This document shows, piece by piece, positions 1 through 64,000 of a stretch of 64,000 bases of DNA; positions within the stretch are counted from its first letter, which is position 1; every line of letters starts with the position of its first letter. Below the pieces are notes generated by a model. That model saw only the letters and a list, made by a program, of their open reading frames with translations. It did no database searches and had not been told where the DNA came from. Location of the stretch: positions 103,426-167,425 of the forward strand of contig JADJXV010000007.1 of assembly GCA_016720145.1 (NCBI GenBank), read 5' to 3'. The stretch comes from Ignavibacteria bacterium (GTDB lineage Bacteria > Bacteroidota > Ignavibacteria > Kapaibacteriales > UBA961). The position numbers and the translations under genes were made by a program.

Positions 1-485
1 GATACTTCGCCCAAAAGTTTGTCTGAAGAGAAGGTCATCGGCGTTTCAAAGTCTGACTGCATCACCAAATCATTGATCATTCCCTGCAGTCCTAGTGAAC
101 GTCCATCATCGGGAGAGTAAATTCTCGCTATTCCATAAGCATGTAATTCTTCAATCTCTTGCGGGAGTATTGTTCCGCCGCCACCGCCAAATAATTTGAT
201 ATGACCAGCGCCTTTTGCTTTGAGCAAATCATACATATACTTGAAATATTCGACATGCCCACCCTGATAACTCGTAAGGGCAATCGCTTGCGCGTCTTCC
301 TCGATCGCGCAGTCCACAACGTCCTGTGCTGAACGGTTGTGTCCGAGATGAATTACTTCCACGCCGGTCGATTGGATGATCCTACGCATCACATTGATAG
401 CAGCATCGTGTCCGTCAAAAAGTGACGCGGCAGTGACGATGCGGATGGTATTTTGGGGCTTGTACGGTTGTAAAGGAGCTGTCAT
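1..485 (-). CDS. icmF: Fused isobutyryl-CoA mutase (IcmF-like), N-terminal B12-binding domain; 5' partial (C-terminus lies outside the window)
   Basis: Translating the minus strand from the ATG at 485 gives [128 protein letters not shown]. This matches the IcmF / methylmalonyl-CoA-mutase cobalamin-binding domain (DxHxxG with GGGG motif) almost residue for residue. The ORF track missed it because there is no stop codon inside the window. Confidence 0.75.
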
Positions 486-539
486 AATTTGTTGTTGTTA
501 TTGAAGTTGAGAGACTAATGATCACTATCAATTTATCTA

Positions 540-628
540 GTGTGGTCAGATTCTTTTATTGTAGGGCGAATTGCATTCGCCCTAACCCTAGCACGACCGG
601 GGCGAATGCAATTCGCCCCTACGAACCA
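540..628. repeat. Two inverted copies of a 19-bp near-palindrome (GGGCGAATTGCATTCGCCC) forming a composite inverted repeat; REP-like intergenic element
   Basis: The two copies are gtagggcgaattgcattcgccctaa and ggggcgaatgcaattcgcccctac, 35 bp apart. The same palindrome recurs at 1468-1490, with partial copies at 11697-11712 and 12078-12098. Confidence 0.7.
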
Positions 629-688
629 AAATCAATCTTCCACTAAAATTCTCAGAGTACCGGATTAATTTTATAATTATACTACCCA

Positions 689-1250
689 TCACCTCGCCAC
701 ACTGCCTGCACGAATCATCCCAAGCAGAGCATAAAGCACACCCGAAAGTGCTTCGATTGTTTGTGGATCAGTCACGATGCCATTTGTTATTTTTTGATTG
801 ACTGCCGCGATACTCAGCACACCACCAATGGGTACACGCGATCCGAGCTTGCAAGGTAAGCAGCAATGATGCCATTGCTTTATCGCCACCTGATGGAAGT
901 GGAGACGCGCTGATGGCTGCGACCGGCTTTTCATTGTACTGCGCAGAAGAGACCATCCAATCCAAACTATTTTTAAGGACACCCGGCACTCCGAAAGCGT
1001 ATTCGGGTGTACATATCACCACACCATCGGAGCTTGCTAGTAACTTGCGTAGATAGAGTACATGCTCAGCAACAAACTCATCATCACGCTCCGGCGAGAA
1101 ATGCGGCAAATCGCCAAGGTGTTGATATATCGTGAATTCCACTTCTTGAGGCGCAAGGGCTGCTATTGTCTGCAGAATTATAGCATTCGTCGAACCTATC
1201 CGTAAGCTGCCTGAGATTCCTAAAATTTTAATTGGCAAGCCAGGTGACAT
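689..1250 (-). CDS. NADPH-dependent FMN reductase family protein, interrupted by an apparent +1 frameshift near 848
   Basis: ORF 768..1250 carries the flavodoxin-like FMN reductase N-terminus (KILGISGSLRIGSTNAII...VICTPEYAFGVPGVLKNSLDW...AISASPLPSGGDKAMASLLLTLQ) and then becomes nonsense. The frame-shifted ORF 689..982 supplies a plausible C-terminus (RVPIGGVLSIAAVNQKITNGIVTDPQTIEAL). Removing one base near 846-850 joins the two. Confidence 0.6.
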
Positions 1251-1467
1251 ACAACGATATATTTAAAGTAAATGAAATGGTTTATTGACTGCGAAAATAC
1301 GTTTTTTTGGGTTCGGTTGGAACTTACCGGGCGTTCTCTACGGACACATGTCTGTTGTACAATAATGGAAATCCTAAACCTTAGTAGAAAATTGTACACA
1401 ATATGAAACCTTACTCCCTTTTTTCCTGATGTGTTTAATTGAGTTGCCTTCACGCACACACAATTTG

Positions 1468-1490
1468 GGCGAATGCAATTCGCCCCTACA
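1468..1490. repeat. Solo copy of the GGGCGAATGCAATTCGCCC palindromic element
   Basis: tgggcgaatgcaattcgcccctacaa is identical to the copy at 600-622. Confidence 0.7.
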
Positions 1491-1532
1491 ATACAAACAA
1501 TATTTCTATTTAACTATCATATAACTCAAATA

Positions 1533-1567
1533 AAAAGACCTTTTGCTACTACGGCAAAAGGTCTTTT
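1533..1567 (-). terminator. Rho-independent terminator (bidirectional hairpin) downstream of the lmo0937-family gene
   Basis: aaaagaccttttgc-tactacg-gcaaaaggtctttt is a perfect 14-bp stem. It is followed by a T-run on the minus strand and by ttttgga on the plus strand. Confidence 0.7.
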
Positions 1568-1633
1568 GGAGGTGCGGCTGAAGGTAACTATTCGTTTCCA
1601 CGAATCGACAGCCGGTTTGATGAAATGAATTGT

Positions 1634-1804
1634 CTAAAAGTCATCTCTCGGTAGTGCTCTATTCCCTTGAAGAATACGTACAATGAACGAGATAACTGCA
1701 ATGATAAGCAAGATATGGATCATTCCGCCAACACTGTATGCGAAGTAGCCGATCGCCCATAAGAGAATAAATAATACTGCTACTGTATAGAGAAGATTGT
1801 TCAT
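1634..1804 (-). CDS. lmo0937-family small membrane protein (56 aa)
   Basis: Minus-strand ORF below the 60-aa cutoff: MNNLLYTVAVLFILLWAIGYFAYSVGGMIHILLIIAVISFIVRILQGNRALPRDDF. The two-TM pattern WxIGF...GGxIHILLxIAxI-RxxxG is typical of the lmo0937 stress-protein family. A paralogue lies at 29385..29540. Confidence 0.6.
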   Translation of the reverse strand: MNNLLYTVAVLFILLWAIGYFAYSVGGMIHILLIIAVISFIVRILQGNRALPRDDF

Positions 1805-1839
1805 AGAACTAGATAAATTGTACGTGAGAAGATTAAGTA

Positions 1840-4800
1840 TTACTTCACAAGTATCATTTGCTTTGCTGTCACAAGTGTACCTACTTCTAATCGATACATA
1901 TACATTTCACTTCCGAGGTTGGATGCATCATCTCTTGTGAATGTTGCAGTATGATTACCGGCGTCCTGCATTTCACTCACGAGTGTTGCCACTTCTCTAC
2001 CGAGCATTGTAAATACTTTGAGGGTAACGACATCCGGCTTATCAATAGAATACTGAATCGTCGTCGAAGTGCTGAATGGATTCGGATAATTATCCGAAAG
2101 AGAGGATTGATTGCCGGCAATCGGACTCATCACCCCAAGCGGACTAAATCGTAAATCAGTCGAAAGTACAGGAGTCAGCTGATATCCACACACCAAATTA
2201 GCAGTTGCCTGACCGAGAACTCCTTCGAACGTAGCGAGCTTACTGTAAAACGGCATACCACCCATGCGTGTGTTTGTGTTCTTACCAATACGAATGACAA
2301 CCGTATTTGTCTTGTCTGATATGTCAGTATTTTGATAAATTTTTGGAGTTTGGAATACAACATCGCTATCCGAATCAACGGTTAGATTATTGACTCTGAT
2401 CATGCAGCTTTCGTACTGTTCGCCTGTGAGTGCAACTTGTACTAATGAAAGTACTGCAGATGCAGGCAGAGGATTAGCTCTTGACAATCGGAGAAAACCT
2501 ACTAAGTCAGTTGTATTAATTACTTTAAGGAAGTCGTGTTCAGAAATGCGACCTTCGATTCGTACTTTATCACCCATTGCTATTTCAGCATTTTGGACAT
2601 TCGAGTGGAATTGACCTGACACTTGGAAGAGTGTGAGTCCGCCGGTAGCATCTTGAATTCGCGTATAATCACCCATTGTTCGAGTTACAACTCCTTCGAC
2701 AATAACGAGAGTACCAATTGGCAAATCGCGTGCTGCTCGTATGGTATTGACACCTATCGTATCGATGCCTGTTCCGGTTACGGTGATTATGCTATTGCCT
2801 ACATTATGGTCGAAGTCTATATTAGCACTTACTTTACCTTGGACTTGTGGGGCAAAAGTAATAAAAAACTCTTGTGAAGCATTCGGAACAATCGTTCCGA
2901 TGATTGGTGTAATTGAATAGAACGGAGAACTTGAAGCGATATCTGATATAATCAAATCACTCACACCGGTGTTGGTCACATAGACGCTGAGCTGTTTTGT
3001 AGTTTTTACCCGAACATTTCCGAAATCGAGGTTCGATCTATTCACCGTGAACTTCGGAGAAAGGTCACTTCCTGAACTATTACCCGCTAAATAGAGAGTA
3101 TCTCTTGGGTTAGTTGCATTATGATGAAATGCTATATAGCCATTCTGCACGCTCATTGACAGAGGAGAGAAGTTCACATAAAACTTACGAGATGTGCCTG
3201 CCTCGACCACACCTGTACCAAGATCTATCGTATAAAATTTATTACTTGACTTCGCGCTCAAGATGATAAGATTGGCAGTACCTGAATTAGTGACTACGAT
3301 GCTATCTTTCTTGGTCGTGCCACTGACGACACTACCAAATACGAGGCTGAGAGGGTTAACGGAAAATGATGCAAAGACTGGATTACCAATTCCGGTACCG
3401 GTCACGTGTATTGAGTCTTTGGTAGTAGTAGAATTGACATTAAAACGAATCCAACCGTCTTGAATTCCTGATACTAACGGTGTAAAGGTAACATTGAATA
3501 TCCTCGAAGCACCCGGAGCAATCGTTGCATTGAGTGCTGTAAGTGTAAACGTAGTATTCGTGGATACAAAGCTTGAAATAATCAAATCCGCAGTGCCTGA
3601 ATTAGTCACGGTAACTGTTTCTGTTTTGGTTGTTCCATTGACGACATCTCCAAAGTTTACTTCCATCGGAGTGACGGCAAATTTTGATGAAATGCCCGTT
3701 CCACTCACAGTGATAGTATCTTTCGGATTCGCAGCATTATGCGTAAATACAATACTACCTGTTAGCAAGCCATCGGCTAAAGGTGCATACGTGAAGTAAT
3801 ATTTCAGCGTACCGCCGGGAATAATTGTTGCATTCGTTGGGGTTACGGCAAAGACTACATTACTACTCGTCACACTTGTGATCAGTAAATTTGATGTTCC
3901 GGTATTCGAGATTATGACTGAATCCGTCTTTTGTATTCCTTTACGTACATTTCCGAAATTCACAGAACTTACATTCGCTAAAAACTTTGGTGCGAGTCCA
4001 TTTCCACTGACCGATACAGTATCTTTTGGCTTGATTGCATTATGATTGAATATCAACTTACCCGCTTGAGCGCCGTCGGTTAATGGCGAATAGAGGATGT
4101 AAAATTTCATCGACGCGCCCGGTGCAATTGTTCCCGTAGCAGGAGTTACCGCAAAATATGAATTCGAGCTGGTGATGCTTGTCACGACGAGATTCGCAGA
4201 GCCGGAATTTGAAACAGTCACCGAGTCTTTTTTATTCAATCCGCTCACGACACTTCCGAAATTAATAGTAGAAGGTGTGACTGTTGCAATCGGCGAATTC
4301 CCGTTTCCATTGACTGCAATAGTATCCCTTGGCTTGGCAGCATTATGCGAAAATATAATATTGGAGGTTTGATACCCATTGGACAGAGGCGAATAGGTGA
4401 TCATAAATTGTTTTGTGCCGCCGGGTGTAATTGTACCACTAGTAGTATTGACGGAAAACACTGAGTTTGAACTCGTTACATTCGTGATGACCAAGTCTGC
4501 ACCACCTGTATTAGTCACAATAACCGTATCAATTTTACTTGTAAAGTTCGCTACGTTGCCATAGGTAACTTGATAATGATTTGCAGAAAAAATTGGTGAA
4601 GCGGTAGAAGTTGCCCTGACGGTAGTAACGCCTGATGCCATCGTCACCGCAGCCGAAAAAGCAAGTGCACGCCCGTCCATTGAAGCGCCTGTACCAAATG
4701 ATATAGACTGATCAGCCAAAATTGTTCCCTTGAATACTGAATAAGTACCTAAGGTCGCTGATGTACCTACCTGCCAAAAAATATTGGATGCCTGTGCTCC

Positions 4801-5379
4801 ACCTGCGAGTATAATTTTAATACCGCTGCCGAGGTTGAGCGAACTCCCAATCTGAAATATCCAGACGTCCGTTGCATTGCCGGTGAGCGTCACATCTGCT
4901 CCGGTGATATTTGCTGCGCCGGTGAATTTGTAGAGTCCGGGTGCGAGATTTAAGCCACCAATATTGCTACCGCCGGGATTAAGAAATGCACCTGTTGGTA
5001 CGGGAGTTCTATTGGCTGCTTCGGTGTAAGCTGTTGTCAAATCACTCTTTGCTGTTTGTAATAATGTAGAATTTATCACCGAACCTGACGGACCGGAAGC
5101 ATCGACGACATACAAAGTGCCGACTACATTCGAACCGTCAAAACCTGTAATATAGCTCCCTGCAGCCGGGCTGAGACCCACATTTCCGGTGATTGTTACC
5201 GGTGGTACTCCTGTGACGGTCGAGCCGGCAAGGATCACAAAATTACTGAGAGAAAGTAGATTCAAAGGTGCTATTCCTGCCACCATCGTTGTCGTCATCA
5301 TCGCTGCGAGGAGTATCACTCCAAGCATCCGAGCGAATTTGTCATACATAGTGTTTATGTATTTATTAGAAATTTTCAT
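1840..5379 (-). CDS. Giant T9SS-secreted surface protein: signal peptide, ice-binding-like (DUF3494) beta-helix domain, about 7 choice-of-anchor-D/ASH-like Ig repeats, C-terminal T9SS sorting domain
   Basis: The N-terminal block (...LYVVDASGPSGS...TAYTEAANRTP...DVWIFQIGSSLNLGSGIKIILAGGAQASNIFWQVGTSATLG...MDGRALAFSAAVTM) matches DUF3494 ice-binding-like proteins. About 80-aa repeats with NFGNV..G..K.DSV.V.N.G...L.I..... are choice-of-anchor D-like. The C-terminus (...LKVFTMLGREVATLV...YMYRLEVGTLVTAKQMILVK) is a T9SS C-terminal domain. Confidence 0.85.
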   Translation of the reverse strand: MKISNKYINTMYDKFARMLGVILLAAMMTTTMVAGIAPLNLLSLSNFVILAGSTVTGVPPVTITGNVGLSPAAGSYITGFDGSNVVGTLYVVDASGPSGSVINSTLLQTAKSDLTTAYTEAANRTPVPTGAFLNPGGSNIGGLNLAPGLYKFTGAANITGADVTLTGNATDVWIFQIGSSLNLGSGIKIILAGGAQASNIFWQVGTSATLGTYSVFKGTILADQSISFGTGASMDGRALAFSAAVTMASGVTTVRATSTASPIFSANHYQVTYGNVANFTSKIDTVIVTNTGGADLVITNVTSSNSVFSVNTTSGTITPGGTKQFMITYSPLSNGYQTSNIIFSHNAAKPRDTIAVNGNGNSPIATVTPSTINFGSVVSGLNKKDSVTVSNSGSANLVVTSITSSNSYFAVTPATGTIAPGASMKFYILYSPLTDGAQAGKLIFNHNAIKPKDTVSVSGNGLAPKFLANVSSVNFGNVRKGIQKTDSVIISNTGTSNLLITSVTSSNVVFAVTPTNATIIPGGTLKYYFTYAPLADGLLTGSIVFTHNAANPKDTITVSGTGISSKFAVTPMEVNFGDVVNGTTKTETVTVTNSGTADLIISSFVSTNTTFTLTALNATIAPGASRIFNVTFTPLVSGIQDGWIRFNVNSTTTKDSIHVTGTGIGNPVFASFSVNPLSLVFGSVVSGTTKKDSIVVTNSGTANLIILSAKSSNKFYTIDLGTGVVEAGTSRKFYVNFSPLSMSVQNGYIAFHHNATNPRDTLYLAGNSSGSDLSPKFTVNRSNLDFGNVRVKTTKQLSVYVTNTGVSDLIISDIASSSPFYSITPIIGTIVPNASQEFFITFAPQVQGKVSANIDFDHNVGNSIITVTGTGIDTIGVNTIRAARDLPIGTLVIVEGVVTRTMGDYTRIQDATGGLTLFQVSGQFHSNVQNAEIAMGDKVRIEGRISEHDFLKVINTTDLVGFLRLSRANPLPASAVLSLVQVALTGEQYESCMIRVNNLTVDSDSDVVFQTPKIYQNTDISDKTNTVVIRIGKNTNTRMGGMPFYSKLATFEGVLGQATANLVCGYQLTPVLSTDLRFSPLGVMSPIAGNQSSLSDNYPNPFSTSTTIQYSIDKPDVVTLKVFTMLGREVATLVSEMQDAGNHTATFTRDDASNLGSEMYMYRLEVGTLVTAKQMILVK

Positions 5380-5407
5380 TGTATAAACCTTTTATTTGCT
5401 GATGTAG

Positions 5408-5432
5408 TACTGCTTTCTTTCTGAAAGTTCAG
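5408..5432 (-). promoter_or_regulatory. Conserved leader/promoter motif ACTGAACTTTCA-N9-AGCAGT (minus-strand sense), about 30-50 nt upstream of the start codon
   Basis: Read on the minus strand, the motif ACTGAACTTTCA-N-AAGA-N-AGCAGT occurs at the same distance upstream of three minus-strand genes. The copies are at 5408-5432, 11331-11355 and 28175-28199. The geometry GAAC-N16-GT resembles an ECF-sigma -35/-10 pair. Confidence 0.4.
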
Positions 5433-5460
5433 TTTATTCGAAGTCGGTGTAAATGAAGTC

Positions 5461-5540
5461 AGATTATGTTAACCGCAATGTTCGCAGAGATGAGATCTTC
5501 TGAGTACTGTCTTTGCGAACGTTGCGGTTAATGCATTTGT
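5461..5540. repeat. Long inverted repeat (about 22-bp arms, about 30-nt loop) between the tandem giant paralogues
   Basis: ttaaccgcaatgttcgcagag ... ctttgcgaacgttgcggttaa. Confidence 0.6.
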
Positions 5541-5567
5541 TGATTTATTCGAGTAGTAGATTAAAAA

Positions 5568-5655
5568 AGACTTACGGAACGGAATGTAATGTAAAGTGAA
5601 AACGCCGAAATTTTCATAATACTATCCACATCAGCCATTCCGTAAGTTTTTATTT
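5568..5655 (-). terminator. Putative rho-independent terminator of the 1879-aa gene (large-loop hairpin followed by a T-run on the minus strand)
   Basis: cttacggaacggaatg ... cattccgtaag. The stem sits immediately 3' of the stop at 5661, and the minus-strand reading is followed by tctttttt. Confidence 0.45.
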
Positions 5656-5660
5656 TATAA

Positions 5661-8600
5661 TTACTTCACGAGTATCATTTGTTTGGTTGAGGAATAGGAT
5701 CCCACGTCCAAACGGTAGTAATATACTTCGCTGCCGAGGAGAGGAGAGCTGCTGTTGGCTGTGAAAGTCACCGTATGCATTCCTGCATTTTGAAACTCAT
5801 TCACCAAGGTCGCCACTTCTTTGCCGAGCAACGTAAATACTTTGAGATTAACCATATCCGATGTGCCAATGCTATACTGTATCGTCGTCGAAGCATTGAA
5901 TGGATTCGGATAATTGCTAGAGAGCGAATAGTCGTTTCCGGTCTGTTGATTGAATATACCTGTTGGCGCAAAACGTAAGTCGGTCGGAAGGACCGGAGTC
6001 AATTGATAGCCGCATGTAATACAGCTACTTGACTGACTAAGGACACCTTCAAAGGTAACGGGAGTTTCGTATATGTTCATTCCGTCCAAGTACGTATCAG
6101 CAGTCACACCGATTCGAATGACCACAGTATTTGCCTTGTCGGAATTATCAGTCACCTGATATGTCTTTGACTCTTGGAACGTAAGGTCACCATCTGAAGT
6201 CATATTCATATTATCTATTTTGATCAAACAGCTTTCATACTGTTCACCACGGAGGGCGATATCAGCAAGTGTCACTTTGAATGGAGTAGGTAATGGATTC
6301 GTACGTGACAAGATTGAGTGACTTGTTAAATTACTACTCGTTATAATCTTCAGATTATCCATCTCGGTAATTTTACCTGCTACACGTAGTTTATCACCCA
6401 TACTTACTTCAGGAGCAAGAGCTTGCAAACCGAATTCACCTGTTTCATGGAAGAGAGTCAGTCCACCGGTCGCATCTTGAATTCTGGTATAGCTGCCTAA
6501 AGTTCGCGTTACAACTCCTTCTGTTATAAAACTCGTACCGATAGGCAAATCACGTGCTTCTTTAATAGTAATCACACGCATCGAATCGACACCGTTTCCG
6601 GTTACATTGAGGATGCTTGATCCACCGTTATGAACGAAGGTAATCGTTGATGTTACACGACCTACTACTGTCGGCGAGAAGGTCACAAAGTATTCCTGAG
6701 AAGCACCTTGAAGTATTGTTCCTGTAGCAGGAGTCACTGTATAATGACTATCACCCGACACAATACTCGTGATGACCAAGTCACCGGTACCGGTGTTTGA
6801 TATCATCACACTTAATTGCTTTGATGTAGTAATTACCACATTGCCGAAGTCAAGACTTTGTGAGGCAAATGTCAATTTCGGCGACACTCCTACACCTCTA
6901 AGCGATATAATCGCAGGAGAATTAAGTCCATTATGTGTAATGGACATATTACCAGTTTGCAAGCCATCGACTATCGGGGAGAATGTCACATTATACTGTT
7001 GACTCATACCCGATGAGAGGGTTGTTCCTGATGGAGTGAAGGTAAACACACCATTTGAACTCGTTATATTGCTTATAGTTAAATCACCCAAGCCCGTATT
7101 GGTAATAGTCACCGGCAGTACTTTAGTAGTGCCTGTGCGTACATTCCCAAAATCGAGATTTTGTGTACTGATTGAAATCGATGAAAGTACTCCAGTACCT
7201 GTCACTGCAATTACATCCGTTGCATTTGATGCATTGTGATTAAAGGTAATACTGCCGGTATGGAATCCGGTCGAAAGTGGAGCGAATGTGACGGAGAATG
7301 TTTGAGAAGAGCCCGGTGCGATTGTTCCAATTGCAGGGGAAATACTAAACTGTGCATTCGTACTCGACACGCCGTTGATCACGAGGTCTGACGTACCGGC
7401 ATTGGTCACTATGACGGTCATTACTTTGCTCACACCTACGCCAACATTACCAAAATCAAGACGTTGCGTATTAGCTACAAACATTGGCGATACACCTGTG
7501 CCTGTCACAGCAATCATGTCGATTGCGTTCGTTGCGTTATGATTAAAGATAATCATACCCGATTGCGATCCGTTCGCCACGGGAGAGAACGTGACAAAGA
7601 ATTGCTGAGTTGCTCCCGGAGCAATTGTCCCTGAATTCGGTGAAACACTAAATACACCATTATTACTCGACACACCACTGATGATCAGATTATCTGTACC
7701 GGTATTGGTCACTGTAATCGAACGTACACTCGATGTAAAATTTCTCACATTGCCGAAGTCGAGAGATTGTACATTCGAGCTGAACTGAGGGGAAATTCCA
7801 GTACCAATCACTATAATCGTATCTAATGGCTTCGCACCATCGTGCGTAAAGATAATAGTACCTGTTCTCAGGCCATCAGCTTGCGGCGAGAAGGAAAGGT
7901 AGAATTTCTGTGAAGCACCCGGAGCAATGATTCCTAAAGTAGGTGTAGCTGTAAATACTACATTCGAACTCGTTACACCGCTTATAATTAGATTCGTTGT
8001 GCCGGTGTTGGTAATTGTCACAGAGTCCATTTTGCTTGTGCCTGTACGGACATTTCCAAAGTTCACTATAAGAGCGCTTGCAGAGAACATCGGCGATACA
8101 CCAACTCCTGTGAGTGTGACTGTATCTTTTGGCTTCGCTGCGTCATGATTAAACACTAATAAACTATTCTGCATACCATCTGTTAACGGCGAGAAAGTCA
8201 CATAGAATTTCATCGAAGCGCCCGGAGCGATTGTACTTGTAGCAGATGGAGTGACTGTATATCGTGGATTCGTACTCGTGACACTGCTAATAACTAGACT
8301 TGTTGTACCGCTATTGGTCACAGTGACGGAGTCCATTTTGGTTGTGCCATTTCTGACATTTCCAAAATTCAAACTCTGTGGATTCACGGTAAATAATGGA
8401 GATACTCCCGTACCTGACACTGTAATCGTGTCTTTAGTTTTGTCAGCATCTCCTGTAAAGATTATCAATCCTGACTGAGCGCCATCAACCAAAGGCGAGA
8501 ACGAAAGGTAGAATTTCTGTGAGGCACCGGGCGCAAGTGAGCCGGTAGTAGGAGTGACTGCGAAACGACCGTTCGTACTTGTTACATTACTTATAGTTAG

Positions 8601-11300
8601 AGTAGAAGTACCAGTGTTGGTAATTACCACTGAGTCCTGCTTGGTTGTACCATTGCGGACATTTCCGAAGCTCACACTTTGTACACTTTTCGCAAGTACC
8701 GGTGATACACCCGTTCCTGTGACACTAATCGTATCTCGAGGAATAAGCGCGTTGTGATTAAAGATAATTAGTCCTGTTTTCACACCATCGGTAAGTGGAG
8801 CAAATGTCACATAGAATTTTTGTGACATACCTTGGGTAATTGTTCCTGTAGCAGGAGTTACCATAAATAGTCCATTCGTACTTGTGATACTGCTTATTAC
8901 CAGATCCGAGGTTCCGGTATTCGATACCGTGACCGAATCCATTTTCGTCGTTCCATTGCGTACATTCCCGAAATTCAAATTCACGACATTTGCAGTAAAT
9001 TTTGGTGATACACCTGTACCACTGAGAGAAATTGAGTCTTTTGGATTGAGTGCATTATGATTGAAATAGACAAATCCCGACTGCGAGCCATCTGCAATTG
9101 GAGCGAATGTCACATAATACTTCTGTGATCCACCGGGGGTAATTGTTCCCGTAGTCGGTGTCACAGTATAGCGTGCATTCGATGTCGTCACACTGCTGAT
9201 GATGAGGTCAGATGTACCTGTATTGGTAATCGTAACCGAGTCGAGCTTGGTCGTACCATTTCTCACATTGCCGAAATTCAGACCTGCAAGGCCTGCACTG
9301 AAGAGAGGCGACACACCAGAACCTGATACAGAATAGATACTTGAAGGGATTTTTGCATTATGGTTAAATGTAAACGTACCTACTTGAAATCCATCGACCA
9401 ACGGTGCGAACGTGATATAATACTTCTGAGATGATCCCGGAGTAAGTGTTCCCGAAGTCGGTGTAATTGTAAATCGTGTATTCGAACCTGTAACGCTTGT
9501 AATCACCAAATTGGATGTTCCGGTATTGGTCACCGTGATAGAATCCATCTTGGTAGTCAGATTACGAACATTGCCGAAATCAAGTGAGACGGGAGCTGCC
9601 GTGAAGAACGGAGAAACTCCTGAGCCACTTACCATGATTGTATCTTTTGGCTTAGCGGCATTATGATTAAACACCACCGTCGCTGTTTGCGCGCCATCGA
9701 CTAAAGGAGCGAATATAAAGTAATACTTGAGTGTAGCACCCGGAGCAATTGTGCCTGTGGTCGGCGTGACCGTAAAGAGCATATTCGAGCTAACGACACT
9801 TGTAATTCTGAGCGTGTCTGTACCGGTATTCGTCACGGTTACGGAGTCTCTTTTCGTACTATCATTGCGTACATTACCGAAATTCAAAGTAGTTGGCACA
9901 GCAGAGAAGAATGGAGAAACACCTGTTCCCGACACATTAATCGTATCTTTTGGCTTGGCAGCATTGTGACTGAAAATGATTCTTCCTGATTGAGCACCAT
10001 CGGCAAGCGGAGCGTAGGTGATATAAAATTTCCTCGTTCCGTTAGGTGTAAGAGTGTCGGTAGTAGGAGTGACGGTATATCGTGCATTTGTGCTCGTCAC
10101 GCTTGTGATCATAAGATTCGCCGTGCCGGTATTGGTCACGGTAATCGAGTCAAGCTTCGTCTGATTATTCCGTACATTCCCAAAATTGATCGTATAAGTA
10201 TTGGATGAAAATATGGGAGAAACTCCTGTACCGGTAGCAACTACCGTATCCCGAGGTTTGGATGCATTATGGACAAAAATTATATTGGCATTTTGATTGC
10301 CGTTTCCTGTAGGTGTATAAGTAATATAGAATTGTTTAACTGAGTCAGGCATAATAGTCGCCGATGTCGATGACACGGTGAACTGTGTGTTTGAGCTTGT
10401 AACATTGGTAATCACTAGATTAGCACCACCGGTGTTTTTCACACGAATAGTGTCAATTTTGCTCGTAAAGTTAGCGACATTGCCAAAAGTCGCTGTTAAT
10501 GAATCAGCCGAAAACACAGGGAATAGAAATGCACGTGTTGAAACCACAGCAGACCCCATCGTAACAGCTGCTGAAAATGCCAACAATCTACCATCGATTG
10601 CCGCACCGGTACCGAGTGAAATTGACTGGTCTGCAAGGATACTTCCCTTGAAGACAGAATATGTACCAAGTGTAGCAGATGTACCGACTTGCCAGAATAT
10701 ATTTGCTGCCTGAGCGCCACCGGCAAGGATGATTTTGATACCGCTGCCCATGTTGAGCGAACTCCCAATCTGAAATATCCACACATCGGTTGCATTGCCG
10801 GTGAGTGTGAGGTCTGCGCCGGTAATATCTGCCGCGCCGGTGAATTTATAGAGTCCGGCAGCGAGATTCATGCCACCCATGTTGCCTGCGCCCGGATTGA
10901 GAAATGTGCCTGTCGGCACCGGTGTTCGATTCGCTGCATCGTTATAAGCAGTTGTCAAATCACCCTTTGCGGTCGTTAATAGACCCGCGTCAATCGTTGA
11001 GCCGGAAGGTCCTGAAGCATCAACTACATATAAAATTCCATCCACATTTGACCCGTCGAAACCTATCACAAAGCTACCGGCAGCAGGACTGAGTCCGATA
11101 TTACCGGTTATGGATACAGGTGGAATACCTGTAATCGTCGAACCTGCGATGATCATAAAATTGTCAAGAGAAAGGAGATTGAGAGGCGGAATTCCGGCAA
11201 ATGATGGCGTTGCTGCCATCATGATTGCTACAGAAAGCACACTCAATAAGCGAATGTACCGAGAGTACATACTCGCGACGAGTACGTTAAAAATTTTCAT
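5661..11300 (-). CDS. Giant T9SS-secreted surface protein, paralogue of 1840..5379: DUF3494 ice-binding-like domain, about 15 choice-of-anchor-D/ASH-like repeats, T9SS C-terminal domain
   Basis: The N-terminal 250 aa and C-terminal about 330 aa are nearly collinear with the downstream paralogue. The central NFGNVRNGTTK...VT.TNTGTS.L.I repeats are expanded (about 15 versus 7). It ends with the T9SS C-terminal domain (...VYYYRLDVGSYSSTKQMILVK). Confidence 0.85.
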   Translation of the reverse strand: MKIFNVLVASMYSRYIRLLSVLSVAIMMAATPSFAGIPPLNLLSLDNFMIIAGSTITGIPPVSITGNIGLSPAAGSFVIGFDGSNVDGILYVVDASGPSGSTIDAGLLTTAKGDLTTAYNDAANRTPVPTGTFLNPGAGNMGGMNLAAGLYKFTGAADITGADLTLTGNATDVWIFQIGSSLNMGSGIKIILAGGAQAANIFWQVGTSATLGTYSVFKGSILADQSISLGTGAAIDGRLLAFSAAVTMGSAVVSTRAFLFPVFSADSLTATFGNVANFTSKIDTIRVKNTGGANLVITNVTSSNTQFTVSSTSATIMPDSVKQFYITYTPTGNGNQNANIIFVHNASKPRDTVVATGTGVSPIFSSNTYTINFGNVRNNQTKLDSITVTNTGTANLMITSVTSTNARYTVTPTTDTLTPNGTRKFYITYAPLADGAQSGRIIFSHNAAKPKDTINVSGTGVSPFFSAVPTTLNFGNVRNDSTKRDSVTVTNTGTDTLRITSVVSSNMLFTVTPTTGTIAPGATLKYYFIFAPLVDGAQTATVVFNHNAAKPKDTIMVSGSGVSPFFTAAPVSLDFGNVRNLTTKMDSITVTNTGTSNLVITSVTGSNTRFTITPTSGTLTPGSSQKYYITFAPLVDGFQVGTFTFNHNAKIPSSIYSVSGSGVSPLFSAGLAGLNFGNVRNGTTKLDSVTITNTGTSDLIISSVTTSNARYTVTPTTGTITPGGSQKYYVTFAPIADGSQSGFVYFNHNALNPKDSISLSGTGVSPKFTANVVNLNFGNVRNGTTKMDSVTVSNTGTSDLVISSITSTNGLFMVTPATGTITQGMSQKFYVTFAPLTDGVKTGLIIFNHNALIPRDTISVTGTGVSPVLAKSVQSVSFGNVRNGTTKQDSVVITNTGTSTLTISNVTSTNGRFAVTPTTGSLAPGASQKFYLSFSPLVDGAQSGLIIFTGDADKTKDTITVSGTGVSPLFTVNPQSLNFGNVRNGTTKMDSVTVTNSGTTSLVISSVTSTNPRYTVTPSATSTIAPGASMKFYVTFSPLTDGMQNSLLVFNHDAAKPKDTVTLTGVGVSPMFSASALIVNFGNVRTGTSKMDSVTITNTGTTNLIISGVTSSNVVFTATPTLGIIAPGASQKFYLSFSPQADGLRTGTIIFTHDGAKPLDTIIVIGTGISPQFSSNVQSLDFGNVRNFTSSVRSITVTNTGTDNLIISGVSSNNGVFSVSPNSGTIAPGATQQFFVTFSPVANGSQSGMIIFNHNATNAIDMIAVTGTGVSPMFVANTQRLDFGNVGVGVSKVMTVIVTNAGTSDLVINGVSSTNAQFSISPAIGTIAPGSSQTFSVTFAPLSTGFHTGSITFNHNASNATDVIAVTGTGVLSSISISTQNLDFGNVRTGTTKVLPVTITNTGLGDLTISNITSSNGVFTFTPSGTTLSSGMSQQYNVTFSPIVDGLQTGNMSITHNGLNSPAIISLRGVGVSPKLTFASQSLDFGNVVITTSKQLSVMISNTGTGDLVITSIVSGDSHYTVTPATGTILQGASQEYFVTFSPTVVGRVTSTITFVHNGGSSILNVTGNGVDSMRVITIKEARDLPIGTSFITEGVVTRTLGSYTRIQDATGGLTLFHETGEFGLQALAPEVSMGDKLRVAGKITEMDNLKIITSSNLTSHSILSRTNPLPTPFKVTLADIALRGEQYESCLIKIDNMNMTSDGDLTFQESKTYQVTDNSDKANTVVIRIGVTADTYLDGMNIYETPVTFEGVLSQSSSCITCGYQLTPVLPTDLRFAPTGIFNQQTGNDYSLSSNYPNPFNASTTIQYSIGTSDMVNLKVFTLLGKEVATLVNEFQNAGMHTVTFTANSSSPLLGSEVYYYRLDVGSYSSTKQMILVK

Positions 11301-11330
11301 AGTAATTACCTGAAAGGATGATCGAATTCA

Positions 11331-11355
11331 AACTGCTCTCTTGATGAAAGTTCAG
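11331..11355 (-). promoter_or_regulatory. Second copy of the ACTGAACTTTCA...AGCAGT leader motif
   Basis: actgctctcttgatgaaagttcagt lies 31-55 nt upstream of the ATG at 11300. Confidence 0.4.
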
Positions 11356-11516
11356 TTTTTGAGGTCGGATGAGGATATGGAATGAACCATTATTGAGGAT
11401 GTGCGCTATCTTTGAGTTATGCAAAGAGTTACACTTGAGTTTGAAGGGAGTAGCCGTTCGTTTGACAGGGGCTGTTTTACTCTGTATCCCTTTGTTTGTG
11501 CTGTTTTTCTATAGCA

Positions 11517-11591
11517 CAAAATTAAGGCAAGAGTGTCCCGAGTATGTTACGTAACCTTAGGTATTACTTACATGATTCACATGTGAGTTGT
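11517..11591 (-). promoter_or_regulatory. Candidate promoter: TAATTTTG -7 box plus a conserved upstream 50-nt motif (TGTGAATCATGTAAG.AATAC...TTACGTAACATAC), shared with the OmpA gene upstream region
   Basis: The minus-strand TAATTTTG at 11517-11524 matches the Bacteroidetes -7 consensus TAnnTTTG. Exactly 17 nt upstream lies a motif nearly identical to 28408-28447, which shows the same spacing to its own TAATTTTG at 28383-28390. Confidence 0.45.
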
Positions 11592-12125
11592 CTTCGTGGG
11601 GGCACTTGGTGAATGGCACGCTGATGACGCTGATTTTTATGATTGAAGAAAATGGATATAGTGGTGTATCGCTTGTGTGAGGTGTAGAATTTTGAGCCGG
11701 CGAATTGCATTCAATGATGTCAACTCAAGAATTCGGCATTTGCTTGATGCGTAGAGGCAAGCGCAGCATGACAAACTGTTTACCTCACCCTGAGTTATCA
11801 AGTGGCTGCAGCCTGCCCCTATCAAAAAGCAATGACACAGACTATAATACGAACCCTAAGAACCCACACCCTCCCCTCTCCCAAGAGAGGGAACTAGTCA
11901 GAAAATCAATTACTTACAAACCAAAGTCCCCTCTCGGGAGGGGATTTAGGGGTGGGTTAAGCGCTGGATAAGATAAACAACCTTCTTCCAAAAGAAACCT
12001 ATGTAATAATTGTGTCATTAACAGGGAGTCGTAGGGTTCAATTACATACCTATTTTTTCCTTAAGCTGACAGCATTGGAATTGCATTCGCCCTTACAGTA
12101 TGTCTATGATTATAGCCGCAAGTCT

Positions 12126-12557
12126 TTACATCCGTTCCATATACCAATTTAGTTCCTTTTCCATTTTCTTGTAGCGGAAGATGCTGGTAATGATTTTTTG
12201 CAAGCGAACGAATGCTGTCTCACTTTTGACTACATAGTCAAATGCTCGATGATGCATGCAATTTATTGCTACGTCAATTTTATCTTGAGATGACAGCATA
12301 ATCACCGGAATATCAGGATTATATGCTTTAATCTTGTCTAAGGTTTCTATACCGTTCATAGCGAATTTGTCTATACCATCGAGATGGTAATCGAGGATAA
12401 TCACATCCGGAGATCGTGACAAATTCTCCATGCACTTCTCACCGGTCGGATAGGTCTCAATGACAAAATCAGCATGCTCAAGAAATTCGATTTCTAGTAA
12501 TTTTAAGAATACTGCATCATCATCGACAAGGAATATTTTAATCTTTTCTGTGTTCAT
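12126..12557 (-). CDS. Single-domain response regulator (CheY-like receiver)
   Basis: IKIFLVDDDAVFLKLLEIEF...DVIILDYHLDG...IPVIMLSSQDKIDVAINCMHHRAFDYVVK. It overlaps the upstream kinase gene by 4 nt (ATGA). Confidence 0.85.
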   Translation of the reverse strand: MNTEKIKIFLVDDDAVFLKLLEIEFLEHADFVIETYPTGEKCMENLSRSPDVIILDYHLDGIDKFAMNGIETLDKIKAYNPDIPVIMLSSQDKIDVAINCMHHRAFDYVVKSETAFVRLQKIITSIFRYKKMEKELNWYMERM

Positions 12558-15256
12558 CGTTTCGTGTTTTTTATAGTGTTAAATTCCTCTTCCAATTCTC
12601 TACATGCTTGATCGCAAATGAGTTCTAGCTGTAGAACCAATTCATGAATCCCTTCTGTTTGCCGTTGAGTGCTGGCATATTCTTGTATTTTCTTTGCCAT
12701 ATTTTCGAAGTCCTCACTAATCCCCATAATCGCAAAAGACGGTATCATTTTGTGTACAGCCGAGTAAAGTGTATTCCAGTCTTTATCCTGAAAGCTCTGC
12801 TTCATCGAGATAATCAGCGTTGGCGTCTGCTCTAAATACAGCGAAATCATTTCCATCATGAGTGTTGGATTGGACTTGGTACGATTGAGGAGATACGCTA
12901 GGTCAATACACCGCTGTTTTTTCGTTTCGACAAACAACTTTTCTTTTACTTCAATGAGCGACATTGGTTTTTTGACTAACCCAATGATTTTACTATATAA
13001 TATTCGTTCATCGACCGGCTTTGCTATATAATCGTTCATCCCGACTGCCTTACATTTTGCCAGATCGACCGTTGTCACATCTGCAGTGAGTGCAATAATC
13101 GGGATCTTGGAATTCATCGTGTTGCGAATATACTGCGTCGCTTCAAAACCATTCATTTCAGGCATTTGCAAGTCCATGAGAATAATGTCGTAGGTTTTGG
13201 AATGGAGCTTTTCAATCGCAATTTTCCCGTTGGCTGCTATGTCTCGTTCAAATCCAAAATCGTCTAGCAATGTCTTCATCAGTAATTGATTGAGAGCGAT
13301 ATCTTCTACCACAAGTACCTTTATATTCTTGATATCGTCATCAAGACTGAGTACTATTTCTTCAAGCTCTGCCTGCTCTATTGTCTTTTGAAAGGTGAGA
13401 GTAAAGCTAAAAGTAGAACCCTCTCCGAGCTTGCTTTTGACCCGGATACTGCCGCCCTGCGACTCGACTAATTGCTTGACAATTGCGAGTCCGAGACCGG
13501 TTCCGCCATACAACCGAGAAGTGCCGCTCGATGCCTGCTGAAAATTCTCAAAAATCTTGGTAATCTTGTCCTTCGGAATACCGATGCCGGTATCTTTGAC
13601 CGCAAATTCTACGGTGACATTTTCATCAGTTTCACTTATTAATTTAACACTTATGGTGATTTTACCGGTGTTGGAAAATTTCACAGCATTGCTCACAAGG
13701 TTCAGGATAATCTGATGTAATCGCACCGGATCACCTAAAAGGAATTCCGGAATAGTATTGTCGTAAACAATTTCCTGATCTAAGTTTTTTTCCTGAATTT
13801 TTGTTTCGAAAAGATGTACCATCGCCGAAAGCGACGCTTCCATTTTAAAAGGAATTTTCTCAAATGTCATCTTGCCGGCATCTACTTTCGCTAGATCGAG
13901 AATATCATTAATAAGCACTATTAGCGAGTCACCACTCATTTTAATAGCAGTCAAGTATTCTTTTTGTTTGGCACTGAGGTCGGTCTTGAGCAACACCTTG
14001 GTAAATCCTATAATTGCATTCATTGGTGTACGAATTTCGTGGCTCATATTCGAGAGGAATTGCTGCTTTGCTTTTACTGCTTCCTCGGCTTTGATCTTGG
14101 CTTCCTCGGCGAGCATCGTCGCAAGCTCAGCAAATACTTTTGCTTCAATGAGTTCCTTCTCGTTCCTTTTCTGGTCGGTAATATCACGAGCGACAATCAC
14201 CGCACCAAGCACATTCCCGCGGTCATCTTTATAGACCGAACCGTTAAAGAGTACATCGGTGAGCTCTCCATCGATAATCGTAAGAGGGTAATCAGCGACA
14301 AATCCCTTAGCAAAGACTTCTTTATATACTTCTGATGCTCTGTCTGAATCCGTAAAATAATCCTTAAAATCACTATTGCGCAGCTTTTCCCGCGATACAC
14401 CGGTTACTTTGACCATTGCCTCATTCATATCGGTGATTTTCCCATCGGTGCTGATAGTGACAAGAGGATCGCGACTTGCTTCTATCAAGCTTAGAGAGTA
14501 TTGTGAAAGAAGTTTTTTGGCAGTAATGTCCGAACGGATCGACACAAATTGATAGACTTCACCTTGTTCATTCTTGAATGGTACAATCGTAGAGTCCACC
14601 CAATAGTTGGTACCATCTTTTGCTTTGTTTTTAATTTCACCTCGCCAAATTTTTCCGGTGCAAATAGTATCCCATAATTCCCGCATAAACTCTTTAGGAT
14701 GAAATCCAGAATTGACTAACCTATGATCTTGCCCTATTAACTCTTCCCTTTTGTACTTTGAAATTTTACAAAAATTGTCATTTGCGTAGTTAATAATTCC
14801 ATTTTTATCAGTGATAGCTACTATCGACGACTCCTCAAGTGCTAGTTTATACCCGGAAATTTCATTCAAACTCTTCTCGAGATTCGCTTCTACCTTTTTT
14901 TGTTTTGTCACGTCTCGCGCTGCTGCAAATACACCGAGAACTTTGCCGTTGTCATCTTTATAAACTGATGCATTATAAAGCACATCCGTTAATTGACCGT
15001 TGACATGCCTCACCGTCAGCGGATAGTCGGCCACGAAGCCCTTCTCAAATACTTGTCGATATCCTATCTCCGCTTTCTCGGGTTCGGTAAAATACATGCT
15101 GAAGTTCGTCCCGATAAGCTTATCCCGACGAATACCGGTAACTTTAATCGACGCCTCATTGACGTCGGTGATTTTCCCTTCGGCACTGATCGTCACGAGT
15201 GGGTCCAAGCTCGCCTCTATCAGACTACGAGAATATTGTGAAGCTAATTGAACCAA
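12554..15256 (-). CDS. Hybrid sensor histidine kinase: 3 PAS/PAC, HisKA, HATPase_c, receiver and HPt domains
   Basis: Three PAS/PAC units (e.g. ...FVADYPLTVRHVNGQLTDVLYNASVYKDDNGKVLGVFAAARDVT) are followed by SNMSHEIRTPMNAIIGF (H-box). The ATPase region carries DTGIGIP...GGTGLGLAIVKQLV (G-boxes), then a REC domain (VLVVEDIALNQLL...ILMDLQMPEMNGFE) and a C-terminal HPt-like segment. The ORF-track start (TTG at 15256) is probably not the true start. See the next feature. Confidence 0.9.
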   Translation of the reverse strand: MVQLASQYSRSLIEASLDPLVTISAEGKITDVNEASIKVTGIRRDKLIGTNFSMYFTEPEKAEIGYRQVFEKGFVADYPLTVRHVNGQLTDVLYNASVYKDDNGKVLGVFAAARDVTKQKKVEANLEKSLNEISGYKLALEESSIVAITDKNGIINYANDNFCKISKYKREELIGQDHRLVNSGFHPKEFMRELWDTICTGKIWRGEIKNKAKDGTNYWVDSTIVPFKNEQGEVYQFVSIRSDITAKKLLSQYSLSLIEASRDPLVTISTDGKITDMNEAMVKVTGVSREKLRNSDFKDYFTDSDRASEVYKEVFAKGFVADYPLTIIDGELTDVLFNGSVYKDDRGNVLGAVIVARDITDQKRNEKELIEAKVFAELATMLAEEAKIKAEEAVKAKQQFLSNMSHEIRTPMNAIIGFTKVLLKTDLSAKQKEYLTAIKMSGDSLIVLINDILDLAKVDAGKMTFEKIPFKMEASLSAMVHLFETKIQEKNLDQEIVYDNTIPEFLLGDPVRLHQIILNLVSNAVKFSNTGKITISVKLISETDENVTVEFAVKDTGIGIPKDKITKIFENFQQASSGTSRLYGGTGLGLAIVKQLVESQGGSIRVKSKLGEGSTFSFTLTFQKTIEQAELEEIVLSLDDDIKNIKVLVVEDIALNQLLMKTLLDDFGFERDIAANGKIAIEKLHSKTYDIILMDLQMPEMNGFEATQYIRNTMNSKIPIIALTADVTTVDLAKCKAVGMNDYIAKPVDERILYSKIIGLVKKPMSLIEVKEKLFVETKKQRCIDLAYLLNRTKSNPTLMMEMISLYLEQTPTLIISMKQSFQDKDWNTLYSAVHKMIPSFAIMGISEDFENMAKKIQEYASTQRQTEGIHELVLQLELICDQACRELEEEFNTIKNTKR

Positions 15257-16008
15257 ATTATTAGACGCTTCTAATTCCTGCCGGACAGATTCGCGGATCT
15301 CGGTTTGTTTGTTTTGATAGTCAAGTTCGCGGTCGGCGATGACAAGCTCTGCGGCGCGCTTGTCTTTCTCTTCATTTTGGAAGGCAAGTTCTTTATTTGC
15401 AACGAGTAATTTAGCTGTGAGCTTCCCTTTTTCTTCATCCTGATACGCGAGCTCGATATTAGCAAGACCCAGCTCAGCGGCGCGCTTGCCTTTCTCTTCA
15501 TTTTGGAAGGCAAGTTCTTTATTAGCTACGACTAACTCAGCAGCACGCTTGCTTTTTTCTTCGTCTTGATACGCAAGCTCAATATTAGCAAGTCCCAGCT
15601 CAGCAGCGCGTTTGCCTTTTTCCTCGTCTTGATAGGCGAGTTCGATATTCGCAAGACCAAGCTCGGCGGCGCGCTTGCCTTTTTCCTCGTCCTGAAAAGC
15701 CAGCTCAATATTTGCGAGCCCAAGTTCAGCAGCTCGTTTGCCTTTTCCTCATCCTGAAACGCGAGTTCGATATTGGCTATACCAAGCTCCGTGGCTCTTT
15801 TTTCTTTTTCTCCATCCTGAAACTCAAGCTCTTTGTTGGCTATTCCGAGTTCGGCAGCACGCTTCCGCCGCTCAATGTTTTGAGTGTCAATTTCCTTGCG
15901 AACGCTAGCCAATTCTGCAATCAGTGTTTGATTTTCAGCTATTTGAATATCAAGTTCACTTTGAAGGCGGACTATATCATCGACAGATGGGTTAGTTTGG
16001 TATGCCAT
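15257..16008 (-). CDS. N-terminal extension of the hybrid kinase: coiled-coil plus about 10 tandem 21-aa repeats (ELGIANIELAYQDEEKGKRAA), separated from the kinase frame by a 1-nt homopolymer indel near 15745
   Basis: The ATG at 16008 opens MAYQTNPSVDDIVRLQSELDIQIAENQTLIAELASVRKEIDTQNIERRKRAAELGIANKELEFQ... Restoring one base in the T4 run at 15744-15747 (T5 in the other repeat copies) puts the reading in the kinase frame. That frame has no stop from about 15745 to 15256 and reads ...EEKGKRAAELGLANIELAYQDEEK...LVANKELAFQNEEKDKRAAELVIADRELDYQNKQTEIRESVRQELEASNNLVQLASQYS..., which continues into the kinase. It also contains no ATG, GTG or TTG before 15256. The DNA has a 63-bp tandem periodicity. 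Confidence 0.6.
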
Positions 16009-16045
16009 ACGAAATTGCCAACATAAACATAATAAATATAAATAC

Positions 16046-16633
16046 TTAAGAAGCTATCATCTGTTCAGTCGTCTCATCCGATGTACCTTTTCCCCCGACA
16101 TCTTCGAGCGGACTCCGACGTTTGTCTTTGAGCTGCTTGAAGTGGGAGGGAGACAGTCCGGTCACTTTTTTGAATTGATTCGACAGATGTGCCACGCTAC
16201 TATAGTTCATTTTCCAGGCGATTTCCGAAATACTGAGCTCGCCGTACATAATTAATTCCTTGATTCGCTCGACTTTATGAGCGATGACGAAATGTTCGAT
16301 CGTCGTACCTTGTACCTCGGAGAAGAGATTAGCGAGGTAGGTATAGTCGTGATTGAGCTTTTCATGTAATAATTGTGAAAAATTCACTTTGACTAATTCC
16401 TCGGTATGATGCACCATTTCAATGATCACATTCTTGATTTTTTCGATGAGAATGGACTTTTTATCGTCCATAAGTTCTAATCCTGACTCAAGCAGGGCTG
16501 CTTTCAATGTTTCGGATTGACTTGCTGTAAGGGTTTCCATCACCTCGACTTCACCTAATTCCACAACGATAAAATGGAGCCCGAGTTTTCTCAGCTCTTC
16601 TTTCACCAGAATTTTACATCGGTTACTGACCAT
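16046..16633 (-). CDS. AraC-family transcriptional regulator (HTH_18 C-terminal domain)
   Basis: Twin HTH motifs: ...YTYLANLFSEVQGTTIEHFVIAHKVERIKELIMYGELSISEIAWKMNYSSVAHLSNQFKKVTGLSPSHFK. The likely start is the ATG at 16633 (MVSNRCKILVKEELRKLGLHFIVVELGEVEV). The ORF-track ORF extends to 16723. Confidence 0.75.
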   Translation of the reverse strand: MVSNRCKILVKEELRKLGLHFIVVELGEVEVMETLTASQSETLKAALLESGLELMDDKKSILIEKIKNVIIEMVHHTEELVKVNFSQLLHEKLNHDYTYLANLFSEVQGTTIEHFVIAHKVERIKELIMYGELSISEIAWKMNYSSVAHLSNQFKKVTGLSPSHFKQLKDKRRSPLEDVGGKGTSDETTEQMIAS

Positions 16634-16970
16634 GTATTTAATGTGTAATTTCAAGCTGAGTTCCCTTACTGTAGATGTGGGTAGATGTGAAGGTAGGACT
16701 CGTAGTATTAGCCACACGAACAAAAGTAATATACCACATATTATGCATAGTGAGTAAGTTTATTTATTTTCAAATACTTTAATTAGAGTGATCTATTGTT
16801 GTGTTGTTATAAAACAAGCATAATGGTCAGGTAGCTTCTTCTCTTTTTCAAATAAATTGATTGGATATAACTACATTCTAACCACGATAAGTATATGGAC
16901 TCCCGGTCGATTGATTATCACCGTAGAATTCGTTCATCACAGCGAAAAACAACTTTTACCATGACAATAC

Positions 16971-17093
16971 TTACTGAGTACTTTCACGATTAGCTTCTTC
17001 ACGTTTGGCGGCCTTGGCTGCTCGCTTTTCTTTGAGGTTTTTTGTGGCCGGTTTTTTAGTCGATTTCTCTTTTGTATCTTTTGCTTTTGACAT
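16971..17093 (-). CDS. Hypothetical small basic protein (40 aa)
   Basis: MSKAKDTKEKSTKKPATKNLKEKRAAKAAKREEANRESTQ is lysine-rich. The call rests on ORF integrity only. Confidence 0.25.
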   Translation of the reverse strand: MSKAKDTKEKSTKKPATKNLKEKRAAKAAKREEANRESTQ

Positions 17094-17297
17094 GCAATCA
17101 TCTCCCGTAGAATTGTGTATAAAATACAGTATGTCGATTATATAAATACTATTTGTCTTCTTTTGTCACGCCGGTCGAATCGCTTTCATCACCATGTAAT
17201 TCATAGACTTGTTCTATGATGGGAATAGACTCCCTGAGCTCTGTATGACGAATTTGTCCTCCTAAAAACCCCACCCGTCCCATTGCAATACATGATA

Positions 17298-17708
17298 CTA
17301 TCGCGAGGAAGCTACCCATATAAATCCTTTATTAGCAACAATTCCTCTGCGTAACCCTATGATAAATGAACAGAGTGCGGCAGCTGCTGTCAGTTCCATA
17401 ATAATCAATGTAATCATGGAAGCATCCTCGTGGCTTTCGACTATAGATTCAACAAAGTCCGGCAAATGTTCGATTTGTTTTTCAGCCTGCTCACCGGTCA
17501 GATACACGGGAATTGCTATCAATGCCATCGCGACAAGCAGTGCGGCAGCAAGCATTTTCACTGCATGATTCTTTTGGAGAATTCCCCATGCCAGAATCAA
17601 TGTAGCGATCAAGGTGCCTATAATAGGAAAGTGATTGAGGAAGAGATGAATGTGTGAAGTGTCCATGAGTATTCCCAGAAAATAGTCATGGGGTCCGACG
17701 AAAGTCAT
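17298..17708 (-). CDS. Integral membrane protein (4 predicted TM; DUF2231-like HxxxNHFPI motif)
   Basis: The sequence is hydrophobic with an HIHLFLNHFPIIGTLIATLIL motif. Confidence 0.5.
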   Translation of the reverse strand: MTFVGPHDYFLGILMDTSHIHLFLNHFPIIGTLIATLILAWGILQKNHAVKMLAAALLVAMALIAIPVYLTGEQAEKQIEHLPDFVESIVESHEDASMITLIIMELTAAAALCSFIIGLRRGIVANKGFIWVASSR

Positions 17709-17747
17709 ACGTAGATATTACTTGTATATATACTATAAATCAAATAC

Positions 17748-17933
17748 TTACAGACCTTCGATTACTTTATGTATTTCTTCTTTCGTCTTCCCGAGCTTGA
17801 CTTGGAGCTTGCCGATCAATTCATCTTTTTTCCCCTCGGCAAACATCAAATCGTTGTCAGTGAGTGTTGCAAATTTAGTTTTGAGCCTACCCTTAATTTC
17901 ATTCCATGTCCCTTCTAATTCCGTTGCGTTCAT
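17748..17933 (-). CDS. CsbD-family general stress protein
   Basis: MNATELEGTWNEIKGRLKTKFATLTDNDLMFAEGKKDELIGKLQVKLGKTKEEIHKVIEGL shows the canonical CsbD pattern. Confidence 0.8.
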   Translation of the reverse strand: MNATELEGTWNEIKGRLKTKFATLTDNDLMFAEGKKDELIGKLQVKLGKTKEEIHKVIEGL

Positions 17934-18216
17934 TTGTGTTGTTAGTATATTGTTTTACAACTATTTATAGGATTGTTTTTCTGACTTTTGTTTGTCTAAA
18001 TTATCCTGCAAAACTACGCATAGCCCCCACTTGTGCAGTTACATAACTCTTGGAAAGAATTACATCATTCCCACATCTCTGTATCGATAAGTCCAATTTG
18101 TGCATGTTTGGATGGTGGCTTGAGTGTATGTGGATTGGAATTCATTCCAAAACTGACGTTCGTTGATATCACTGAGGAAATTTCTCATTAGTAAGCTGAC
18201 TGATGCGTATGAAAAA

Positions 18217-18423
18217 TCAATATTGCTGTTCATTTTCTATATATACCACTGTAAGTATAATCAATAGATGTGCTTGTATATTCTCGGCGTATAATTTAAC
18301 TTGAAATGCTGAAATATCTGAAATATCCTTGGCAAGCATCTCCCGTAATTTCTTTTTGGTTATCGGCTTATCGCTTGCGATTCCGGTTGGCATTTTTGAG
18401 AGATTCACCTTTTTGTCCGACAA
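18217..18423 (-). CDS. Hypothetical protein
   Basis: ORF only. No recognisable motif. Confidence 0.2.
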   Translation of the reverse strand: MSDKKVNLSKMPTGIASDKPITKKKLREMLAKDISDISAFQVKLYAENIQAHLLIILTVVYIENEQQY

Positions 18424-18589
18424 TACTTTGAAGGATTACCAATCGATAGATTTCGATTTCATAGTGTATTCGGTTAGACAATTTATGATGGTAACAATGT
18501 ATAAACATACAGAGTATAAATTTGGTATTTGTCCAAAGATGTACGAACAGCATATTAATTCAAGTCTTTGTATCTTATAAAGTTGTAAA

Positions 18590-18635
18590 TAAAAAAAATA
18601 CCGTTTTGCGGGTTTCACAAAACGGTATTTTTAAT
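18590..18635 (-). terminator. Rho-independent terminator of the second csbD gene (bidirectional; A-run and T-run on both sides)
   Basis: aaaaaaaataccgttttg-cgggtttca-caaaacggtatttttaat. Confidence 0.75.
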
Positions 18636-18643
18636 AGAGTGCT

Positions 18644-18829
18644 TTACAGTCCTGCGAGAATTTCCTGTAATTCTTCATGTGTTTTGCCGAGCTTTAGCTG
18701 AAGCTTCATCATCATCTCGACTTTTTTCCCTTCTAAATACATCAAATCGCTGTCGGTAAGTGAGGCAAATTTTGTCTTGAGCTTCATTTTCTGCTCAGAC
18801 CACGATCCTTTTATGTGTGGGTATCCCAT
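18644..18829 (-). CDS. CsbD-family general stress protein (paralogue)
   Basis: MGYPHIKGSWSEQKMKLKTKFASLTDSDLMYLEGKKVEMMMKLQLKLGKTHEELQEILAGL. Start chosen at the internal ATG at 18829. The ORF-track ORF extends to 18877. Confidence 0.75.
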   Translation of the reverse strand: MGYPHIKGSWSEQKMKLKTKFASLTDSDLMYLEGKKVEMMMKLQLKLGKTHEELQEILAGL

Positions 18830-18989
18830 GACAGTCTCCTTATTAGTAAGTATATTCGGTGGTGTGTTGTGATGCAAAAATACGGTCGCTTGGGAGAATT
18901 CGTGTTACACATTATGCGAAAAGAATTGTAGTATTCACACGTGAGGTTCCATCAATAATTCAGATCTCTATTTGTTTTATTTCAACAAA

Positions 18990-19553
18990 TTACGATTTAC
19001 CACCAACCTTGGTCAAGCTACCAACTTTCACGTTAATATCCTTGAGAATTTCGTATTGTTTTTCTTGTGTTTCAAAGAGCGTTTTGATTTGTTCCTCGAG
19101 TAATAAATCCATCTTTTGCTGCAAGCTCCGGATCTGCATCTCCGCTTTCAGATTGATGAGATAATCGTTCTCACTGCGCATGCGGTCTTTTTCTTCCTGA
19201 CGATTCTGACTCATCATGATAATAGGTGCTTGAAGTGCAGCAATGGTCGAAAGAATGAGATTCATGAGAATAAAAGGATACGGGTCGAATTTCCAAAAAC
19301 CAAGTGCAAAAACATTGAAAATAATCCACATCGTGAGGACTACTCCAAAGAGAATGATAAACTTCCAGCTACCACCAAAAAATGCGACTTTGTCGGATAT
19401 TGCTTGTCCTTTGGTGAGTGTTTCGAGCGGAGGATGGAGGAGATTATGGATGATAAGCTCTTCTGCCTCAAGCGTTTCCTTGACGATTTGATGAAGTTTG
19501 TTTAAGTATTCATTTTCGTGAGTGAGTAGATTTTGAGGGGTGTGTGTTTTCAT
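18990..19553 (-). CDS. DUF1003 domain-containing membrane protein
   Basis: ...GQAISDKVAFFGGSWKFIILFGVVLTMWIIFN...FDPYPFILMNLILSTIAALQAPIIMMSQNRQEEKDRMRSENDYLINLKAEMQI matches the DUF1003 signature (FDPYPF, QAP.IMMSQNRQ). Confidence 0.7.
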   Translation of the reverse strand: MKTHTPQNLLTHENEYLNKLHQIVKETLEAEELIIHNLLHPPLETLTKGQAISDKVAFFGGSWKFIILFGVVLTMWIIFNVFALGFWKFDPYPFILMNLILSTIAALQAPIIMMSQNRQEEKDRMRSENDYLINLKAEMQIRSLQQKMDLLLEEQIKTLFETQEKQYEILKDINVKVGSLTKVGGKS

Positions 19554-19619
19554 AGTGTATTAGAGGGGATTAGCAGCAAAACAGGGCGCAACAAAAGAAC
19601 GAATGTTCTTGAATTTGGC

Positions 19620-19756
19620 CTACAAACAGGACGCCCTGATGGGGCTACAAACATGATGCCTAGACAATTGCTACAAACAGGACGCCCCGATGGGGCTACA
19701 AATATGATGCCTAGACAATTGCTACAAACAGGACGCCCCGATGGGGCTACAAAAGC
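19620..19756. repeat. 51-bp tandem repeat x2.7, each unit containing a GC hairpin (gccccgatggggc)
   Basis: The unit ctacaaacaggacgccc[ct]gatggggctacaaa[ct]atgatgcctagacaattg repeats at 19620, 19671 and 19722. Confidence 0.85.
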
Positions 19757-19780
19757 TAAGTGCATCTTACGATTTTCAGA

Positions 19781-19889
19781 CTTTCGACTTTCGACTTTCG
19801 ACTTACTACTTACTACTTACTACTTTCGACTTACTACTTACACTTACTACTTACTACTTACTACTTACTACTTAAACACTTACTACTAA
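19781..19889. repeat. Composite heptamer microsatellite (TTTCGAC)n(TTACTAC)n immediately 3' of the porin stop codon
   Basis: ctttcgactttcgactttcgacttactacttactacttactactttcgacttactacttacacttactac(ttactac)4... A second copy of the same composite element lies at 25365-25460. Confidence 0.85.
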
Positions 19890-19893
19890 ATCT

Positions 19894-20571
19894 TCAAAAC
19901 CTATACACCAGCCCTATATATCCCGAATACGTGTCACGGCTTGATTCTCCAAGTAGATAGTAGGAGTTTGGAGGTAGTGGCTTGTCAGAATCTCCCATAC
20001 TTGTCAGTCCTGCTGTTCCTCTAAATCCTATCGACAATCGCAGTATATTTAAAGGGTCAATTCCTACATCTATGCCGACTCCGTAGGCAATTCCGAGATC
20101 GGTATTTCGCATGGCTAATATGCCTTCGTTAGATTTACCATTGCCACCTGTCGTGGACATCGAGCTCCCGACAAGTAACCCGAATTGTGGTCCTGCGGTG
20201 AAGTGAATATTCACAGGGTCGGATGTACCGGTATTGAAGACCATCATAATCGGCACATGAATATATGTAATATCTATTCTACGCTCGACATCCTCTTCTT
20301 TGAATAGATGCGAACTTGATGAATAGATTATTTCGGCTTGCATTCCAATATGTTTGGAGAATTCACAATGTGCGATTCCTGCGAAGCCGTGCCCAAGTGT
20401 AATCGTGCCTTGAGTTGTAGTGTTTGAACTTGACTGTATATCAAACGACGAAAAAGTATGCAATACTCTAAAGGACAAGTCCACGGATTGCGCAGAAGTC
20501 AACATAGTATTTACAGTCAAAGCTGTAAGAATTACAAGTACTTTCGCAGTATGGAAGATTAAGTTTTTCAT
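19894..20571 (-). CDS. Outer-membrane beta-barrel protein (porin-family, OmpA-like barrel only)
   Basis: Signal peptide (MKNLIFHTAKVLVILTALTVNTMLTSAQS), alternating amphipathic beta-strands, and a C-terminal aromatic residue (…GLVYRF). Confidence 0.65.
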   Translation of the reverse strand: MKNLIFHTAKVLVILTALTVNTMLTSAQSVDLSFRVLHTFSSFDIQSSSNTTTQGTITLGHGFAGIAHCEFSKHIGMQAEIIYSSSSHLFKEEDVERRIDITYIHVPIMMVFNTGTSDPVNIHFTAGPQFGLLVGSSMSTTGGNGKSNEGILAMRNTDLGIAYGVGIDVGIDPLNILRLSIGFRGTAGLTSMGDSDKPLPPNSYYLLGESSRDTYSGYIGLVYRF

Positions 20572-20597
20572 ATAATTAAAACGATGATCTCTTCATT

Positions 20598-20816
20598 TTA
20601 GAGTTGAGTTCGTGTTTTTTGGGCAATATATCCACTCACCATTGCTTTGAGGGAGTCATAATATGTCGATAGATTCTTCCGTGTAATTTCGAGATTGTGC
20701 ACATCGGGAATTGTAACCGGCATTTCTTCTATAAATTTCGATAATTCAGGATAATTATCCTTGATACTCATGGTAATCTTCAGGATATCTGCATTGAGCT
20801 CTTGTTCACTTTTCAT
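20598..20816 (-). CDS. Hypothetical protein (72 aa)
   Basis: ORF only. Confidence 0.3.
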   Translation of the reverse strand: MKSEQELNADILKITMSIKDNYPELSKFIEEMPVTIPDVHNLEITRKNLSTYYDSLKAMVSGYIAQKTRTQL

Positions 20817-20845
20817 AAAATACTCCGCATAAACCGGTGAATATA

Positions 20846-21379
20846 TTATTTTTTATTGTTAACGGTGAGGTCATTGAGGTCAATACTGATTTCATTGACT
20901 TCGTGATTCATCTTTACTTTAAATTTACCGAGATTTTCTTTCATTTCTAAGCTGTATTCGTCTAATTTTCTTCGTAAGTCATTGTAGTCTTTCTCTTTAC
21001 TGGAGAGTTCCTCAAGCATTTTAGGGCTGGTACTCGGATTGGATTTTATTACCTTAATTTTACTTTCGTTGATCGCAATTTTCTTTTCGGTGTCTGCCCT
21101 GAATTTGCTCCATTCGTCCTGATTGATGATCTTGATTTCCGGTGATTTGACATCCAAACTCGCCACTTCGGGAATTTTAATTTCCTGAATGATCGGCTGC
21201 TGTATTACCACATCGGCACCGCCACTATCCTGATCAATTTTCTTTTCTACTTTAACACGTTCAAACGCATCGTCGGCTTTTTGTTCATGAGATTCACAAG
21301 AAATAAAGAGTACCGCTACGAAGCAAGCGGCGAAATACGTGAGACATTTGGCTGAAGTGTTTTTCATGATTTTGGTCAA
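20846..21379 (-). CDS. Hypothetical lipoprotein with coiled-coil C-terminus
   Basis: A signal peptide ends in a lipobox-like FISCESHE. The C-terminal half is K/E-rich. Confidence 0.5.
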   Translation of the reverse strand: MTKIMKNTSAKCLTYFAACFVAVLFISCESHEQKADDAFERVKVEKKIDQDSGGADVVIQQPIIQEIKIPEVASLDVKSPEIKIINQDEWSKFRADTEKKIAINESKIKVIKSNPSTSPKMLEELSSKEKDYNDLRRKLDEYSLEMKENLGKFKVKMNHEVNEISIDLNDLTVNNKK

Positions 21380-21388
21380 TTAAATTGT

Positions 21389-22270
21389 TTATTTAGTTAT
21401 AGTTGTATCGGTTTTATTCTGAAGTCCCTGCTCGAGAATTGTATCTGTTTTGACCTGATTACTCAGCTCAAGGTGTTCGTTTGCCCACTGTTCGTACGTG
21501 AATATCTGCATATACGACTTGGGTTTAATACCCATACTTCCCGTAAAAGGATGATCAAGAAGAATAATCGTAAAGAGAATCATACCGATAAAAGCGCCTA
21601 AGAGGGTAGTGAGCGCAATGTGCATACGCTTGTGTTCGATATCGAGCAAGAGAGCGAAAATAATTGTAATCACCGCACCTAAAATTATCGGCAACCAAAT
21701 TGGTGGTGGTATCTCCGTTTCCATCGAAGTGACGCGTAGTCCGCGAAACGTAGATAACTCATTCAAATGGCTGAACATTTCAGCAACCAACTGCACCTGA
21801 AATTGATTCTTGGGATTGAGATGTTCCAACTTATCAAATACTCTGCTGAAGGATTCAAGCGTGAGCCGGCTAAGCTTCATACGCTCCATATTTGGGAATT
21901 CATCATCAATCACATTATACACAAAATCCAAATAGACCTTCATCAGTTGCTTCGACTCAAGCGTGTCGGGGTAGAATTTAATATCTCGATACAAGCCCAA
22001 AGCCGAACTCCCCTCTTTACTCGCATTGGCACGTGTTTCGTTTAATTGATCCCACACGACAAATACGACAAAACTGAGCAGTAGCGCATAAAAACTCGCA
22101 ATAGCTAAAAATAAAAAACCCGTCACTTCATTATGCGAACGGAGAATCTCAACTTTTACAAACTTTCGAAAAAGCATCGTCAGCAGCGCCGCAAGCCCCG
22201 AAACGAACACGACCATCAATATAAATAGTAAGACAGGATGTATTTGAAGCAAATAGTACGAGATAGCCAT
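21389..22270 (-). CDS. Membrane protein, DUF4239-like (two N-terminal and two C-terminal TM helices flanking a soluble domain)
   Basis: N-terminal LLFILMVVFVSGLAALLTMLF / FLFLAIASFYALLLSFVVFVVW and C-terminal IWLPIILGAVITIIFALLL / LLGAFIGMILFTIILL. Confidence 0.45.
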   Translation of the reverse strand: MAISYYLLQIHPVLLFILMVVFVSGLAALLTMLFRKFVKVEILRSHNEVTGFLFLAIASFYALLLSFVVFVVWDQLNETRANASKEGSSALGLYRDIKFYPDTLESKQLMKVYLDFVYNVIDDEFPNMERMKLSRLTLESFSRVFDKLEHLNPKNQFQVQLVAEMFSHLNELSTFRGLRVTSMETEIPPPIWLPIILGAVITIIFALLLDIEHKRMHIALTTLLGAFIGMILFTIILLDHPFTGSMGIKPKSYMQIFTYEQWANEHLELSNQVKTDTILEQGLQNKTDTTITK

Positions 22271-22618
22271 AATTGAAGTACCAATGTTAAGTTAATATTT
22301 GATAACCGTATAATTTATTAGTTAGTTAATTAATGAGATGTCGCACTATAGATTACTCCAATGCCGAACGAGAATTTCTATGTAATCGAGCTATTTGTGG
22401 AGCACAGAGAGAGCAGGTATCACTCCCATCCCGGCACAGTGCGTTACATTGTAATTGTAAGGTATATAATTCAAATGAATATAAGATGTTCTGTATTATT
22501 CGCATTCTTTTGAACTGGCAAATCACTCATCGATTATACTTTGTTTATCTTCCATCTCGATTGATTACTACATCGTATAAACGTAAGGAGTACTACCGAA
22601 CACCGTAAGCAAAGTCTC

Positions 22619-22963
22619 TCAGTCTTTTTTGACCAGATCCATCCCACATTTCGGACACTTTCCCGGCTTGTGCGATTTCACACGATGGTGCATAGGACAT
22701 ACATAGCTATCCATCGCTTCGTGTTTTTCGGTTTTGATCTCCGTCGTTCGTACTGTCTTCTTGTCTAATATTGCCCCACACATTGGACATTTCCCCTTTT
22801 GATTGAGCTTTACTACATGATGTTTTGAACATGTATAATACACAGAATCAGTACGCTTGTCTGTTTTGATGGTCGTTGAAGACTTTTCTGATTTGCCTTG
22901 TGCTACAACTATTGTACTGCTCACAAGTAATGCAAATATTAAGGAGAATAGGAACGTTTTCAT
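22619..22963 (-). CDS. Secreted protein with two heavy-metal-binding domains (YxCxxHH...KCPxCGM)
   Basis: Signal peptide, then two copies of the HMBD motif: YTCSKHHVVKLNQKGKCPMCGAILDKK and YVCPMHHRVKSHKPGKCPKCGMDLVKK. Confidence 0.7.
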   Translation of the reverse strand: MKTFLFSLIFALLVSSTIVVAQGKSEKSSTTIKTDKRTDSVYYTCSKHHVVKLNQKGKCPMCGAILDKKTVRTTEIKTEKHEAMDSYVCPMHHRVKSHKPGKCPKCGMDLVKKD

Positions 22964-23045
22964 AATAGATGGTAGTAATTCTTCAGTATCGCTGTTGCCC
23001 GATTGTAGAAAAATAACATTCTACAGTATTTAATTTGCGTTAATT

Positions 23046-23597
23046 CTATGCTATTGATTCACTTGCGTCATTTGATTCATGCATGTCACCGGCAGATTTT
23101 TCCAAATCTTTATCTAATGTATAGAGAGCATTATTATTCACTTTTTCTCCACCGGCAATTTTCATTTTATCGAGTAAATTCATGGCAAGTGTTTCTTCTT
23201 CAACTTGTTCTTTGACAAACCATTGCATGAAATTCCATGTAGTCCAATCTTCCTCTTCCATGCTCATTTTCACGAGTTTATAGATTTCTTTGGTGATATC
23301 GACTTTGTGTTCGAGTATTTTTTCAAAACAGTGATTCACACTCTCCGGATTGTCATGCGGAGCAGGAATAGCCGAGATATGCACTTTTGCACCGCGTTTG
23401 AGAATATATTCGATGATTTTCATCTTATGACCTTGCTCTTCCTCGGCATGATGAAAGAGAAATTGAGCAATCCCGGCATAACCCTGATGATGCGCCCAAG
23501 CAGCATACGATAAATATAGTTGCGAAGCGTATGCTTCTCGGGTCATTTGAGCGTTGAGCGCTGTAGTGATGGGCTTGGATAGTCGGTTCGTATTCAT
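23046..23597 (-). CDS. Non-haem ferritin (Ftn)
   Basis: LNAQMTREAYASQLYLSYAAWA...AEEEQGHKMKIIEYILKRG...EHKVDITKEIYKLVKMSMEEEDWTTWNFMQWFVKEQVEEE carries the di-iron ferroxidase ligands E..Y, E..H, E, Q/E. Confidence 0.85.
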   Translation of the reverse strand: MNTNRLSKPITTALNAQMTREAYASQLYLSYAAWAHHQGYAGIAQFLFHHAEEEQGHKMKIIEYILKRGAKVHISAIPAPHDNPESVNHCFEKILEHKVDITKEIYKLVKMSMEEEDWTTWNFMQWFVKEQVEEETLAMNLLDKMKIAGGEKVNNNALYTLDKDLEKSAGDMHESNDASESIA

Positions 23598-23726
23598 GGT
23601 AGTAATTTTTTATAATGTAGTGTAATATAACGGAGTATGCGATCCTATTTCTGATACTGACTCTACTAATGTTGAATTATCAGGACTTGCGAATTTGATG
23701 AGCTCAGCATTGAACTTTTCGGTTTC

Positions 23727-24563
23727 TTAGAGGAATAGGGCATGCCCGCTATGCTCGAAGGTAATTACTTCTGAATTATGTATCCCACGGTGAAGCTGTT
23801 CGGCCATTTCATACGAACATATCTTATCTTTCTTACCATGCATAATGAGCGTGGGAATTGAAATTTTAGACATGTCATACCGGAGGTCTGTATTCCGAAG
23901 TGCGCGCAAAGTCTGCCCCATCGAATGTGCCGATGCGCTGAGTCCAATACCGTAGAGCCAATTGTTGATACCGGTGCTGAGCGACGTCTCGGTGGCAGCG
24001 AATATCTTCCCGACGTCAGTCAGTAATTGAGGACGATTGCTATAGTTAAGTTCAATTAATTTATCGACTTCTGATGGCGGTAGGTTGTAGGGATAGTCTT
24101 TGCGTCGTGTCCAGCTCGGAGCTGCTGCCGCAAAAAGGGCGAGTTTGGCAATTCTATTGCCTGTATTCGATGCAGCGTAGCGGATAGCAATAGCTCCACC
24201 CATTGAAAAGCCGCTTAACACAGCATCTTTGATGTCGAGTTTGTCTAGAATTACTTGTATATCATGGACATGCACATCATACTCATAGCTTCCGTAGGGC
24301 TTATCTGATTTGCCAAATCCTCTTAGTGTAATACCGATCACCCGAAATCCACTTTCTATAATATCGGTGTATTGATATTCATACATCTCATCACTGAGCG
24401 GCCAGCCGTGAAGGAGTATGATTGTTCTCCCGGAACCGGCATCCGTTACATGGAGGCGGACATTAGGTTCGACTTCGATATATTCTTCCCGTACGCCCTC
24501 TATCAATGCGGGATTATGAACTGTCTCGCTGTGTATGCCCTTGGTATATTCTGATGTTTTCAT
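23727..24563 (-). CDS. Alpha/beta-fold hydrolase
   Basis: HG-box ILLHGWP, nucleophile elbow GFSMGG, and a C-terminal H (EHSGHALF). Start chosen at the ATG at 24563, 4 nt after the upstream gene stop. The ORF-track ORF extends to 24602. Confidence 0.7.
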   Translation of the reverse strand: MKTSEYTKGIHSETVHNPALIEGVREEYIEVEPNVRLHVTDAGSGRTIILLHGWPLSDEMYEYQYTDIIESGFRVIGITLRGFGKSDKPYGSYEYDVHVHDIQVILDKLDIKDAVLSGFSMGGAIAIRYAASNTGNRIAKLALFAAAAPSWTRRKDYPYNLPPSEVDKLIELNYSNRPQLLTDVGKIFAATETSLSTGINNWLYGIGLSASAHSMGQTLRALRNTDLRYDMSKISIPTLIMHGKKDKICSYEMAEQLHRGIHNSEVITFEHSGHALFL

Positions 24564-24567
24564 AATA

Positions 24568-25266
24568 TTAAAATTTTTCTTTAACAATGTATTTTTCATC
24601 AACTTGCAGATGAAGTAAGTATTTTTCTATAGCATCTATCATTGGTGGTGGACCGCAGAGGTAGAAGTATTGGTGTGGTTGATTGCAGAAATGCTTCAGG
24701 CATGCTTCAGTAATTTGACCGTGTTCATATCCTTTGACAGCTTCGTCAGAGAGTACGTTGATACAATTATTATGGAGTATTTTTTTTAATTCTTCTTCGA
24801 GAATTATATCGTCTTGGGTTTTATTGGCAAAGAGTAATTTATTATTACCAATTGCATGATTAGACTCGAGTTGTCTCAATATCGCAATGAACGGCGTTAC
24901 TCCAGCACCGCCGGCAATAAATACTCCTTCACCCTCGTATTTAATTGCCCCAAATACATCATGGACGATGAGCTCATCACCCACTGTCAGATCTCGAAGT
25001 TCATTGGTGACACCTTCATGCTCGATGTAGGTTTTAATTATAAATTCTAAGTAATCTTCACCGGGTAAACACGTAAACGTGAAAGGGCGTTCCTCACCTA
25101 TCCACCCTATTTTATGAATAGATACCATCGTTGCCTGACCGGGTGCAAACGAATAGTTCGCGGGCTTTTCGGTGACTATTTTCAAGACATCATGCGTGAG
25201 TGCGCGGATCGAGCTTATGGTAACTATATGTTGCATCTGATTATTCAAAAAAATTGAGGGTATCAA
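24568..25266 (-). CDS. FAD/NAD(P)-binding oxidoreductase, ferredoxin-NADP reductase-like
   Basis: RPFTFTC (FAD-binding RxYS-like) ... GGAGVTPFIAILRQL (NAD(P)-binding GxGxxP) ... YLCGPPPMIDAI. The alternative start at 25236 (MQHIVTISS...) is plausible. Confidence 0.7.
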   Translation of the reverse strand: MIPSIFLNNQMQHIVTISSIRALTHDVLKIVTEKPANYSFAPGQATMVSIHKIGWIGEERPFTFTCLPGEDYLEFIIKTYIEHEGVTNELRDLTVGDELIVHDVFGAIKYEGEGVFIAGGAGVTPFIAILRQLESNHAIGNNKLLFANKTQDDIILEEELKKILHNNCINVLSDEAVKGYEHGQITEACLKHFCNQPHQYFYLCGPPPMIDAIEKYLLHLQVDEKYIVKEKF

Positions 25267-25364
25267 GAGTAAATAATGTTCCGATAATTAGATGGGATTC
25301 CGTTGGTATTATGTCCAAAGCGAAGCAATACGATGAGCTACTATCATGTTTTATAATGACGTAT

Positions 25365-25460
25365 GACTTATTTACGACTTACTGCCTGATACTTGTACTT
25401 ACTTCTTAACGACTTACAATCTTTCGACTTACTACTTACTACTTACTACTTATTCCTTAC
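25365..25460. repeat. Second copy of the composite TTTCGAC/(TTACTAC)n microsatellite element, abutting the stop codon of 25457..26050
   Basis: ...ctttcgacttactacttactacttactacttattccttacttcc. Confidence 0.8.
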
Positions 25461-26050
25461 TTCCCCAGTCCGATTTGATTCATATATGCTTGATTGTCCC
25501 AGAAGAGATGTTCCTCTATGATCACACCATTTTTCCACATTGCTACTGTACACATTGGGATGGAGAATAATTTTCCGGTCGATTGGATCATTGTGCCTTT
25601 GCCGGTCGGCATTGGAGAGGAGAAGGTACCGCTCATGATACCTGTGACGCAGGTCATATTGCCCGAGCCGAATCTTACAGGGTGTAGCTGAATATTCGTA
25701 TTGGGCGCATAGACAAACATTTGCTTCAAGTCTGCTATATGTCTGTCAATTCCAACTGTTGAATGTCCGTCCGGCCAATTTACTTTCACATCTTTCGAAT
25801 GACTTTCGTGCAGACGAGCCCAATCTTGATTGCTAAAGACAGTAAAGTCTAATGTATCGAAGGTTGCGAGATTCTTGGCAATCTGTTGGTTGCCGGAAGT
25901 GAGATTGGTGATTTGATTGCGCAGGGAGTCAACTGATGCTTGTGAGTAGGTTTGTACGTCTTTATCATCCGAACAGCTTACAAGTGACATGACGCAACAC
26001 GTAAGAATCACAAGAGATAATAAATTTTTCAGGCGGTCTGTGTTTTTCAT
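25457..26050 (-). CDS. Lipoprotein with SnoaL-like/ester-cyclase fold
   Basis: Signal and lipobox (LVSCSDDK). The C-terminal ...GVIIEEHLFWDNQAYMNQIGL resembles predicted ester cyclases (SnoaL-like). Confidence 0.45.
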   Translation of the reverse strand: MKNTDRLKNLLSLVILTCCVMSLVSCSDDKDVQTYSQASVDSLRNQITNLTSGNQQIAKNLATFDTLDFTVFSNQDWARLHESHSKDVKVNWPDGHSTVGIDRHIADLKQMFVYAPNTNIQLHPVRFGSGNMTCVTGIMSGTFSSPMPTGKGTMIQSTGKLFSIPMCTVAMWKNGVIIEEHLFWDNQAYMNQIGLGK

Positions 26051-26170
26051 AATTACAATTGAAGATTAATTTCACATTGGGAATTGTTATTCAATTCCTT
26101 GTTATTTGCACAATTCCTCTCCCGACGAGTAATCGCAAGGAGAGGATGTGTGTTTTTGTGGTATCGTCGT

Positions 26171-28144
26171 TTATTGAATCACTTCTACAAATACATTACG
26201 GTTGTACATTCTACCTTCAGGATATCGATTGGTAAAGCTGTATTGGTTTTGAGATTGACCTATTGCGATCGAACGCACATCGACTACTTTACCTTCTTTG
26301 GCAAGCTGATCATCTATAATACTTTTAGCTTGATTGGATCTTTCCTGAGAGAGAGCTTGATTACCGGCAGGATTACCAATGACATCGGTATGTCCATGGA
26401 CGATGACCCGATTACCTGCGACCAATCCGGGAGTTATTTCAGATCGGATTTTGTTTTCATATTTTGCAATCGCATCAGACTTATCATAGTCAAAGAGCAT
26501 CAAATACCGTGAAGCATTCTTTAATTCTTTGGATTTATTGAGCTTAAAGGCAATGTTTTCTTCCGACATTTTGCCGCTTTTCTCAGTAATCATGATTTTT
26601 GCATTGTACGAACCTGACTCAAGGAATCTCATAAGTTCAGCCGGGTTGATACGTTCAGAATTATATCCGAAAGGTCCGAAATAGAGTGATCTGCCTTCGC
26701 CGGTGATCGTCATATCCCAGCTATCAAATTTCACGTCTTTGCCAATTGTAAAAATCATATCATTATCGATAGAAGATTCATCGCGGATAGTATAGGTAAG
26801 TGATTTGAGCATATCAGGATTACTGAATTCAAACACGACTCTGCGATTTTCATCATCGATTAAGCCTGCAAATGCGGGATCTGAATAGGCAGTGCCGGAT
26901 GGTTTTTTGGGTGAAGCAGTCACGATTGAGATGCGATCTGCATCAATTCCGAATGTAGTCACAAGATAATTTTTCACTTTCAATGCGTATGATTCGCCGC
27001 TTTTTTCATCGGGATCACTTCCACGCAAGGTGAGTTTCTCGCTTGGATTTTCGCGCATTCTATCGGCATAGATATTCATCACATTATAGTAGGATTTCAT
27101 GAGTTGATTGACATTCGTTTCTTTGACTGTCAAGTCACCTTTCATGAAATTTTCGAGGTCGGATTCTTTGAAATTTTGCGCATCGGCTCTTGAAAGCATG
27201 GTATAGCGTGCAGGAATTTCGGTACTACCTTTTTCAAAGAACACATACGGGTGAATAGGAAAATATCCCTTGATATTCTTGGTGAGAATTGTGTTTTCCG
27301 GAGGTAAGATAATCTCGACTCTTTTGGATGGCTCAGGAGTAGCGGTCGCATCGGCTACCGTAGCAACTGATGAATAATCAAACGATAAGCGAACGCCTAA
27401 GCGGTAGCTGAAGGTGGACCATACATCCGATACAGACCCCTGCTCGGGCTCATTGACGGATTGTTTTTGATTGACAAGCCACGCACAGTCAAAAAACGGT
27501 GAAAGGAGCATAGTTGTGCGGTCGTTGATAGTTGCCGCTTTAATATCATACGCAATACCTGCCTGCCATCCGTACGTAAGTCCATTAAAATCTTTGACAT
27601 CTGCTTCTGGTTCGGTGAAAGCTGATGGATCCTGAGTAGTATTATTATAGTCGCTGTTGTAGATATACGATGCGCCTAAATTTACGCCTATAATCGGACC
27701 AATAGCGAAATTCAAATTAGGAATGGCGTGTTGATCAATACGAAGTAGTGGCTCAATTGTCAAATAAGACACCTTCGTATCAAATGACGGAAGCGGGAAT
27801 CTCGTATCATCGATCACGAGAGTATTTTTGGGGTCATACGATGCGCGCAATTGCACTCCCCACCAGCTTGTGGATAAGTACTCACCAAAAAGTCCGATGT
27901 AGAGACCACCACCGGTACCATCGACATAATCGATATTGTTTTCCGGTGAATGGAAATTAGCATCTGTGCCGTGTAATTGTTGCCATCCAAGTCCAGCTGC
28001 ATTTAATTGACCGGCAAGGTTCATCCCATATCTCCAAGATGAATTACGGAATTTGTTTTCCTGCGCTTGCATTGTGCCAAAGGTCAAGACGAGTAACGTC
28101 CCGAGCATGAATCCTAACGCAAATTTGATAGTAGAGTTTTTCAT
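26171..28144 (-). CDS. OmpA-family outer-membrane protein (N-terminal beta-barrel/periplasmic region plus C-terminal OmpA peptidoglycan-binding domain)
   Basis: Signal peptide. The C-terminal ...NRVIVHGHTDVIGNPAGNQALSQERSNQAKSIIDDQL... fits the OmpA_C motif (TD..G....N..LS..RA). Confidence 0.8.
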   Translation of the reverse strand: MKNSTIKFALGFMLGTLLVLTFGTMQAQENKFRNSSWRYGMNLAGQLNAAGLGWQQLHGTDANFHSPENNIDYVDGTGGGLYIGLFGEYLSTSWWGVQLRASYDPKNTLVIDDTRFPLPSFDTKVSYLTIEPLLRIDQHAIPNLNFAIGPIIGVNLGASYIYNSDYNNTTQDPSAFTEPEADVKDFNGLTYGWQAGIAYDIKAATINDRTTMLLSPFFDCAWLVNQKQSVNEPEQGSVSDVWSTFSYRLGVRLSFDYSSVATVADATATPEPSKRVEIILPPENTILTKNIKGYFPIHPYVFFEKGSTEIPARYTMLSRADAQNFKESDLENFMKGDLTVKETNVNQLMKSYYNVMNIYADRMRENPSEKLTLRGSDPDEKSGESYALKVKNYLVTTFGIDADRISIVTASPKKPSGTAYSDPAFAGLIDDENRRVVFEFSNPDMLKSLTYTIRDESSIDNDMIFTIGKDVKFDSWDMTITGEGRSLYFGPFGYNSERINPAELMRFLESGSYNAKIMITEKSGKMSEENIAFKLNKSKELKNASRYLMLFDYDKSDAIAKYENKIRSEITPGLVAGNRVIVHGHTDVIGNPAGNQALSQERSNQAKSIIDDQLAKEGKVVDVRSIAIGQSQNQYSFTNRYPEGRMYNRNVFVEVIQ

Positions 28145-28174
28145 AGTAATCTTTATATTCTAGAGAGTTCGTAA

Positions 28175-28199
28175 ACTGCTTTCTTGTTGAAAGTTCAGT
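28175..28199 (-). promoter_or_regulatory. Third copy of the ACTGAACTTTCA...AGCAGT leader motif (upstream of ompA-family gene)
   Basis: actgctttcttgttgaaagttcagt lies 31-55 nt upstream of the ATG at 28144. Confidence 0.4.
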
Positions 28200-28382
28200 A
28201 ATTTTGGCGGGTGAGAAGCGAGCAAATTGCATCACTTCTGTCGATGTATTAATGGAGGTTGCAAGCAGTGGTATATTGAACGCATTGAATGCATTTTCTC
28301 AAATGACAGAGCATTCAAGTGTAGTAGTTTTCTTCTCGTTTCACGTGGTATCTTTCTGATTGTGTGTACTTCAATTACGGTG

Positions 28383-28447
28383 CAAAATTACGGAGAAGGG
28401 TGAGCGGGTATGTTACATAACAGCAAGTATTGCTTACATGATTCACA
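28383..28447 (-). promoter_or_regulatory. Candidate promoter (TAATTTTG -7 box plus the conserved 50-nt upstream motif) for the OmpA-family gene
   Basis: ccgTAATTTTGcacc lies on the minus strand. It is followed 17 nt upstream by gtatgttacataacagcaagtattgcttacatgattcaca, which is nearly identical to 11542-11583. Confidence 0.45.
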
Positions 28448-28684
28448 CATTAGAGAGGATCGTTTTTTCACAGGAAGATGAAGATTTGATCTGTGAATAT
28501 TTCGCTCATTTACGATTCGATTCTAACAAAAACTCAACCCCAAAAAACAAAAACCACTGCCAAAAATAAATTGCGCAGTGGTATTTGTGAGGATGATCAG
28601 GTTTTACCAGTAATTACCAAAACCACCAATAAAAAATCCTCGTCTCAATTTTCTTTTCTCACTTTTCATCAAGCGTAGTGTTCG

Positions 28685-29272
28685 TCAAAGTATGGCGTAT
28701 CCTATATATATCTGGAATCCTTGATTACTCCATTTGTCTTGATCGGAAATATCATTAATATTATTAAGACCAATCACATAGCGCAGTCCACCTTTGAATG
28801 GCCCGAGATTGACCTGCCCACCCAATAAAAACGACAAATCACCACCCGTGAATGCATTGCTACCATTCTTGAGAGTGGTTTCATTGGGATTAATCAATAT
28901 CCCAAATTGAGGTCCCGCATGAATCGATATTAATTCCGACGGCGAATACGTGAAGATCACCGGAATACTCAAGTAATCAAGTGAAATGTCGGTAACATTG
29001 TTAAAACTATAGAGTGTGTCTAAACTGGTCGCTGCTTTTGTGTTCACACTACTCCAGAGCAATTCCGGCTGTAAACCCCATTTTTCACCGAGACCAATCA
29101 TCGCAAAAGCTCCAAGGTGATACCCAAATCTAAACTCCTCGTCGAACGCTTTACCACCCACTTTAAAGACATTTGCTCCGAATTTTGCGCCTAATTGAAA
29201 GTCCTGCGCCACCATACCTGCTGTACTTATACCGAAGATTACAGCGACGATTAGAAAGAATTTCTTTTTCAT
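28685..29272 (-). CDS. Outer-membrane beta-barrel protein (porin family)
   Basis: Signal peptide (MKKKFFLIVAVIFGISTAGMVAQ), amphipathic strands, C-terminal ...IYIGYAIL. Confidence 0.6.
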   Translation of the reverse strand: MKKKFFLIVAVIFGISTAGMVAQDFQLGAKFGANVFKVGGKAFDEEFRFGYHLGAFAMIGLGEKWGLQPELLWSSVNTKAATSLDTLYSFNNVTDISLDYLSIPVIFTYSPSELISIHAGPQFGILINPNETTLKNGSNAFTGGDLSFLLGGQVNLGPFKGGLRYVIGLNNINDISDQDKWSNQGFQIYIGYAIL

Positions 29273-29384
29273 TTTGAATAATTTTATGATGAATAATGAT
29301 GTACTATAATTATGTTATTTATTTATTAGTTAATTAAATAATAGTACGATTGTGTGAGAGTACTTCAATTACCGCTTTCCAAAA

Positions 29385-29540
29385 TCACAATACTCTTCTG
29401 CCCTGAATTATCCGCAATAGCACGACAACTGCTGCAATAACGAGCAGTATATGAATGAGTCCTCCTGCGTTAAATGCCGTGAGCCCAAGTATCCATGCTA
29501 TGACTAATACGACTGCGACTACATATAATAAGCTTCCCAT
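29385..29540 (-). CDS. lmo0937-family small membrane protein (51 aa), paralogue of 1634..1804
   Basis: MGSLLYVVAVVLVIAWILGLTAFNAGGLIHILLVIAAVVVLLRIIQGRRVL falls below the ORF-track cutoff. Confidence 0.6.
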   Translation of the reverse strand: MGSLLYVVAVVLVIAWILGLTAFNAGGLIHILLVIAAVVVLLRIIQGRRVL

Positions 29541-30006
29541 GATATTTTTCTTTCTTGTAAATATTTATAAAATTTATGTGTTCTACTAAAACAGATTAAA
29601 AAAAGTATGTCATTCTGAAGCTTAGATTAAAAACTTTTAAAAAAAGCAAGTAATGACACAGCAAGTACTTGCAAAGAGGATTCCCGCTATACGTAGCCGG
29701 AAGAATTCCTCCCACAGGGTTACATAGAGTATGCGCACTGAGTGACACACAGCAGTATTCCTCTGTGAACTCTGTGAAAAACTCTGTGAAACTCTGTGGG
29801 AAACTCTTTCTCTTACAGCAAATGCAAGTCATATAAAAAGAACAGGTTATAAAACTGTCATTGGTAGGGAGTCTTCGACTGAAGAATCGACGTTTGCAGA
29901 TGATGTCACTGCTACATATTCAGTATGTTGCGATTCTTCACCTGAAGACAGGTTCAGAATGACAGCTTATTTTTCTTGTAACTGTTCTATATTTAAGAGA
30001 TCTAAT

Positions 30007-30501
30007 TTAGAATGCAATTCGAACACTGAGTCCTGTATCGAAATACATAATCGCTCCATCAAAGAAATCGATAATCGGCTTCACATCGATACTCATGTTA
30101 ATCGGAGCGCCTTTAAATTTATAGTCAAGCCCAAGTATCAAATCCAAGCCAACGACCGAACGGTTATTATAGACTCGATTGTTGCGAAAGGTATAGTAGC
30201 TGCCGGATTCATTAAAAAATCCAATATGCGCTCCTCCACCATAGAGCCACTTCAAGCCGGGTGCACCTGAGATAGGATTGTGCACTTCGTATAACCCCGT
30301 GATAAGAAAGCTGCGTGAACCGAAACTCACGATACCTTCTAATGCTGCATCGGAGCTTATAAAATGCTTTAACGTGATACCACTCGTAAGTCCGCCGAGA
30401 CGCAAGCCGATTGCTGTGTTGTAACCCTGAGATTGTGCTGAAGCCGATGTGGCAACTAACATAATGATTGAAAACAGGATAATTGTAAGTGTATTTTTCA
30501 T
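30007..30501 (-). CDS. Small outer-membrane beta-barrel protein
   Basis: Signal peptide (…ATSASAQSQG), glycine/aromatic-rich strands, C-terminal ...SVRIAF. Confidence 0.55.
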   Translation of the reverse strand: MKNTLTIILFSIIMLVATSASAQSQGYNTAIGLRLGGLTSGITLKHFISSDAALEGIVSFGSRSFLITGLYEVHNPISGAPGLKWLYGGGAHIGFFNESGSYYTFRNNRVYNNRSVVGLDLILGLDYKFKGAPINMSIDVKPIIDFFDGAIMYFDTGLSVRIAF

Positions 30502-30561
30502 ACGTTCCTTAGTTTGAATATGGATAAATTGAATAGAATAATTCTATAATAGTTATAATTG

Positions 30562-31023
30562 TTATTGATGTTCAAATGCTCTACTGTGCAAATCTTTAAT
30601 ACTGTCGTAATCTATTGTAATTCTAGTTAGTTGTGTTTCGATCAATTCTCTATGACCATCTGTCAGAAATTCCCCGCTCTCCATGAGTATGCCTGTGTAA
30701 ATATCGACCGTGTGGTGTTCGCTATGCTCACAGGAATTAAGCACCGTGTCACGATCATTACAAGTGAGCGCGTACTTTATATCCATCCAAATTCTGAATA
30801 GTTTACTCGTTGTATCTGTTCCGTGCATTGGTGTGCCGCCTAATTTCTCTACTTCATGCACGAGCTCATTCTTGCATTCTTGGCTGGTATTGATGAACTT
30901 CGTAAAGATAATTTTCAAATCATTCTGTAATGTCTCATCACGCGCTGTTTTGTATCCCTCTACGCGATTGTTGTTGATATCAATCAGCGTGTTGAGCCGG
31001 TCTATTGTTGGTTGGTTGTTCAT
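30562..31023 (-). CDS. PA2169-family four-helix-bundle (ferritin-like, DUF2383) protein
   Basis: ...IDRLNTLIDINNNRVEGYKTARDET...DLKIIFTKFINTSQECKNELVHEVEKLGGTP...SKLFRIWMDIKYALTCNDRDTVLNSCEHSEHHTVDIY matches the PA2169/DUF2383 pattern. Confidence 0.65.
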   Translation of the reverse strand: MNNQPTIDRLNTLIDINNNRVEGYKTARDETLQNDLKIIFTKFINTSQECKNELVHEVEKLGGTPMHGTDTTSKLFRIWMDIKYALTCNDRDTVLNSCEHSEHHTVDIYTGILMESGEFLTDGHRELIETQLTRITIDYDSIKDLHSRAFEHQ

Positions 31024-31179
31024 AGTGACTTCTCTATATTTTAATTGTGAAACTTGGTTAGCAGTTGATTATGTAAGTGATTAGTATAATAATTCTTAAT
31101 CAATTCTTCTCCTATCAGATTAGTTAATAAGAATTCTTAGAGAAAGCTACTTAATCAGCAATGCTAGTGACAAGTGATA

Positions 31180-31572
31180 TTATCGATTGGAAAAATAATC
31201 CCGTACGAAGGCATGCTGTTGGTTTTCGGACATTTTATCAGCCTGTTTTGTTTGTATTTCAATCTTGTCGAAGCGGTGATCTGTGCGGAGGATATTGAGC
31301 AATTCTACTTTCGCATCGGTCGGACCGTACAGCAAGACTTCGTCATAATTTCGAATAAATTCGCCCAACTTCTTGTAGTAATCGGCTTGTAAGTGCTGCT
31401 CTTTGTTGTGCATACCTTTTTCGCTTTTTTCATGGGTGCTGTTTTCTTCATCATGAGTGAATCTTGATTGTATCATAGTAGTCCCGTTTGTGTGTGGAAG
31501 TGCAGCAGAATACTCAGATAAATGTGCGTGTGCATGATCCATCCAAATTCCGAGTTGAGTAGCTGTTTTCAT
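31180..31572 (-). CDS. Conserved hypothetical protein
   Basis: ORF MKTATQLGIWMDHAHAHL...LLYGPTDAKVELLNILRTDHRFDKIEIQTKQADKMSENQQHAFVRDYFSNR. No confident family assignment. Confidence 0.4.
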   Translation of the reverse strand: MKTATQLGIWMDHAHAHLSEYSAALPHTNGTTMIQSRFTHDEENSTHEKSEKGMHNKEQHLQADYYKKLGEFIRNYDEVLLYGPTDAKVELLNILRTDHRFDKIEIQTKQADKMSENQQHAFVRDYFSNR

Positions 31573-31619
31573 TGTATTTTTTGTATGATAATGTGAACTT
31601 AATACTATTAACTATATAT

Positions 31620-31808
31620 TTAGTAATTAGTTGTGTTTGATTTATATCTGTCATTATTATGTTGTCTCATCCATGACTTGGTTTGCATTTTACACTTATT
31701 TTTCAATTCTTCATCATCCGGAGTTAGCCATCCTTTTGACATTTGAGGTTCAAACCTTTTCTCTAATTTTCTTTTAAGGAATAGCTGTTTTTTCGAGAAA
31801 ACACTCAT
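31620..31808 (-). CDS. Hypothetical small basic protein
   Basis: ORF only. Confidence 0.2.
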   Translation of the reverse strand: MSVFSKKQLFLKRKLEKRFEPQMSKGWLTPDDEELKNKCKMQTKSWMRQHNNDRYKSNTTNY

Positions 31809-32042
31809 AGTTGTTTAGATAAAATAGTAGTTATTATTACGGCGCAAAACTACGCCTCTTTCATTCTGTGGGAGTTACACAACCTCAGGAAAGAGTTGTA
31901 ACTTTCACACATGGATCATTTCGGATCTGCTCAATAAACGTGAATCGGGATTGCCAGCAATCTGGCTATCGATACATATTGAGGGTACAGAAGGTTAGTG
32001 TGACAATCGTTGTGGTGGTGGTCTGCGCTTGGGACTATTAAG

Positions 32043-32762
32043 ATTGGGTACGCAAGTGTGCCTAAATGCAGTAGTGCAGGTGATTATTTAACACAAAGCC
32101 ACAATGGTAAGCCACAAAGTTCACAATAAGATAGGTGTATTTGTAGTGTTCTTTGTGGAATAACTTTGTGCCTTAGTGTTAAAAACTGATTTTCAATACA
32201 GAGAAGTTGAGGCGTTAAGATATCTTTGCTGATTTTGAGTAAAATGCTAAATAACAAGTAGATACATCAATCTTGCAAACGCTTCATCTGAAAGTATTTA
32301 CAATTAGTTGTACTCTAACATACACCTCAATCTGGGAATTGAGTGCAGCCTAAATGCAGTAGTGCAGGTGATTAATTAACACAAAGGCACAATGGTAAGC
32401 CACAAAGTTCACAATAAGATAGGTGTATTAGTAGTGTGCTTTGTGGAATAACTTTGAGTCTTTGTGTTAAAAACTGATTTTCAATACAGAGAAGTTGAGG
32501 CGTTAAGATATCTTTGCTGATTTTGAGTAAAATGCTAAATAACAAGTAGAGACATCAATCTTGCAAACGCTTCATCTGAAAGTATTTACAATTAGTTGTA
32601 CTCTAACATACACCTCAATCTGGGAATTGAGTGCAGCCTATATGCAGTAGTGCAGGTGATTATTTAACACAAAGCCACAAAGGTAAGCCACAAAGTTCAC
32701 AATAAGATAGGTGTATTAGTAGTGTGCTTTGTGGAATAACTTTGAGTCTTTGTGTTAAAAAA
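32043..32762. repeat. 288-bp tandem repeat x2.5, non-coding; each unit contains an imperfect hairpin of about 100 nt (ttaacacaaag...ctttgtgttaa with inner ccacaaag...ctttgtgg) followed by a T-rich tract
   Basis: Unit starts at 32061, 32349 and 32637, with an exact 288-bp period and a few substitutions between copies. No ORF of 60 aa or more on either strand. Confidence 0.9.
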
Positions 32763-32867
32763 AACGCAAGTATTATATATCATTGTAGGATGTTTACAAA
32801 ACGCCAATCATTGAGGGTAGCTGAAATGCAATTGTGGGCGGTGTGCTTGAGTTGATGACACCTCCTC

Positions 32868-34487
32868 TTACCCTTCCTCGACCATCCCCGCCGGCAAACG
32901 CGGCTTCACCATCACGACCTCTTCACGTTCCATGACCACCGCTCCGGGATGAGCGCCTTTCGGCTTACGAACGTATTTTTTAAGTGTATAGGCGACAGGA
33001 GTATAGCTTGCATTCCGTGCATTGGAGTAATAAGCAGTAATTTCAGCGGCTTGCTCTATAACACGTTTCGGAGGATTTTTCCCGGTCACGCGTATCACCG
33101 CATGCGAACCGCTCACGCCGCGAGCATGAAGCCAGATGTCATTTTGTTTGGCGAATTTCATGGTCAATTCATCATTATTCGCCGCGCTTTTGCCGACATA
33201 AAGCACAAAGCCCTCTTCGAGCGAGAATTCACGGTATTTGGAGGCAATTGTCTGATCTTTCATAGTTTTACCGACGAGAGTTTGAATGGATTGTTCGAGT
33301 AATTCTATTTGATTTATATCAGTTGCACCGGCAAGTCTATCGAGGATTTCCTCCACTTTGGCGAGTCTATTTTTATAAGCCGGCAGGCGCATTGCCCGTA
33401 TTTTGGAGGAGTCAGCCGCAGCACGAGTTTTGGTATAATATTTCTCAGCATTTTCGACAAGTGTGAGACGAGGTTCAAGTGGGATTGTGAGTGTTTCATC
33501 TGTCCAAGATTGGAGCGTAATCGATTCACCGGCAAGCCGTTTACCATTTGGCTGAGCGAGCAGAAGTTCTGCCCAAAGCTTGTAATTCGCAGCACGCTCA
33601 TCTGATGTTGCATCATTTTCCATGAGCGCAATACTCGCCCGAAGCCGCTTAGCAATTCTACCAAGATTTGTAAGATGCTTACTACGCTCTTTCAGGAATT
33701 TTTCACTTCGACGAGTGAGGATTATCCGCCTCCTAACCGCCGCGCATATTGAAGTATGCTGAGACTCTATCTCATAAGTAATCAACGGGATAAGTGATAC
33801 AATCGCCGCTTTGTCATTCGTGAGAATGTAGAATTTCCCGGTAGCTATACATTCATTCTTGAGTTGATTAGATTCATTGAGAAGGGTATGAATTTGCGTG
33901 TCGCTCAGAGATGAAACGAAGTCAGTCGGTGAAAGTGGAACTCGATTACATATTTCCCGGGCGTAAATTTTCCCAAGAAAAACATCAGATTGAACGAGCG
34001 CTGTTAGAATATCTGTATTCGGAGGAACATTATGAATATCAACAGCTTGCACAGCCGAACGTGCTTCAATCGACAACTTGTTGTCTAATCTGGTCTTAAA
34101 AGAATCGAGAATCACTCCCGAAGAATCAGTGAGTAGTACATTCCCTTGAGCGCCACCAAAAAGGGTAAAGTGAATCTGGTGTGAACTACAATCGATTGTC
34201 AAAATTCTATCCGTCGGATGCAGCCGCACTTCGCTCACCAGCACACCGACAGAATTTGGAAAAATCGTCGTGGAATTCCTCCTCGCCCGCCCAAATTCAG
34301 GGCGGAGATAGACGGCGCCAAGCTTACCGTCCAGCGAACATTCCACATAAAAGTCCTCACCACCACGTTCGAATGCCAGAATCAACGTGTTTTTTTCCTG
34401 TGTAAAGCACTCGATGAGCATGGCACCGGCGAGCACAGTATTCATCTCGCGGGCTATATGCTGTAATGTGTAATAATGACGGAGCAT
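32868..34487 (-). CDS. NFACT-family protein (RqcH / fibronectin-binding protein A-like; ribosome quality control homologue) with C-terminal NFACT-R/DUF814
   Basis: N-terminal NFACT-N (MLRHYYTLQHIAREMNTVLAGAMLIECFTQEKNTLIL...), a central coiled coil, and a C-terminal DUF814 (...GFVLYVGKSAANNDELTMKFAKQNDIWLHARGVSGSHAVIR...). Confidence 0.7.
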   Translation of the reverse strand: MLRHYYTLQHIAREMNTVLAGAMLIECFTQEKNTLILAFERGGEDFYVECSLDGKLGAVYLRPEFGRARRNSTTIFPNSVGVLVSEVRLHPTDRILTIDCSSHQIHFTLFGGAQGNVLLTDSSGVILDSFKTRLDNKLSIEARSAVQAVDIHNVPPNTDILTALVQSDVFLGKIYAREICNRVPLSPTDFVSSLSDTQIHTLLNESNQLKNECIATGKFYILTNDKAAIVSLIPLITYEIESQHTSICAAVRRRIILTRRSEKFLKERSKHLTNLGRIAKRLRASIALMENDATSDERAANYKLWAELLLAQPNGKRLAGESITLQSWTDETLTIPLEPRLTLVENAEKYYTKTRAAADSSKIRAMRLPAYKNRLAKVEEILDRLAGATDINQIELLEQSIQTLVGKTMKDQTIASKYREFSLEEGFVLYVGKSAANNDELTMKFAKQNDIWLHARGVSGSHAVIRVTGKNPPKRVIEQAAEITAYYSNARNASYTPVAYTLKKYVRKPKGAHPGAVVMEREEVVMVKPRLPAGMVEEG

Positions 34488-34556
34488 TCGGGAGGGAAAG
34501 AATATGATGAAGTGCGCACCTAACCAATTACAATCAAATGAGTTGGCGGCATGTAT

Positions 34557-34908
34557 GGAATCGACAGCATTCTTCCTGAATAGACTCCAGCTTTAGCTGG
34601 AGGATAGAGGAAGAAGAAAATCGACAGCATTCTTCCTGAATAGACTCCAGCTTTAGCCGGAGGATAAAGGAAGAAGGAATCGACAGCATTCTTCCTGAAT
34701 AGACTCCAGCTTTAGCTGGAGGTTAGAGGAAGAAGAAAATCGACAGCATTCTTCCTGAATAGACTCCAGCTTTAGCTGGAGGATAAAGGAAGAAGAAAAT
34801 CGACAGCATTCTTCCTGAATAATAGGATAGAGGAAGAAGAAAATCGACAGCATTCTTCCTGAATAGACTCCAGCTTTAGCTGGAGGGTAGAGGGAAGATG
34901 AAAATCGA
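34557..34908. repeat. Tandem array of six 61-63-bp repeats, each carrying the hairpin ctccagc-ttta-gctggag; located immediately 3' of the 1321-aa T9SS cargo gene
   Basis: The unit aatcgacagcattcttcctgaatagactccagctttagctggagg[ag]tagaggaagaagaaa starts at 34557, 34619, 34680, 34741, 34802 (hairpin deleted) and 34847. Confidence 0.9.
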
Positions 34909-34912
34909 TGTT

Positions 34913-37900
34913 TTATTTTTCAATAATCACCGGCAGCACACTCACGCTTGTACCAGTACGCATCACCACATAATACGCGCCTCCGGAAATACCGTTAAGT
35001 TCTAATTGTACTGAATGGTTACCGGAGAGTAGTGGTCCGTTGTAGATTTCCCGAGTCAGCATCCCGAGCGAGGAATACACAGCGAGCGAAGTATGGTCTT
35101 CGCTGACCGTTTCGAATTCTAATTCTAAAACTTCACTTGTCGAGGCACGTTGCAAAAGAGTCACATTCCCGCCAATACGGACGCGGCGGCTGTCTAAAGC
35201 GCAATCACCTGAGAGGGTAAACGTGCCGGCTGCGCCAAGAATAATGGTAGGTTTTTTATTCGCTGTCGGCAGCACAGAACGTGAAATATTTGGATTGCTG
35301 ACGGTGAGCGGTGTCGTGAGTTCGTCACCAAGAAGAGCTTCACATTCGAGCTCGGCGAATGCTCCTGGCTGAATAAATTGGGTCGCAGCCACACCATCAG
35401 GATGAGAGACGGTAATCGTTGTTTGTCCGGGAGTTACGTCGGCATAGCTTGCCGTAAAACCTGTCTGCGCTGCGCCTACACGTACTGCGCGAGGCATTAA
35501 AAGTCGTGGATTGTAGGTCACGTCAATTGCAAAACGGAAGATTCTCGAAAGCTGTATATCGGTTGAAGATATCGTGAGCGGTAATGTCACTCGTTCACCC
35601 ACATTCGCAGTACCACTGCCGATTTGGATAGTCGCTGTGGTGGGAATGGTATCAGCCGGAGGTGGAGGAGCATTCACCTTGCCAAGTCCAAGTAGTGTAA
35701 TCACAGAATTTGTATCGCACGGTCGGTCTATGATAAATTTCATGAGTACGGAGTCTCGCGAGGCAGTTAGAGGAGCATACCGAATCGTCACATCCATTGT
35801 TTCATTGGTCTTGAGAATTGCTGGCAAAGTCGCCGTCATCGACACAACAGAGAATGGTGGCGTCACTCCATCTATACGTTTGATTTGCAAATCAGAAGTA
35901 CCCGTATTTCGTATCGTCACGACTTTGTCTGATGTCAAGCCGGAATCAATCGTTGCGAAGTCGGTCGGATTGGTATTTGCCGTAAATAATGTTGAAAGTC
36001 GGCGTCCGCGAACAGGAATTGCACGCTGTTCTCCGCATGGCTCAAATACCACAAAGACGGTATCTCGGAAGTCACCAATGGCAGACGGAGCGAACTGAAG
36101 TTCAATAATATCACCGTCTTTCACCGCATCGCCTTCTTTTAGCGAAGTAAAGGAAAACGGAGGATTTGCAATTATTTTAGATACTTTTTCCGCGCCTGTG
36201 GCACCTGTGATAGTGAGCCGCACCGTTTGCTTGAATTGAATTGCACTACAGTAGCTCATATCGCCAAAGTTCAGATTGCGTTCTTCACTGAATTTGAATG
36301 TCGTACCTTGTTTCGAACCCGATATTTTGAGTATCACCGTTGCGTTACATTTATCGGCAATTATCGGGATCGACAAAGCGGTAACTGCACCAAATGACTG
36401 GGGTTGGAAACGTACACGGAGTTGTGCTGTTTGCTTAGGCGGGATCGTCACAGGCAGTCCGATAAACACAACATTCGGGTCGGTGGGTTGGGTGGTAATC
36501 TTCAGAGTATCCGAACCAGGATTCGTGAGGGTAATCACCGTATCTCGTGGCGGGTCACATGCTTGTATGAGCGGGAAGGTAATATCGGTAATATCGGCGC
36601 TGAAGCTTGGTGTGACGACAATTCCCTGAAGGTTGGCAATTAATGAATCGGTGCAAACTCCGAATTTGTAATCAACAATTAGAATTGAAAAATACGAACC
36701 TGCACTAGGAGGATTGAACGTAATACCAATCATAGCAGAGTCACCCGGCTTGACAATCTTCGGCAAATTAATATTATTGAGTAGATTATATCCCGTTGAA
36801 TTACCGAGTCGTCTTCCCGTAATTTCAAGATCACTATTTCCTCTATTATATACCCAGATATTTGTATCACGACCGGTATTTTCACAAGAGAGTATTCTGC
36901 CAAAGTCAAATGATGTGACTCCAAGAACTACTTTCGTAACATCTTTCGATCCCTTGAGTTGAATTGTTTGTTTTACTCCGCAGGGCGAGGCGACAAACGT
37001 AGCTGTTCCTGAAGATGTACCGGATATTTGTGGCGTGAATTGAAAAGTTAAGGTCTGAGATTGACCCTTTTGGAGTGTAATTGGCAAGCTTGGCGAAACA
37101 TATCCAAATCCGGGAGTAGCTGATATATTATCAATGGTAATTGATTCATTGCTAGTATTGGTGAGGATAATCGGTTGTGTTGCACTTGACTGACAGTCAT
37201 TGAGCTTACCGAAGTCGATGTCAGGTTTATTGAATGAATACGTAACTACTCGTTGTGTAAGTGTGGTAATTTGAGAAGTATCAGCGCATCCGTCAGCATT
37301 TTTAACAATCACGCGATACGCGCCTGCCGATGATGCGCGGTGGATTTGCCCCGTTTGCGCGGTGATTGTCACACCGTCTTTGATCCATTCATAGCTTGTG
37401 GCAGGGTCTGAGGTGAGACTCACCGTGTCGCCTGAGCAGAGAAAGAGCGAACCTGCTGTAATCACAGCAGTTGGCTTAGCGAGAATAATTACTTCTTTTG
37501 GGTCAGACTCGGTCGTGCAATTGACAGCATTGGTGGCGCGGACACGGTATTGTCCTGCCGTGGAAGCGATGATAGAATTCGTTGTAGCACCGGGAATATC
37601 GGCACCATTTCGTGACCATTGGAAAGTAAGTCCGGCAGTTGTGGCCGTTGAGAGTGTCACATTTTTGCCGATGCAGAAGGATAAGGGTCCGGAGGCGGTA
37701 ATGTCGGGCTTGACAGGGGCAATTTTTACTGCAATTGCCGAGGCGTAGTTGGTTTCGTTGTAGGCGCGGCCACGACCATATTTCGTGTCTGTAGAAATCA
37801 CAGCATCTTCGAGATCATCTTTGGTATAACGGAATGCAAATACTCGATATTTATAATTCAGCCCACAAGTCATGGTAGGTATTGCATCATCGTACGTTGT

Positions 37901-38878
37901 AACTGTGGATGATAGATTAGCCAATACTCGCCAGTCGCCGATAGTTTCGCCTGGTGCATAGTTTTTGCCGTCTTGGGGTACTTTATTCGTATCTGATTGT
38001 GTTTCAAGGGCAAAGAGTACTAAATATCCTTGTATATTATCAGATTGGTTGGGGTCGGTCATGGCATTCCATGAGAGCTTTACGGTGTTCCCGCCTACGA
38101 CGGTCGTCGTAAGAGTAGGTGATGTCCATAGTGGCTGCCGAGTAGTACGCCAGAATTGACTGTTGAGAATATCATTGGCGGTAGCACCGAAGTTCGGAAA
38201 ACCTTTAGAAGCATTACTTGGAATCGGTGCACTTGCCAGTGTTTTTGTACCTGATCCCGAATAATCTGCAATTGTAGCACCGGGATAAACCCTGACTAAA
38301 TTTCCCGCTGAGATTGACGAAGGATGCTGGAGCTTGGGCTGCGGTAAATTATTATAATCATTACCGGTGTTTGACCCATGTGAGAGTGCATGAACATGTG
38401 TTCCTGCTTCATTGGTGATTTGAATAATATCTCTCGCTTGAGAAATACTCAACACACCTAATAATTTCCATTCTTGACCAATAATACCTAGAGAATCAAA
38501 CACGGACCAATCATTCGCTTCGACTTCTATATGTCCGTCTACATAAGATTTATTAACTATGTAGAGTGGGTTTTGCTGTAAACGGTGTTGAATGACTATC
38601 ACGGTACCAGCTCGTAAATTTCTCCACATAGGAACATCTTTGAAGCGAACACATCCATTCCAAGTATCAAAATTTGTTACATTATCCCTAAATGTATATC
38701 CAACAATTGTCAAATTATCCTTTACGACTAATATCTCTGTCCATTCACCATCGGGCACTCCGTTGAAATCGGAATATTCACTCACGACAATATCCTGCGC
38801 ACGCACCGAACTCGGCGCTACCATCACAGCCACACACAGACACATTAAAAACGTACAGAATTGTTTCATGGGGATCAC
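34913..38878 (-). CDS. Giant T9SS-secreted multidomain surface protein (N-terminal lamin-tail-like domain, FN3/Ig-like/PKD-like and choice-of-anchor-D-like repeats, C-terminal T9SS sorting domain)
   Basis: Signal peptide. The segment VVSEYSDFNGVPDGEWTEILVVKDNLTIVGYTFRDN is lamin-tail-domain-like. Ig-like repeats carry conserved Cys/Trp (SFCIGKNVTLS...FQWSRNGADIPGATTNS...YRVRATNAVNC). The C-terminus (...AYYVVMRTGTSVSVLPVIIEK) is a T9SS C-terminal domain. Confidence 0.8.
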   Translation of the reverse strand: MIPMKQFCTFLMCLCVAVMVAPSSVRAQDIVVSEYSDFNGVPDGEWTEILVVKDNLTIVGYTFRDNVTNFDTWNGCVRFKDVPMWRNLRAGTVIVIQHRLQQNPLYIVNKSYVDGHIEVEANDWSVFDSLGIIGQEWKLLGVLSISQARDIIQITNEAGTHVHALSHGSNTGNDYNNLPQPKLQHPSSISAGNLVRVYPGATIADYSGSGTKTLASAPIPSNASKGFPNFGATANDILNSQFWRTTRQPLWTSPTLTTTVVGGNTVKLSWNAMTDPNQSDNIQGYLVLFALETQSDTNKVPQDGKNYAPGETIGDWRVLANLSSTVTTYDDAIPTMTCGLNYKYRVFAFRYTKDDLEDAVISTDTKYGRGRAYNETNYASAIAVKIAPVKPDITASGPLSFCIGKNVTLSTATTAGLTFQWSRNGADIPGATTNSIIASTAGQYRVRATNAVNCTTESDPKEVIILAKPTAVITAGSLFLCSGDTVSLTSDPATSYEWIKDGVTITAQTGQIHRASSAGAYRVIVKNADGCADTSQITTLTQRVVTYSFNKPDIDFGKLNDCQSSATQPIILTNTSNESITIDNISATPGFGYVSPSLPITLQKGQSQTLTFQFTPQISGTSSGTATFVASPCGVKQTIQLKGSKDVTKVVLGVTSFDFGRILSCENTGRDTNIWVYNRGNSDLEITGRRLGNSTGYNLLNNINLPKIVKPGDSAMIGITFNPPSAGSYFSILIVDYKFGVCTDSLIANLQGIVVTPSFSADITDITFPLIQACDPPRDTVITLTNPGSDTLKITTQPTDPNVVFIGLPVTIPPKQTAQLRVRFQPQSFGAVTALSIPIIADKCNATVILKISGSKQGTTFKFSEERNLNFGDMSYCSAIQFKQTVRLTITGATGAEKVSKIIANPPFSFTSLKEGDAVKDGDIIELQFAPSAIGDFRDTVFVVFEPCGEQRAIPVRGRRLSTLFTANTNPTDFATIDSGLTSDKVVTIRNTGTSDLQIKRIDGVTPPFSVVSMTATLPAILKTNETMDVTIRYAPLTASRDSVLMKFIIDRPCDTNSVITLLGLGKVNAPPPPADTIPTTATIQIGSGTANVGERVTLPLTISSTDIQLSRIFRFAIDVTYNPRLLMPRAVRVGAAQTGFTASYADVTPGQTTITVSHPDGVAATQFIQPGAFAELECEALLGDELTTPLTVSNPNISRSVLPTANKKPTIILGAAGTFTLSGDCALDSRRVRIGGNVTLLQRASTSEVLELEFETVSEDHTSLAVYSSLGMLTREIYNGPLLSGNHSVQLELNGISGGAYYVVMRTGTSVSVLPVIIEK

Positions 38879-38903
38879 TCGGGTACAAAAAGTATTTCGG
38901 TTA

Positions 38904-38922
38904 ATAGACTGCGAAAATATCT
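38904..38922 (-). promoter_or_regulatory. Candidate -7 promoter element TATTTTCGCAGTC (minus sense), shared with the FMN-reductase gene upstream region (1283-1301)
   Basis: aatagactgcgaaaatatc and tattgactgcgaaaatacg each lie 30-45 nt upstream of a minus-strand start codon. The minus-strand sense TATTTTCG approximates TAnnTTTG. Confidence 0.3.
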
Positions 38923-38992
38923 GAACTTGGCGTATTATCCAACTTTGTTGTGCAGGTTTAATATTTTAGCATGTAGCAAGCTGTGATTAAGT

Positions 38993-39031
38993 AAAAAAAA
39001 CCTGCATTGTTTTTCCACAATGCAGGTTTAT
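38993..39031 (-). terminator. Rho-independent terminator of the M42 peptidase gene
   Basis: aaaaaaaa-cctgcattg-tttttcca-caatgcaggtt has an 11-bp stem and is followed by a T8 run on the minus strand. Confidence 0.75.
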
Positions 39032-39062
39032 CAATAGTTATTCTCCTGTTATGAGAATTCCC

Positions 39063-40130
39063 TTAAAATTGAAATTCATGGGAATGTTCGATAAATGCGC
39101 GGAGCAAGTCAATGGTCGCCTGCACGTCGTCTTTGTGAACAGACTCGACTACCGAATGCGTGTATCTGCAGGGAATTGACAGTGTACAAACGGGAGTACC
39201 GCCGCGGCTGAGTTGTATTCCACCGGCATCGGTACCACCGGCAGGGAGCACTTCCATTTGATATTTAATTCCTTTACGTTCAGCGAGTTCACGAAAAAAG
39301 CGTACTAGTCCCGGATGACAAATTGAGGACGAATCGAGTATTTTAATTCCTACACCGCCGCCCATTTTCACGCAATGATCTTTTTCATCGATGCCCGGCG
39401 TGTCGGCTGCGATGGTAATGTCAAGGGCAATTCCAATATCCGGCTGTAAACTGAACGACGCCGTTTTCGCGCCGCGAAGTCCGATTTCTTCCTGTACTGT
39501 CGCGACAGCATAGATATTATCTTGACTTTCGGTGAATGCTCGAAAGACTTCGAGCATTACATATACGCCGACGCGGTCGTCAAGTGTTTTGCCGGTATAG
39601 AAATTCCCCATTTTGATGAGTTCACGTTCCATCGTGATACAATCTCCTATACTCACTAATTCCTTCGCTTCATCGCCCGAGAGTCCAAGATCAATAAATA
39701 AGTCATTGAGTGGAATTACCTTAGCACGTTCTTCCGGTGTGGTAAAATGTGCTGCTTTGATGGCAATGACGCCGTCGATGGTGCGCGAGCCATACACTTT
39801 CACGCGTTGAGCGATGAGTGTACGAGGGTCAAATCCGCCGAGAGGATGGAAATACACAAACCCTTCTTTGGTGATATGCTTGACGACAAAGGAGATTTCG
39901 TCCATGTGGCCTGCGATCATGATTGTACGTGGAGTGGTTGACTTACCTTTGCGAAGTGCAAATAGATTTCCCATTGCATCGGTTGTAATCGATTCGGCAG
40001 AGGATGCAATTTCGGCACGAACGACTTCGCGGAATTGTTCTTCACGACCGGGAACGCCGGGTGTGGCACAGAGTGTTTTTAGGAGTTCAAATGACATTAA
40101 TTTCTCTTTTTGAATAGTGGAGGATTTCAT
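39063..40130 (-). CDS. M42-family metallopeptidase (glutamyl aminopeptidase/FrvX-like)
   Basis: ...LCATPGVPGREEQFREVV...IMIAGHMDEISFVV...HPLGGFDPR... carries metal ligands in the HxD...D...EE...D/H pattern. The alternative start at 40097 (MSFELLKTL...) is equally plausible. Confidence 0.8.
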   Translation of the reverse strand: MKSSTIQKEKLMSFELLKTLCATPGVPGREEQFREVVRAEIASSAESITTDAMGNLFALRKGKSTTPRTIMIAGHMDEISFVVKHITKEGFVYFHPLGGFDPRTLIAQRVKVYGSRTIDGVIAIKAAHFTTPEERAKVIPLNDLFIDLGLSGDEAKELVSIGDCITMERELIKMGNFYTGKTLDDRVGVYVMLEVFRAFTESQDNIYAVATVQEEIGLRGAKTASFSLQPDIGIALDITIAADTPGIDEKDHCVKMGGGVGIKILDSSSICHPGLVRFFRELAERKGIKYQMEVLPAGGTDAGGIQLSRGGTPVCTLSIPCRYTHSVVESVHKDDVQATIDLLRAFIEHSHEFQF

Positions 40131-40594
40131 TAATTGAGGCGCGAAAATACGGATTATCTAGGAGAATATTCATGATATTGAAGAAGAAAATCGAGGTATA
40201 AAAAATTCTCTTTGTTGGTAGGAAAAAGATATGTTATTTTGCCGAAAGTTATGACAGTTAGTACAATAGTCGTCCATAAAACATACTTGCTTTACGTGTG
40301 ATTTTGTCGTCATAAATTCAGAGGACTCATCAAAAGCGTTGAAAAATTCAAGGAATTTCAAAATATTTCAAAAACAATTCTACAAGTGTGGTAAGGTTGT
40401 GTTGTCCTATTTTGTCCTACGGATTCGACGTGTGATTTGTTCACATACAAATTAAGAGTTTATTCTGTAACATTCAATTATTAGAAGAGTTAGTGAGTCG
40501 CCTCCTTCAAGCTTTCGGGTTAGAGTATAATCAAGAATTTAGATAGCAAAATATTAATTTTTATTCAAGCTTCATTATTATTAAAGGTAGTTTT

Positions 40595-43500
40595 ATGTTT
40601 CGTCAATGTACAATTTTAATTGCGTTTGTATTGTTCGCATCTACTGTATCTACTTGGGCACAGTCGAGCGCGGCACTTACAACGAAGCCGAATATGCCGG
40701 TTACTTTTGTTGAGAACAAAGGTCAATGGCCTTCGCAAGTTCGTTTTTTAGGTCAAACCCGTGGAATGAATGTCTGGCTGACAGAAAAAGGTCTTACATA
40801 TGATGTTTTTTCCAAGCGTGCAGCGACCTCCGCAGAAATCAAATCAGAAAAATCCCGCCTCCGCAAAATCAGCTCCACTCTTGCTACTACTTTCAAAAGC
40901 GAAAAATCTGCACATATTACCGGTCAGGTAATTACGATGGAGCTCGTCGGTGCTAATCACTCCCAAACTATTGGAGATGGAGAGCAAAATGGATACCGTA
41001 ACTACTTTATAGGTAGCGATCCTACGGCGTGGAGATCGAATGTACCTGCTTATACCCGACTTATCTCAAAAGAGGTCTATCCTGGTGTAGATGCTATTTA
41101 TACATTCCAAGATGGAAAGCCACGCTATGATTTCATCGTCAAGCCGGGTGCGAATCCTGCTTCAATTGCTATTAGATTTAATGGTGCAAATGCAGTAAGT
41201 GTTACTGAAGATAAAGGTGTAAAGCTCTCGACCGTACTTGGTGCAGTCTATAATGGACATATTTATGCATATCAAAATCTCAATGGACGTGAAGTAAAAG
41301 TCAATTGTTCTTTTGTGAAAAATGGTGAAAATGTACAGTTTAACGTTGGAAATTATGACCGCAATCAGCCACTTGTTATCGACCCGATTGTCTATGCGTC
41401 CTATTTTGGCGGCTCGGGTAATGATGATATTACCGGTATGGCATTCGATAAAGTGGGTAATGTCGTCATTACCGGCGTCACAGACTCACCGAATTATCCG
41501 ATTAAAATTGGTTCGTACGATACATTAGCACACGGTGGCACCGATGCTTTCGCTGCAAAATTTGACCCTACGCTCACAAGATTGTTATTTTCAAGCTTCA
41601 TCGGTGGCGGTTCTGATGATAAATCGAACGGTGTTGCGGTAAATATATTTGATGACAAAATTACCATAGCCGGTGAAACTTCCTCGAGCAACATGCCGAA
41701 ACCAGGTGGATACAAACTTGACTATTCTCAAGGAATTGATGGCTTTGTTACTCGCTTCTCTGCTGATGGGAAAACATTGGACTTTTTCAGTTACCTCGGA
41801 GGAACTGGTGATGACTATGGTCTTGCAGTTGCCGTCGATAATTTAGGTAGTGCTGTTGTTGGAGGTAAAACCAAATCTTCAAACTTTTCTGGAGCAAGTG
41901 CTCAATCCTATCAGAAACTTAACGGTGGGCAATTTGATGGTTTTATTTTCAAACTTTCTACTACTGGTGGAAGTCTTGAATTCTCAACATATCTTGGTGG
42001 TGGCGGTAATGATGAAATTAACGCAGTAGCAGCTTATGGAGAGGAAACGTTTGTAGCAGGTACAACCGGCTCAGGACTACAAAAGACATTCCCTGTGCCA
42101 CCTCCGGGTAGCTGGGGAGGTCCAAGTCCCGACCCCGATCGTATAGCTTACAAGAGTGTATTTAATTCGGGTGCTTTCAGTGATGGATTTGTCGGTAGAT
42201 TTAATAAAGCAGGTGGTCTTTCTCAATGGGAAGTTGAATATCTAACTTATATCGGTGCTAACAAGAACGAAACTGTCCGTGCGATTACTGTCTTGGATGA
42301 CGGTAGCGCTGTCATAGCAGGAGAGACAAACAGTACGGATTATGTCAAAGGATTCCCATCCAGTAATACAAGCATTCAATTCAAGGGTGGTGCTACTGAT
42401 ATTTATGTATCAAAGTTATCACCAAACGGAAGATTATTAAAATCATCGATTATGTTTGGTGGCTCAGGTGCAGATTCAGTCTCTGCAATTTCATTTTCAA
42501 CCGGTACAAATGAAATCTATGTCGTTGGTAAAACCACCTCAATAGATTTCCAAATGTCTCAATTATCACCTCCACTTGCTGCAGAATTTCCAGACTTCAA
42601 AGGTCCCACAGATGCTTACGTCGCCAAGCTTCCGAGTGGCTTGGGTAATATTAATTATGCAACGTATTATGGTGGTACAGGTCAAGATGGAGCTACTGCA
42701 GTTGCTGTTTCCAAGCGCGGTGATGCCTATTTTGCCGGTACGACGTCGACCACTGATTTGATGGCTTATACCGATGAATTTCAACCTTCACTCTCCGGTG
42801 GACGTGATGGATTCATCGCTAAAGTTGCGTTCGGTTTTATATCGATTACAAGTCCTAATGGTGGTAATCTTTTCTGTCCTGATGGCAATATGAATATTCA
42901 ATGGGACAAAAGAGATGGTCTGCAATACAATGTTCCTGCGGATGTAGTAGATATCGAGCTTTCCTCCGACAATGGTCTCACTTGGTCCAAGAAAATCACA
43001 ACAAACGTTACAACTCCTTCGTATGTATGGCATATACCGAAAGATCAAGCTCCAGGAACGACATATAAAGTCCGCGTTTATCACATTGCATCCGGTATCC
43101 GTGATGAAAGCGATCAATCCTTTACGATTGGTGTTCCCGTACAAATTACCGAAAGCCCGGTAAGTGATTCAGTCTGCCCAGGCACGCGAGTTCGCTTTAA
43201 AGTAAAAGGCACAGGTGCGAATCTTACCTACCAATGGAACTTTAACGGCAACAAAATTCCAAATGCTAATAGCGACTCACTTGTTATTACTTCTGCTCAA
43301 AATGCTAACGGTGGAAATTACACCTGCGACGTAAGCGCTGGCTGCCAGCCGGCTACGAGCCAAGCAGCGACGCTTGTTGTGAAACCAAAGCCACAGGTTC
43401 AGGTTCAGCCAACAGGTGGAAAAGTAACGGAAGGCAGCGCGATCACCTTAAAAGTAGTGGCGCTCGGTAGAAATTTAACATACGAATGGAGACAAGACGG

Positions 43501-43933
43501 TTTCAAAATTGGTGGTGCTGAAGGACCTGAGTATGTAATCTCCGGTGCAAACGGCGGAAATAACGGTATGTACAAAGTAATCATTCGTGGTGAGTGCGGG
43601 ATAGATTCAAGTATTGCAGTTAAAGTAGAAGTCGTTCCAGCTTCTGTAGATGAGCCAAATCTACCGGGTGGTGTACATTTCGTACTTCGCTCGCCAATCC
43701 CGGCAAATGATAATGTACAGGCGACGATTACATCTCCTGCACTATGTCCACTTTCAGTGACCCTCAATGACAACCTCGGTCAGCCGGTAGCAAATGTCTT
43801 CAACGGCACACTTGATGCAAATGTCGCTCAGCCACTTTCAGTAAATGTCAATAATCTCTCAAGTGGAATCTACTGGCTCTCTGCTAAATGTGGTACCCAA
43901 TGGTTCGTACAAAAAGTGGAAATTATTCATTAA
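40595..43933 (+). CDS. T9SS-secreted surface protein with N-terminal FVENKGQ module, SBBP/beta-propeller-type repeats, Ig-like domains and C-terminal T9SS sorting domain
   Basis: Signal peptide. Repeated ...YFGGSGNDDITGMAFDKVGNVVITGVTDS / YLGGTGDDYGLAVAVD / YYGGTGQDGATAVAV blocks are SBBP-like. Ig-like repeats follow (...ANLTYQWNFNGNKIPNANSDSLVITSAQNANGGNYTCDVS...). The C-terminus (...IYWLSAKCGTQWFVQKVEIIH) is a T9SS C-terminal domain. Confidence 0.8.
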   Translation: MFRQCTILIAFVLFASTVSTWAQSSAALTTKPNMPVTFVENKGQWPSQVRFLGQTRGMNVWLTEKGLTYDVFSKRAATSAEIKSEKSRLRKISSTLATTFKSEKSAHITGQVITMELVGANHSQTIGDGEQNGYRNYFIGSDPTAWRSNVPAYTRLISKEVYPGVDAIYTFQDGKPRYDFIVKPGANPASIAIRFNGANAVSVTEDKGVKLSTVLGAVYNGHIYAYQNLNGREVKVNCSFVKNGENVQFNVGNYDRNQPLVIDPIVYASYFGGSGNDDITGMAFDKVGNVVITGVTDSPNYPIKIGSYDTLAHGGTDAFAAKFDPTLTRLLFSSFIGGGSDDKSNGVAVNIFDDKITIAGETSSSNMPKPGGYKLDYSQGIDGFVTRFSADGKTLDFFSYLGGTGDDYGLAVAVDNLGSAVVGGKTKSSNFSGASAQSYQKLNGGQFDGFIFKLSTTGGSLEFSTYLGGGGNDEINAVAAYGEETFVAGTTGSGLQKTFPVPPPGSWGGPSPDPDRIAYKSVFNSGAFSDGFVGRFNKAGGLSQWEVEYLTYIGANKNETVRAITVLDDGSAVIAGETNSTDYVKGFPSSNTSIQFKGGATDIYVSKLSPNGRLLKSSIMFGGSGADSVSAISFSTGTNEIYVVGKTTSIDFQMSQLSPPLAAEFPDFKGPTDAYVAKLPSGLGNINYATYYGGTGQDGATAVAVSKRGDAYFAGTTSTTDLMAYTDEFQPSLSGGRDGFIAKVAFGFISITSPNGGNLFCPDGNMNIQWDKRDGLQYNVPADVVDIELSSDNGLTWSKKITTNVTTPSYVWHIPKDQAPGTTYKVRVYHIASGIRDESDQSFTIGVPVQITESPVSDSVCPGTRVRFKVKGTGANLTYQWNFNGNKIPNANSDSLVITSAQNANGGNYTCDVSAGCQPATSQAATLVVKPKPQVQVQPTGGKVTEGSAITLKVVALGRNLTYEWRQDGFKIGGAEGPEYVISGANGGNNGMYKVIIRGECGIDSSIAVKVEVVPASVDEPNLPGGVHFVLRSPIPANDNVQATITSPALCPLSVTLNDNLGQPVANVFNGTLDANVAQPLSVNVNNLSSGIYWLSAKCGTQWFVQKVEIIH

Positions 43934-43955
43934 TTTCACGAGTTGATTCAAATAG

Positions 43956-43993
43956 AAAGCCCTGCCTGATACTCAGGCAGGGCTTTTTGTTTG
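43956..43993 (+). terminator. Rho-independent terminator
   Basis: aaagccctgcctg-atactc-aggcagggctttttgtttgg. Confidence 0.8.
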
Positions 43994-44065
43994 GGTTGAA
44001 TTTTATGCTTAGTTTTGTTCGGTAATGAATATCGTAACCTCGAAGCTCATCTCTTTTACTTCTCC

Positions 44066-46030
44066 ATGCAAATCCCCGATCATATCATCGACCAAGTTCG
44101 TCAACGTACCGATATTGTTGAAATTATCGGCGAATCGGTCGCACTGAAAAAGTCAGGTCGCAGTTTCGTCGGACTTTGCCCGTTTCACTCTGACCGTAAG
44201 CCGTCGATGAATGTGAGCCCCGATTTGCAGATATTCAAATGTTTCTCGTGCGGCAAGGGTGGGAATGTGTTCACGTTCATGACCGACTTCCACCGCCTCA
44301 CCTTCCTCGAAGCCCTCAAAGCACTCGCAGCAAAAGCCGGTATTGCTCTCCCGGACGAAGACAAGCCCCATGATGAAAGCTACAATCGGGTAGATTCTGC
44401 CTATAAAGCGCTAGCAGCGGCTTCTCAATTTTACCACGATACTCTCTCCAAATCTTCGGGGAAAATAGCTCTTCAATACTTTACCAAACGAGGCTTTACC
44501 CGAAAATTAATTGATGATTTTGCACTTGGATTCTCGCCTGAGTCGTTCACTGCGACTCTAGCCGAACTCACCAAACGTGGCTTTTCTGAATCAGTCATGA
44601 ACGACGCAGGGCTGATTCTCAAAAAAGAAGAACCAGGCAGCAAACCCTACGACCGTTTTCGCGGACGTGCAATGTTTGCGATTCACGATGTGTCCGGACG
44701 TGTCGTCGGCTTCGGCGCACGGCAAATGAAGGACGACGGTCAGGCAAAGTATATCAATTCACCTCAATCCCTTGTCTATGACAAAAGCAAGATACTGTAT
44801 GCTCTTTTTCAGGCGAAGCAGGAAATACGTTCACTGCAAGTAGCTATATTAGTTGAAGGTTATGCAGACGCACTTACTTTGCATCAGGCAGGTTTCCGTA
44901 ATACAGTCGCCTCGAGCGGTACATCCTTAACGAAAGATCAACTTCAATTACTTGCGCGATATGCCAAGAAAATGTACATTGTCTATGATGCCGATACCGC
45001 CGGAATAAATGCCGCCTCTCGTGGACTTGAGCTCGCCGTCGAGGAAGGATTTGATGTGCATATTGTGCAATTACCGGCAGGCGATGACCCCGACAGCTTT
45101 GTCAAAAAAAATGGCGCTGATTCGTTTCGTATTTATCTCCGCGATGCAAAGCCATTTTTAGACTTTAAAATTGACATCATGAAAGCCAATAATCTGCTCG
45201 AATCTCCAGTAGGTAAGGCAGAAGCAATTCGTAGCTTGGTGCAAATAATCGCCAAAGTACCTGATACTCTTCAACATGATTTTTTAATGGGTCGTGTATC
45301 CGATCGCTTAGACTTGAGCGCCTCACAACTCCGGAGAATCTACGAAGAACTCACCAACGTCCGCCGAGCAAATACTGCCAAATCATCACCAAAAATGGGA
45401 TATACTCAGCAAAACGTACAGCAGAATGTACTGCAAGCTGAATCGCAAAGTACACATCAGACTGAAAACCAGAATGTATTACCGGCTACTTCCTCACCTG
45501 TTTCGAGTGATACAGCACTAGTCACGCTTGCTGAACTTGCAATGAGCGAGAATCTCTTACCCGAGGAAAAATCTGTCCTTCGGATAGCGCTCACCGTGTC
45601 AAATGCTTTGCGATACATGGTCGAGCAGCTCAAAATTGAAGAAACACTATTTTACACCGAACCTGCTCGCCGTATCTATTCACTTGCTATAGATGCACTT
45701 AACCGAGGTTCACAGAATATATTTTCCTCCCTTGTCGCCAATGCTTCCATCAGTGAAGAGATGATGCATATCATCACGGACATAGCCATGCAACGTGAAA
45801 TGCCAAGCGAAAAGTGGTTAGATTTTAAGATTGCTGTTCCAGAGGAAAATGCCCGCCGCGTCCTTACCGACTCGCTGATGAAGATGCAAATCAAGTCAAT
45901 TGACCGCGAAAAGCAAGTAATACAATCGCAAATGAAGTCGGTATCTCAAGAGGAATCACTGCCACTCCTTCAACGATTGATACAAATTACTTCGCAGCGA
46001 AAAGAAATTTTAGAGAAAATGGGTGGTTAA
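44066..46030 (+). CDS. dnaG: DNA primase DnaG
   Basis: CHC2 zinc finger (GLCPFHSDRKPSMNVSPDLQIFKCFSCGKGGNVFTFM), RNA polymerase domain, and TOPRIM (LVEGYADALTLHQAGFRNTVASSGTSLT...MYIVYDADTAGINAA). Start at the ATG at 44066. The ORF-track TTG start at 44015 is less likely. Confidence 0.9.
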   Translation: MQIPDHIIDQVRQRTDIVEIIGESVALKKSGRSFVGLCPFHSDRKPSMNVSPDLQIFKCFSCGKGGNVFTFMTDFHRLTFLEALKALAAKAGIALPDEDKPHDESYNRVDSAYKALAAASQFYHDTLSKSSGKIALQYFTKRGFTRKLIDDFALGFSPESFTATLAELTKRGFSESVMNDAGLILKKEEPGSKPYDRFRGRAMFAIHDVSGRVVGFGARQMKDDGQAKYINSPQSLVYDKSKILYALFQAKQEIRSLQVAILVEGYADALTLHQAGFRNTVASSGTSLTKDQLQLLARYAKKMYIVYDADTAGINAASRGLELAVEEGFDVHIVQLPAGDDPDSFVKKNGADSFRIYLRDAKPFLDFKIDIMKANNLLESPVGKAEAIRSLVQIIAKVPDTLQHDFLMGRVSDRLDLSASQLRRIYEELTNVRRANTAKSSPKMGYTQQNVQQNVLQAESQSTHQTENQNVLPATSSPVSSDTALVTLAELAMSENLLPEEKSVLRIALTVSNALRYMVEQLKIEETLFYTEPARRIYSLAIDALNRGSQNIFSSLVANASISEEMMHIITDIAMQREMPSEKWLDFKIAVPEENARRVLTDSLMKMQIKSIDREKQVIQSQMKSVSQEESLPLLQRLIQITSQRKEILEKMGG

Positions 46031-46265
46031 ATGATTGGTGGTTCTGTTGCTTGCATTCCAAGCAATCGCTTGCGGGCACCCTTGCCGTCCAAGCAATCTG
46101 AAAAATGGCACGATGATACCGCTGATTTATTATGAGGAAAGATACTCTAAATCGTTAACTAGTAGCATTGACATGGTGTTCGCATCAAACTATAAGTGGA
46201 TTACTAGCTCTATAGGAGTGACCGGTTTGTAACAACGAAGTTCAATAGTATGCCCTTCGTGCCGT

Positions 46266-46332
46266 AGGTGTGACCTGTTTTTTTCCTACTATATTGCGCA
46301 ATAAACAGGTCGCACCTACGGCGCTACAATGG
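46266..46332. repeat. Hairpin with 20-bp arms (gccgtaggtgtgacctgttt / aaacaggtcgcacctacggc). One arm recurs as the last 5'-exon nucleotides abutting the group II intron at 48335-48365
   Basis: The hairpin is an inverted repeat. Its right arm matches 48344-48365 (aaacaggtcgcccctacagggc) as a direct repeat. Confidence 0.7.
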
Positions 46333-46399
46333 TTCTTGTGGGTATATTTGGTCGAGTAGAGAGCTAACCCACAGTCTTTAGATTCCACCGTAGTTCCGT

Positions 46400-48334
46400 G
46401 TCCGCATTTCTGCTTTTGTGCCTTAGGATGTGTATTTCTTGGATGTGCATTGCTCCCCCTCACAGAACCGTGCATGAGGATTTCCCTCACACGGCTCCTC
46501 AATTGTATTCCGCACTCAGTGCTTGTAAAAGCTTACGTATATCTTTGGTTCCGGAAGTGGATACTTCGATACATACTGCTTAAAACTCTCCCAAGTGTAG
46601 CTCTTCTTCTGACTACGACGGTTGAGCCACTTGTAGAGAAGTTTCTTTACTCGGTCTTTGTAATTCCATAATGATTTGCTGTTTTCACTTACACCATAAT
46701 AGTGATAGTGACCACGTACCATTTGGGATATACTTTCCCAAAGTTCTTGCAGCGTATAGGTATTCTTGTGTTCCTTCAGGAAGATGCTCACCTTACGGAT
46801 GCCAAGGCGGAAGCGGGACTTACTTGTCCGCCTACATACCTTGAATTTGCCTGCTCGGGTTTTACCGCAGTAATGGGTAAACCCAAGAAAGTCAAACGTG
46901 CCCGGATGTTTGTTCTCGTCGCTTGTGTCCGTATTACGACCAAATTTTACTACCGATGTCTTGGTTTCCGATAATTCAAGCTTGAACTTCGCAAGCCGTA
47001 ATCGCAAAGCTTCCAATATCAATGTGCAGTCCGATTCTCGTTCTACAAGTATGATAAAGTCGTTCTGCATACCGTACTATCGATGCATAGCCTTGAAGCT
47101 CTTTCTTCAATCCTTTCTCGAACCAAATGTCAAGCACATAATGAAGGTATATGTTTGCTAAGATTGGGCTAATGATGCCGCCTTGGGGCGTTCCCTTGTC
47201 GCTCGCTCTAAAGCTACCTTCATCCATGATTCCTGCTTTCAGAAATCTGATAATCAGTCGAATAAATTTCTTGTCTTTTATCCGATGTTCCAGAAACTGT
47301 ACTAACCAATCATGGTTAACATTGTCGAAAAACGATTTAATATCTGCATCGATAATATAGTTTACGCGCTTGAGGGTTATCTCTTGAAGTACCTGCTTCA
47401 ACGCATCGTGACAACCCATCTTTTCTCTAAAGCCATAGGATGAATCAATAAAACTTGGGTCGAATACTGCCGTTAGTATCGAGGATATTCCTTTCCTGGA
47501 CTATCTTGTCCTCTGTCGAGGGAATGCCCAATGCGCGTTCCTCCTCGTTCTTTCGGTATTTCCTTCTTACGCACGGCTTGCGGACGATACGACATGCTTT
47601 TCATCCGTTCTACCAATCCACTAAGATTCGCTTCAAGCGATTCTCCGTATTCTTCTACACTCACTCCGTCTATGCCAAGTGCCTTCTTACGGGGAAGTTC
47701 GGCATAGCACGTTCTAAAGTACTCCTCGTTCAGCAAGCTTGCCAATGAGCCAAACTTGTATTTGGGAGAGTCCTTCGAGACCTTGCTTAGTTGTATAAGT
47801 TTCGTTGCCGTATCTGATTGTGTTCTATGAGCCATATACGTTTCCTTTATACAATACATACAATTGTCAGCCCCTTCGCGCTACACCAGAATTGAATGCT
47901 TCTGCATGCATACCTCTGCTTTCGCAGAGCTTGACGCTACTATGGGCTAATCCGACTTCCATTATACCGTTACGCATTCTACCCTTTTCGGATTTGGTTG
48001 CGCTTATGCCAAATGGCAAGTATAGTGGATATCCCAAGTTCCTGATATATCCGTTTGATATCATACTGCGGACTTAGACCCCGATGATGACTACATGCTC
48101 AAGCCATACGAACATGTTGTTATTGCATTCCTGTTTGTAGAGACAGTCTGCCATCATAACCTGACCTATTTCGGGGCTCAATACCTTCACTTGCGTTGCG
48201 GTCTGATATCTCCCTCGTCGTAGCTTCACTGGGCTTGTTACCTCACACAGCGTACGATTGCGGTAGCGGGTGGGTGGCTCCCTTCCCGCGAAGGATTTGC
48301 ACCTTCTGAATATACCAAGCTTCGCTTGGCGCAC
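46400..48334 (-). mobile_element. Bacterial group II intron (about 1.9 kb) with a frameshifted intron-encoded reverse transcriptase/maturase; 3' boundary approximate
   Basis: The minus strand begins GTGCGCC at 48334. The reverse-transcriptase/maturase ORF is split into three pieces on the minus strand: 47859..47473 (RT0/1: ...LNEEYFRTCYAELPRKKALGIDGVSVEEYGESLEANLSGLVERMKSMSYRPQAVRKKEIPKERGGTR), 47419..46976 (RT2-5: GCHDALKQV...IDADIKSFFDNVNH...GTPQGGIISPILANIYL...YA) and 47070..46516 (DDFIILVE...maturase X: FLGFTHY...RGHYHYYGV). Domain V (GAGCCGTGTGAGGGAAATCCTCATGCACGGTTC) lies on the minus strand at about 46461-46493. Confidence 0.8.
46516..47859 (-). pseudogene. Group II intron reverse transcriptase/maturase (intron-encoded protein) disrupted by at least two frameshifts (near 47529 and near 47060)
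   Basis: Three consecutive ORFs in different frames together cover RT domains 0-7 and the X domain. The YADD motif is split between ORFs (…SIVRYA | DDFIILVE…). Confidence 0.7.
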
Positions 48335-48403
48335 CTACAAACAGGTCGCCCCTACAGGGCTATGGATGCTGAATCTCGTTGTGGAATTTTGTTGCGGTAA
48401 CCC

Positions 48404-48440
48404 ACAAAAAAAGCGGGAAATTCAATTGAGAATTTCCCGC
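48404..48440 (-). terminator. Rho-independent terminator of mdh
   Basis: gcgggaaatt-caattgag-aatttcccgc is followed on the minus strand by a T7 run. Confidence 0.75.
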
Positions 48441-48463
48441 TTATCATTTTATCTACTAATGAC

Positions 48464-49438
<975 letters not shown>

Positions 49439-49506
49439 CTATGTAATGTCTTTTGTGGGCAGTCAGTTACCGCGATTCATCCAAAAGTTGAATAGAATGA
49501 AACCAA

Positions 49507-49926
49507 CTAACGCCAACCAGCTATATTCAGATACTCTTTCGCAGTCATAACGGGAAGAGACGAATTTTTAAAATCTTTTTTATTCCTTGTAATAATTCCT
49601 TCTAAGCCAATTTCAAGTGCAGTATTATATTGAATTGCATCTTCAAAATCTTTGAAATCCGAGACTAAAGCAAGCTCTATTATTTTATTATCCAATGAAG
49701 CAACTTCTACCAACACTTTGAATTTTATAAGAATTTTTCTTGCTTCATCTAGCTTATGTTGTTTTGCTAGTAAATAATGAGCGTTCGCTAATGTAAGGGA
49801 CGAAACAAAAAGCTCGACTTGTTTGGCATCCGCAAGCGAGAACAATTCTTGAGCTTCCTCAAAAAAATCTTCACGGCGGGCAAGCAAATCAACTACAATA
49901 TTCGTATCAACTAAGAGCTTTTTCAT
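49507..49926 (-). CDS. vapC: PIN-domain protein (VapC-like type II toxin)
   Basis: MKKLLVDTNIVVDLL... carries an N-terminal acidic D, a conserved E and later D residues. It sits immediately downstream of a small gene with 1-nt overlap. Confidence 0.65.
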   Translation of the reverse strand: MKKLLVDTNIVVDLLARREDFFEEAQELFSLADAKQVELFVSSLTLANAHYLLAKQHKLDEARKILIKFKVLVEVASLDNKIIELALVSDFKDFEDAIQYNTALEIGLEGIITRNKKDFKNSSLPVMTAKEYLNIAGWR

Positions 49927-50168
49927 TACGAGTATTTCTCAGTAAGATAATCGTGGTATTCGTTTTTATCATCCAACTGTTCACTAGCAATTACACCTGT
50001 TAAACTCTGTACCAAAGGGCTGATTTTAATTTTTTTCTTCGGATTTGACGTGAGGGAAATGAGATAGCTTTCGATAAGTTTTGAAAGACTTACACGATTA
50101 TCTTTGGCAAAGTCTTTTGCTTGAACAAGGATATCTTTGTCAAGTTGCAATGTAAGATTTGTTTTCAT
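49926..50168 (-). CDS. Putative antitoxin (small DNA-binding protein) partner of the PIN-domain gene
   Basis: 80-aa protein MKTNLTLQLDKDILVQAKDFAKDNRVSLSKLIESYL... Its gene context matches a VapB-type antitoxin. Confidence 0.5.
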   Translation of the reverse strand: MKTNLTLQLDKDILVQAKDFAKDNRVSLSKLIESYLISLTSNPKKKIKISPLVQSLTGVIASEQLDDKNEYHDYLTEKYS

Positions 50169-50205
50169 GATTTTCGCAAATCAAAATTTAAAAATTTCCT
50201 TAGAA

Positions 50206-51501
50206 TTAACTATTCAATGCCTGCAAGAATTCACGATTGCTTCTCGTGGCTTGGAGGCGTTCCTGCATAAGCTCCATTGCATCCATCGGCGTGAGCTCGC
50301 TGAGTACTTTGCGGAGAATCCAGATACGGTTGAGTTCTTCCGGTGTGAGCAGCAATTCCTCGTGCCGTGTACCCGATTTATTGACATCAATTGCCGGGAA
50401 AATGCGACGCTCGGATAATTTCCGGTCGAGCACAAGTTCCATATTTCCCGTTCCCTTAAACTCCTCAAAAATCACCTCATCCATTCTGCTTCCGGTATCG
50501 ATCAAAGCAGTCGCGATGATCGTGAGCGAACCTCCTTCTTCGATATTCCGAGCTGCACCGAAGAAGCGCTTTGGCTTATGGAGGGCGTATGCATCGACAC
50601 CACCGGAGAGTATCTTGCCGGAGTGTGGAGTGACGGTATTATGCGCGCGGGCTAAGCGGGTAATCGAGTCTAAGAGGATGATTACATCTTGCTTAGCTTC
50701 GACGAGACGTTTGGCTTTTTCGAGTACCATATCCGCTACTTGTACGTGGCGCTCTGGTGGCTCATCAAAGGTAGAGGCAAGGACTTCGGCGCGAACGGAA
50801 CGCTGCATATCGGTCACTTCTTCCGGGCGTTCGTCGATGAGGAGCACGATGAGCTTTGCTTCAGGGTGATTACGAGCAATTGCATTAGCCATTTTTTGCA
50901 GGAGCACTGTTTTACCGGACTTTGGAGGCGAGACAATCAATCCGCGCTGACCTTTACCGATCGGCGAAAGAATATCAATAATACGGGTCGATGCTTCTGT
51001 GGGTAATGTTTCGAGCTTGAGGCGTTTGTCAGGGTAGAGCGGGGTGAGGTTGTCGAAGATCGTTCTGTCTCGCATGATGTCCGGCGATACGAAATTCACC
51101 GATTCGACTTTGAGAAGTGCAAAGAAACGTTCGCCTTCTTTTGGTGGGCGCACATGTCCTCTAATGGTATCTCCTGTACGCAGTCCGAACTTTTTAATTT
51201 GAGATGGAGACACGTAAATATCATCCGGAGAAGGAAGATAGTTGTAGTCAGCGGCTCTCAGGAATCCATATCCGTCGCCTAATGTTTCCAAGACGCCTTC
51301 ACCTACTGTTCCCTCTGACTGTAAATCTTTGCTTTGCTTCAGCGATTGTGCCTCAATAATACGGAATATCAGGTCTTGCTTTCGTAAGTCTGAATAATCA
51401 TCAATATTAAGTAACTTGGCAATTTGGGTGAGTTCGACAATTTTTTTGGCTTTTAGGTCGGCGATATTAATAACATGGGAGGCGGGAGTATCATTTGCCA
51501 T
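50206..51501 (-). CDS. rho: Transcription termination factor Rho
   Basis: N-terminal domain and CSD-like RNA-binding region (...[15 protein letters not shown]...[14 protein letters not shown]...[18 protein letters not shown]), Walker [16 protein letters not shown], and Q/R loops. Start at the ATG at 51501. The ORF-track ORF begins 63 nt upstream. Confidence 0.9.
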
Positions 51502-51871
51502 AGATTCCTCTGGGGATGTGGATAGGGGGTAATACAAAAAAGTTCGCGTTGCAAGAACGCACACTACATGTCTGTTGAAGTTTAAAAAGCATTTGTTGAA
51601 TCGGAATAGTCTAACTGCGAAGGAGAACCTTGGCGGAGCATTTTTGGCTAAAACGAGGGTGTTAATTCGTTTTGCGGTTAGTTTTCATGCAAAGTTAGGA
51701 CGTTTTTCCCGATAAGCAAAGAAAAAAAATATAATACTGTATTTAAAACTCTGACACGGGTAGTTTTACGTTGAACTTCTTGGATAATTGAGCAAGTCCG
51801 GGCATAACATTTCTTGCTATTAATCACAGATGCTATGTAGTCCGAGGGTTCGAACCAAAAAAAACCTTTGG

Positions 51872-51960
51872 CAAAAACTGAAATTACCGTAAGTTATCAT
51901 TGCAAGATATCATTGTAAGTTATCATTGCAAGTTAGCGTTGTAAGTTATCATTGGATAAA
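51872..51960 (+). promoter_or_regulatory. Conserved upstream element AAACTGAAATTACCGTAAGTTATCATTG followed by five tandem 13-14-bp repeats (GTTATCATTG[CT]AA)
   Basis: ggcaaaaactgaaattaccgtaagttatcattgcaa-gatatcattgtaa-gttatcattgcaa-gttagcgttgtaa-gttatcattgg. A single-copy homologue (gggcagaaactgaaattactgtaagttaccattg) lies at 63775-63808, upstream of the next paralogue. Confidence 0.4.
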
Positions 51961-54900
51961 TTGTTAAGTCATATAACTATTTCAGCTCTTTTTTTCGAGA
52001 GGAGTTTCATGCGCTTTCTACTTCTTGTATTTTTTTTATCAGCAATTCAATGGGTCTCAGCCTCCGAAACCCCTCCACAACTGCGCAATTCAACGCCAAC
52101 ATTTACCGCCAATCGCGGGCAAATCATCAGCACCGATAATCTGCCTGTACCTGATATTCAATTTACCGCAGGGCAGTCCGGTAGCGTTCAGGCATTTATT
52201 ACTCCAACATGCGTGAGCTATGTATTTCCAAAAATTGAACTTAAACCCAAGTCAAATCTTCAAAATCTCACCAAAGAATTCCCCAAACGTCTTGATACGA
52301 TGCAAGCAATTATCACCGAACTCTACAGAATGGATATGGAGTTTATTGGTGCTAATCCTAATGCGCATATTTCGGGCACCGAACAAGCAAGCGACTATAC
52401 AAATTATTACTTAGCACATTGTCCTCAAGGAATTACCCATGTACCTTCCTTTGCTAAGCTCATTGTAAAGGACATCTATCCACAGATCGATGCAGTCTGG
52501 AAAACAACCGAACGAGGACTAAAATATGAGTTTATTGTACGCCCCGGCGGTGATTACCGACAGATTAAAATGCGCTATACCGGCGCTGATATTACGCAGA
52601 ATTCAGGACTTATCACCGCTACCACACCACTTGGAAGTATTCGGGATGAATCGCCGGTGTCATTTCAGAATGAAAATAAAATACCTACTCAATTTCATAA
52701 AAACAAAGATAGTTATGGCTTTACTGTCGCAGAATATGACCATAGTCAGTCAATTGTCATCGACCCGATGGTCGTCTGGGCGACGTATCAAAAAATTGGA
52801 CCGGATAACGATCCTTTAGTTTTGTTTACCGGACAAGGTCTTCAGGGAATGCGGCTTGATGCCAATGGTAATATTGTTATTGTTGGTGGTGTGAGTTCCA
52901 ATAATTTTCCTGCATCAACTGGAGCTTACAAAACCACATACACCCCCAGCGAAGCCCAAGGTGCGGGTCGTGATTGCTACCTTGCAAAATTCGATAATAA
53001 CGGTACTCGGCTCTGGGGTACGTATTATGGCGGAACCGGATATGAGTCGTCGAAGTCATTATATCTTCCAACCAATATTCTAACTATTGATGGAAACAAC
53101 GATATAGTATTTGTATCTTCCCAATATGTAGGACCATCCCAAGTTGTTAAATTTTCAGGCAATGGAGCGATCATTTGGACCTCGAATTATGGTACAGGCG
53201 AAGCATGGTCGGTCACCACCGATCCATCGAATAATGTGATTGTTGTTGGCTGGACACATTCGACTAATTTTCCTACATCTGGTTCTGTTTTTCAACCAAC
53301 CAATTCAAACTCTCAGGGTGTCGCTATTGTCACCAAATTTAATTCTTCCGGGAGTCGCCTTTGGGCTACGTACTTTGGTAATAATGTAGCAAGCGCTGAA
53401 TATACGTTTAATTATTTCAGTGGTGTAACAACTGATAATTCAGGTAATATATATACAGTCGGCGAAGCTTGGGGGAATGGCTTTCCGACGACAACCGGCA
53501 CATTTCAACCGGTTAATGATACCAATTTTTATAAAATTACCGTAGCCAGCTTGGACCCCATCGGACAGCGTAGATGGGCTACTTTTCATGGATGTGGAAT
53601 TGCCAATGATATAATTTGTGATAATAATAATCTCTATGTAGTAGGCACTACTCAAAGTAATACGCTCTTCGATGTGACCGTTGGCACCTATATTATAAAT
53701 GGTACAAGTGATGTCTGTATTTTTTCACTTGATAATACTACCGGCAACCGTAATAGCAGCTCATGGTCTCGTCTTTTCGGAGGAACAGATTTTCCAAGCG
53801 ATGTTTGGAAGTACGGTGTCGTTGATCACGGTCAAAGCATCGCTTTTGGTCCTGATAATGATATATGGGTTGGCGGTATAGCGGGGAATTCGAGTAATTT
53901 TCCTATAATCAATGTAGCGACCAATCCACCGTGGACGTATTCTATCCAACAAGGATTTAAAGGCGGTACGTCCGACGGATTCTTTGCTCAATTCAATAAA
54001 GCAACCGGTGAAGCTAAATATTCGACGCTTTTTGGATCGACCGCCAGTGATTATGGTGGCTTTGTCGTACCCTACGGCAGCTCTAGTTTGTTCTTCGGGA
54101 TTTGTTCAGGTGATGAAGGTTCGGGTACTTCTTTCCCTGTACCAACCAATCGGCGAATCGGTAATCCTGCCAGTGTCACCATCGCCAAAATCTGCACCTC
54201 CTACGGCACACTCACCGACGCAGGTTCGGATGCTGTGCTTTGTTCCGGTGATACTGTTCAAATAGGCGGTGTGCCTCTCACCGGAAGTTCGTATGTCTGG
54301 ACTTCTGCCGCTCCTGCTGACCTCTCCAGCTTGACTATTGCTAATCCTAAAGCATTCCCTACCAATACCACTGCTACTCAATACAAAGTAAAATACTTCC
54401 TCGAGCAAACGGACGCAAGCGGGTGCTATGGCAGAGATACCGTCGAACTAACTGTTCGCCCAAGTCCTGCCGTCACTCCTCTACCTCAAAACCCTCAATG
54501 CATCGGAAGCGTCGGTACCTACGCTTTAACCGGTATGTACACGCCACTCATTACCGACCGATTTACCTGGGAAGCAGGTGGCGGCACCATCGTCGGCAAT
54601 AATACCGAGCAAACAGCCAATATCCGATGGACTCGCATCGGGATAGACACCGTCTATCTGACCGTCACCAATAATCTGGGATGTGCCGCAAGGGTGAAAC
54701 TCCTCGTCGAAGTGACAGCGCTCCCCGTCGTCAACGCCGGCACTGATGCCGAAGTATGCGAAGGCAAAGGTATTCAACTTGCCGGTACTGCTTCCGGTGG
54801 TACCGGCACGCTCACCTACTCATGGGTGCCAACCGTCGGTATCTCCTCCAACACGATTCTCAATCCTATCGCTACGCCTAATCAACCTATTACCGATTAT

Positions 54901-56976
54901 ATTCTTACCGTTATCGATGCGCGAGGATGTGTGAATTATGATACTGTTCGTATCATCATGAACCCAAAACCAGTCGCCTTCGCCGGTGAAGACAAACAAA
55001 TCTGTATCGGCGAAAGCGCGCAACTATCTGCGTCAGTGACCAGCGGTATCGAACCGTATATGGCTACCTGGACTCCTACCACAGGACTCAGTAATCCGAA
55101 TATCTCCGATCCCGTCGCCAAGCCAACCGTCACTACTGACTACGCCTACTCCGTTACGGACGCCAAAGGATGCAAAAGCACCGATACCATACGCGTCGTC
55201 GTCTATCCTAAGCCGATTCTTTCCGCTATTCCACCTACTTTAGACTTCGGTAAATTAGACGGCTGTACGTCGTCCATCGAAAAAATAGACTCTATTGCCA
55301 ATACCGGTTCTGTTGAAGTGACCCTCACCGCTGCTACTCCCGATGATCCGTCCTTCAGTGTTAGTTCGGGATTCCCAATTAAGATTCCTGCAGGACAAAA
55401 AGCAGCGATTCGTATTCAGTATGCGCCTGTCTCTATCGGACAAAAAACAGGGAAAATCACCTTCGAAGGCACTCCGTGCGGGATTGTACTCCCCGTCAAT
55501 GTGATTGGCGAAAAACTCAATCTTGCTGTTAAAAATGTTCCGTCAGCCGTGGACTTCGGTCAAAGTATATCCTGCACCAATCGCTCCGCTGATACGCTGA
55601 TTACGATTACCAATACCGGCACCGATATTCTCACTCTCGTGCAACCTCTTATTCTACCGCCTTATACGACTTCTGCTACGTTCCCTATCACCATCAACGT
55701 CGGTGCTGATACCAAGATTCCGATTCGCTATGCGCCGATTGCTGATGGTAATTACGCGCAAACACTCCGCTTTCCCTTCTCGGCAGGCGCGTGTAAGGAT
55801 ACCATCAAAGTCGCTATGAATGGCGTGAGTGTTTCACACTCTGTAACGGCCAACCCTACACCGCTCCAATTCCCGGCTTTATCCGGTTGCGAATCGTTCC
55901 GCGATACGACGATAGTTCTTGAAAATACTAGTGTTGTGGATGTGAGAATTGACTCGGCTAGTGGCGGTGGGATGTTCAAAGTAACGGCGCCTGCCCTGCC
56001 GTTTACCCTCAAAGCAGGTGAAAAACGGGATGTGACGATACGGTTCGAACCGACCATCACCGGCGCAATTCAAAATGATCTGCAGTTCGTCTATAGCCCA
56101 TGCAGCAAACGTGTCACCATGCAATTCTCCGGCAATAAACAAGGTGCGAGCTTTGCTGTAGCTGACACACTCGATGCCGGTGAAATTATCGCTTGTGCCA
56201 AGCAATCGGCTACCGTCCAACTCACCATCGAAAATACGAGCAGTGGTGGGGCAAGTGGCGGAGTGACCGTCGTTACGCCCGGCGCGTCCATTACGACAAC
56301 TCTCAAAAATGGTGAAACCCTTCCGAATGGAACACCACAGAAATACGACGTGACCATCACACCACTTACCGACGGTACCTTCCTCGACTCCATGATGATT
56401 GTCTTTAATCCATGCGGTATTACCAAGATGGTCTATGTCAAGGGAAAACGTACCAATGTTGCGTTCAAAGCAGATATTGCAACGATCGATTTTGGGAAAA
56501 TTCCATCCGGAATGAATAAACCGCTTCCCGCGACTTTTACCAATACCGGTACGACGGCATTGACCGTGTCGAGTGTGCCGAATCTGACACTTCCATTCTC
56601 CATTCTCTCCATCACTCCACCACTACCTGCAATTCTCCAACCTAACGATAAATTGACCGTTACGATTCAATACACCGGTGTGACAGGTATTCAAGCAAGT
56701 AAACTATTTGCTGTGGCTACTTTGCCATGTATTGCTTCCGACAGCATCGCGCTTTCGGGTGAAGGCGAAGTAAGTGCATTGCCATCGTTTGCTTCTACTA
56801 AATTCCTGCAAACAGACAGTATTTGTATTGGTAAAGACACGCTCCTCTCTGTTCGTTTGGCGAATAATGGCGGTGTGAATTTACAGGTACAGCAAGCGCT
56901 TGCGACGGGTTCGGCGGACTTTACCGTGCTTGGTTTTGCGCCGCGATCGCTCGCTTCGGGGACAATATGGATGTGA
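51952..56976 (+). CDS. Giant T9SS-secreted surface protein (N-terminal FTANRGQ module, SBBP-like repeats, many Ig-like/choice-of-anchor-D-like domains). The C-terminal part continues in 56967..57782 after a frameshift
   Basis: The probable true start is the ATG at 52009 (MRFLLLVFFLSAIQWVSA). This gene ends ...LGFAPRSLASGTIWM*, where the paralogue reads ...LGFVPQTLASGNSMDVQVRYTPTSIG. That places a 1-nt indel near 56958-56970. Confidence 0.8.
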   Translation: MDKLLSHITISALFFERSFMRFLLLVFFLSAIQWVSASETPPQLRNSTPTFTANRGQIISTDNLPVPDIQFTAGQSGSVQAFITPTCVSYVFPKIELKPKSNLQNLTKEFPKRLDTMQAIITELYRMDMEFIGANPNAHISGTEQASDYTNYYLAHCPQGITHVPSFAKLIVKDIYPQIDAVWKTTERGLKYEFIVRPGGDYRQIKMRYTGADITQNSGLITATTPLGSIRDESPVSFQNENKIPTQFHKNKDSYGFTVAEYDHSQSIVIDPMVVWATYQKIGPDNDPLVLFTGQGLQGMRLDANGNIVIVGGVSSNNFPASTGAYKTTYTPSEAQGAGRDCYLAKFDNNGTRLWGTYYGGTGYESSKSLYLPTNILTIDGNNDIVFVSSQYVGPSQVVKFSGNGAIIWTSNYGTGEAWSVTTDPSNNVIVVGWTHSTNFPTSGSVFQPTNSNSQGVAIVTKFNSSGSRLWATYFGNNVASAEYTFNYFSGVTTDNSGNIYTVGEAWGNGFPTTTGTFQPVNDTNFYKITVASLDPIGQRRWATFHGCGIANDIICDNNNLYVVGTTQSNTLFDVTVGTYIINGTSDVCIFSLDNTTGNRNSSSWSRLFGGTDFPSDVWKYGVVDHGQSIAFGPDNDIWVGGIAGNSSNFPIINVATNPPWTYSIQQGFKGGTSDGFFAQFNKATGEAKYSTLFGSTASDYGGFVVPYGSSSLFFGICSGDEGSGTSFPVPTNRRIGNPASVTIAKICTSYGTLTDAGSDAVLCSGDTVQIGGVPLTGSSYVWTSAAPADLSSLTIANPKAFPTNTTATQYKVKYFLEQTDASGCYGRDTVELTVRPSPAVTPLPQNPQCIGSVGTYALTGMYTPLITDRFTWEAGGGTIVGNNTEQTANIRWTRIGIDTVYLTVTNNLGCAARVKLLVEVTALPVVNAGTDAEVCEGKGIQLAGTASGGTGTLTYSWVPTVGISSNTILNPIATPNQPITDYILTVIDARGCVNYDTVRIIMNPKPVAFAGEDKQICIGESAQLSASVTSGIEPYMATWTPTTGLSNPNISDPVAKPTVTTDYAYSVTDAKGCKSTDTIRVVVYPKPILSAIPPTLDFGKLDGCTSSIEKIDSIANTGSVEVTLTAATPDDPSFSVSSGFPIKIPAGQKAAIRIQYAPVSIGQKTGKITFEGTPCGIVLPVNVIGEKLNLAVKNVPSAVDFGQSISCTNRSADTLITITNTGTDILTLVQPLILPPYTTSATFPITINVGADTKIPIRYAPIADGNYAQTLRFPFSAGACKDTIKVAMNGVSVSHSVTANPTPLQFPALSGCESFRDTTIVLENTSVVDVRIDSASGGGMFKVTAPALPFTLKAGEKRDVTIRFEPTITGAIQNDLQFVYSPCSKRVTMQFSGNKQGASFAVADTLDAGEIIACAKQSATVQLTIENTSSGGASGGVTVVTPGASITTTLKNGETLPNGTPQKYDVTITPLTDGTFLDSMMIVFNPCGITKMVYVKGKRTNVAFKADIATIDFGKIPSGMNKPLPATFTNTGTTALTVSSVPNLTLPFSILSITPPLPAILQPNDKLTVTIQYTGVTGIQASKLFAVATLPCIASDSIALSGEGEVSALPSFASTKFLQTDSICIGKDTLLSVRLANNGGVNLQVQQALATGSADFTVLGFAPRSLASGTIWM

Positions 56977-57782
56977 AAGTGCGTTATTCGCCCTCAGTTA
57001 TTGGTCTAGCAACCGGTAAAATTGTCTGGGTGACCGATCTTCTCCGTGACTCCACTGACCTCTCAGGACTCGGTAAAAGCTGTGGATTTGTACCAATTGA
57101 CACAGCTAAAACAACCATCAGCATACAAAATATCGAAGCGAATACCGGCGATAAGGTGCAAGTAACACTCAAGCTTACAAGTGAGAATGGACTTGTAAAA
57201 TCAGGCGCAACAAACTTCAAGGCAAAAGTCGGCTTCAACCGAACCATTCTCCATATCACCGACCCGGCGATTATTTGCAACAGTGGTACTAATGCAGACC
57301 GATGTGAAGTTGAAATTACCGGCACACACCAAAGCAGCAGTGATATTCTCGCTGTCACACCGGCCGAAGCCACACTTGGCAATGCAGAACGTACTAACTT
57401 AGAACTCCTCTCATTTGAATGGCTTAACGGAACGGGTGCCGTGAACGTATCACGCGTAAACGGCGAACTCATCCTCACCGATATTTGCCGTGAAGGCGGA
57501 GTACGACTCTATCAACCAACACAAATCGTGAGCTTGAGTATGGTGCCCAATCCTGCAAGCGGAAATGCTGAAATCGAATATACCCTTCGCGAGGAATCTG
57601 CGGTAAAGGTCTCGCTCGTTGATGTGTTAGGTCGTGAAGTGATGATTATTGACGAGGCGGTCAGAGGTGCGGGGACGTATAGAAAGTATGTCGAACTCTC
57701 GCTTGCCGGTGATGGGGTGTATTATCTCAGATTGCAAGCACCGAATGTGACGAAGACGGTGAGGGTGAGTCTGGTAAAGTGA
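56967..57782 (+). CDS. C-terminal portion (Ig-like domain plus T9SS sorting domain) of the preceding giant gene, in a different frame
   Basis: MDVKVRYSPSVIGLATGKIVWVTDLL...SLVDVLGREVMIIDEAVRGAGTYRKYVELSLAGDGVYYLRLQAPNVTKTVRVSLVK is about 95% identical to the C-terminus of 58808..63745. The second half is a T9SS C-terminal domain. Confidence 0.75.
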   Translation: MDVKVRYSPSVIGLATGKIVWVTDLLRDSTDLSGLGKSCGFVPIDTAKTTISIQNIEANTGDKVQVTLKLTSENGLVKSGATNFKAKVGFNRTILHITDPAIICNSGTNADRCEVEITGTHQSSSDILAVTPAEATLGNAERTNLELLSFEWLNGTGAVNVSRVNGELILTDICREGGVRLYQPTQIVSLSMVPNPASGNAEIEYTLREESAVKVSLVDVLGREVMIIDEAVRGAGTYRKYVELSLAGDGVYYLRLQAPNVTKTVRVSLVK

Positions 57783-58073
57783 TGCTTATCAAGATGTTAC
57801 ATTTTATAGCCGGTATTTGATTTGTTTGCCAATACCATCGTATGTGCATTTCTTGGCAAGGTGTGGACGGCAACGGGTGACCGCAGGCGAACATTTGGAA
57901 TATAATGAACAGAAACCAATCCACTAGTGTCCACTAAAAATTTAGAGAAAATTGATTTAAGCAAAGTTCTTTGACATCATTACAATCTGATTTATAAAAT
58001 AGCTTATTAATTGGCGTTTTATCCAGCAACGAAATACTTAAAACCTGCAAAACTTCGTATGTTGATCTATTAA

Positions 58074-58775
58074 TCATAAGTTCTTTTCAATAATAGCAAC
58101 TAAGCAATATGATATTATGGCACAATAAATTTGAATTTTAACAGCATTCTCACTATTGCCCCAAAAGGATTTAATTTTTAGATGCTGTTTAATCCATTTA
58201 AAAAATAGTTCAACTTGCCAACGATTTTTATAAAGTAGTGTAATTTGCTCAGCCGTAAGTTCCATATTATTAGACAAATATGAAAACGTTTTGTCACTTT
58301 CTTTATCATAATAAATAACTTGGCGAATTTCATTAGGATAATCTTTAGACGCATAAAACCCTGTTAGTGTTCCTACTTGATCGCTTATTACTCCTGTGTT
58401 TTCATTGATTTTATTGAGCCGATTACATTTGAATTTAAGGTTTTTTTTTGCTCGAACAACAAAATATGCTGAGTGGTTACAAATCTTATTAAGTCTTTTA
58501 AAATCAATATATCCACGATCAAAAACATAATAAGCACCATACTCATAAGGAATAACATCCATTGCATTCATATCATTGACAGAGGCTTCAGTTATATGAA
58601 TGAAAGCTGGTATTTGAGTACAAATGTCATAGAGTGTATGAATCTTGATCCCGGCTTTAAATTTGCGAAATTTTGCCCACCATGTCAGATGTAGTGCTAT
58701 CACTTTGGCTTCTTTGCAAGCATTGTTTTTGTGCCCTTCGACTTCTTTTTTCTTTAGTGGCACTAGTGAAACCAA
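58074..58775 (-). mobile_element. N-terminally truncated IS4/IS5-superfamily (DDE_Tnp_1) transposase remnant
   Basis: ...WAKFRKFKAGIKIHTLYD...YYVFDRGYIDFKRL...YKNRWQVELFFKWIKQHLKIK carries the second D and the E of the DDE triad and the YxxRWxxE signature. The first-D region is missing. The reading frame is closed by a TAG that overlaps the start of the adjacent giant gene. Confidence 0.7.
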
Positions 58776-58807
58776 TCTATCTTTTTTACTATTACAGAGT
58801 GTGTGCT

Positions 58808-61800
58808 ATGCGCTTACTTTTTTACTATTTCGTTGCAATAGTTGTCGCCGTCACCAGTGCGGGAGCAGCTATACCGGCTAGTACGTATTCGTTGCAAAAA
58901 CAGCCCGGATACGTTGAAAATAAAGGACAGATTCTAGACCAGTTTAACAAGCCGAACACCTCGGTTCGATACCTGCTCAGCCGCCCCGGACTGAATATTC
59001 AACTCAAGGCAAATAGCTTTAGTTATGATAGTTATATCGAGAAAACCTTGCCGGTAAAAGACAAATCTACAGCCATCCATCAGCCGAAAGAGCAGCAGCA
59101 CGAGTCGTTCGAACAGCACTTTCATCGTGTGGATGTGGAACTCGTCGGCGCGAACCCTGCGCCACTCCTGCACGCAATCGGCGCATCGGATGATTATCAG
59201 AATTATTATACAACCGGACTTGGCGAGGAGGGTGTGACGAATGTTCGCAACTATGCGCGAATCGTATATGTTGATATTTATCCGCATATAGATTTGGAGT
59301 TTTTTCTGGGCTCGCAGGGTGAAGCCGAGTATCAGTTTATCATCCACCCGGGTGGTGATGCATCTGTTATCCGATTGCATTATAAAGGTGCTTCAAGTAC
59401 TTCGCTTACCGGTAATTTAATCGAACTCACACTCAGACATGGTAGTATTTCCGAACATATTCCCAAAAGCTATCTGGCTGAGAGCGGACGTGAACTCCGA
59501 GTGAAGTTTCAAAAAATTGAAATGGATATGTATGGCTATTCTGTGCCTAACTATGCGTTGGATCAGACACTTGTCATCGACCCTACACCTTCTTTGAAAT
59601 GGGGAACATATTTTGGTGGAAGTAAAAATGATGGTGGAAACTGTATTGCAACAGACCAAAATAATGGCATTTATATAGGCGGCTCCACTTTTAGCACTGC
59701 CTCAATAGCTACAGTCGGTGCACATCAAGTGGTATATGTTGGCGCATGTGATGTTTTTATCGCTGCTTTTACAAAAGATGGCTTACGTCGATGGAGCACA
59801 TATTATGGTGGATCTCAGCCTGATGCCATTGGCGGAATTGATGTAGATCCAAGTGGGAATATATTCATTGTCGGAACCACGGAAAGTGATAACGGAATTT
59901 CCACATCAGGCGCCTACCAAGTAGCCAAGCTAGGAAGCGATAATGCCTTTGTGGCTTCTTTTACGAATACAGGCGTACGGAGCTGGAGTACCTATTATGG
60001 CGGTAAAATTGGCGAAAGAGGTTCTTATGGTATTGACCTAACCATCGGTAAAAGTGGTAATGTACTCATTACGGGCTTGTCAACGAGTTCGGATGCGATA
60101 GCAACTGCCGGCACTCATCAGCAAACTAATGCCGGTAATAGCGACGCCTTCATCGCTTCTTTCTCCAATGTAGGGGTTAGGCAGTGGGGTACATTTTATG
60201 GTGGAGGGCTCAACGAACATTCCACCGGAATCACGACAGATAAGAATGGTAATGTCTATATTGCCGGTATAACAGCAAGTACCGGCGGAATTGTACTAAC
60301 AGGTAGTTCCCCCCATCAATCTTCTCTCAAGGGAAGCGAAGACGCCTTCATTGCAAAATTTACAAGCTCCGGCAATCTTCTCTGGAGCACATATTATGGT
60401 GGTGATGATGTTGATTATGGAGATGATATTAAAGTCGATACAACAGGCGCTGTATTTATAGTAGGAGGTACGAATAGCACAAATTTTATCTCAACAAACA
60501 ATGGATATCAGCCAACCTTTGGTGGAGCCAATGGATGTGACCAAAGTTGTACATCAATAGGATGGAGTATTGAGATGGGTCTAGTAAACAGTAGTACGGG
60601 TGCTGGAGATATTTTCTTGGCAAAATTTTCCGAAGTCGGTGCACTCATTTGGGGAACTTATTATGGTGGAAATGACTGTGAGAACGGGAGTTCTTTGGCA
60701 TTAGACAGACTTGGGAATGCGTATCTTATCGGTACTACTAATAGTTCATCATCAGTGTTCGCTTCGAGCACTGCATATCAGCAAAATAATAACGGTGAAT
60801 GTGAGACATTTATAGCGAAATTTTTATCGAATGGAATGCGTGATTGGTCAACCTATTATGGCGGAGAAGCTGGAGAATATGGCTTTGATATAGCAGTGGA
60901 TAATGATCTGAATGTATTTGCAACTGGATGGACGTCAAGTAAAAATAATATCGCTACTCCGGGAGCTCATCAAGTAGTGCTTAGTGAGAATTCGCTTATT
61001 GCTTATATCGATGCATTCATCACCCGGTGGGAACAGTGCAATGAACTCTCCATTTCAATTTCATCGAATAAGTCCTCCGCTTTTTGCTTAGATGACGGTA
61101 TGGGGGTCGAATATAGTCTGCCCTTCGCTCCTAATTCAACTTACGAATGGCAGAGCATACGTTTGGGGACAATCACCTCATTGCGCACAACTGATTCGAG
61201 TATTATGGTCAATTGGACAAAAACCGGTACTGACACTGTTCGCGTACGACAAACTTCAACGATTTCAGGATGTTACAAAGACACAATGTTCATTGTCACT
61301 ATCACACCTATTTTATCAATAAACCTCGGCGCTGATATTGTGACCTGTCTTGGCGATATTCCGACCATCGGCAAAATTGTTAGCGGTGGCACTGCTCCGT
61401 ATTCTTATTCATGGTCGCCCAAGACAGGAATTATTGGTTCGGACTCCACAGCACAAATCAATGTTTCTCCTACAATCACAACAACCTACACCGTATCGGT
61501 CACCGATAAAAATGGTTGTCAATCTCAGAATGGCATTCAAGTCACCGTACACCCAAAGCCATCTGTCTATGCCGGTGCAGACACGGTCATCTGTCCGGGT
61601 GAATCGATTATAATCGGAAATGTAGCCACAGGCACCACCGGAAGCTATCAATATCAATGGACTCCGTCAATAGGATTATCGTCCGATTATATAGCCCGTC
61701 CGACTGCAAAGCCACCGACGGATACCACTTATCGAGTCATCGTGACTGATAAAAACGGTTGCAAAGACACATCAGAAATTAAGATTCGACTCTCGAAATC

Positions 61801-63745
61801 TAGCATAAAAATTACACCCGTTTCACTGGTATTTCCCGAATTACTCGGTTGTGACCCTGCGAAAGATACCGTCATTACGCTCGAAAATCCAACTGCTCTT
61901 GATGTAGAAATCAGCGCAATTATCTCGACAGACCCTCAATTTAAAGTGTTGACTGCAATGCCATTACTCATTTCGGCAAATAACGGGAAACAGGTTAAAA
62001 TTCGTTATGAACCAAGCGCAAGCGGAACATCCAAAGCAATCTTAAAAGTAATAACCGAACCATGTAAAAGCGAGGTTCTATTTCCAATCAGCGGAAGTAA
62101 ACAAGGTGTAAGTTTCGCAGTTGCAGATACCCTCGATGCCGGCGAAATTATCACCTGCGCGAAGTCATCAGCCACCGTCCAACTCACCATCGAAAATACG
62201 AGTAGTGGCGGCGCAAGTGGCGGAGTGACCGTCGTTACTCCAGGCGCATCCATTACAACCACTCTCAAAAACGGTGAAACACTGCCGAATGGAACACCGC
62301 AGAAATACGACGTGACCATCACACCACTTACCGACGGTAATTTCCTCGACTCCATGATGATTGTCTTCAATCCATGCGGTATTACCAAGATGGTCTATGT
62401 CAAGGGAAAACGTACGAATGTTGCACTCAAAGCAGATATCACGAACCTCGATTTTGGCAAAATTCCATCCGGAACGAATAAACCGCTCCCCGCGACTTTT
62501 ACCAATACCGGTACAGCTGCTTTGACCGTGACAAGTGTGCCAAACCTGAACTCGCCATTCTCAATTCTCTCGGTTACTCCACCACTACCGGCAATTCTCC
62601 AACCTAACGATAAATTGACCGTTACGATTCAATACACCGGTACAACCGGTGTACTGACGGGTAAGGTCTTTGCCTTTGCGACACTTCCATGCGCCATTAG
62701 TGACAGCATCGCGCTTTCGGGTGAAGGCGAAGTCAGCGCGTTGCCATCGTTTTCCTCCACAAAATTCCTCATTACCGATAGTATTTGTATCGGTAAAGAC
62801 ACGCTGCTTACAGCACGTTTGGCGAATAATGGCGGTGTGAATTTACAGGTACAGCAAGCGCTTGCGACGGGTTCGGTGGATTTTACCGTGCTTGGTTTTG
62901 TTCCGCAAACACTTGCTTCCGGGAATTCTATGGATGTGCAGGTACGCTATACTCCGACATCTATCGGGCAAGCAAACGGAAAAGTCGTGTGGGTGACGGA
63001 TCTTCTGCGGGACTCCACCGACCTGTCGGGACTCGGCAAAAGCTGTGGAATTCTTCCCATTGACACCGCCAAAACAACCATCAGCATACAAAATATCGAA
63101 GCGAATACCGGCGATAAGGTGCAAGTAACCATTAAGCTTACAAGCGAGCAAGGACTCGCACAGTCGGGTGCGACGAATTTCAAAGCCAAGCTTGGTTTCA
63201 ACCGAACAATTCTCCATATCACCGAACCGGCGATTATCTGCAACAATGGTACTAATGCAGACCGATGTGAAGTGGAAATATCCGGCACGCGGCAAAGCGG
63301 AAGTGATATTCTCGCTGTCATTCCGGCTGAAGCTACGCTCGGCAATGCCGAACGTACTAACTTAGAACTCCTCTCATTTGAATGGCTTAACGGCACCGGT
63401 GTTGTGAATGTCTCGCGGATAAACGGCGAACTCATTCTCACCGATCTCTGCCGTGAGGGTGGAGTGCGGCTATATCTGCCAACGCAGACCGTCTCGCTGA
63501 GTGTGGTGCCCAATCCGGCAAGCGGAAACGCTGAAATTGAATATACACTTCGTGAGGAATCTGCGGTAAAGGTCTCGCTTGTTGATGTGTTAGGCAAAGA
63601 AGTGATGATAATTGACGAGGCGGTCAGACCTGCAGGGACGTATAGAAAATCTGTCGAACTCTCGCTTGCAGGTGATGGGGTGTATTATCTCAGGTTGCAA
63701 GCGCCGAATGTGACGAAGACGGTGAGGATGAATGTCGTAAAGTAA
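58808..63745 (+). CDS. Giant T9SS-secreted surface protein, paralogue of 51952..57782 (SBBP-like repeats, Ig-like/choice-of-anchor-D-like domains, T9SS C-terminal domain)
   Basis: Start at the ATG at 58808 (MRLLFYYFVAIVVAVTSAGA signal peptide). The ORF-track ORF begins at 58673 inside the IS remnant. YYGG..-type repeats, and a C-terminus nearly identical to paralogue 1 (...VYYLRLQAPNVTKTVRMNVVK). Confidence 0.85.
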   Translation: MRLLFYYFVAIVVAVTSAGAAIPASTYSLQKQPGYVENKGQILDQFNKPNTSVRYLLSRPGLNIQLKANSFSYDSYIEKTLPVKDKSTAIHQPKEQQHESFEQHFHRVDVELVGANPAPLLHAIGASDDYQNYYTTGLGEEGVTNVRNYARIVYVDIYPHIDLEFFLGSQGEAEYQFIIHPGGDASVIRLHYKGASSTSLTGNLIELTLRHGSISEHIPKSYLAESGRELRVKFQKIEMDMYGYSVPNYALDQTLVIDPTPSLKWGTYFGGSKNDGGNCIATDQNNGIYIGGSTFSTASIATVGAHQVVYVGACDVFIAAFTKDGLRRWSTYYGGSQPDAIGGIDVDPSGNIFIVGTTESDNGISTSGAYQVAKLGSDNAFVASFTNTGVRSWSTYYGGKIGERGSYGIDLTIGKSGNVLITGLSTSSDAIATAGTHQQTNAGNSDAFIASFSNVGVRQWGTFYGGGLNEHSTGITTDKNGNVYIAGITASTGGIVLTGSSPHQSSLKGSEDAFIAKFTSSGNLLWSTYYGGDDVDYGDDIKVDTTGAVFIVGGTNSTNFISTNNGYQPTFGGANGCDQSCTSIGWSIEMGLVNSSTGAGDIFLAKFSEVGALIWGTYYGGNDCENGSSLALDRLGNAYLIGTTNSSSSVFASSTAYQQNNNGECETFIAKFLSNGMRDWSTYYGGEAGEYGFDIAVDNDLNVFATGWTSSKNNIATPGAHQVVLSENSLIAYIDAFITRWEQCNELSISISSNKSSAFCLDDGMGVEYSLPFAPNSTYEWQSIRLGTITSLRTTDSSIMVNWTKTGTDTVRVRQTSTISGCYKDTMFIVTITPILSINLGADIVTCLGDIPTIGKIVSGGTAPYSYSWSPKTGIIGSDSTAQINVSPTITTTYTVSVTDKNGCQSQNGIQVTVHPKPSVYAGADTVICPGESIIIGNVATGTTGSYQYQWTPSIGLSSDYIARPTAKPPTDTTYRVIVTDKNGCKDTSEIKIRLSKSSIKITPVSLVFPELLGCDPAKDTVITLENPTALDVEISAIISTDPQFKVLTAMPLLISANNGKQVKIRYEPSASGTSKAILKVITEPCKSEVLFPISGSKQGVSFAVADTLDAGEIITCAKSSATVQLTIENTSSGGASGGVTVVTPGASITTTLKNGETLPNGTPQKYDVTITPLTDGNFLDSMMIVFNPCGITKMVYVKGKRTNVALKADITNLDFGKIPSGTNKPLPATFTNTGTAALTVTSVPNLNSPFSILSVTPPLPAILQPNDKLTVTIQYTGTTGVLTGKVFAFATLPCAISDSIALSGEGEVSALPSFSSTKFLITDSICIGKDTLLTARLANNGGVNLQVQQALATGSVDFTVLGFVPQTLASGNSMDVQVRYTPTSIGQANGKVVWVTDLLRDSTDLSGLGKSCGILPIDTAKTTISIQNIEANTGDKVQVTIKLTSEQGLAQSGATNFKAKLGFNRTILHITEPAIICNNGTNADRCEVEISGTRQSGSDILAVIPAEATLGNAERTNLELLSFEWLNGTGVVNVSRINGELILTDLCREGGVRLYLPTQTVSLSVVPNPASGNAEIEYTLREESAVKVSLVDVLGKEVMIIDEAVRPAGTYRKSVELSLAGDGVYYLRLQAPNVTKTVRMNVVK

Positions 63746-63862
63746 AAAATTCTCTAAAAATTAAAAATTCTTTGGGCAGAAACTGAAATTACTGTAAGTT
63801 ACCATTGATTAAAATGTTAAGTCAAAAACACATTACTATTTACATAACTTAAGGCAAGATTC

Positions 63863-64000
63863 ATGCGTTCTGTACTTCTACTTTTGTTTATTGCGTTTCA
63901 AAGTATATCTGCCCAAGAAAAACCGCCTCAGTATAGTACCCCATCTCCGACGTTCACTGCAAACCAAGGACAAATCATTAACACCAATAATGTATTAGTA
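63863..64000 (+). CDS. Start of a further paralogous T9SS surface-protein gene (3' partial)
   Basis: MRSVLLLLFIAFQSISAQEKPPQYSTPSPTFTANQGQIINTNNVLV. The signal peptide and FTANQGQ module match paralogue 1. Confidence 0.7.
   Translation, partial: MRSVLLLLFIAFQSISAQEKPPQYSTPSPTFTANQGQIINTNNVLV

Follow-up and report, generated by a model that had tools for sequence, protein, structure and literature searches.

Arrays of hairpin units at the 3' ends of genes or between co-directional genes occur as the BIMEs of E. coli (PMC12306157, PMC3733652), and an array with this placement is present in the DNA analysed here, a 64,000-nucleotide stretch (hereafter, the window) of a metagenome-assembled Ignavibacteria genome. 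The definition of REPs and BIMEs includes a GTAG or CGTC tag at the stem (PMC3733652). BIMEs are transcribed as parts of operons and are reported to influence the decay of mRNA, attenuation, and the termination of translation (PMC12306157, PMC3733652); REP stabilizers and BIME attenuation are treated in work that the former paper cites (PMC12306157). In addition, E. coli REPs located within 15 nt of a stop codon stall terminating ribosomes and down-regulate translation (PMC12306157). E. coli REPs are 20-40 nt long, occur in hundreds of dispersed copies, carry the GTAG/CGTC tag, alternate in orientation within BIMEs, and are linked to RAYTs (IS200-like tyrosine transposases), whereas the present array has a 60-nt unit, consists entirely of direct copies, carries no tag, and is known from one locus only.

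Tandem repeats of the MIRU type have reportedly been described in Mycobacterium by Supply et al. The MIRU VNTRs resemble the array in being composed of 40-100 bp tandem units that lie between co-directional genes and expand and contract by slippage (PMC3635867), but they differ from it in number (about 40 loci per genome), in not being built on hairpins, and in the frequent presence of short ORFs that are coupled to the genes on either side. Pneumococcal BOX elements (boxA-boxB(n)-boxC) share with the array an intergenic location, a module (~45 nt) repeated in variable tandem number, and the ability to form stem-loops (PMC3049150). Unlike the array, for which neither terminal modules nor other copies were seen, BOX elements end in defined boxA and boxC modules and are dispersed in >100 copies. 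The sopC site of the F plasmid consists of 43-bp direct repeats, each containing a 7-bp inverted repeat, and is similar to the array in this geometry. It is located on a plasmid beside sopAB and is bound by SopB, whereas the array is chromosomal, lies among housekeeping genes, and has no partition genes.

Organization of the array and its flanking genes

The array occupies positions 34557-34908 and consists of six head-to-tail hairpin units in tandem between two minus-strand genes. The upstream gene (34913-38878, minus strand) encodes a 1321-aa protein with Ig-like/choice-of-anchor-D repeats and a cohesin-like domain, and the downstream gene (32868-34487, minus strand) encodes a 539-aa NFACT/RqcH-like (DUF814) protein that shares 100% identity with MBK9248314.1 of an Ignavibacteria bacterium MAG. 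The initial annotation described the 1321-aa product as a T9SS cargo protein; its C-terminus matches Por_Secre_tail (type A sorting domain) at a sub-threshold level (14-15 bits, E about 0.03), so that this label is plausible but not established, and four other large proteins encoded in the window score 24-36 bits for the T9SS C-terminal domain. The C-terminal 200 aa of the 1321-aa protein, used as a query, returned no matches. The array begins 5 nt after the stop codon of this gene (TAA, 34915-34913) and ends 69 nt before the NFACT start codon (ATG at 34487), in agreement with the positions first given for it (5 and about 70 nt).

The presence of six tandem units, as originally described, was borne out by Tandem Repeats Finder (TRF) and by k-mer counts. 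TRF identified a 60-bp period (4.4 copies, 94% matches, score 484), which replaces the 62-bp unit length proposed earlier and is also the length obtained by unit phasing, and a 119-bp higher-order period (2.2 copies, 97%, score 500). The array contains six copies of an invariant 23-mer, ATTCAGGAAGAATGCTGTCGATT, and five of a 44-mer, with an expectation of 0 for each in shuffled sequences; the array is far beyond chance.

Because both flanking genes are on the minus strand, this strand is the transcribed sense of the unit, and the consensus unit in this sense is CGATTTTCTTCTTCCTCTATCCTCCAGCTAAAGCTGGAGTCTATTCAGGAAGAATGCTGT. When phasing on the minus strand is set at CGATT, unit lengths of 61, 44, 60, 60, 59, and 60 nt are obtained; a partial CGATTCC follows the last unit, and the units are 95-100% identical to one another. 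Unit 1 (34847-34907, 61 nt), which adjoins the stop-codon side, is the most diverged and is distinguished by T9A, an extra C, and T20C. In unit 2 (34803-34846, 44 nt), the inner hairpin is missing, with a loss of 19 nt and a gain of ATT, and the outer 8-bp stem is kept. Unit 3 (34743-34802, 60 nt) carries C17T in the internal loop, in common with unit 5, and unit 4 (34683-34742, 60 nt) carries T20A in the same loop. Unit 5 (34624-34682, 59 nt) contains A26G and starts with CGATTCC, the same sequence as the 3' flank of the array, and unit 6 (34564-34623, 60 nt) is identical to the consensus. The partial seventh unit, CGATTCC (34557-34563, minus strand), constitutes a short direct repeat that bounds the array, and the non-repeated remainder of the spacer (34488-34556, minus strand) extends to the NFACT start. 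Six to eight differences distinguish the units, all of them within unit positions 6-26 (left arm, internal loop, and linker), and the right arm and linker (39 nt) are invariant in all six units, a pattern that could hint at constraint on this half of the unit or at recent ancestry.

The full unit is composed of a 46-nt two-tier hairpin and a 14-nt linker. The inner stem is 7 bp long (CTCCAGC/GCTGGAG, loop TAAA) and is enclosed, across a 5 x 7 internal loop, by an outer stem of 8 bp, TTCTTCCT/AGGAAGAA, which had previously been overlooked. The 7-bp stem was originally considered to be perfect in each unit; this holds for four units, but the stem of unit 5 contains an A>G change (G.U pair) and unit 2 has no inner hairpin. 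Similarly, the hairpin of unit 2 is indeed lost, but its deletion is not precise as had been stated, since 19 nt (stem-loop-stem plus 1 nt) were lost and 3 nt (ATT) were gained, giving a net change of -16 nt. The consensus unit has a predicted folding energy of -21.4 kcal/mol (z -3.5), and the full units, folded as minus-strand RNA, range from -18.7 to -21.4 kcal/mol (z about -3.2 to -3.6); unit 2 folds through the outer stem alone (-8.2 kcal/mol), and the consensus unit folded as DNA gives -10.7 kcal/mol. For the array and spacer as a whole, a z value of -10.5 was obtained.

The spacer in syntenic relatives and other repeats of the window

Two syntenic lineages were found, with about 75-84% nucleotide identity to the window; no conspecific genome was found. 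The syntenic relatives share a gene order of DnaG, a DUF7948 protein, an M42 peptidase, the large Ig-repeat protein, and NFACT, and distant NFACT homologues (about 60% amino acid identity) are preceded by other genes. The array is absent from every syntenic relative found (L001 and L022-L028). The spacer between the large gene and the NFACT gene exists in four states among these loci and the window, i.e. a 145-nt spacer with a GTAG-tagged REP doublet (L001 and L026-L028), a spacer in which the REP doublet is split by an insert of ~165 nt (L025:1-303), a spacer with an insert of ~2.5 kb that carries genes for an N6/N4 methyltransferase and an MjaI-like endonuclease (L022-L024; L022:5301-7849), and, in the window, the 60-nt array. 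The spacer is polymorphic even inside one cluster of proteins with 90% identity. Loose counterparts of the proximal ~45 nt of the non-repeated remainder (GTTAGGT to ATG) are present in the spacers of the relatives, and only the ~30 nt adjoining the NFACT ATG align with L001.

The placement of the array was initially regarded as functionally meaningful, a view that the relatives do not sustain, as all available syntenic relatives lack it. Because they carry unrelated inserts at the same place, its position reflects a variable, insertion-prone spacer rather than a conserved design, and its absence from the relatives argues against a conserved role.

The REP doublet of the L001 spacer belongs to a GTAG-tagged, REPIN-like family, cGTAGGGGCGAATTGCATTCGCCC-N17-GGGCGAATGCAATTCGCCCTAC, which was located at 560-622 and 1467-1485 in the window and at L001:10038-10105. 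The family is represented in the window by three arms at two sites (564-618 and 1467-1485) and is common to this genome and L001. The sequence TTCTAC|GGTCA of L022 corresponds to the empty site of the L001 doublet, and the contrast between the filled L001 site and the empty L022 site suggests that these REPs may have been mobile recently in Ignavibacteria. The doublet resembles the array in that it occupies the same spacer in L001 and forms a stable palindrome without a U-tract, but it differs in having an unrelated sequence, the GTAG tag, a dispersed distribution, and copies in more than one genome.

Two candidate sources of the array sequence were rejected. Derivation of the unit from the NFACT start region, with which it shares GAATGCT, gave alignment scores at the null level, and derivation of the private bases of unit 1 from the spacers of the relatives gave scores (17-20) that did not differ significantly from the null (about 14 +/- 2.5).

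The window contains other young intergenic tandem repeats, which are almost entirely missing from the syntenic 21.7 kb of L001. A tandem array at 19620-19753 (51 nt x 2.6) has a unit with a GTAG-CCCCATCGGGGC hairpin. Behind it come microsatellites with heptamer units, (AGTAAGT)n and (GTCGAAA)n, at 19766-19887; the same heptamer as in this tract recurs in another spacer at 25396-25461. A 288-bp unit rich in inverted CACAAAG/CTTTGTG sequences is repeated 2.4 times with 97% identity at 32060-32761, just downstream of the NFACT stop codon, where the syntenic relatives contain three genes (59, 134, and 588 aa); only a 78-nt piece of this unit matches L001, in the opposite orientation. Two more tandem repeats were noted in the window: at 51889-51954, a 13-nt unit, AAGTTATCATTGC, is repeated 4.9 times and abuts the start codon of a 1674-aa gene, and at 15343-15828, a 63-nt (21-codon) tandem repeat (7.7 copies, 73% identity) overlaps a 158-aa ORF (15532-16008) and passes its 3' end. 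This ORF showed no Pfam match.

Several further features were identified in the window. A group II intron (Rfam RF02005 and RF00029) is present at 46351-48299 on the minus strand; its RT ORF seems to be decayed, with a 184-aa maturase-domain fragment remaining (46516-47070), and a 23-bp hairpin lies just 3' of the intron (46261-46322). At 51952-57782 on the plus strand, the 1674-aa DUF7948/Ig-repeat ORF overlaps a 271-aa ORF (56967-57782) with a T9SS sorting domain, and the two look like parts of one gene, separated by a sequencing error or a frameshift. An IS4-like DDE transposase gene (58074-58775, minus strand) overlaps the predicted 5' end of a 1690-aa ORF (58673-63745), and therefore the start of this ORF has probably been called too far upstream.

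Proposed growth of the array and its possible effects on RNA

In our judgement, the array is most likely a young, lineage-specific orphan hairpin minisatellite that was amplified locally and is not a conserved regulatory device, a reading to which we attach moderate confidence. As in minisatellites or VNTRs, which are defined by head-to-tail units of 10-100 bp with high identity, its units are direct, short, and nearly identical, and it fits the broad class of intergenic minisatellites already known in bacteria, being loosely BIME/MIRU-like. Units 3+4 and 5+6 form a higher-order repeat of 119/120 bp with 97-98% identity. Units 3 and 5 have C17T in common. Moreover, the CGATTCC at the start of unit 5 recurs exactly in the 3' flank, immediately after unit 6, whereas the other units start with CGATTTTC. 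The 119-bp period and the start of unit 5 point to probable in-situ growth.

The array probably arose and expanded in this insertion-prone spacer by replication slippage or by unequal sister-strand exchange. The last expansion would have been the addition of a 119-bp dimer, through an unequal exchange between the CGATTC of the flank and the start of unit 3, with CGATT(C)C as the likely microhomology; a single exchange of this type would account for the 59-nt length of unit 5, its flank-like start, and the duplication of the dimer. The edge unit, unit 1, is the most diverged, as is usual for internally growing arrays.

The spacer between the 1321-aa gene and the NFACT gene is probably transcribed from the minus strand, because no canonical terminator separates the two genes. 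Canonical terminators with long stems and A/U tracts are present elsewhere in the window (39029-38998, 43949-43993, 18632-18594, and 1567-1533), whereas scans of both strands of the array detected no terminator-like site and no stem is followed by a U-tract (stem tails, UCUAUUCA and UGCUGUCG), the element that directly succeeds the G+C-rich stem of an intrinsic terminator; the earlier proposal of a multi-terminator is not supported. A transcribed spacer would form up to six hairpins co-transcriptionally, each with a folding energy of about -21 kcal/mol. By analogy with the REP/BIME clusters of E. coli, such a string of hairpins would impede 3'-to-5' exonucleases and could attenuate read-through, and its first stem could stall terminating ribosomes. 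Any such effect on RNA, if the analogy holds, is likely to be a by-product.

A different possibility is that the array is a selected intercistronic RNA element that shields the mRNA of the giant protein against 3' exonucleases, attenuates read-through into NFACT, or causes terminating ribosomes to stall at the upstream stop codon. The same orientation of the two genes without an intervening terminator and the stability of the unit hairpins are compatible with this possibility, as is the position of the first stem: the outer stem of unit 1 begins 14 nt after the stop codon, within the 15-nt distance at which E. coli REPs down-regulate translation (PMC12306157). The spacer of L001 also holds a large, though unrelated, palindrome. 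Furthermore, the sole stem substitution, A26G of unit 5, converts an A-U pair into a G.U pair on minus-strand RNA (-20.7 kcal/mol), whereas on the plus strand it creates an A.C mismatch (-19.2 versus -23.9 kcal/mol); that the change pairs only on the transcribed strand is a weak hint of possible selection at the RNA level. The 39-nt invariance in six of six units can be read in the same way, but it may simply reflect youth, given that the copies are 95-100% identical. No compensatory pairs were found among the units, although the six copies resemble one another too closely for a covariation test to be informative. Against this possibility, the inner hairpin has been lost from unit 2, and no syntenic relative carries the array, one allele of the spacer holding 2.5 kb of restriction-modification genes in its place. 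The initial suggestion of a multi-hairpin 3'UTR acting as a stability element or RNase barrier is therefore physically plausible, considering the co-directional genes and stable hairpins, but it is not backed by a conserved placement. We found no evidence of selection on the array and regard a selected RNA element as unlikely, though it is the alternative to be taken most seriously.

Uniqueness of the unit and the remaining alternatives

No further copy of the unit, whole or partial, was detected in the 64-kb window using mismatch-tolerant patterns, blastn-short, and nhmmer, and none was found in 28 fetched loci. The exact 23-mer is absent from collections of species-representative genomes and metagenomes, which do not contain the source genome itself. 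A degenerate two-stem pattern gave 17 scattered single matches in unrelated taxa in the genome collection and no match in viral contigs, and a four-arm pattern gave none in metagenomes. Likewise, blastn searches of plasmid and phage collections yielded no match, and Rfam 15 yielded none at the gathering score, with only noise in a lenient E-value scan (best E, 0.027).

Two partial resemblances were examined and set aside. An intergenic hairpin of Flavobacterium sp. DG2-3 (L006:6002-6039), TTCTTCCT-GTA-CCTCCAGCTAAAGCTGGAGG-CAATTCA with a TAAA loop, was not accepted as a homologue because most of the match was forced by the search pattern and unrelated hairpins surround it. A 14-nt exact match to the unit start, CGATTTTCTTCTTC, in the leader of the M42 peptidase gene (40180-40193, minus strand) was judged to be due to chance (blastn-short E, 0.019).

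These results bear on the possibility that the array was amplified locally from one copy of a hairpin element of mobile or dispersed type (REP/REPIN, MITE, or BOX-like) that has copies elsewhere in the genome. The spacer is a proven landing site, with the L001 doublet located exactly at the empty site of L022, and the REP family of the lineage is present in the window. The array at 19620-19753 is built of GTAG-tagged hairpins, and the genome therefore does form BIME-like clusters. The 60-nt array is itself an extragenic imperfect palindrome at a gene 3' end, as REPs and BIMEs are; the inner hairpin is flanked by CTAT/ATAG, one base from CTAC/GTAG, and the segment lost from unit 2 is essentially the hairpin alone. 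However, the many dispersed copies expected of REPs and BIMEs were not found, the unit being confined to this locus in the 64-kb window, where three arms at two sites represent the genuine REP family. The sequences next to the stem are CTATC/TCTAT (ATAG on the plus strand), with no GTAG or CGTC abutting it, and no RAYT/IS200-type gene was detected among the window ORFs scanned. Features of MITEs, i.e. terminal inverted repeats, a target-site duplication, and other copies, are also lacking in the window, where nothing but the direct repeat CGATT bounds the array. With no relative in the public collections searched, an origin from a dispersed element appears rather improbable, and on the evidence available, which covers 64 kb of the source genome, the array would not belong to a dispersed REP/MITE family.

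The initial annotation correctly separated the array from CRISPRs: the whole 60-nt unit repeats with 95-100% identity and without unique spacers, and no cas genes or Cas domains were found among the window ORFs scanned with Pfam.

The array could also act at the DNA level, as a series of six perfect 18-bp palindromes (CTCCAGC-N4-GCTGGAG) at a fixed spacing of 60 bp that recruits a putative dimeric protein in the manner of sopC, an operator, or iterons. The geometry is similar to that of sopC, and the palindrome is exact in four units. It is missing from one unit, though, and occurs nowhere else in the window; the 60-bp spacing is out of helical phase, and the relatives do not possess the array. 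The context is one of chromosomal housekeeping genes, with no parA/parB-type gene, the expected neighbour of a partition centromere, among the window ORFs scanned, and no replication initiator or regulator nearby. A protein-binding array is very improbable.

Likewise very improbable is an assembly artefact in which the copy number or the unit variants arose from a mis-assembled shorter repeat. In favour of it are the metagenomic assembly of the source genome, the difficulty of assembling tandem repeats, and the presence of several other near-identical tandem repeats in the window, but the distinct private variants of the units and their consistent higher-order pattern are not something that assemblers invent, and the contig is 279,923 bp long with intact flanking genes. 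A coding repeat, in which 60 nt (20 codons) would specify a peptide in repeated form or lengthen one of the flanking proteins, is suggested by the divisibility of 60 by 3, by two minus-strand frames that are open across the consensus unit, and by an ATG in each unit, but it is effectively refuted by the frame-breaking indels, as all frames are interrupted by unit lengths of 61, 44, and 59 nt and by a TAA in unit 4, which leave low-complexity ORFs of 28-66 aa in no consistent frame.

The orphan minisatellite reading has modest consequences: if it is right, the array matters little, being one more bacterial intergenic minisatellite and at most a marker for strain typing. We consider it quite improbable that the array is instead a newly born functional RNA module, i.e. 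a BIME-like string of hairpins formed de novo by tandem amplification and not by transposition, which tunes the output of the giant surface protein through ribosome stalling, with its first stem 14 nt after the stop codon, or an exonuclease block and insulates rqcH, the ribosome-rescue gene downstream. If that were true, the locus would present the origin of a structured intercistronic element caught in the act, and proof of selection on the array would mean that such an element can be born by tandem duplication without a transposase. On the minisatellite reading, the array would also exemplify spacers with hairpins at the ends of genes as hotspots of insertion and amplification.

Follow-up and report, generated by a model that had tools for sequence, protein, structure and literature searches.

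The mdh–dnaG spacer and its group II intron

The window, i.e., the whole stretch of 64 kb that was analysed, carries a malate dehydrogenase gene (mdh) on its minus strand, followed by an intrinsic terminator and by a spacer bounded downstream by a convergent primase gene (dnaG). A group II intron lies in this spacer, together with copies of a short repeat which are listed further below. The features of the locus are the following:

48464..49396, minus strand: mdh (malate dehydrogenase), a 310-aa ORF, co-oriented with the intron (99% identical to P0001)
48411..48442, minus strand: intrinsic terminator of mdh, with a 13-bp stem, a 6-nt loop, and a T-run (inverted-repeat search; conserved in L035, L039, and L036)
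46351..48334, minus strand: group II intron, IIB-like, class E/F type (Rfam matches and homology to relatives)
46516..47859, minus strand: pseudogene of the RT/maturase (IEP), no endonuclease domain (ORFs, domain matches, and alignment to relatives)
44015..46030, plus strand: dnaG primase, the convergent downstream gene bounding the spacer (ORF; the orthologues in L035 and L039 carry DnaG Pfam domains)

The protein P0001 is annotated as malate dehydrogenase with the domains Ldh_1_N and Ldh_1_C, and the nearest named matches are from Kapabacteria; an exact look-up of the window mdh protein itself gave no record. Relatives L035 to L044, with mdh 97–99% identical, keep the same terminator, and their mdh spacer is only 316–585 nt long. 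Three of them (L035, L039, and L036) were recorded as intron-free at the mdh terminator locus. The spacer of L035 to L044 carries a different inverted REP pair, a REPIN (GTAGGGGCGAATCGCATTCGCCC...), so that no true pre-insertion sequence can be taken from these relatives, and the exact empty site was not recovered among them.

The Rfam model RF02005 (group-II-D1D4-6) matched at 48299..48069 with 114.7 bits (E = 9e-32), and RF00029 (domains V–VI) matched at 46499..46351 with 56 bits. Both boundaries were set by the start and the end of homology to L045, L046, L051, and L053. The homology to intact relatives begins exactly at GTGCGCC, from 48334 on the minus strand, and stops at ...CTCTACTCGAC (CUCGAC) at 46351; the intron therefore spans 48334..46351 of the minus strand, 1,984 nt. 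The 3' end ...CUACUCGAC is common to distant relatives too. An earlier note, made from the letters of the sequence, had placed a group II intron about 70 nt past the mdh terminator, with GTGCGCC at 48334 as its 5' end, and had proposed a check with Rfam covariance models. This was borne out by the two matches and the boundaries now fixed, with the 5' splice site 76 nt from the terminator stem. Domain V, given in the same note as 46461–46493, is indeed present, but 4 nt away, at 46497..46465. No second intron or remnant was found elsewhere in the 64-kb window, either with the Rfam models or with blastn-short, which returned only chance matches of 13–16 nt.

The elements recognised in the ribozyme were:

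48069..48299, minus strand: domain I core (RF02005 alignment)
48279–48275, minus strand: alpha, AGCCA (RF02005 alignment)
48106–48102, minus strand: alpha', UGGCU, in a terminal loop (RF02005 structure)
48169–48163, minus strand: EBS2, AUAGGUC (hypervariable block among close copies)
48140–48135, minus strand: EBS1, CUACAA (hypervariable block among close copies)
46465..46497, minus strand: domain V, with AGC triad and 5-nt GAAAU terminal loop (RF00029 alignment and RNA fold)
46351..46462, minus strand: domain VI, enlarged by about 75 nt of inserted sequence (RF00029 alignment and RNA fold)

Without its ORF the ribozyme comprises about 660 nt, with about 500 nt before the ORF and about 165 nt after it, and all relatives examined share the model RF02005. 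Domain V (GAGCCGU..., 46497–46465) closes with GAGG-GAAAU-CCUC in both the minimum-free-energy and the centroid fold; L002 has GAAAA at the equivalent loop position. The alpha–alpha' pairing shows a compensatory change from G-C to A-U in L002–L004. The insert of about 75 nt in domain VI is conserved in L045, L046, L051, and L053, and the candidate branch-point A is 46357, at -7 from the 3' end. Domain III has lost one base (47982/3). A candidate column for EBS3, ACCG[C/U]A, gave U-A pairs in L046, L051, and L053, while in the window C stands opposite the C that opens the 3' exon; the assignment was dropped since the column suits the close relatives but not the distant ones.

Among the idiosyncrasies of IIE and IIF introns are a domain V that ends in a loop of 5 nt in place of a GNRA tetraloop, and an alpha' located in the terminal loop of the Id3 stem-loop (PMC3753933). 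The intron is IIB-like and belongs to the class E/F structural type because it has the 5-nt domain V loop, the terminal-loop alpha', and a protein without endonuclease domain, and because both EBS1 and EBS2 are used. Solved structures were discarded as a guide to the class. The best match was the GsI-IIC RT (1.8e-46), yet IIC, IIA (LtrA), and retron-type RTs all fell at about 1e-42 to 1e-46, and values so similar are therefore not indicative of class.

Repeat units, exon pairing and the insertion sites of relatives

Units of the repeat were found at the following positions:

48335..48363, minus strand: REP-like unit 1, at the end of the 5' exon (ATAGCCCTGTAGGGGCGACCTGTTTGTAG) (nhmmer profile match)
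46300..46328, minus strand: REP-like unit 2, left arm of a hairpin, unoccupied (repeat searches and nhmmer profile)
46259..46282, plus strand: REP-like unit 3, inverted, right arm of the hairpin (repeat searches and nhmmer profile)
46205..46231, plus strand: REP-like unit 4, inverted and degenerate (TAGCTCTATAGGAGTGACCGGTTTGTAAC) (weak nhmmer E = 0.93; mainly position and orientation)
19620..19753, minus strand: intron-free tandem array with a 51-nt period and three units (GTAGCCCCATCGGGGCGTCCTGTTTGTAG) (repeat and profile searches)

In the 64-kb window the family thus counts seven units at two intergenic loci, four in the mdh–dnaG spacer, arranged -> -> <- <-, and three in the array, which lies between a gene for an outer-membrane beta-barrel protein and a DUF1003 gene. 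The 20-mer form of the motif matches at five places in the window, where chance predicts 0.03. The units carry GTAG and a small GCCCC/GGGGC stem. According to the earlier note the last 22 nt of the 5' exon (48344–48365) recurred in a hairpin 90–150 nt beyond the 3' end of the intron. The motif is repeated (48339–48362 against 46303–46326, a direct repeat with 88% match), but it is not the very end of the exon, since GTAG (48338–48335) lies between it and the intron, and its coordinates were off by 5. The hairpin likewise exists, with arms of 23 nt at 46261–46283 and 46300–46322 (91% complementary), but at a distance of 29–90 nt. What had been described as a 20-bp hairpin motif belongs to a family of short REP-like repeats tagged by GTAG, and the hairpin itself is an inverted pair of neighbours, units 2 and 3. 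As the motif also occurs in the intron-free array, the repeats are a host family older than the intron. The ligated exons of the window form no significant hairpin (z = +0.45), only a mini-stem (TTTG-TAG followed across the insertion site by CAAA), and the label REP-like therefore rests on the GTAG tag, the copy number, and the arrangement. No RAYT gene was found in the 64-kb window, and a motif scan of viral_contigs gave 11 single matches, all in unrelated non-repeat contexts.

The 5' exon ends in IBS2 (GACCTGT, 48347–48341, minus strand) followed by IBS1 (TTGTAG, 48340–48335, minus strand), 13 nt in all, which pair contiguously with EBS2 (7/7) and EBS1 (6/6). These 13 nt coincide with the conserved stretch on the 3' side of the repeat unit. 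Among 14 related introns, EBS–IBS pairing follows the own exon of each intron: 75 of 84 IBS1–EBS1 pairs were formed against 43.5 under shuffled exon assignment (0 of 20,000 shuffles reached 75), and 51 of 98 IBS2–EBS2 pairs against 37.7 (p ~7e-4). The window site, with all 13 positions paired, is the best among the 14 introns examined. EBS1 and EBS2 are the sole hypervariable blocks among the close copies, which are 88–92% identical to the window copy and 88–98% to each other. The other units were compared with the same pairing sequences. Each unit of the array agrees with IBS1 at 6/6 and with IBS2 at 6/7 positions, which makes three near-perfect targets, all unoccupied, while unit 2 agrees with IBS2 at 7/7 and with IBS1 at 4/6 positions, ending in ATTG and not in the GTAG that EBS1 requires.

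Close relatives, 88–92% identical to the window intron, occupy 11 independent metagenomic sites. A metagenome scan with the first 27 nt of the intron gave nine sister copies or loci, and none of these nine copies has the EBS set or the exon of the window; a scan of genome contigs with the reconstructed protein gave only relatives of at most 57% identity. With one known copy of this EBS set, REP homing for the window variant rests on a single insertion. At 6 of the 11 independent sites the intron is inserted into a REP (...TTGACGGTCGGTT-GTAGC-AACCGACCG...) with a 10-bp stem and TAG in the loop, at the junction of the loop and the 3' arm, and these insertions sit at the equivalent ...TTGTAG(C) position. 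Many unoccupied copies of the REP are present on the contigs of the relatives; the 3.1-kb contig L047 has at least seven REP copies. Positions 2357–2794 of L047 gave a Y1_Tnp (RAYT-like) match (4.9e-9), flanked by REPs, and one insertion site adjoins it. The ligated exons of L051 and L053 give hairpin folds in which the insertion site falls at the loop; L046 and L054 are at sites which are not obviously palindromic. The introns of L051 and L053 look intact. The suggestion in the earlier note that the flanking motif bears on targeting thus holds, as its copy in the 5' exon contains IBS2 and IBS1, and close relatives lie inside palindromic repeats.

The neighbourhood of intron and repeat could nevertheless be due to chance, a single ectopic landing in a repeat-rich spacer where the unit is no habitual homing site. 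Such a reading agrees with the only known copy of this EBS set, with the empty targets of the array, with the sites of L046 and L054, and with the spacer downstream of mdh being a repeat hotspot in relatives too. We consider it improbable, since 13 of 13 paired positions, the best of 14 introns, are typical of a cognate homing site and not of an ectopic one, since the paired nucleotides coincide with the conserved part of the unit, and since at least 6 of 11 independent sister insertions are in REPs at the equivalent position.

Decay of the RT/maturase gene

The IEP gene, with its likely start codon at 47835–47833 or upstream at 47859, is split into three ORF fragments (47473–47859, 46976–47419, and 46516–47070), in which RVT_1 and GIIM domains were found. 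The intact relative P0121 (93% identical) reaches 359.7 bits with TIGR04416, for which the cut-off is 300, and has RVT_1 and GIIM only. Domain searches detected no HNH or other endonuclease domain in the window fragments or in the intact relatives. Compared with intact relatives, the gene contains three indels (-2, +1, and +1): a 2-nt deletion near 47532–47537 and two insertions of one base each, G at 47495/6 and A at 47063/4, the latter within the YADD motif. This agrees with the reading frame split by at least two frameshifts which had been recognised from the sequence beforehand. Among the copies compared the ORF indels are exclusive to the window copy, and its unique substitutions are biased to the third codon position (11/6/22 at positions 1/2/3); the decay is therefore recent. 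Judged by its reading frame, the intron copy is recently inactivated and would be unable to make its own maturase/RT, and it is presumably inactive at present.

In two of the indels a single base is duplicated (G to GG and A to AA), which is a common type of error, and the frameshifts might stem from sequencing or assembly, in which case the intron would be intact and active. We hold this for quite unlikely, since four indels would have to fall within 2 kb while window ORFs of 1179, 1879, 900, 1321, 1112, 1674, and 1690 aa are uninterrupted, and since one indel is a 2-nt deletion and one strikes the catalytic YADD motif.

Origin of the insertion and comparison with known introns

Two direct copies of the unit flank the intron, one directly at its 5' end and the other 23 nt past its 3' end. 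They could be taken as a by-product of intron activity, and the earlier note had thought of a site of former tandem insertion or of a second copy since deleted. This is very improbable, and the window offers no remnant in favour of it. No intron-derived sequence is present between or beyond the units or elsewhere in the window, the unit occurs three times in the unrelated, intron-free intergenic array at 19620–19753, unit 2 lacks the terminal GTAG, and group II retrohoming leaves the target site without duplication. A IIC or IIC-attC-like intron that recognises a DNA stem-loop (a terminator or a repeat hairpin) upstream of a short IBS1, also proposed earlier, is hardly credible in spite of the intergenic position past an intrinsic terminator, the protein without endonuclease domain, the GsI-IIC RT as the best solved-structure match, a 4-bp mini-hairpin (GCCC-tgtag-GGGC) 13 nt upstream of the site, and the location of relatives in palindromes: EBS2 is present and paired at 7/7, with 5–7 nt matching among the introns, EBS1 has 6 nt and not 3–4, both match their own exons across the 14 introns, the ribozyme has about 660 nt and not about 400, the domain V loop and the position of alpha' are E/F traits, the terminator stem is 76 nt off and not adjacent, the introns of relatives lie within the palindrome at the loop and not after it, and the PDB E-values of the RT types are alike.

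We regard it as likely that the window contains a recently inactivated mobile IIB-like intron of class E/F type, which homed by base pairing into a GTAG-tagged REP-like repeat. The intron would have reverse-spliced into the mdh-sense strand of the mdh–dnaG spacer, directly 3' of the GTAG of unit 1, at a site specified by 13 contiguous base pairs (EBS2 AUAGGUC with IBS2 GACCUGU, and EBS1 CUACAA with IBS1 UUGUAG). For its closest relatives the homing sites would be REP-type palindromes, with insertion no more than 1 nt from the boundary between loop and 3' arm. Their EBS1 and EBS2 would have changed in step with the variant of the repeat that each intron uses, with the window copy as the variant tuned to the ...G(A/T)CCTGTTTGTAG family of this genome. 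The three frameshifting IEP indels and the 1-nt deletion in domain III would have been acquired later. Retrohoming is the probable route of insertion. Primers from the replication fork may have been used, as is expected for introns without endonuclease, and the repeats may act as neutral safe-haven sites.

A wider proposal, to which we give about an even chance, is that a class E/F-type, endonuclease-less sub-lineage has come to depend for its homing sites on the REP/REPIN palindromes associated with RAYT, and on sequences derived from them. Its members would insert at the loop/3'-arm junction via pairing of EBS2 and EBS1 with the 5' arm and the GTAG loop, and would re-tune EBS1 and EBS2 to the REP family and to either strand; the window copy would be one such variant. 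If this is true, a retroelement parasitises another repeat system, converging in function with the IIC introns that use terminators and the IIC-attC introns that use attC sites, but via sequence pairing and not via recognition of structure.

For the locus itself, the 2.4-kb mdh–dnaG spacer is explained as a dead retroelement plus host repeats, and in annotation the three RT fragments become one pseudogene. IIB-like introns are thought to pick their sites purely by sequence. [quoted passage not shown] A lineage found repeatedly in REPs at a fixed structural position, with EBS tracking the REP variants, is therefore natural material for two questions, namely whether hairpin repeats on single-stranded DNA aid endonuclease-less integration, and how introns are retargeted. 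The intact appearance of L051 and L053 makes them candidates for such experiments.

The class E/F (IIB-like) introns Cl.be.I2, Pe.th.I2, and Ge.ur.I1 (Nagy et al., 2013, PMC3753933; Toro and Martinez-Abarca, 2013, PMC3552965) share with the window intron the domain V loop of 5 nt, the placing of alpha' at the end of the Id3 stem-loop, covarying EBS1 and EBS2, a ribozyme of 450–700 nt, and an RT/maturase without endonuclease domain. A further parallel is the 5' exon of Ge.ur.I1, in which IBS1 motifs are reiterated. The window lineage differs from them in the domain VI insert, which is specific to the lineage; it is assigned to E/F as a whole, and not to one of the groups g1–g4 of Toro. No class E/F intron homing into REP palindromes is described in the literature cited here, and REP homing by this lineage is the sole mildly novel aspect of an otherwise ordinary intron. 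The IIC and IIC-attC introns (Toor et al., 2006, PMC1702495; Robart et al., 2007) are alike in the missing endonuclease domain, in the intergenic position past terminators, and in the use of stem-loops as neutral landing sites. However, they have no EBS2 and an EBS1 of 3–4 bp and insert after the stem-loop, whereas here 13 nt pair with the 5' arm and the loop, and insertion is at the loop/3'-arm junction. Close copies which differ mainly in EBS, with target specificity diverged, and a preference for repeated or mobile DNA are known from the introns of Thermosynechococcus elongatus (Mohr et al., 2010, PMC2882425), but these are CL-type IIB introns with endonuclease-containing proteins, and they insert into introns and IS elements rather than REPs. 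RmInt1 (class D), which inserts into ISRm2011-2, likewise has no endonuclease domain and a homing site in a multicopy mobile element, but its protein is of another class, and it targets the transposase gene of an IS instead of a short palindrome. REP palindromes serve as abundant intergenic targets also for ISPpu9, ISPpu10, IS1397, and ISPa11 (Tobes and Pareja, 2006, PMC1525189). These are DNA transposons with recognition by protein, while the window intron is a retroelement that would read the REP by RNA–DNA pairing. A group II intron of P. putida KT2440 was found associated with REPs in two of its nine copies (PMC1525189).

Intron boundaries, class and decay

An Rfam search returned two minus-strand matches, RF02005 (group-II-D1D4-6; 48299..48069, 114.7 bits, E=9e-32) and RF00029 (domains V-VI; 46499..46351, 56 bits), and no further intron match in the whole 64-kb window. 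The 5' junction reads ...CCTGTTTGTAG/GTGCGCCAAGCG... at 48335/48334. The protein database yielded two intact close relatives, P0121 (93% identical, contig L045) and P0122 (85%, contig L046). In alignments with these contigs similarity begins exactly at GTGCG and ends exactly at ...CTCTACTCGAC (46351), with unrelated flanks, and two additional full-length copies (L051 and L053) gave the same ends. Because homology starts and stops exactly there, we place the intron at 48334..46351 (1,984 nt). The 5' splice site lies 76 nt downstream of the end of the mdh terminator stem.

48442..48411: mdh terminator, a 13-bp stem followed by a T-run

The RVT_1 and GIIM domains are spread over three ORF fragments. 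Comparison with four intact relatives assigned the following indels to the window copy alone.

Indels of the window copy
near 47532-47537: 2-nt deletion, protein gene
47495/6: extra G, protein gene
47063/4: extra A, within the YADD motif of the protein gene
about 47982/3: 1-nt deletion, domain III

Assembly noise is unlikely as their source, because the window has unbroken ORFs of 900-1,879 aa outside the intron. Substitutions found only in the window copy fall on codon positions 1/2/3 as 11/6/22; this persisting third-position bias points to recent inactivation. The broken group II intron proposed in the earlier note is thus borne out by the Rfam matches, the ends shared with relatives and the frameshifted protein gene, and the intron is in itself an ordinary retroelement that has decayed.

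The earlier note had also likened the intron to class C (IIC) or attC-type introns. The domain V loop has 5 nt (GAGG-GAAAU-CCUC), and the terminal loop of a hairpin in subdomain Id3 contains alpha' (UGGCU, 48106-48102), which pairs with AGCCA at 48279-48275; L002-L004 carry a compensatory G-C to A-U change in this pairing. These two features are idiosyncrasies of lineages IIE and IIF, which have ribozymes of 450-700 nt and an otherwise IIB-like layout (Nagy et al., 2013). The window ribozyme, at ~660 nt, is within that range, and every relative tested matched the same Rfam model, RF02005. The encoded protein has no endonuclease domain; none was found by domain search in intact P0121, which scores 359.7 bits against TIGR04416 (cut-off 300). 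With this domain V loop, alpha' position and ribozyme length, and with both EBS2 and EBS1 pairing, the analogy is not supported: the intron is not IIC and has IIE/IIF features, the two lineages taken together. Domain VI (46351-46462, minus strand) holds an insert of ~75 nt between two basal strands, conserved at the same region in L045, L046, L051 and L053; in distant relatives of this Rfam type the insert is shorter (~30 nt).

Target recognition and the repeat family at the site

Close copies share 88-92% identity with the window copy and 88-98% with one another, and in them only two short domain I segments are hypervariable: EBS2, in the large 5' bulge of subdomain Id, and EBS1, in the terminal loop of Id3. 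EBS2 of the window copy (AUAGGUC, 48169-48163) forms 7/7 pairs with exon positions -13 to -7 (GACCUGU), and EBS1 (CUACAA, 48140-48135) forms 6/6 with -6 to -1 (UUGUAG). Over 14 introns, EBS1 made 75 of 84 pairs with its own exon; when exons were shuffled among the introns the mean was 43.5, and 0/20,000 shuffles reached the observed value. For EBS2 the count was 51 of 98 (shuffled mean 37.7, p about 7e-4). Site recognition is of the classical IIB type, and the perfect 13-nt match argues for the window site as a cognate homing site.

The 5' exon ends in 29 nt, ATAGCCCTGTAGGGGCGACCTGTTTGTAG, that belong to a short repeat family. Its units (each with a GTAG tag, a G(A/T)CCTGTTT tail and a small stem of GCCCC/GGGGC type) were located with a profile built from the family itself.

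Repeat units
48363-48335, minus: unit 1, mdh-dnaG spacer
46328-46300, minus: unit 2, same spacer
46259-46282, plus: unit 3, same spacer
46205-46231, plus: unit 4, same spacer, weak match
19620-19753: intergenic tandem array of three more units, 51-nt period, flanked by genes for an outer-membrane beta-barrel protein and a DUF1003 protein

The 20-bp hairpin described earlier stands as to its arms, which are units 2 and 3. Its reading as the trace of a deleted second intron copy is not supported: the repeats are host repeats, because the array carries the same units without an intron and no intron fragment occurs elsewhere in the 64-kb window. Each array unit matches IBS1 at 6/6 and IBS2 at 6/7, and all are unoccupied; unit 2 matches IBS2 at 7/7 and IBS1 at only 4/6. 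The stem within unit 3, small and with a T-run after it, gives a terminator-like score on the dnaG strand (46257-46282, plus) and may be the dnaG terminator. Directly after the array (19620-19887 in all) lie heptamer microsatellites of two types, CTTTCGA and ACTTACT, each with about 9-12 copies, and 25396-25461 holds a similar TACTTAC run.

In the best-supported account, an endonuclease-less intron RNP would have targeted a repeat unit that matches EBS2 and EBS1 in its 5' part, entering the mdh-sense strand there by reverse splicing; cDNA synthesis was presumably primed at a replication fork, and the inserted copy would then have decayed. Such priming is established for other introns lacking an endonuclease. 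EBS divergence among near-identical copies has a parallel in the Thermosynechococcus intron family (PMC2882425).

Sister copies and REP palindromes

Scanning metagenomes for the 5'-terminal 27 nt of the intron turned up nine additional copies; counted with L045, L046 and the window copy, they represent 11 independent insertion sites. Four sites (L045, L047, L049 and L050 = L053) are preceded by ...ACGTTTCAnnGGTAnGTGTTGACGGTCGGTTGTAGC, and two (L052, L055) by its opposite-strand or variant form, ...GTCCGGTCGGTTGTTTC; in L053 the 3' exon runs on with AACTGACCGGACG, the second arm of the palindrome. Empty copies of this palindrome are numerous on the same contigs, with at least seven in the 3.1-kb L047, where they flank a Y1_Tnp gene resembling RAYTs (REP-associated Y1 transposases). 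This gene (2357-2900) has an apparent frameshift near its 3' end, the conserved segment ...YMHDNPVKRALV... being in a different frame. L048 and L051 have a second target family in common, to which L046 belongs more loosely. Once ligated, the L051 exons fold into a strong hairpin (-19 kcal/mol, z = -5.9), and its 4-nt loop contains the insertion site. The last two sites are L054 and the window.

A palindrome is frequent but not obligatory, because the ligated window exons give only a TTTG-TAG/CAAA mini-stem (z = +0.45) and those of L046 no hairpin; base pairing is the constant. According to one paper, no role of upstream structure has been reported for IIB introns (PMC7923331). The preference of the lineage for REP-type palindromes (REPs are short GTAG-tagged palindromic repeats), with EBS tracking the repeat variants, is well supported for the sister copies and rests on a single insertion for the window copy; the wider interest is limited to this preference. 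REPs are known IS element targets, and a P. putida group II intron is listed as REP-associated at 2/9 copies (PMC1525189). Our full-text literature search found no paper tying group II introns to RAYTs or REPINs (inverted REP pairs).

Host relatives and neighbouring features

The host is Kapabacteria-like, because P0001 shares 99% identity with its mdh and Kapabacteria are the nearest named matches. Contigs with 97-99% identical mdh retain the terminator and have an intron-free spacer of only 316-585 nt; the exact pre-insertion site was not recovered among them. They carry there another inverted REP pair, GTAGGGGCGAATCGCATTCGCCC...GGGCGAATGCGATTCGCCCCTAC, and the mdh-dnaG spacer is therefore a repeat hotspot. 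The REP of this pair is a classical one with a GTAG tag, GTAGGGGCGAAT(T/C)GCATTCGCCC. The window has two copies of it, near 613 and 1480 (~600-640 and ~1470-1500, minus strand), and it stands as a REPIN at L035 7041-7113 and L039 7040-7112, exactly the intron position of the window; its first 10 nt (GTAGGGGCGA) are common to unit 1. The 60/119-nt tandem repeat with hairpin CTCCAGCTTTAGCTGGAG at 34557-34908 has 93-94% identical copies in L051 (909-938) and L053 (5258-5291), which suggests that the hosts of these sister introns are related to that of the window, with several repeat families in common.

Between rho and mdh (49507-50168, minus strand) lie a PIN-domain gene (PIN_3, 1.4e-19) and a DUF6364 gene (4.6e-24), overlapping by one base in a toxin-antitoxin-like arrangement; in this interval L035 has the DUF6364 gene only and L039 neither. 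Two further tandem repeats were noted, one of 288 nt (32060-32761, 2.4 copies, 97% matches) and one of 63/126 nt (15343-15831, about 7.7 copies); the second of these may lie inside or beside coding sequence.

What the first reader, a model, noticed from the sequence alone, without database searches (positions are those of the whole stretch)
56100..63745. About 1.65-kb near-identical direct repeat at the 3' ends of two adjacent giant paralogues, separated by an IS4-family remnant; paralogue 1 is frameshifted
Regions 56130-57782 and 62100-63745 encode C-termini that are about 95% identical, and the same antisense ORFs appear at 56091-56426 and 62005-62388. That pattern indicates recent gene conversion or duplication. 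Between the copies lies an N-terminally truncated DDE transposase (58074-58775) whose frame is terminated by a TAG overlapping the ATG of paralogue 2. The promoter of paralogue 2 is therefore IS-derived or remodelled. Paralogue 1 has a 1-nt indel at about 56960 that separates its T9SS tail from the body. A third paralogue starts at 63863. Together these form a dynamic contingency locus of surface proteins.
Basis: seen in the sequence. Interest (0 to 1): 0.6.

Follow-up and report, generated by a model that had tools for sequence, protein, structure and literature searches.

The report
Old shared tail in surface-protein genes
Two neighbouring giant secreted surface-protein genes of an uncultured Ignavibacteria genome share a 1.65-kb tail because one gene long ago received a copy of the other's 3' end; a dead insertion sequence and a single-base frameshift came later, and the locus is ordinary genome wear rather than a switching system.

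Summary
The repeat is real: 56127-57782 matches 62087-63745. It is 85% identical in DNA and 88% in protein, not about 95%, and dS is about 0.55, so it is not recent.

Comparison with related loci shows that paralogue 2 is a chimera. Its first 1093 residues belong to a different SBBP-rich clade. Its last 552 residues are a copy of the paralogue-1-type tail: three Ig-like domains, a beta-sandwich domain and the T9SS sorting domain. The copy arose after the split from the closest available genome (L013). Both copies then stayed under purifying selection (dN/dS 0.12-0.15).

The IS4-family element is not simply N-terminally truncated. It spans 57922-58768 on the minus strand, keeps both inverted repeats and has a 9-bp target duplication (AAACCAATC). 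It has lost about 0.5 kb internally and carries its own frameshift. It sits 30 nt upstream of the paralogue 2 start codon.

The paralogue 1 frameshift is a G5-to-G4 contraction at 56958-56961. The tail behind it shows no other damage, so the change is either very recent or a sequence error.

A third paralogue does start at 63863. I found no evidence for a contingency locus. This is a new example of a known kind, of low to moderate interest.

The parts
51858..51954 (+). Conserved promoter-like motif upstream of paralogue 1 (TTTGGCAAAAACTGAAATTACCGTAAGTTATCATTG). It is followed by a 26-nt tandem expansion at 51889-51954 that L013 lacks.
52009..56126 (+). Paralogue 1 body, 1372 codons: signal peptide, DUF7948, propeller-like region, PKD/Ig-like and choice-of-anchor D domains. 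It is 58% identical to P0242/P0243 and 73% to the L013 orthologue.
56127..57782 (+). Copy 1 of the shared 3' module (552 codons once one base is restored). As the sequence stands, the ORF stops at 56974-56976, and the last 271 codons, which include the T9SS sorting domain, lie in the -1 frame (ORF 56967-57782).
56958..56961 (+). G4 run at the frameshift site. The L013 orthologue has G5 here and stays in frame.
57783..57921 (+). Native intergenic DNA after paralogue 1. Its last 9 nt (57913-57921, AAACCAATC) are one copy of the target-site duplication. The stretch 57864-57921 has an inverted relative at 46033-46091.
57922..58768 (-). Defective IS4-family insertion sequence, 847 bp against about 1298 bp in intact copies. 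IRR is at 57922-57939. The stretch 57922-58682/58684 is 97.5% identical to reference IS positions 535-1298, with one A5-to-A4 indel at about 58087. Then comes about 55 nt of unmatched filler (58684-58738) and a diverged IRL at 58739-58768 (25 of 30 identical). The promoter and the first ~136 codons of the transposase are missing.
58769..58777 (+). Second copy of the 9-bp target-site duplication AAACCAATC.
58808..62086 (+). Paralogue 2 body, 1093 codons: signal peptide, DUF7948, SBBP beta-propeller repeats, Ig-like domains. Its closest relatives (36-40%) are a different clade (P0004, P0006-P0009).
62087..63745 (+). Copy 2 of the shared 3' module, intact. It comprises the end of one Ig-like domain, three Ig-like (ASH/choice-of-anchor D) domains, a beta-sandwich domain and a type A T9SS sorting domain.
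63763..63824 (+). Conserved promoter-like motif upstream of paralogue 3. The same motif lies upstream of P0248 and P0249 in related genomes.
63863..64000 (+). Start of paralogue 3 (paralogue-1-like N-terminus). It runs off the window.

Best explanation
This is a tandem array of giant adhesin-like surface-protein genes exported by the type IX secretion system, in an Ignavibacteria metagenome-assembled genome. Four separate events shaped it.

1. Module copy (old). The last 552 codons of the paralogue-1-type gene were copied onto the neighbouring, otherwise distantly related paralogue 2. This was a one-off 3'-end conversion or domain swap. It made paralogue 2 a chimera: an SBBP-propeller head of one clade on the Ig-like stalk and sorting domain of another. 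The junction lies a few residues before a domain boundary. Both copies were then kept by purifying selection.
2. IS insertion (later). A 1.3-kb IS4-family element inserted 30 nt upstream of the paralogue 2 start codon and made a 9-bp duplication.
3. IS decay. The element lost about 0.5 kb internally, including its promoter and the first ~136 codons of the transposase. It also acquired a frameshift, so it is dead.
4. Frameshift in paralogue 1 (most recent). A G5-to-G4 contraction detaches the sorting domain. If real, the product enters the periplasm but cannot be exported or anchored.

Shown: the repeat, the chimera and its donor lineage, the order of divergences, the IS anatomy, and the nature of the frameshift.

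Inferred: the recombination mechanism, the relative dating of the IS, the functional consequences, and whether the frameshift is real (I put that at about 55-60%).
For: REPEAT AND BOUNDARIES
- The repeat is shown.
- Its 5' edge is sharp: amino-acid identity jumps from about 35% to about 90% at 56127/62089.
- Similarity ends at the stop codons.

CHIMERA AND DIRECTION OF TRANSFER
- The paralogue 2 tail is 58% identical to the tails of paralogue-1-type proteins P0242 and P0243, the same as the paralogue 1 tail itself.
- The paralogue 2 body is closest to P0004 and P0006-P0009 (36-40%), whose own tails are only 26-33% identical to the module.

TIMING
- P1c versus P2c has JC distance 0.170. Each versus the L013 tail is 0.244 and 0.249.
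- dS is 0.52-0.60 within the pair, against 1.4-1.9 for comparable genes between this window and L013.
- Related loci L009, L012 and L013 have no paralogue-2-type gene, no IS and no homogenised tails.

SELECTION
- Codon-position identities are 91, 94 and 70%.
- dN/dS is 0.149 upstream and 0.115 downstream of the frameshift.

INSERTION SEQUENCE
- Intact relatives encode a 386-aa transposase and are about 1298 bp long, with 18-bp inverted repeats.
- The window copy has both inverted repeats and the duplication AAACCAATC at 57913-57921 and 58769-58777.
- G+C is 27-32% against 45-50% in the flanks.

FRAMESHIFT
- The window has G4 where L013 has G5.
- One restored base gives 1924 aa, matching the 1915-1948-aa intact relatives that carry the sorting domain.

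STRUCTURE
- The model (mean pLDDT 83.5) is a string of beta-sandwich domains ending in the sorting domain.
Against: - The recombination mechanism is unknown. DNA just upstream of the junction is only 40-54% identical, too low for ordinary homologous recombination. No homology remains downstream of the stop codons.
- Divergence along the repeat is mildly uneven: the longest identical run is 61 nt (permutation p = 0.004), and chi-square on third positions gives p = 0.016. Later short conversion tracts are therefore possible.
- Both frameshifts, G5 to G4 in paralogue 1 and A5 to A4 in the IS, are homopolymer contractions. That is also the typical signature of a sequencing error, and no reads are available.
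- The genome is a MAG, and no strain of the same species was found for comparison.
Confidence: 0.7

Rival explanations
1. The paralogue 1 frameshift is a sequencing or assembly error at a homopolymer. Paralogue 1 is really an intact 1924-aa T9SS cargo gene. The rest of the picture is unchanged.
For: - The change is a single-base contraction of a G run.
- The only other single-base indel checked against a close reference, in the IS, is also a homopolymer contraction.
- The 271-codon tail has no second lesion, and its dN/dS (0.115) is as low as upstream.
- The source is a MAG.
Against: - About 50 kb of other coding sequence in the window is intact despite more than 250 homopolymers of 5 or more bases.
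- The indels in the group II intron are not homopolymer contractions and come with 5% substitutions, so they are natural decay.
- The orthologue in the closest relative, L013, is broken in at least 4 places while its neighbours are intact. Loss of this gene therefore does occur in the lineage.
- The paralogue 1 promoter region also carries a lineage-specific 52-nt tandem expansion.
Confidence: 0.4
2. This is a contingency or phase-variable locus. The shared tails recombine repeatedly, and the G tract and promoter repeats switch genes on and off to vary the cell surface.
For: - The frameshift lies in a G run.
- There is a 26-nt tandem array in the paralogue 1 promoter region.
- Divergence along the repeat is mildly mosaic.
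- Recombination among adhesin domains of T9SS cargo is documented in Porphyromonas gingivalis (PMC5266723).
Against: - dS of about 0.55 means that no homogenisation has happened for a long time.
- G4/G5 is far shorter than known phase-variable tracts (own knowledge of Neisseria and Haemophilus contingency loci).
- There are no inverted repeats or invertase genes.
- Tandem pairs in relatives are only 50% identical, with no shared tails.
- No population data exist.
Confidence: 0.08
3. The pattern comes from a whole-gene tandem duplication of paralogue 1, followed by very fast divergence of the 5' two-thirds.
For: Both genes have the same overall architecture: DUF7948, propeller region, Ig-like domains and sorting domain.
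Against: - The paralogue 2 body groups with a separate clade at 36-40% identity, against 27% to paralogue-1-type proteins. Members of that clade have their own different tails.
- The identity step is abrupt, occurring within about 10 nt.
Confidence: 0.03
4. The adjacency is an assembly chimera: the contig joins two genomes or two loci through the repeated IS or the repeated tail.
For: The source is a MAG, and repeats and IS elements are classic sites of misjoining.
Against: - The 9-bp target duplication is identical on both sides of the IS (chance about 4e-6), so the flanks belong together.
- The two tails differ by 15%, too much to be collapsed or confused.
- The left flank is syntenic with L013, L009 and L012, and the upstream motif of paralogue 3 matches that of the second paralogue in relatives.
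Confidence: 0.04

Closest known systems
Domain rearrangement among T9SS cargo genes of Porphyromonas gingivalis (kgp, rgpA, hagA adhesin domains; PMC5266723)
   Same: In both cases large T9SS-exported surface proteins share long C-terminal adhesin or stalk modules through recombination between paralogues, which gives mosaic genes.
   Different: In this window there is one old transfer (85% identity), between adjacent genes of an environmental Ignavibacteria MAG. There is no evidence of repeated exchange or strain-level variants, and the domains are ASH/choice-of-anchor D Ig-like domains rather than haemagglutinin or cleaved-adhesin domains.
Interlocus gene conversion (concerted evolution) of tandem paralogues
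   Same: The tract is more similar between paralogues than between orthologues, it has a sharp boundary, and the genes are neighbours in direct orientation.
   Different: There has been no sign of continuing homogenisation since the event. The flanking homology needed for RecA-type conversion is not visible, so an illegitimate or domain-boundary recombination is equally possible.
IS insertion upstream of a gene that supplies or alters its promoter, as in IS activation of cfiA in Bacteroides fragilis (PMC9138018, PMC13509656)
   Same: An IS sits immediately upstream of the start codon (30 nt) in a member of the Bacteroidota-related FCB group. Its left end faces the gene.
   Different: The IS here is an internally deleted, dead copy. 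No outward promoter could be identified, there are no expression data, and the target is a surface-protein gene rather than a resistance gene.
IS4-family insertion sequences with a DUF4372 + DDE_Tnp_1 transposase (NCBIfam NF033592)
   Same: The transposase fragment scores above the family cut-off. The element has 18-bp terminal inverted repeats and a 9-bp target duplication.
   Different: It is 847 bp instead of about 1298 bp. It lacks the 5' third of the gene, is frameshifted, and is therefore non-autonomous.

Membership tests
IS4-family insertion sequence | DDE transposase that matches an IS4 family model above the curated cut-off | tested here: met
   NF033592 scores 195.4 bits against a cut-off of 115. 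PF01609 matches at E = 8.6e-30. The fragment is 97% identical to residues 132-339 of the 386-aa P0121.
IS4-family insertion sequence | Terminal inverted repeats and a direct target-site duplication | tested here: met
   The inverted repeat is CACTAGTGTCCACTAAAA, present at 57922-57939 and, diverged, at 58739-58768. The 9-bp duplication AAACCAATC flanks both ends.
IS4-family insertion sequence | Complete transposase gene, meaning an autonomous element | tested here: not met
   The first ~136 codons and the promoter are deleted, and an A5-to-A4 frameshift removes the last 47 codons.
Type A T9SS cargo protein | C-terminal sorting domain (Por_Secre_tail / TIGR04183) above the cut-off | tested here: met
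   Paralogue 2 scores 34.3 bits on PF18962 (cut-off 27) and 32.4 bits on TIGR04183 (cut-off 23). In paralogue 1 the domain scores 32.6 bits but lies in the -1 frame, detached from the body.
Type A T9SS cargo protein | N-terminal Sec signal peptide, and T9SS machinery present in the genome | not tested
   Hydrophobic N-termini are visible (MRFLLLVFFLSAIQWVSAS and MRLLFYYFVAIVVAVTSAGA). No signal-peptide predictor was run, and the T9SS genes lie outside the window.
Interlocus gene conversion / module transfer | The tract is closer between paralogues than to the orthologue in the nearest genome | tested here: met
   JC distance is 0.170 between paralogues, against 0.244 and 0.249 to L013.
Interlocus gene conversion / module transfer | The event is recent or recurrent (near-identity, several tracts) | tested here: not met
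   DNA identity is 85% and dS is 0.52-0.60. Unevenness along the tract is only mild.
Contingency (phase-variable) locus | Hypermutable simple-sequence tract in the coding region or promoter | tested here: not met
   Only a G4/G5 run is present at the frameshift. Tandem Repeats Finder found no simple-sequence arrays in the genes. The 26-nt promoter tandem (2.5 copies) is not a classical tract.
Contingency (phase-variable) locus | On/off variants within a population | not testable with these tools
   No reads and no same-species contigs are available. The 90% clusters of both proteins each hold one sequence from one contig. The exact-sequence look-ups found nothing, and the scan of representative genomes found no relative of the module.
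IS-supplied promoter (cfiA type) | IS immediately upstream of the gene, with an outward-reading promoter | tested here: inconclusive
   The position criterion is met: the IS ends 39 nt, and the duplication 30 nt, before the ATG. Sigma-70-type matches are not above background. A Bacteroidota-type scan gives only a weak hybrid candidate, TTTA-N21-TATCTTTT at 58753-58785, against a background of 1 hit per kb.

The most novel reading that the evidence does not exclude
The shared stalk-plus-sorting module might act as a recombination handle that lets this lineage move different binding heads onto one anchoring stalk. The G-run frameshift and the expandable 26-nt promoter repeat of paralogue 1 might be reversible switches. 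Together these would form a head-swapping, phase-variable adhesin array in an environmental Ignavibacteria lineage.
Probability: 0.06. Interest if true: 0.55.

Novelty: new member of a known kind. Interest (0 to 1): 0.25.

Why it matters
It gives a clean, datable example of domain-level mosaicism in T9SS cargo genes outside the well-studied oral and gut Bacteroidota. A 552-residue stalk and sorting module was transplanted between distantly related heads and then conserved. That suggests the stalk and sorting part is interchangeable while the heads carry specificity.

For annotation, the deposited 1655-aa protein for paralogue 1 is a truncated product. The transposase is a dead relic of an IS with intact ends. 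Neither point changes current understanding of these systems.

Tried and rejected
- Exact-sequence look-ups of the window's proteins in public assemblies found nothing.
- A scan of GTDB representative genomes with the shared module found no relative, so no same-species comparison was possible.
- A PDB sequence search with the module gave no hit. The fold search returned only generic tandem Ig/ASH arrays.
- Rfam found no RNA element in 44-64 kb apart from the group II intron.
- No intrinsic terminator lies between paralogues 1 and 2, and sigma-70-like sites are not above background.
- My own Bacteroidota-type promoter scan did not recover even the conserved upstream motif, so it cannot settle the promoter question.
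- Folding the small repeated intergenic element showed no significant structure.
- Programmed -1 frameshifting was considered and rejected. The overlap zone 56868-56976 has no X XXY YYZ slippery site around the G run (read directly from the sequence).
- I first took the IS for a simple 5' truncation. I rejected that once the left inverted repeat and the target duplication were found.
Full report
OBSERVATION

A BLASTN comparison of 51-58 kb against 58-64 kb gives one long match: 56130-57780 with 62092-63743, 1656 columns, 85.0% identity, 5 gap openings. The only other match is a 45-nt stretch, 51859-51902 with 63763-63807. The repeat is therefore real and far beyond chance, but it is 85% identical, not about 95%.

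The two large ORFs are 51952-56976 and 58673-63745. An 816-nt ORF (56967-57782) follows the first in another frame. The likely true starts are ATG 52009 and ATG 58808. These match the deposited proteins P0241 (1655 aa) and P0001 (1645 aa), both from one 279,923-bp contig of an Ignavibacteria MAG.

Aligning the two copies shows one missing base in copy 1. Restoring it gives a single 1924-aa ORF. Its last 552 residues align without gaps to the last 552 of paralogue 2 at 88% identity.

WHAT THE GENES ARE

Both proteins have an N-terminal hydrophobic leader and a DUF7948 domain. These are followed by an SBBP or propeller-like region, PKD and Ig-like domains of the ASH/HYDIN/choice-of-anchor D kind, and a type A T9SS sorting domain.

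In paralogue 1 the sorting domain lies only in the detached tail ORF.

An AlphaFold model of paralogue 2 residues 985-1645 (mean pLDDT 83.5) is a string of beta-sandwich domains followed by the sorting domain. Its structural neighbours are generic tandem ASH/Ig arrays.

The repeat begins at model residue 110, inside the last strand of one Ig-like domain and a few residues before the next domain. The module therefore consists of three Ig-like domains, one larger beta-sandwich domain and the sorting domain.

THE REPEAT IS AN OLD ONE-WAY TRANSFER THAT MADE PARALOGUE 2 A CHIMERA

- Boundaries. Amino-acid identity jumps from about 35% to about 90% within a few codons at 56127/62089. Similarity ends at the stop codons.
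- Donor lineage. The paralogue 2 tail is 58% identical to the tails of paralogue-1-type proteins from other genomes (P0242, P0243 and others), exactly like the paralogue 1 tail itself. The paralogue 2 body is closest (36-40%) to another clade (P0004, P0006-P0009), whose tails are only 26-33% identical to the module. The donor was therefore the paralogue 1 lineage.
- Age. At the DNA level the two window tails (JC 0.170) are sisters relative to the tail of the closest available genome, L013 (JC 0.244 and 0.249). The copy was thus made after that split. It is still old: dS is 0.52-0.60 and third-position identity is 70%. For comparison, dS between the window and L013 is 0.43-0.60 for Rho and Mdh, and 1.4-1.9 for DnaG, another DUF7948 gene and the paralogue 1 body.
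- Selection. Both copies have been under purifying selection, with dN/dS of 0.149 and 0.115.
- Unevenness. Divergence is slightly uneven along the tract: the longest identical run is 61 nt (p = 0.004), and chi-square on third positions gives p = 0.016. Some later short conversion is possible but not required.

COMPARATIVE CONTEXT

Three related loci keep the same neighbourhood, with Mdh and Rho on the minus strand followed by a paralogue-1-type gene.

- L009 and L012 carry intact 1937-aa and 1946-aa genes, followed by a second paralogue of 1819 aa and 1809 aa.
- These pairs are about 50% identical along most of their length and have no homogenised tail.
- None of the three loci has a paralogue-2-type gene or the IS.
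- A conserved upstream motif (TTTGGGCA.AAAC.GAAATT.C.GTAAGTTA) precedes paralogues 1 and 3 in the window and P0248 and P0249 in the relatives. Paralogue 3 is therefore the positional counterpart of the second paralogue in those relatives.
- L013 is the closest genome, at 75-90% DNA identity. Its paralogue 1 orthologue is broken into at least four ORFs while its neighbours are intact.

THE INSERTION SEQUENCE

- Family. The minus-strand ORF 58074-58775 matches the IS4 family model above its cut-off. It is 97% identical to residues 132-339 of a 386-aa transposase, P0121.
- Reference copies. Eight public copies of that IS are 99.8-100% identical to each other and define an element of about 1298 bp with 18-bp inverted repeats.
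- Window copy. The window matches reference IS positions 535-1298 at 97.5% identity with one indel. That indel is an A5-to-A4 contraction.
- Both ends present. The left inverted repeat is also there, diverged (25 of 30 identical), at 58739-58768. The 9-bp sequence AAACCAATC flanks both ends, at 57913-57921 and 58769-58777.
- Interpretation. This was a normal insertion into the intergenic region between paralogues 1 and 2, 30 nt before the ATG. An internal deletion of about 0.5 kb followed, leaving about 55 nt of unmatched filler.
- Origin and age. Its G+C is 27-32% against 45-50% around it. Its nearest relatives in representative genomes are Bacteroidota MAGs at 72% identity or less. Its 2.5% divergence from active copies suggests, by inference, that it arrived well after the module transfer.
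It lies outside the IS and has no significance.

PROMOTER OF PARALOGUE 2

The IS separates paralogue 2 from all but 30 nt of its original upstream DNA, so remodelling is plausible. I could not show a promoter.

- No terminator lies between the genes, and sigma-70-type matches are not above background.
- A Bacteroidota-type scan gives only a weak hybrid candidate at 58753-58785, against a background of one hit per kb.
- The upstream region reconstructed without the IS aligns only weakly with the conserved motif.

THE FRAMESHIFT

At the site, L013 reads GCTTCGGGGGACAAT and stays in frame. The window reads GCTTCGGGGACAAT. The lesion is a G5-to-G4 contraction at 56958-56961.

Points that favour a real mutation:
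- The rest of the window's coding sequence is intact.
- The group II intron's indels are not homopolymer contractions and come with 5% substitutions.
- The L013 orthologue is clearly decayed.
- The paralogue 1 promoter region has a lineage-specific 52-nt tandem expansion.

Points that favour an error:
- The lesion is of the homopolymer type.
- The IS indel is of the same type.
- The tail is otherwise undamaged and equally constrained.
- The genome is a MAG.

I put the chance that the frameshift is real at about 55-60%. If it is real, it is very recent. No slippery site for programmed frameshifting is present.

VERDICT

The locus records an old module transplant between neighbouring T9SS cargo genes, a later IS insertion that decayed, and a very late or artefactual frameshift.

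Nothing indicates an active switching system. The closest analogues are the domain rearrangements of P. gingivalis gingipain and HagA genes (PMC5266723), ordinary interlocus gene conversion, and IS insertions upstream of genes in Bacteroides (PMC9138018).

Interest is low to moderate.

Noticed in passing
window 46351-48299 (-): A complete group II intron (Rfam RF02005 and RF00029) lies between dnaG and mdh. Its reverse transcriptase/maturase is split into three ORFs by a 2-nt deletion and two 1-nt insertions. Close relatives (L094 at 95% and L095 at 89% DNA identity) have one intact ORF of at least 454 and 476 aa respectively. L013 has no intron at this position.
   Followed up: yes
window 57864-57921 and 46033-46091; L013 6277-6348: A 60-75-nt intergenic element occurs in inverted orientation just after the stop codons of paralogue 1 and of dnaG, and is conserved in L013. 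The IS inserted exactly at its end. It shows no significant fold and its function is unknown.
   Followed up: partly
window 51889-51954: A 26-nt tandem array (2.5 copies) triplicates the GTAAGTTATCATTG box of the conserved promoter-like motif upstream of paralogue 1. L013 has a single copy, so this is a 52-nt lineage-specific expansion in a likely regulatory region.
   Followed up: partly
L013 10001-15784: The paralogue 1 orthologue in the closest relative genome is broken into ORFs of 1082, 353, 205 and 198 aa by several frame changes, while the flanking genes are intact. This looks like independent decay of the same gene.
   Followed up: partly
window 49507-50168 (-): A PIN-domain toxin and DUF6364 antitoxin-like pair lies between rho and mdh. 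L013 keeps only the DUF6364 gene, and L009 and L012 have neither.
   Followed up: partly
L009 15847-17871, L013 15817-17841, L012 7854-9920; window 26171-28144 (-): In relatives a 674-688-aa OmpA-like beta-barrel gene sits next to the paralogue-1-type gene: 33 nt downstream in L009 and L013, and about 80 nt upstream in L012. It could be an anchoring partner. In the window that position holds the IS and paralogue 2, and a similar OmpA-like gene lies 25 kb away.
   Followed up: no
window 1840-5379 (-) and 5661-11300 (-): There are two further giant proteins, each with an N-terminal ice-binding-like domain followed by up to 13 ASH/HYDIN Ig-like repeats. Another DUF7948/SBBP T9SS protein at 40595-43933 is conserved in L013. 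The region is rich in surface-protein genes.
   Followed up: no
window 59768-60864 (+): Six copies of a 44-nt conserved core, spaced 192-267 nt apart inside paralogue 2, correspond to the SBBP beta-propeller blades (...W.TYYGG). This is ordinary internal protein repeats.
   Followed up: no
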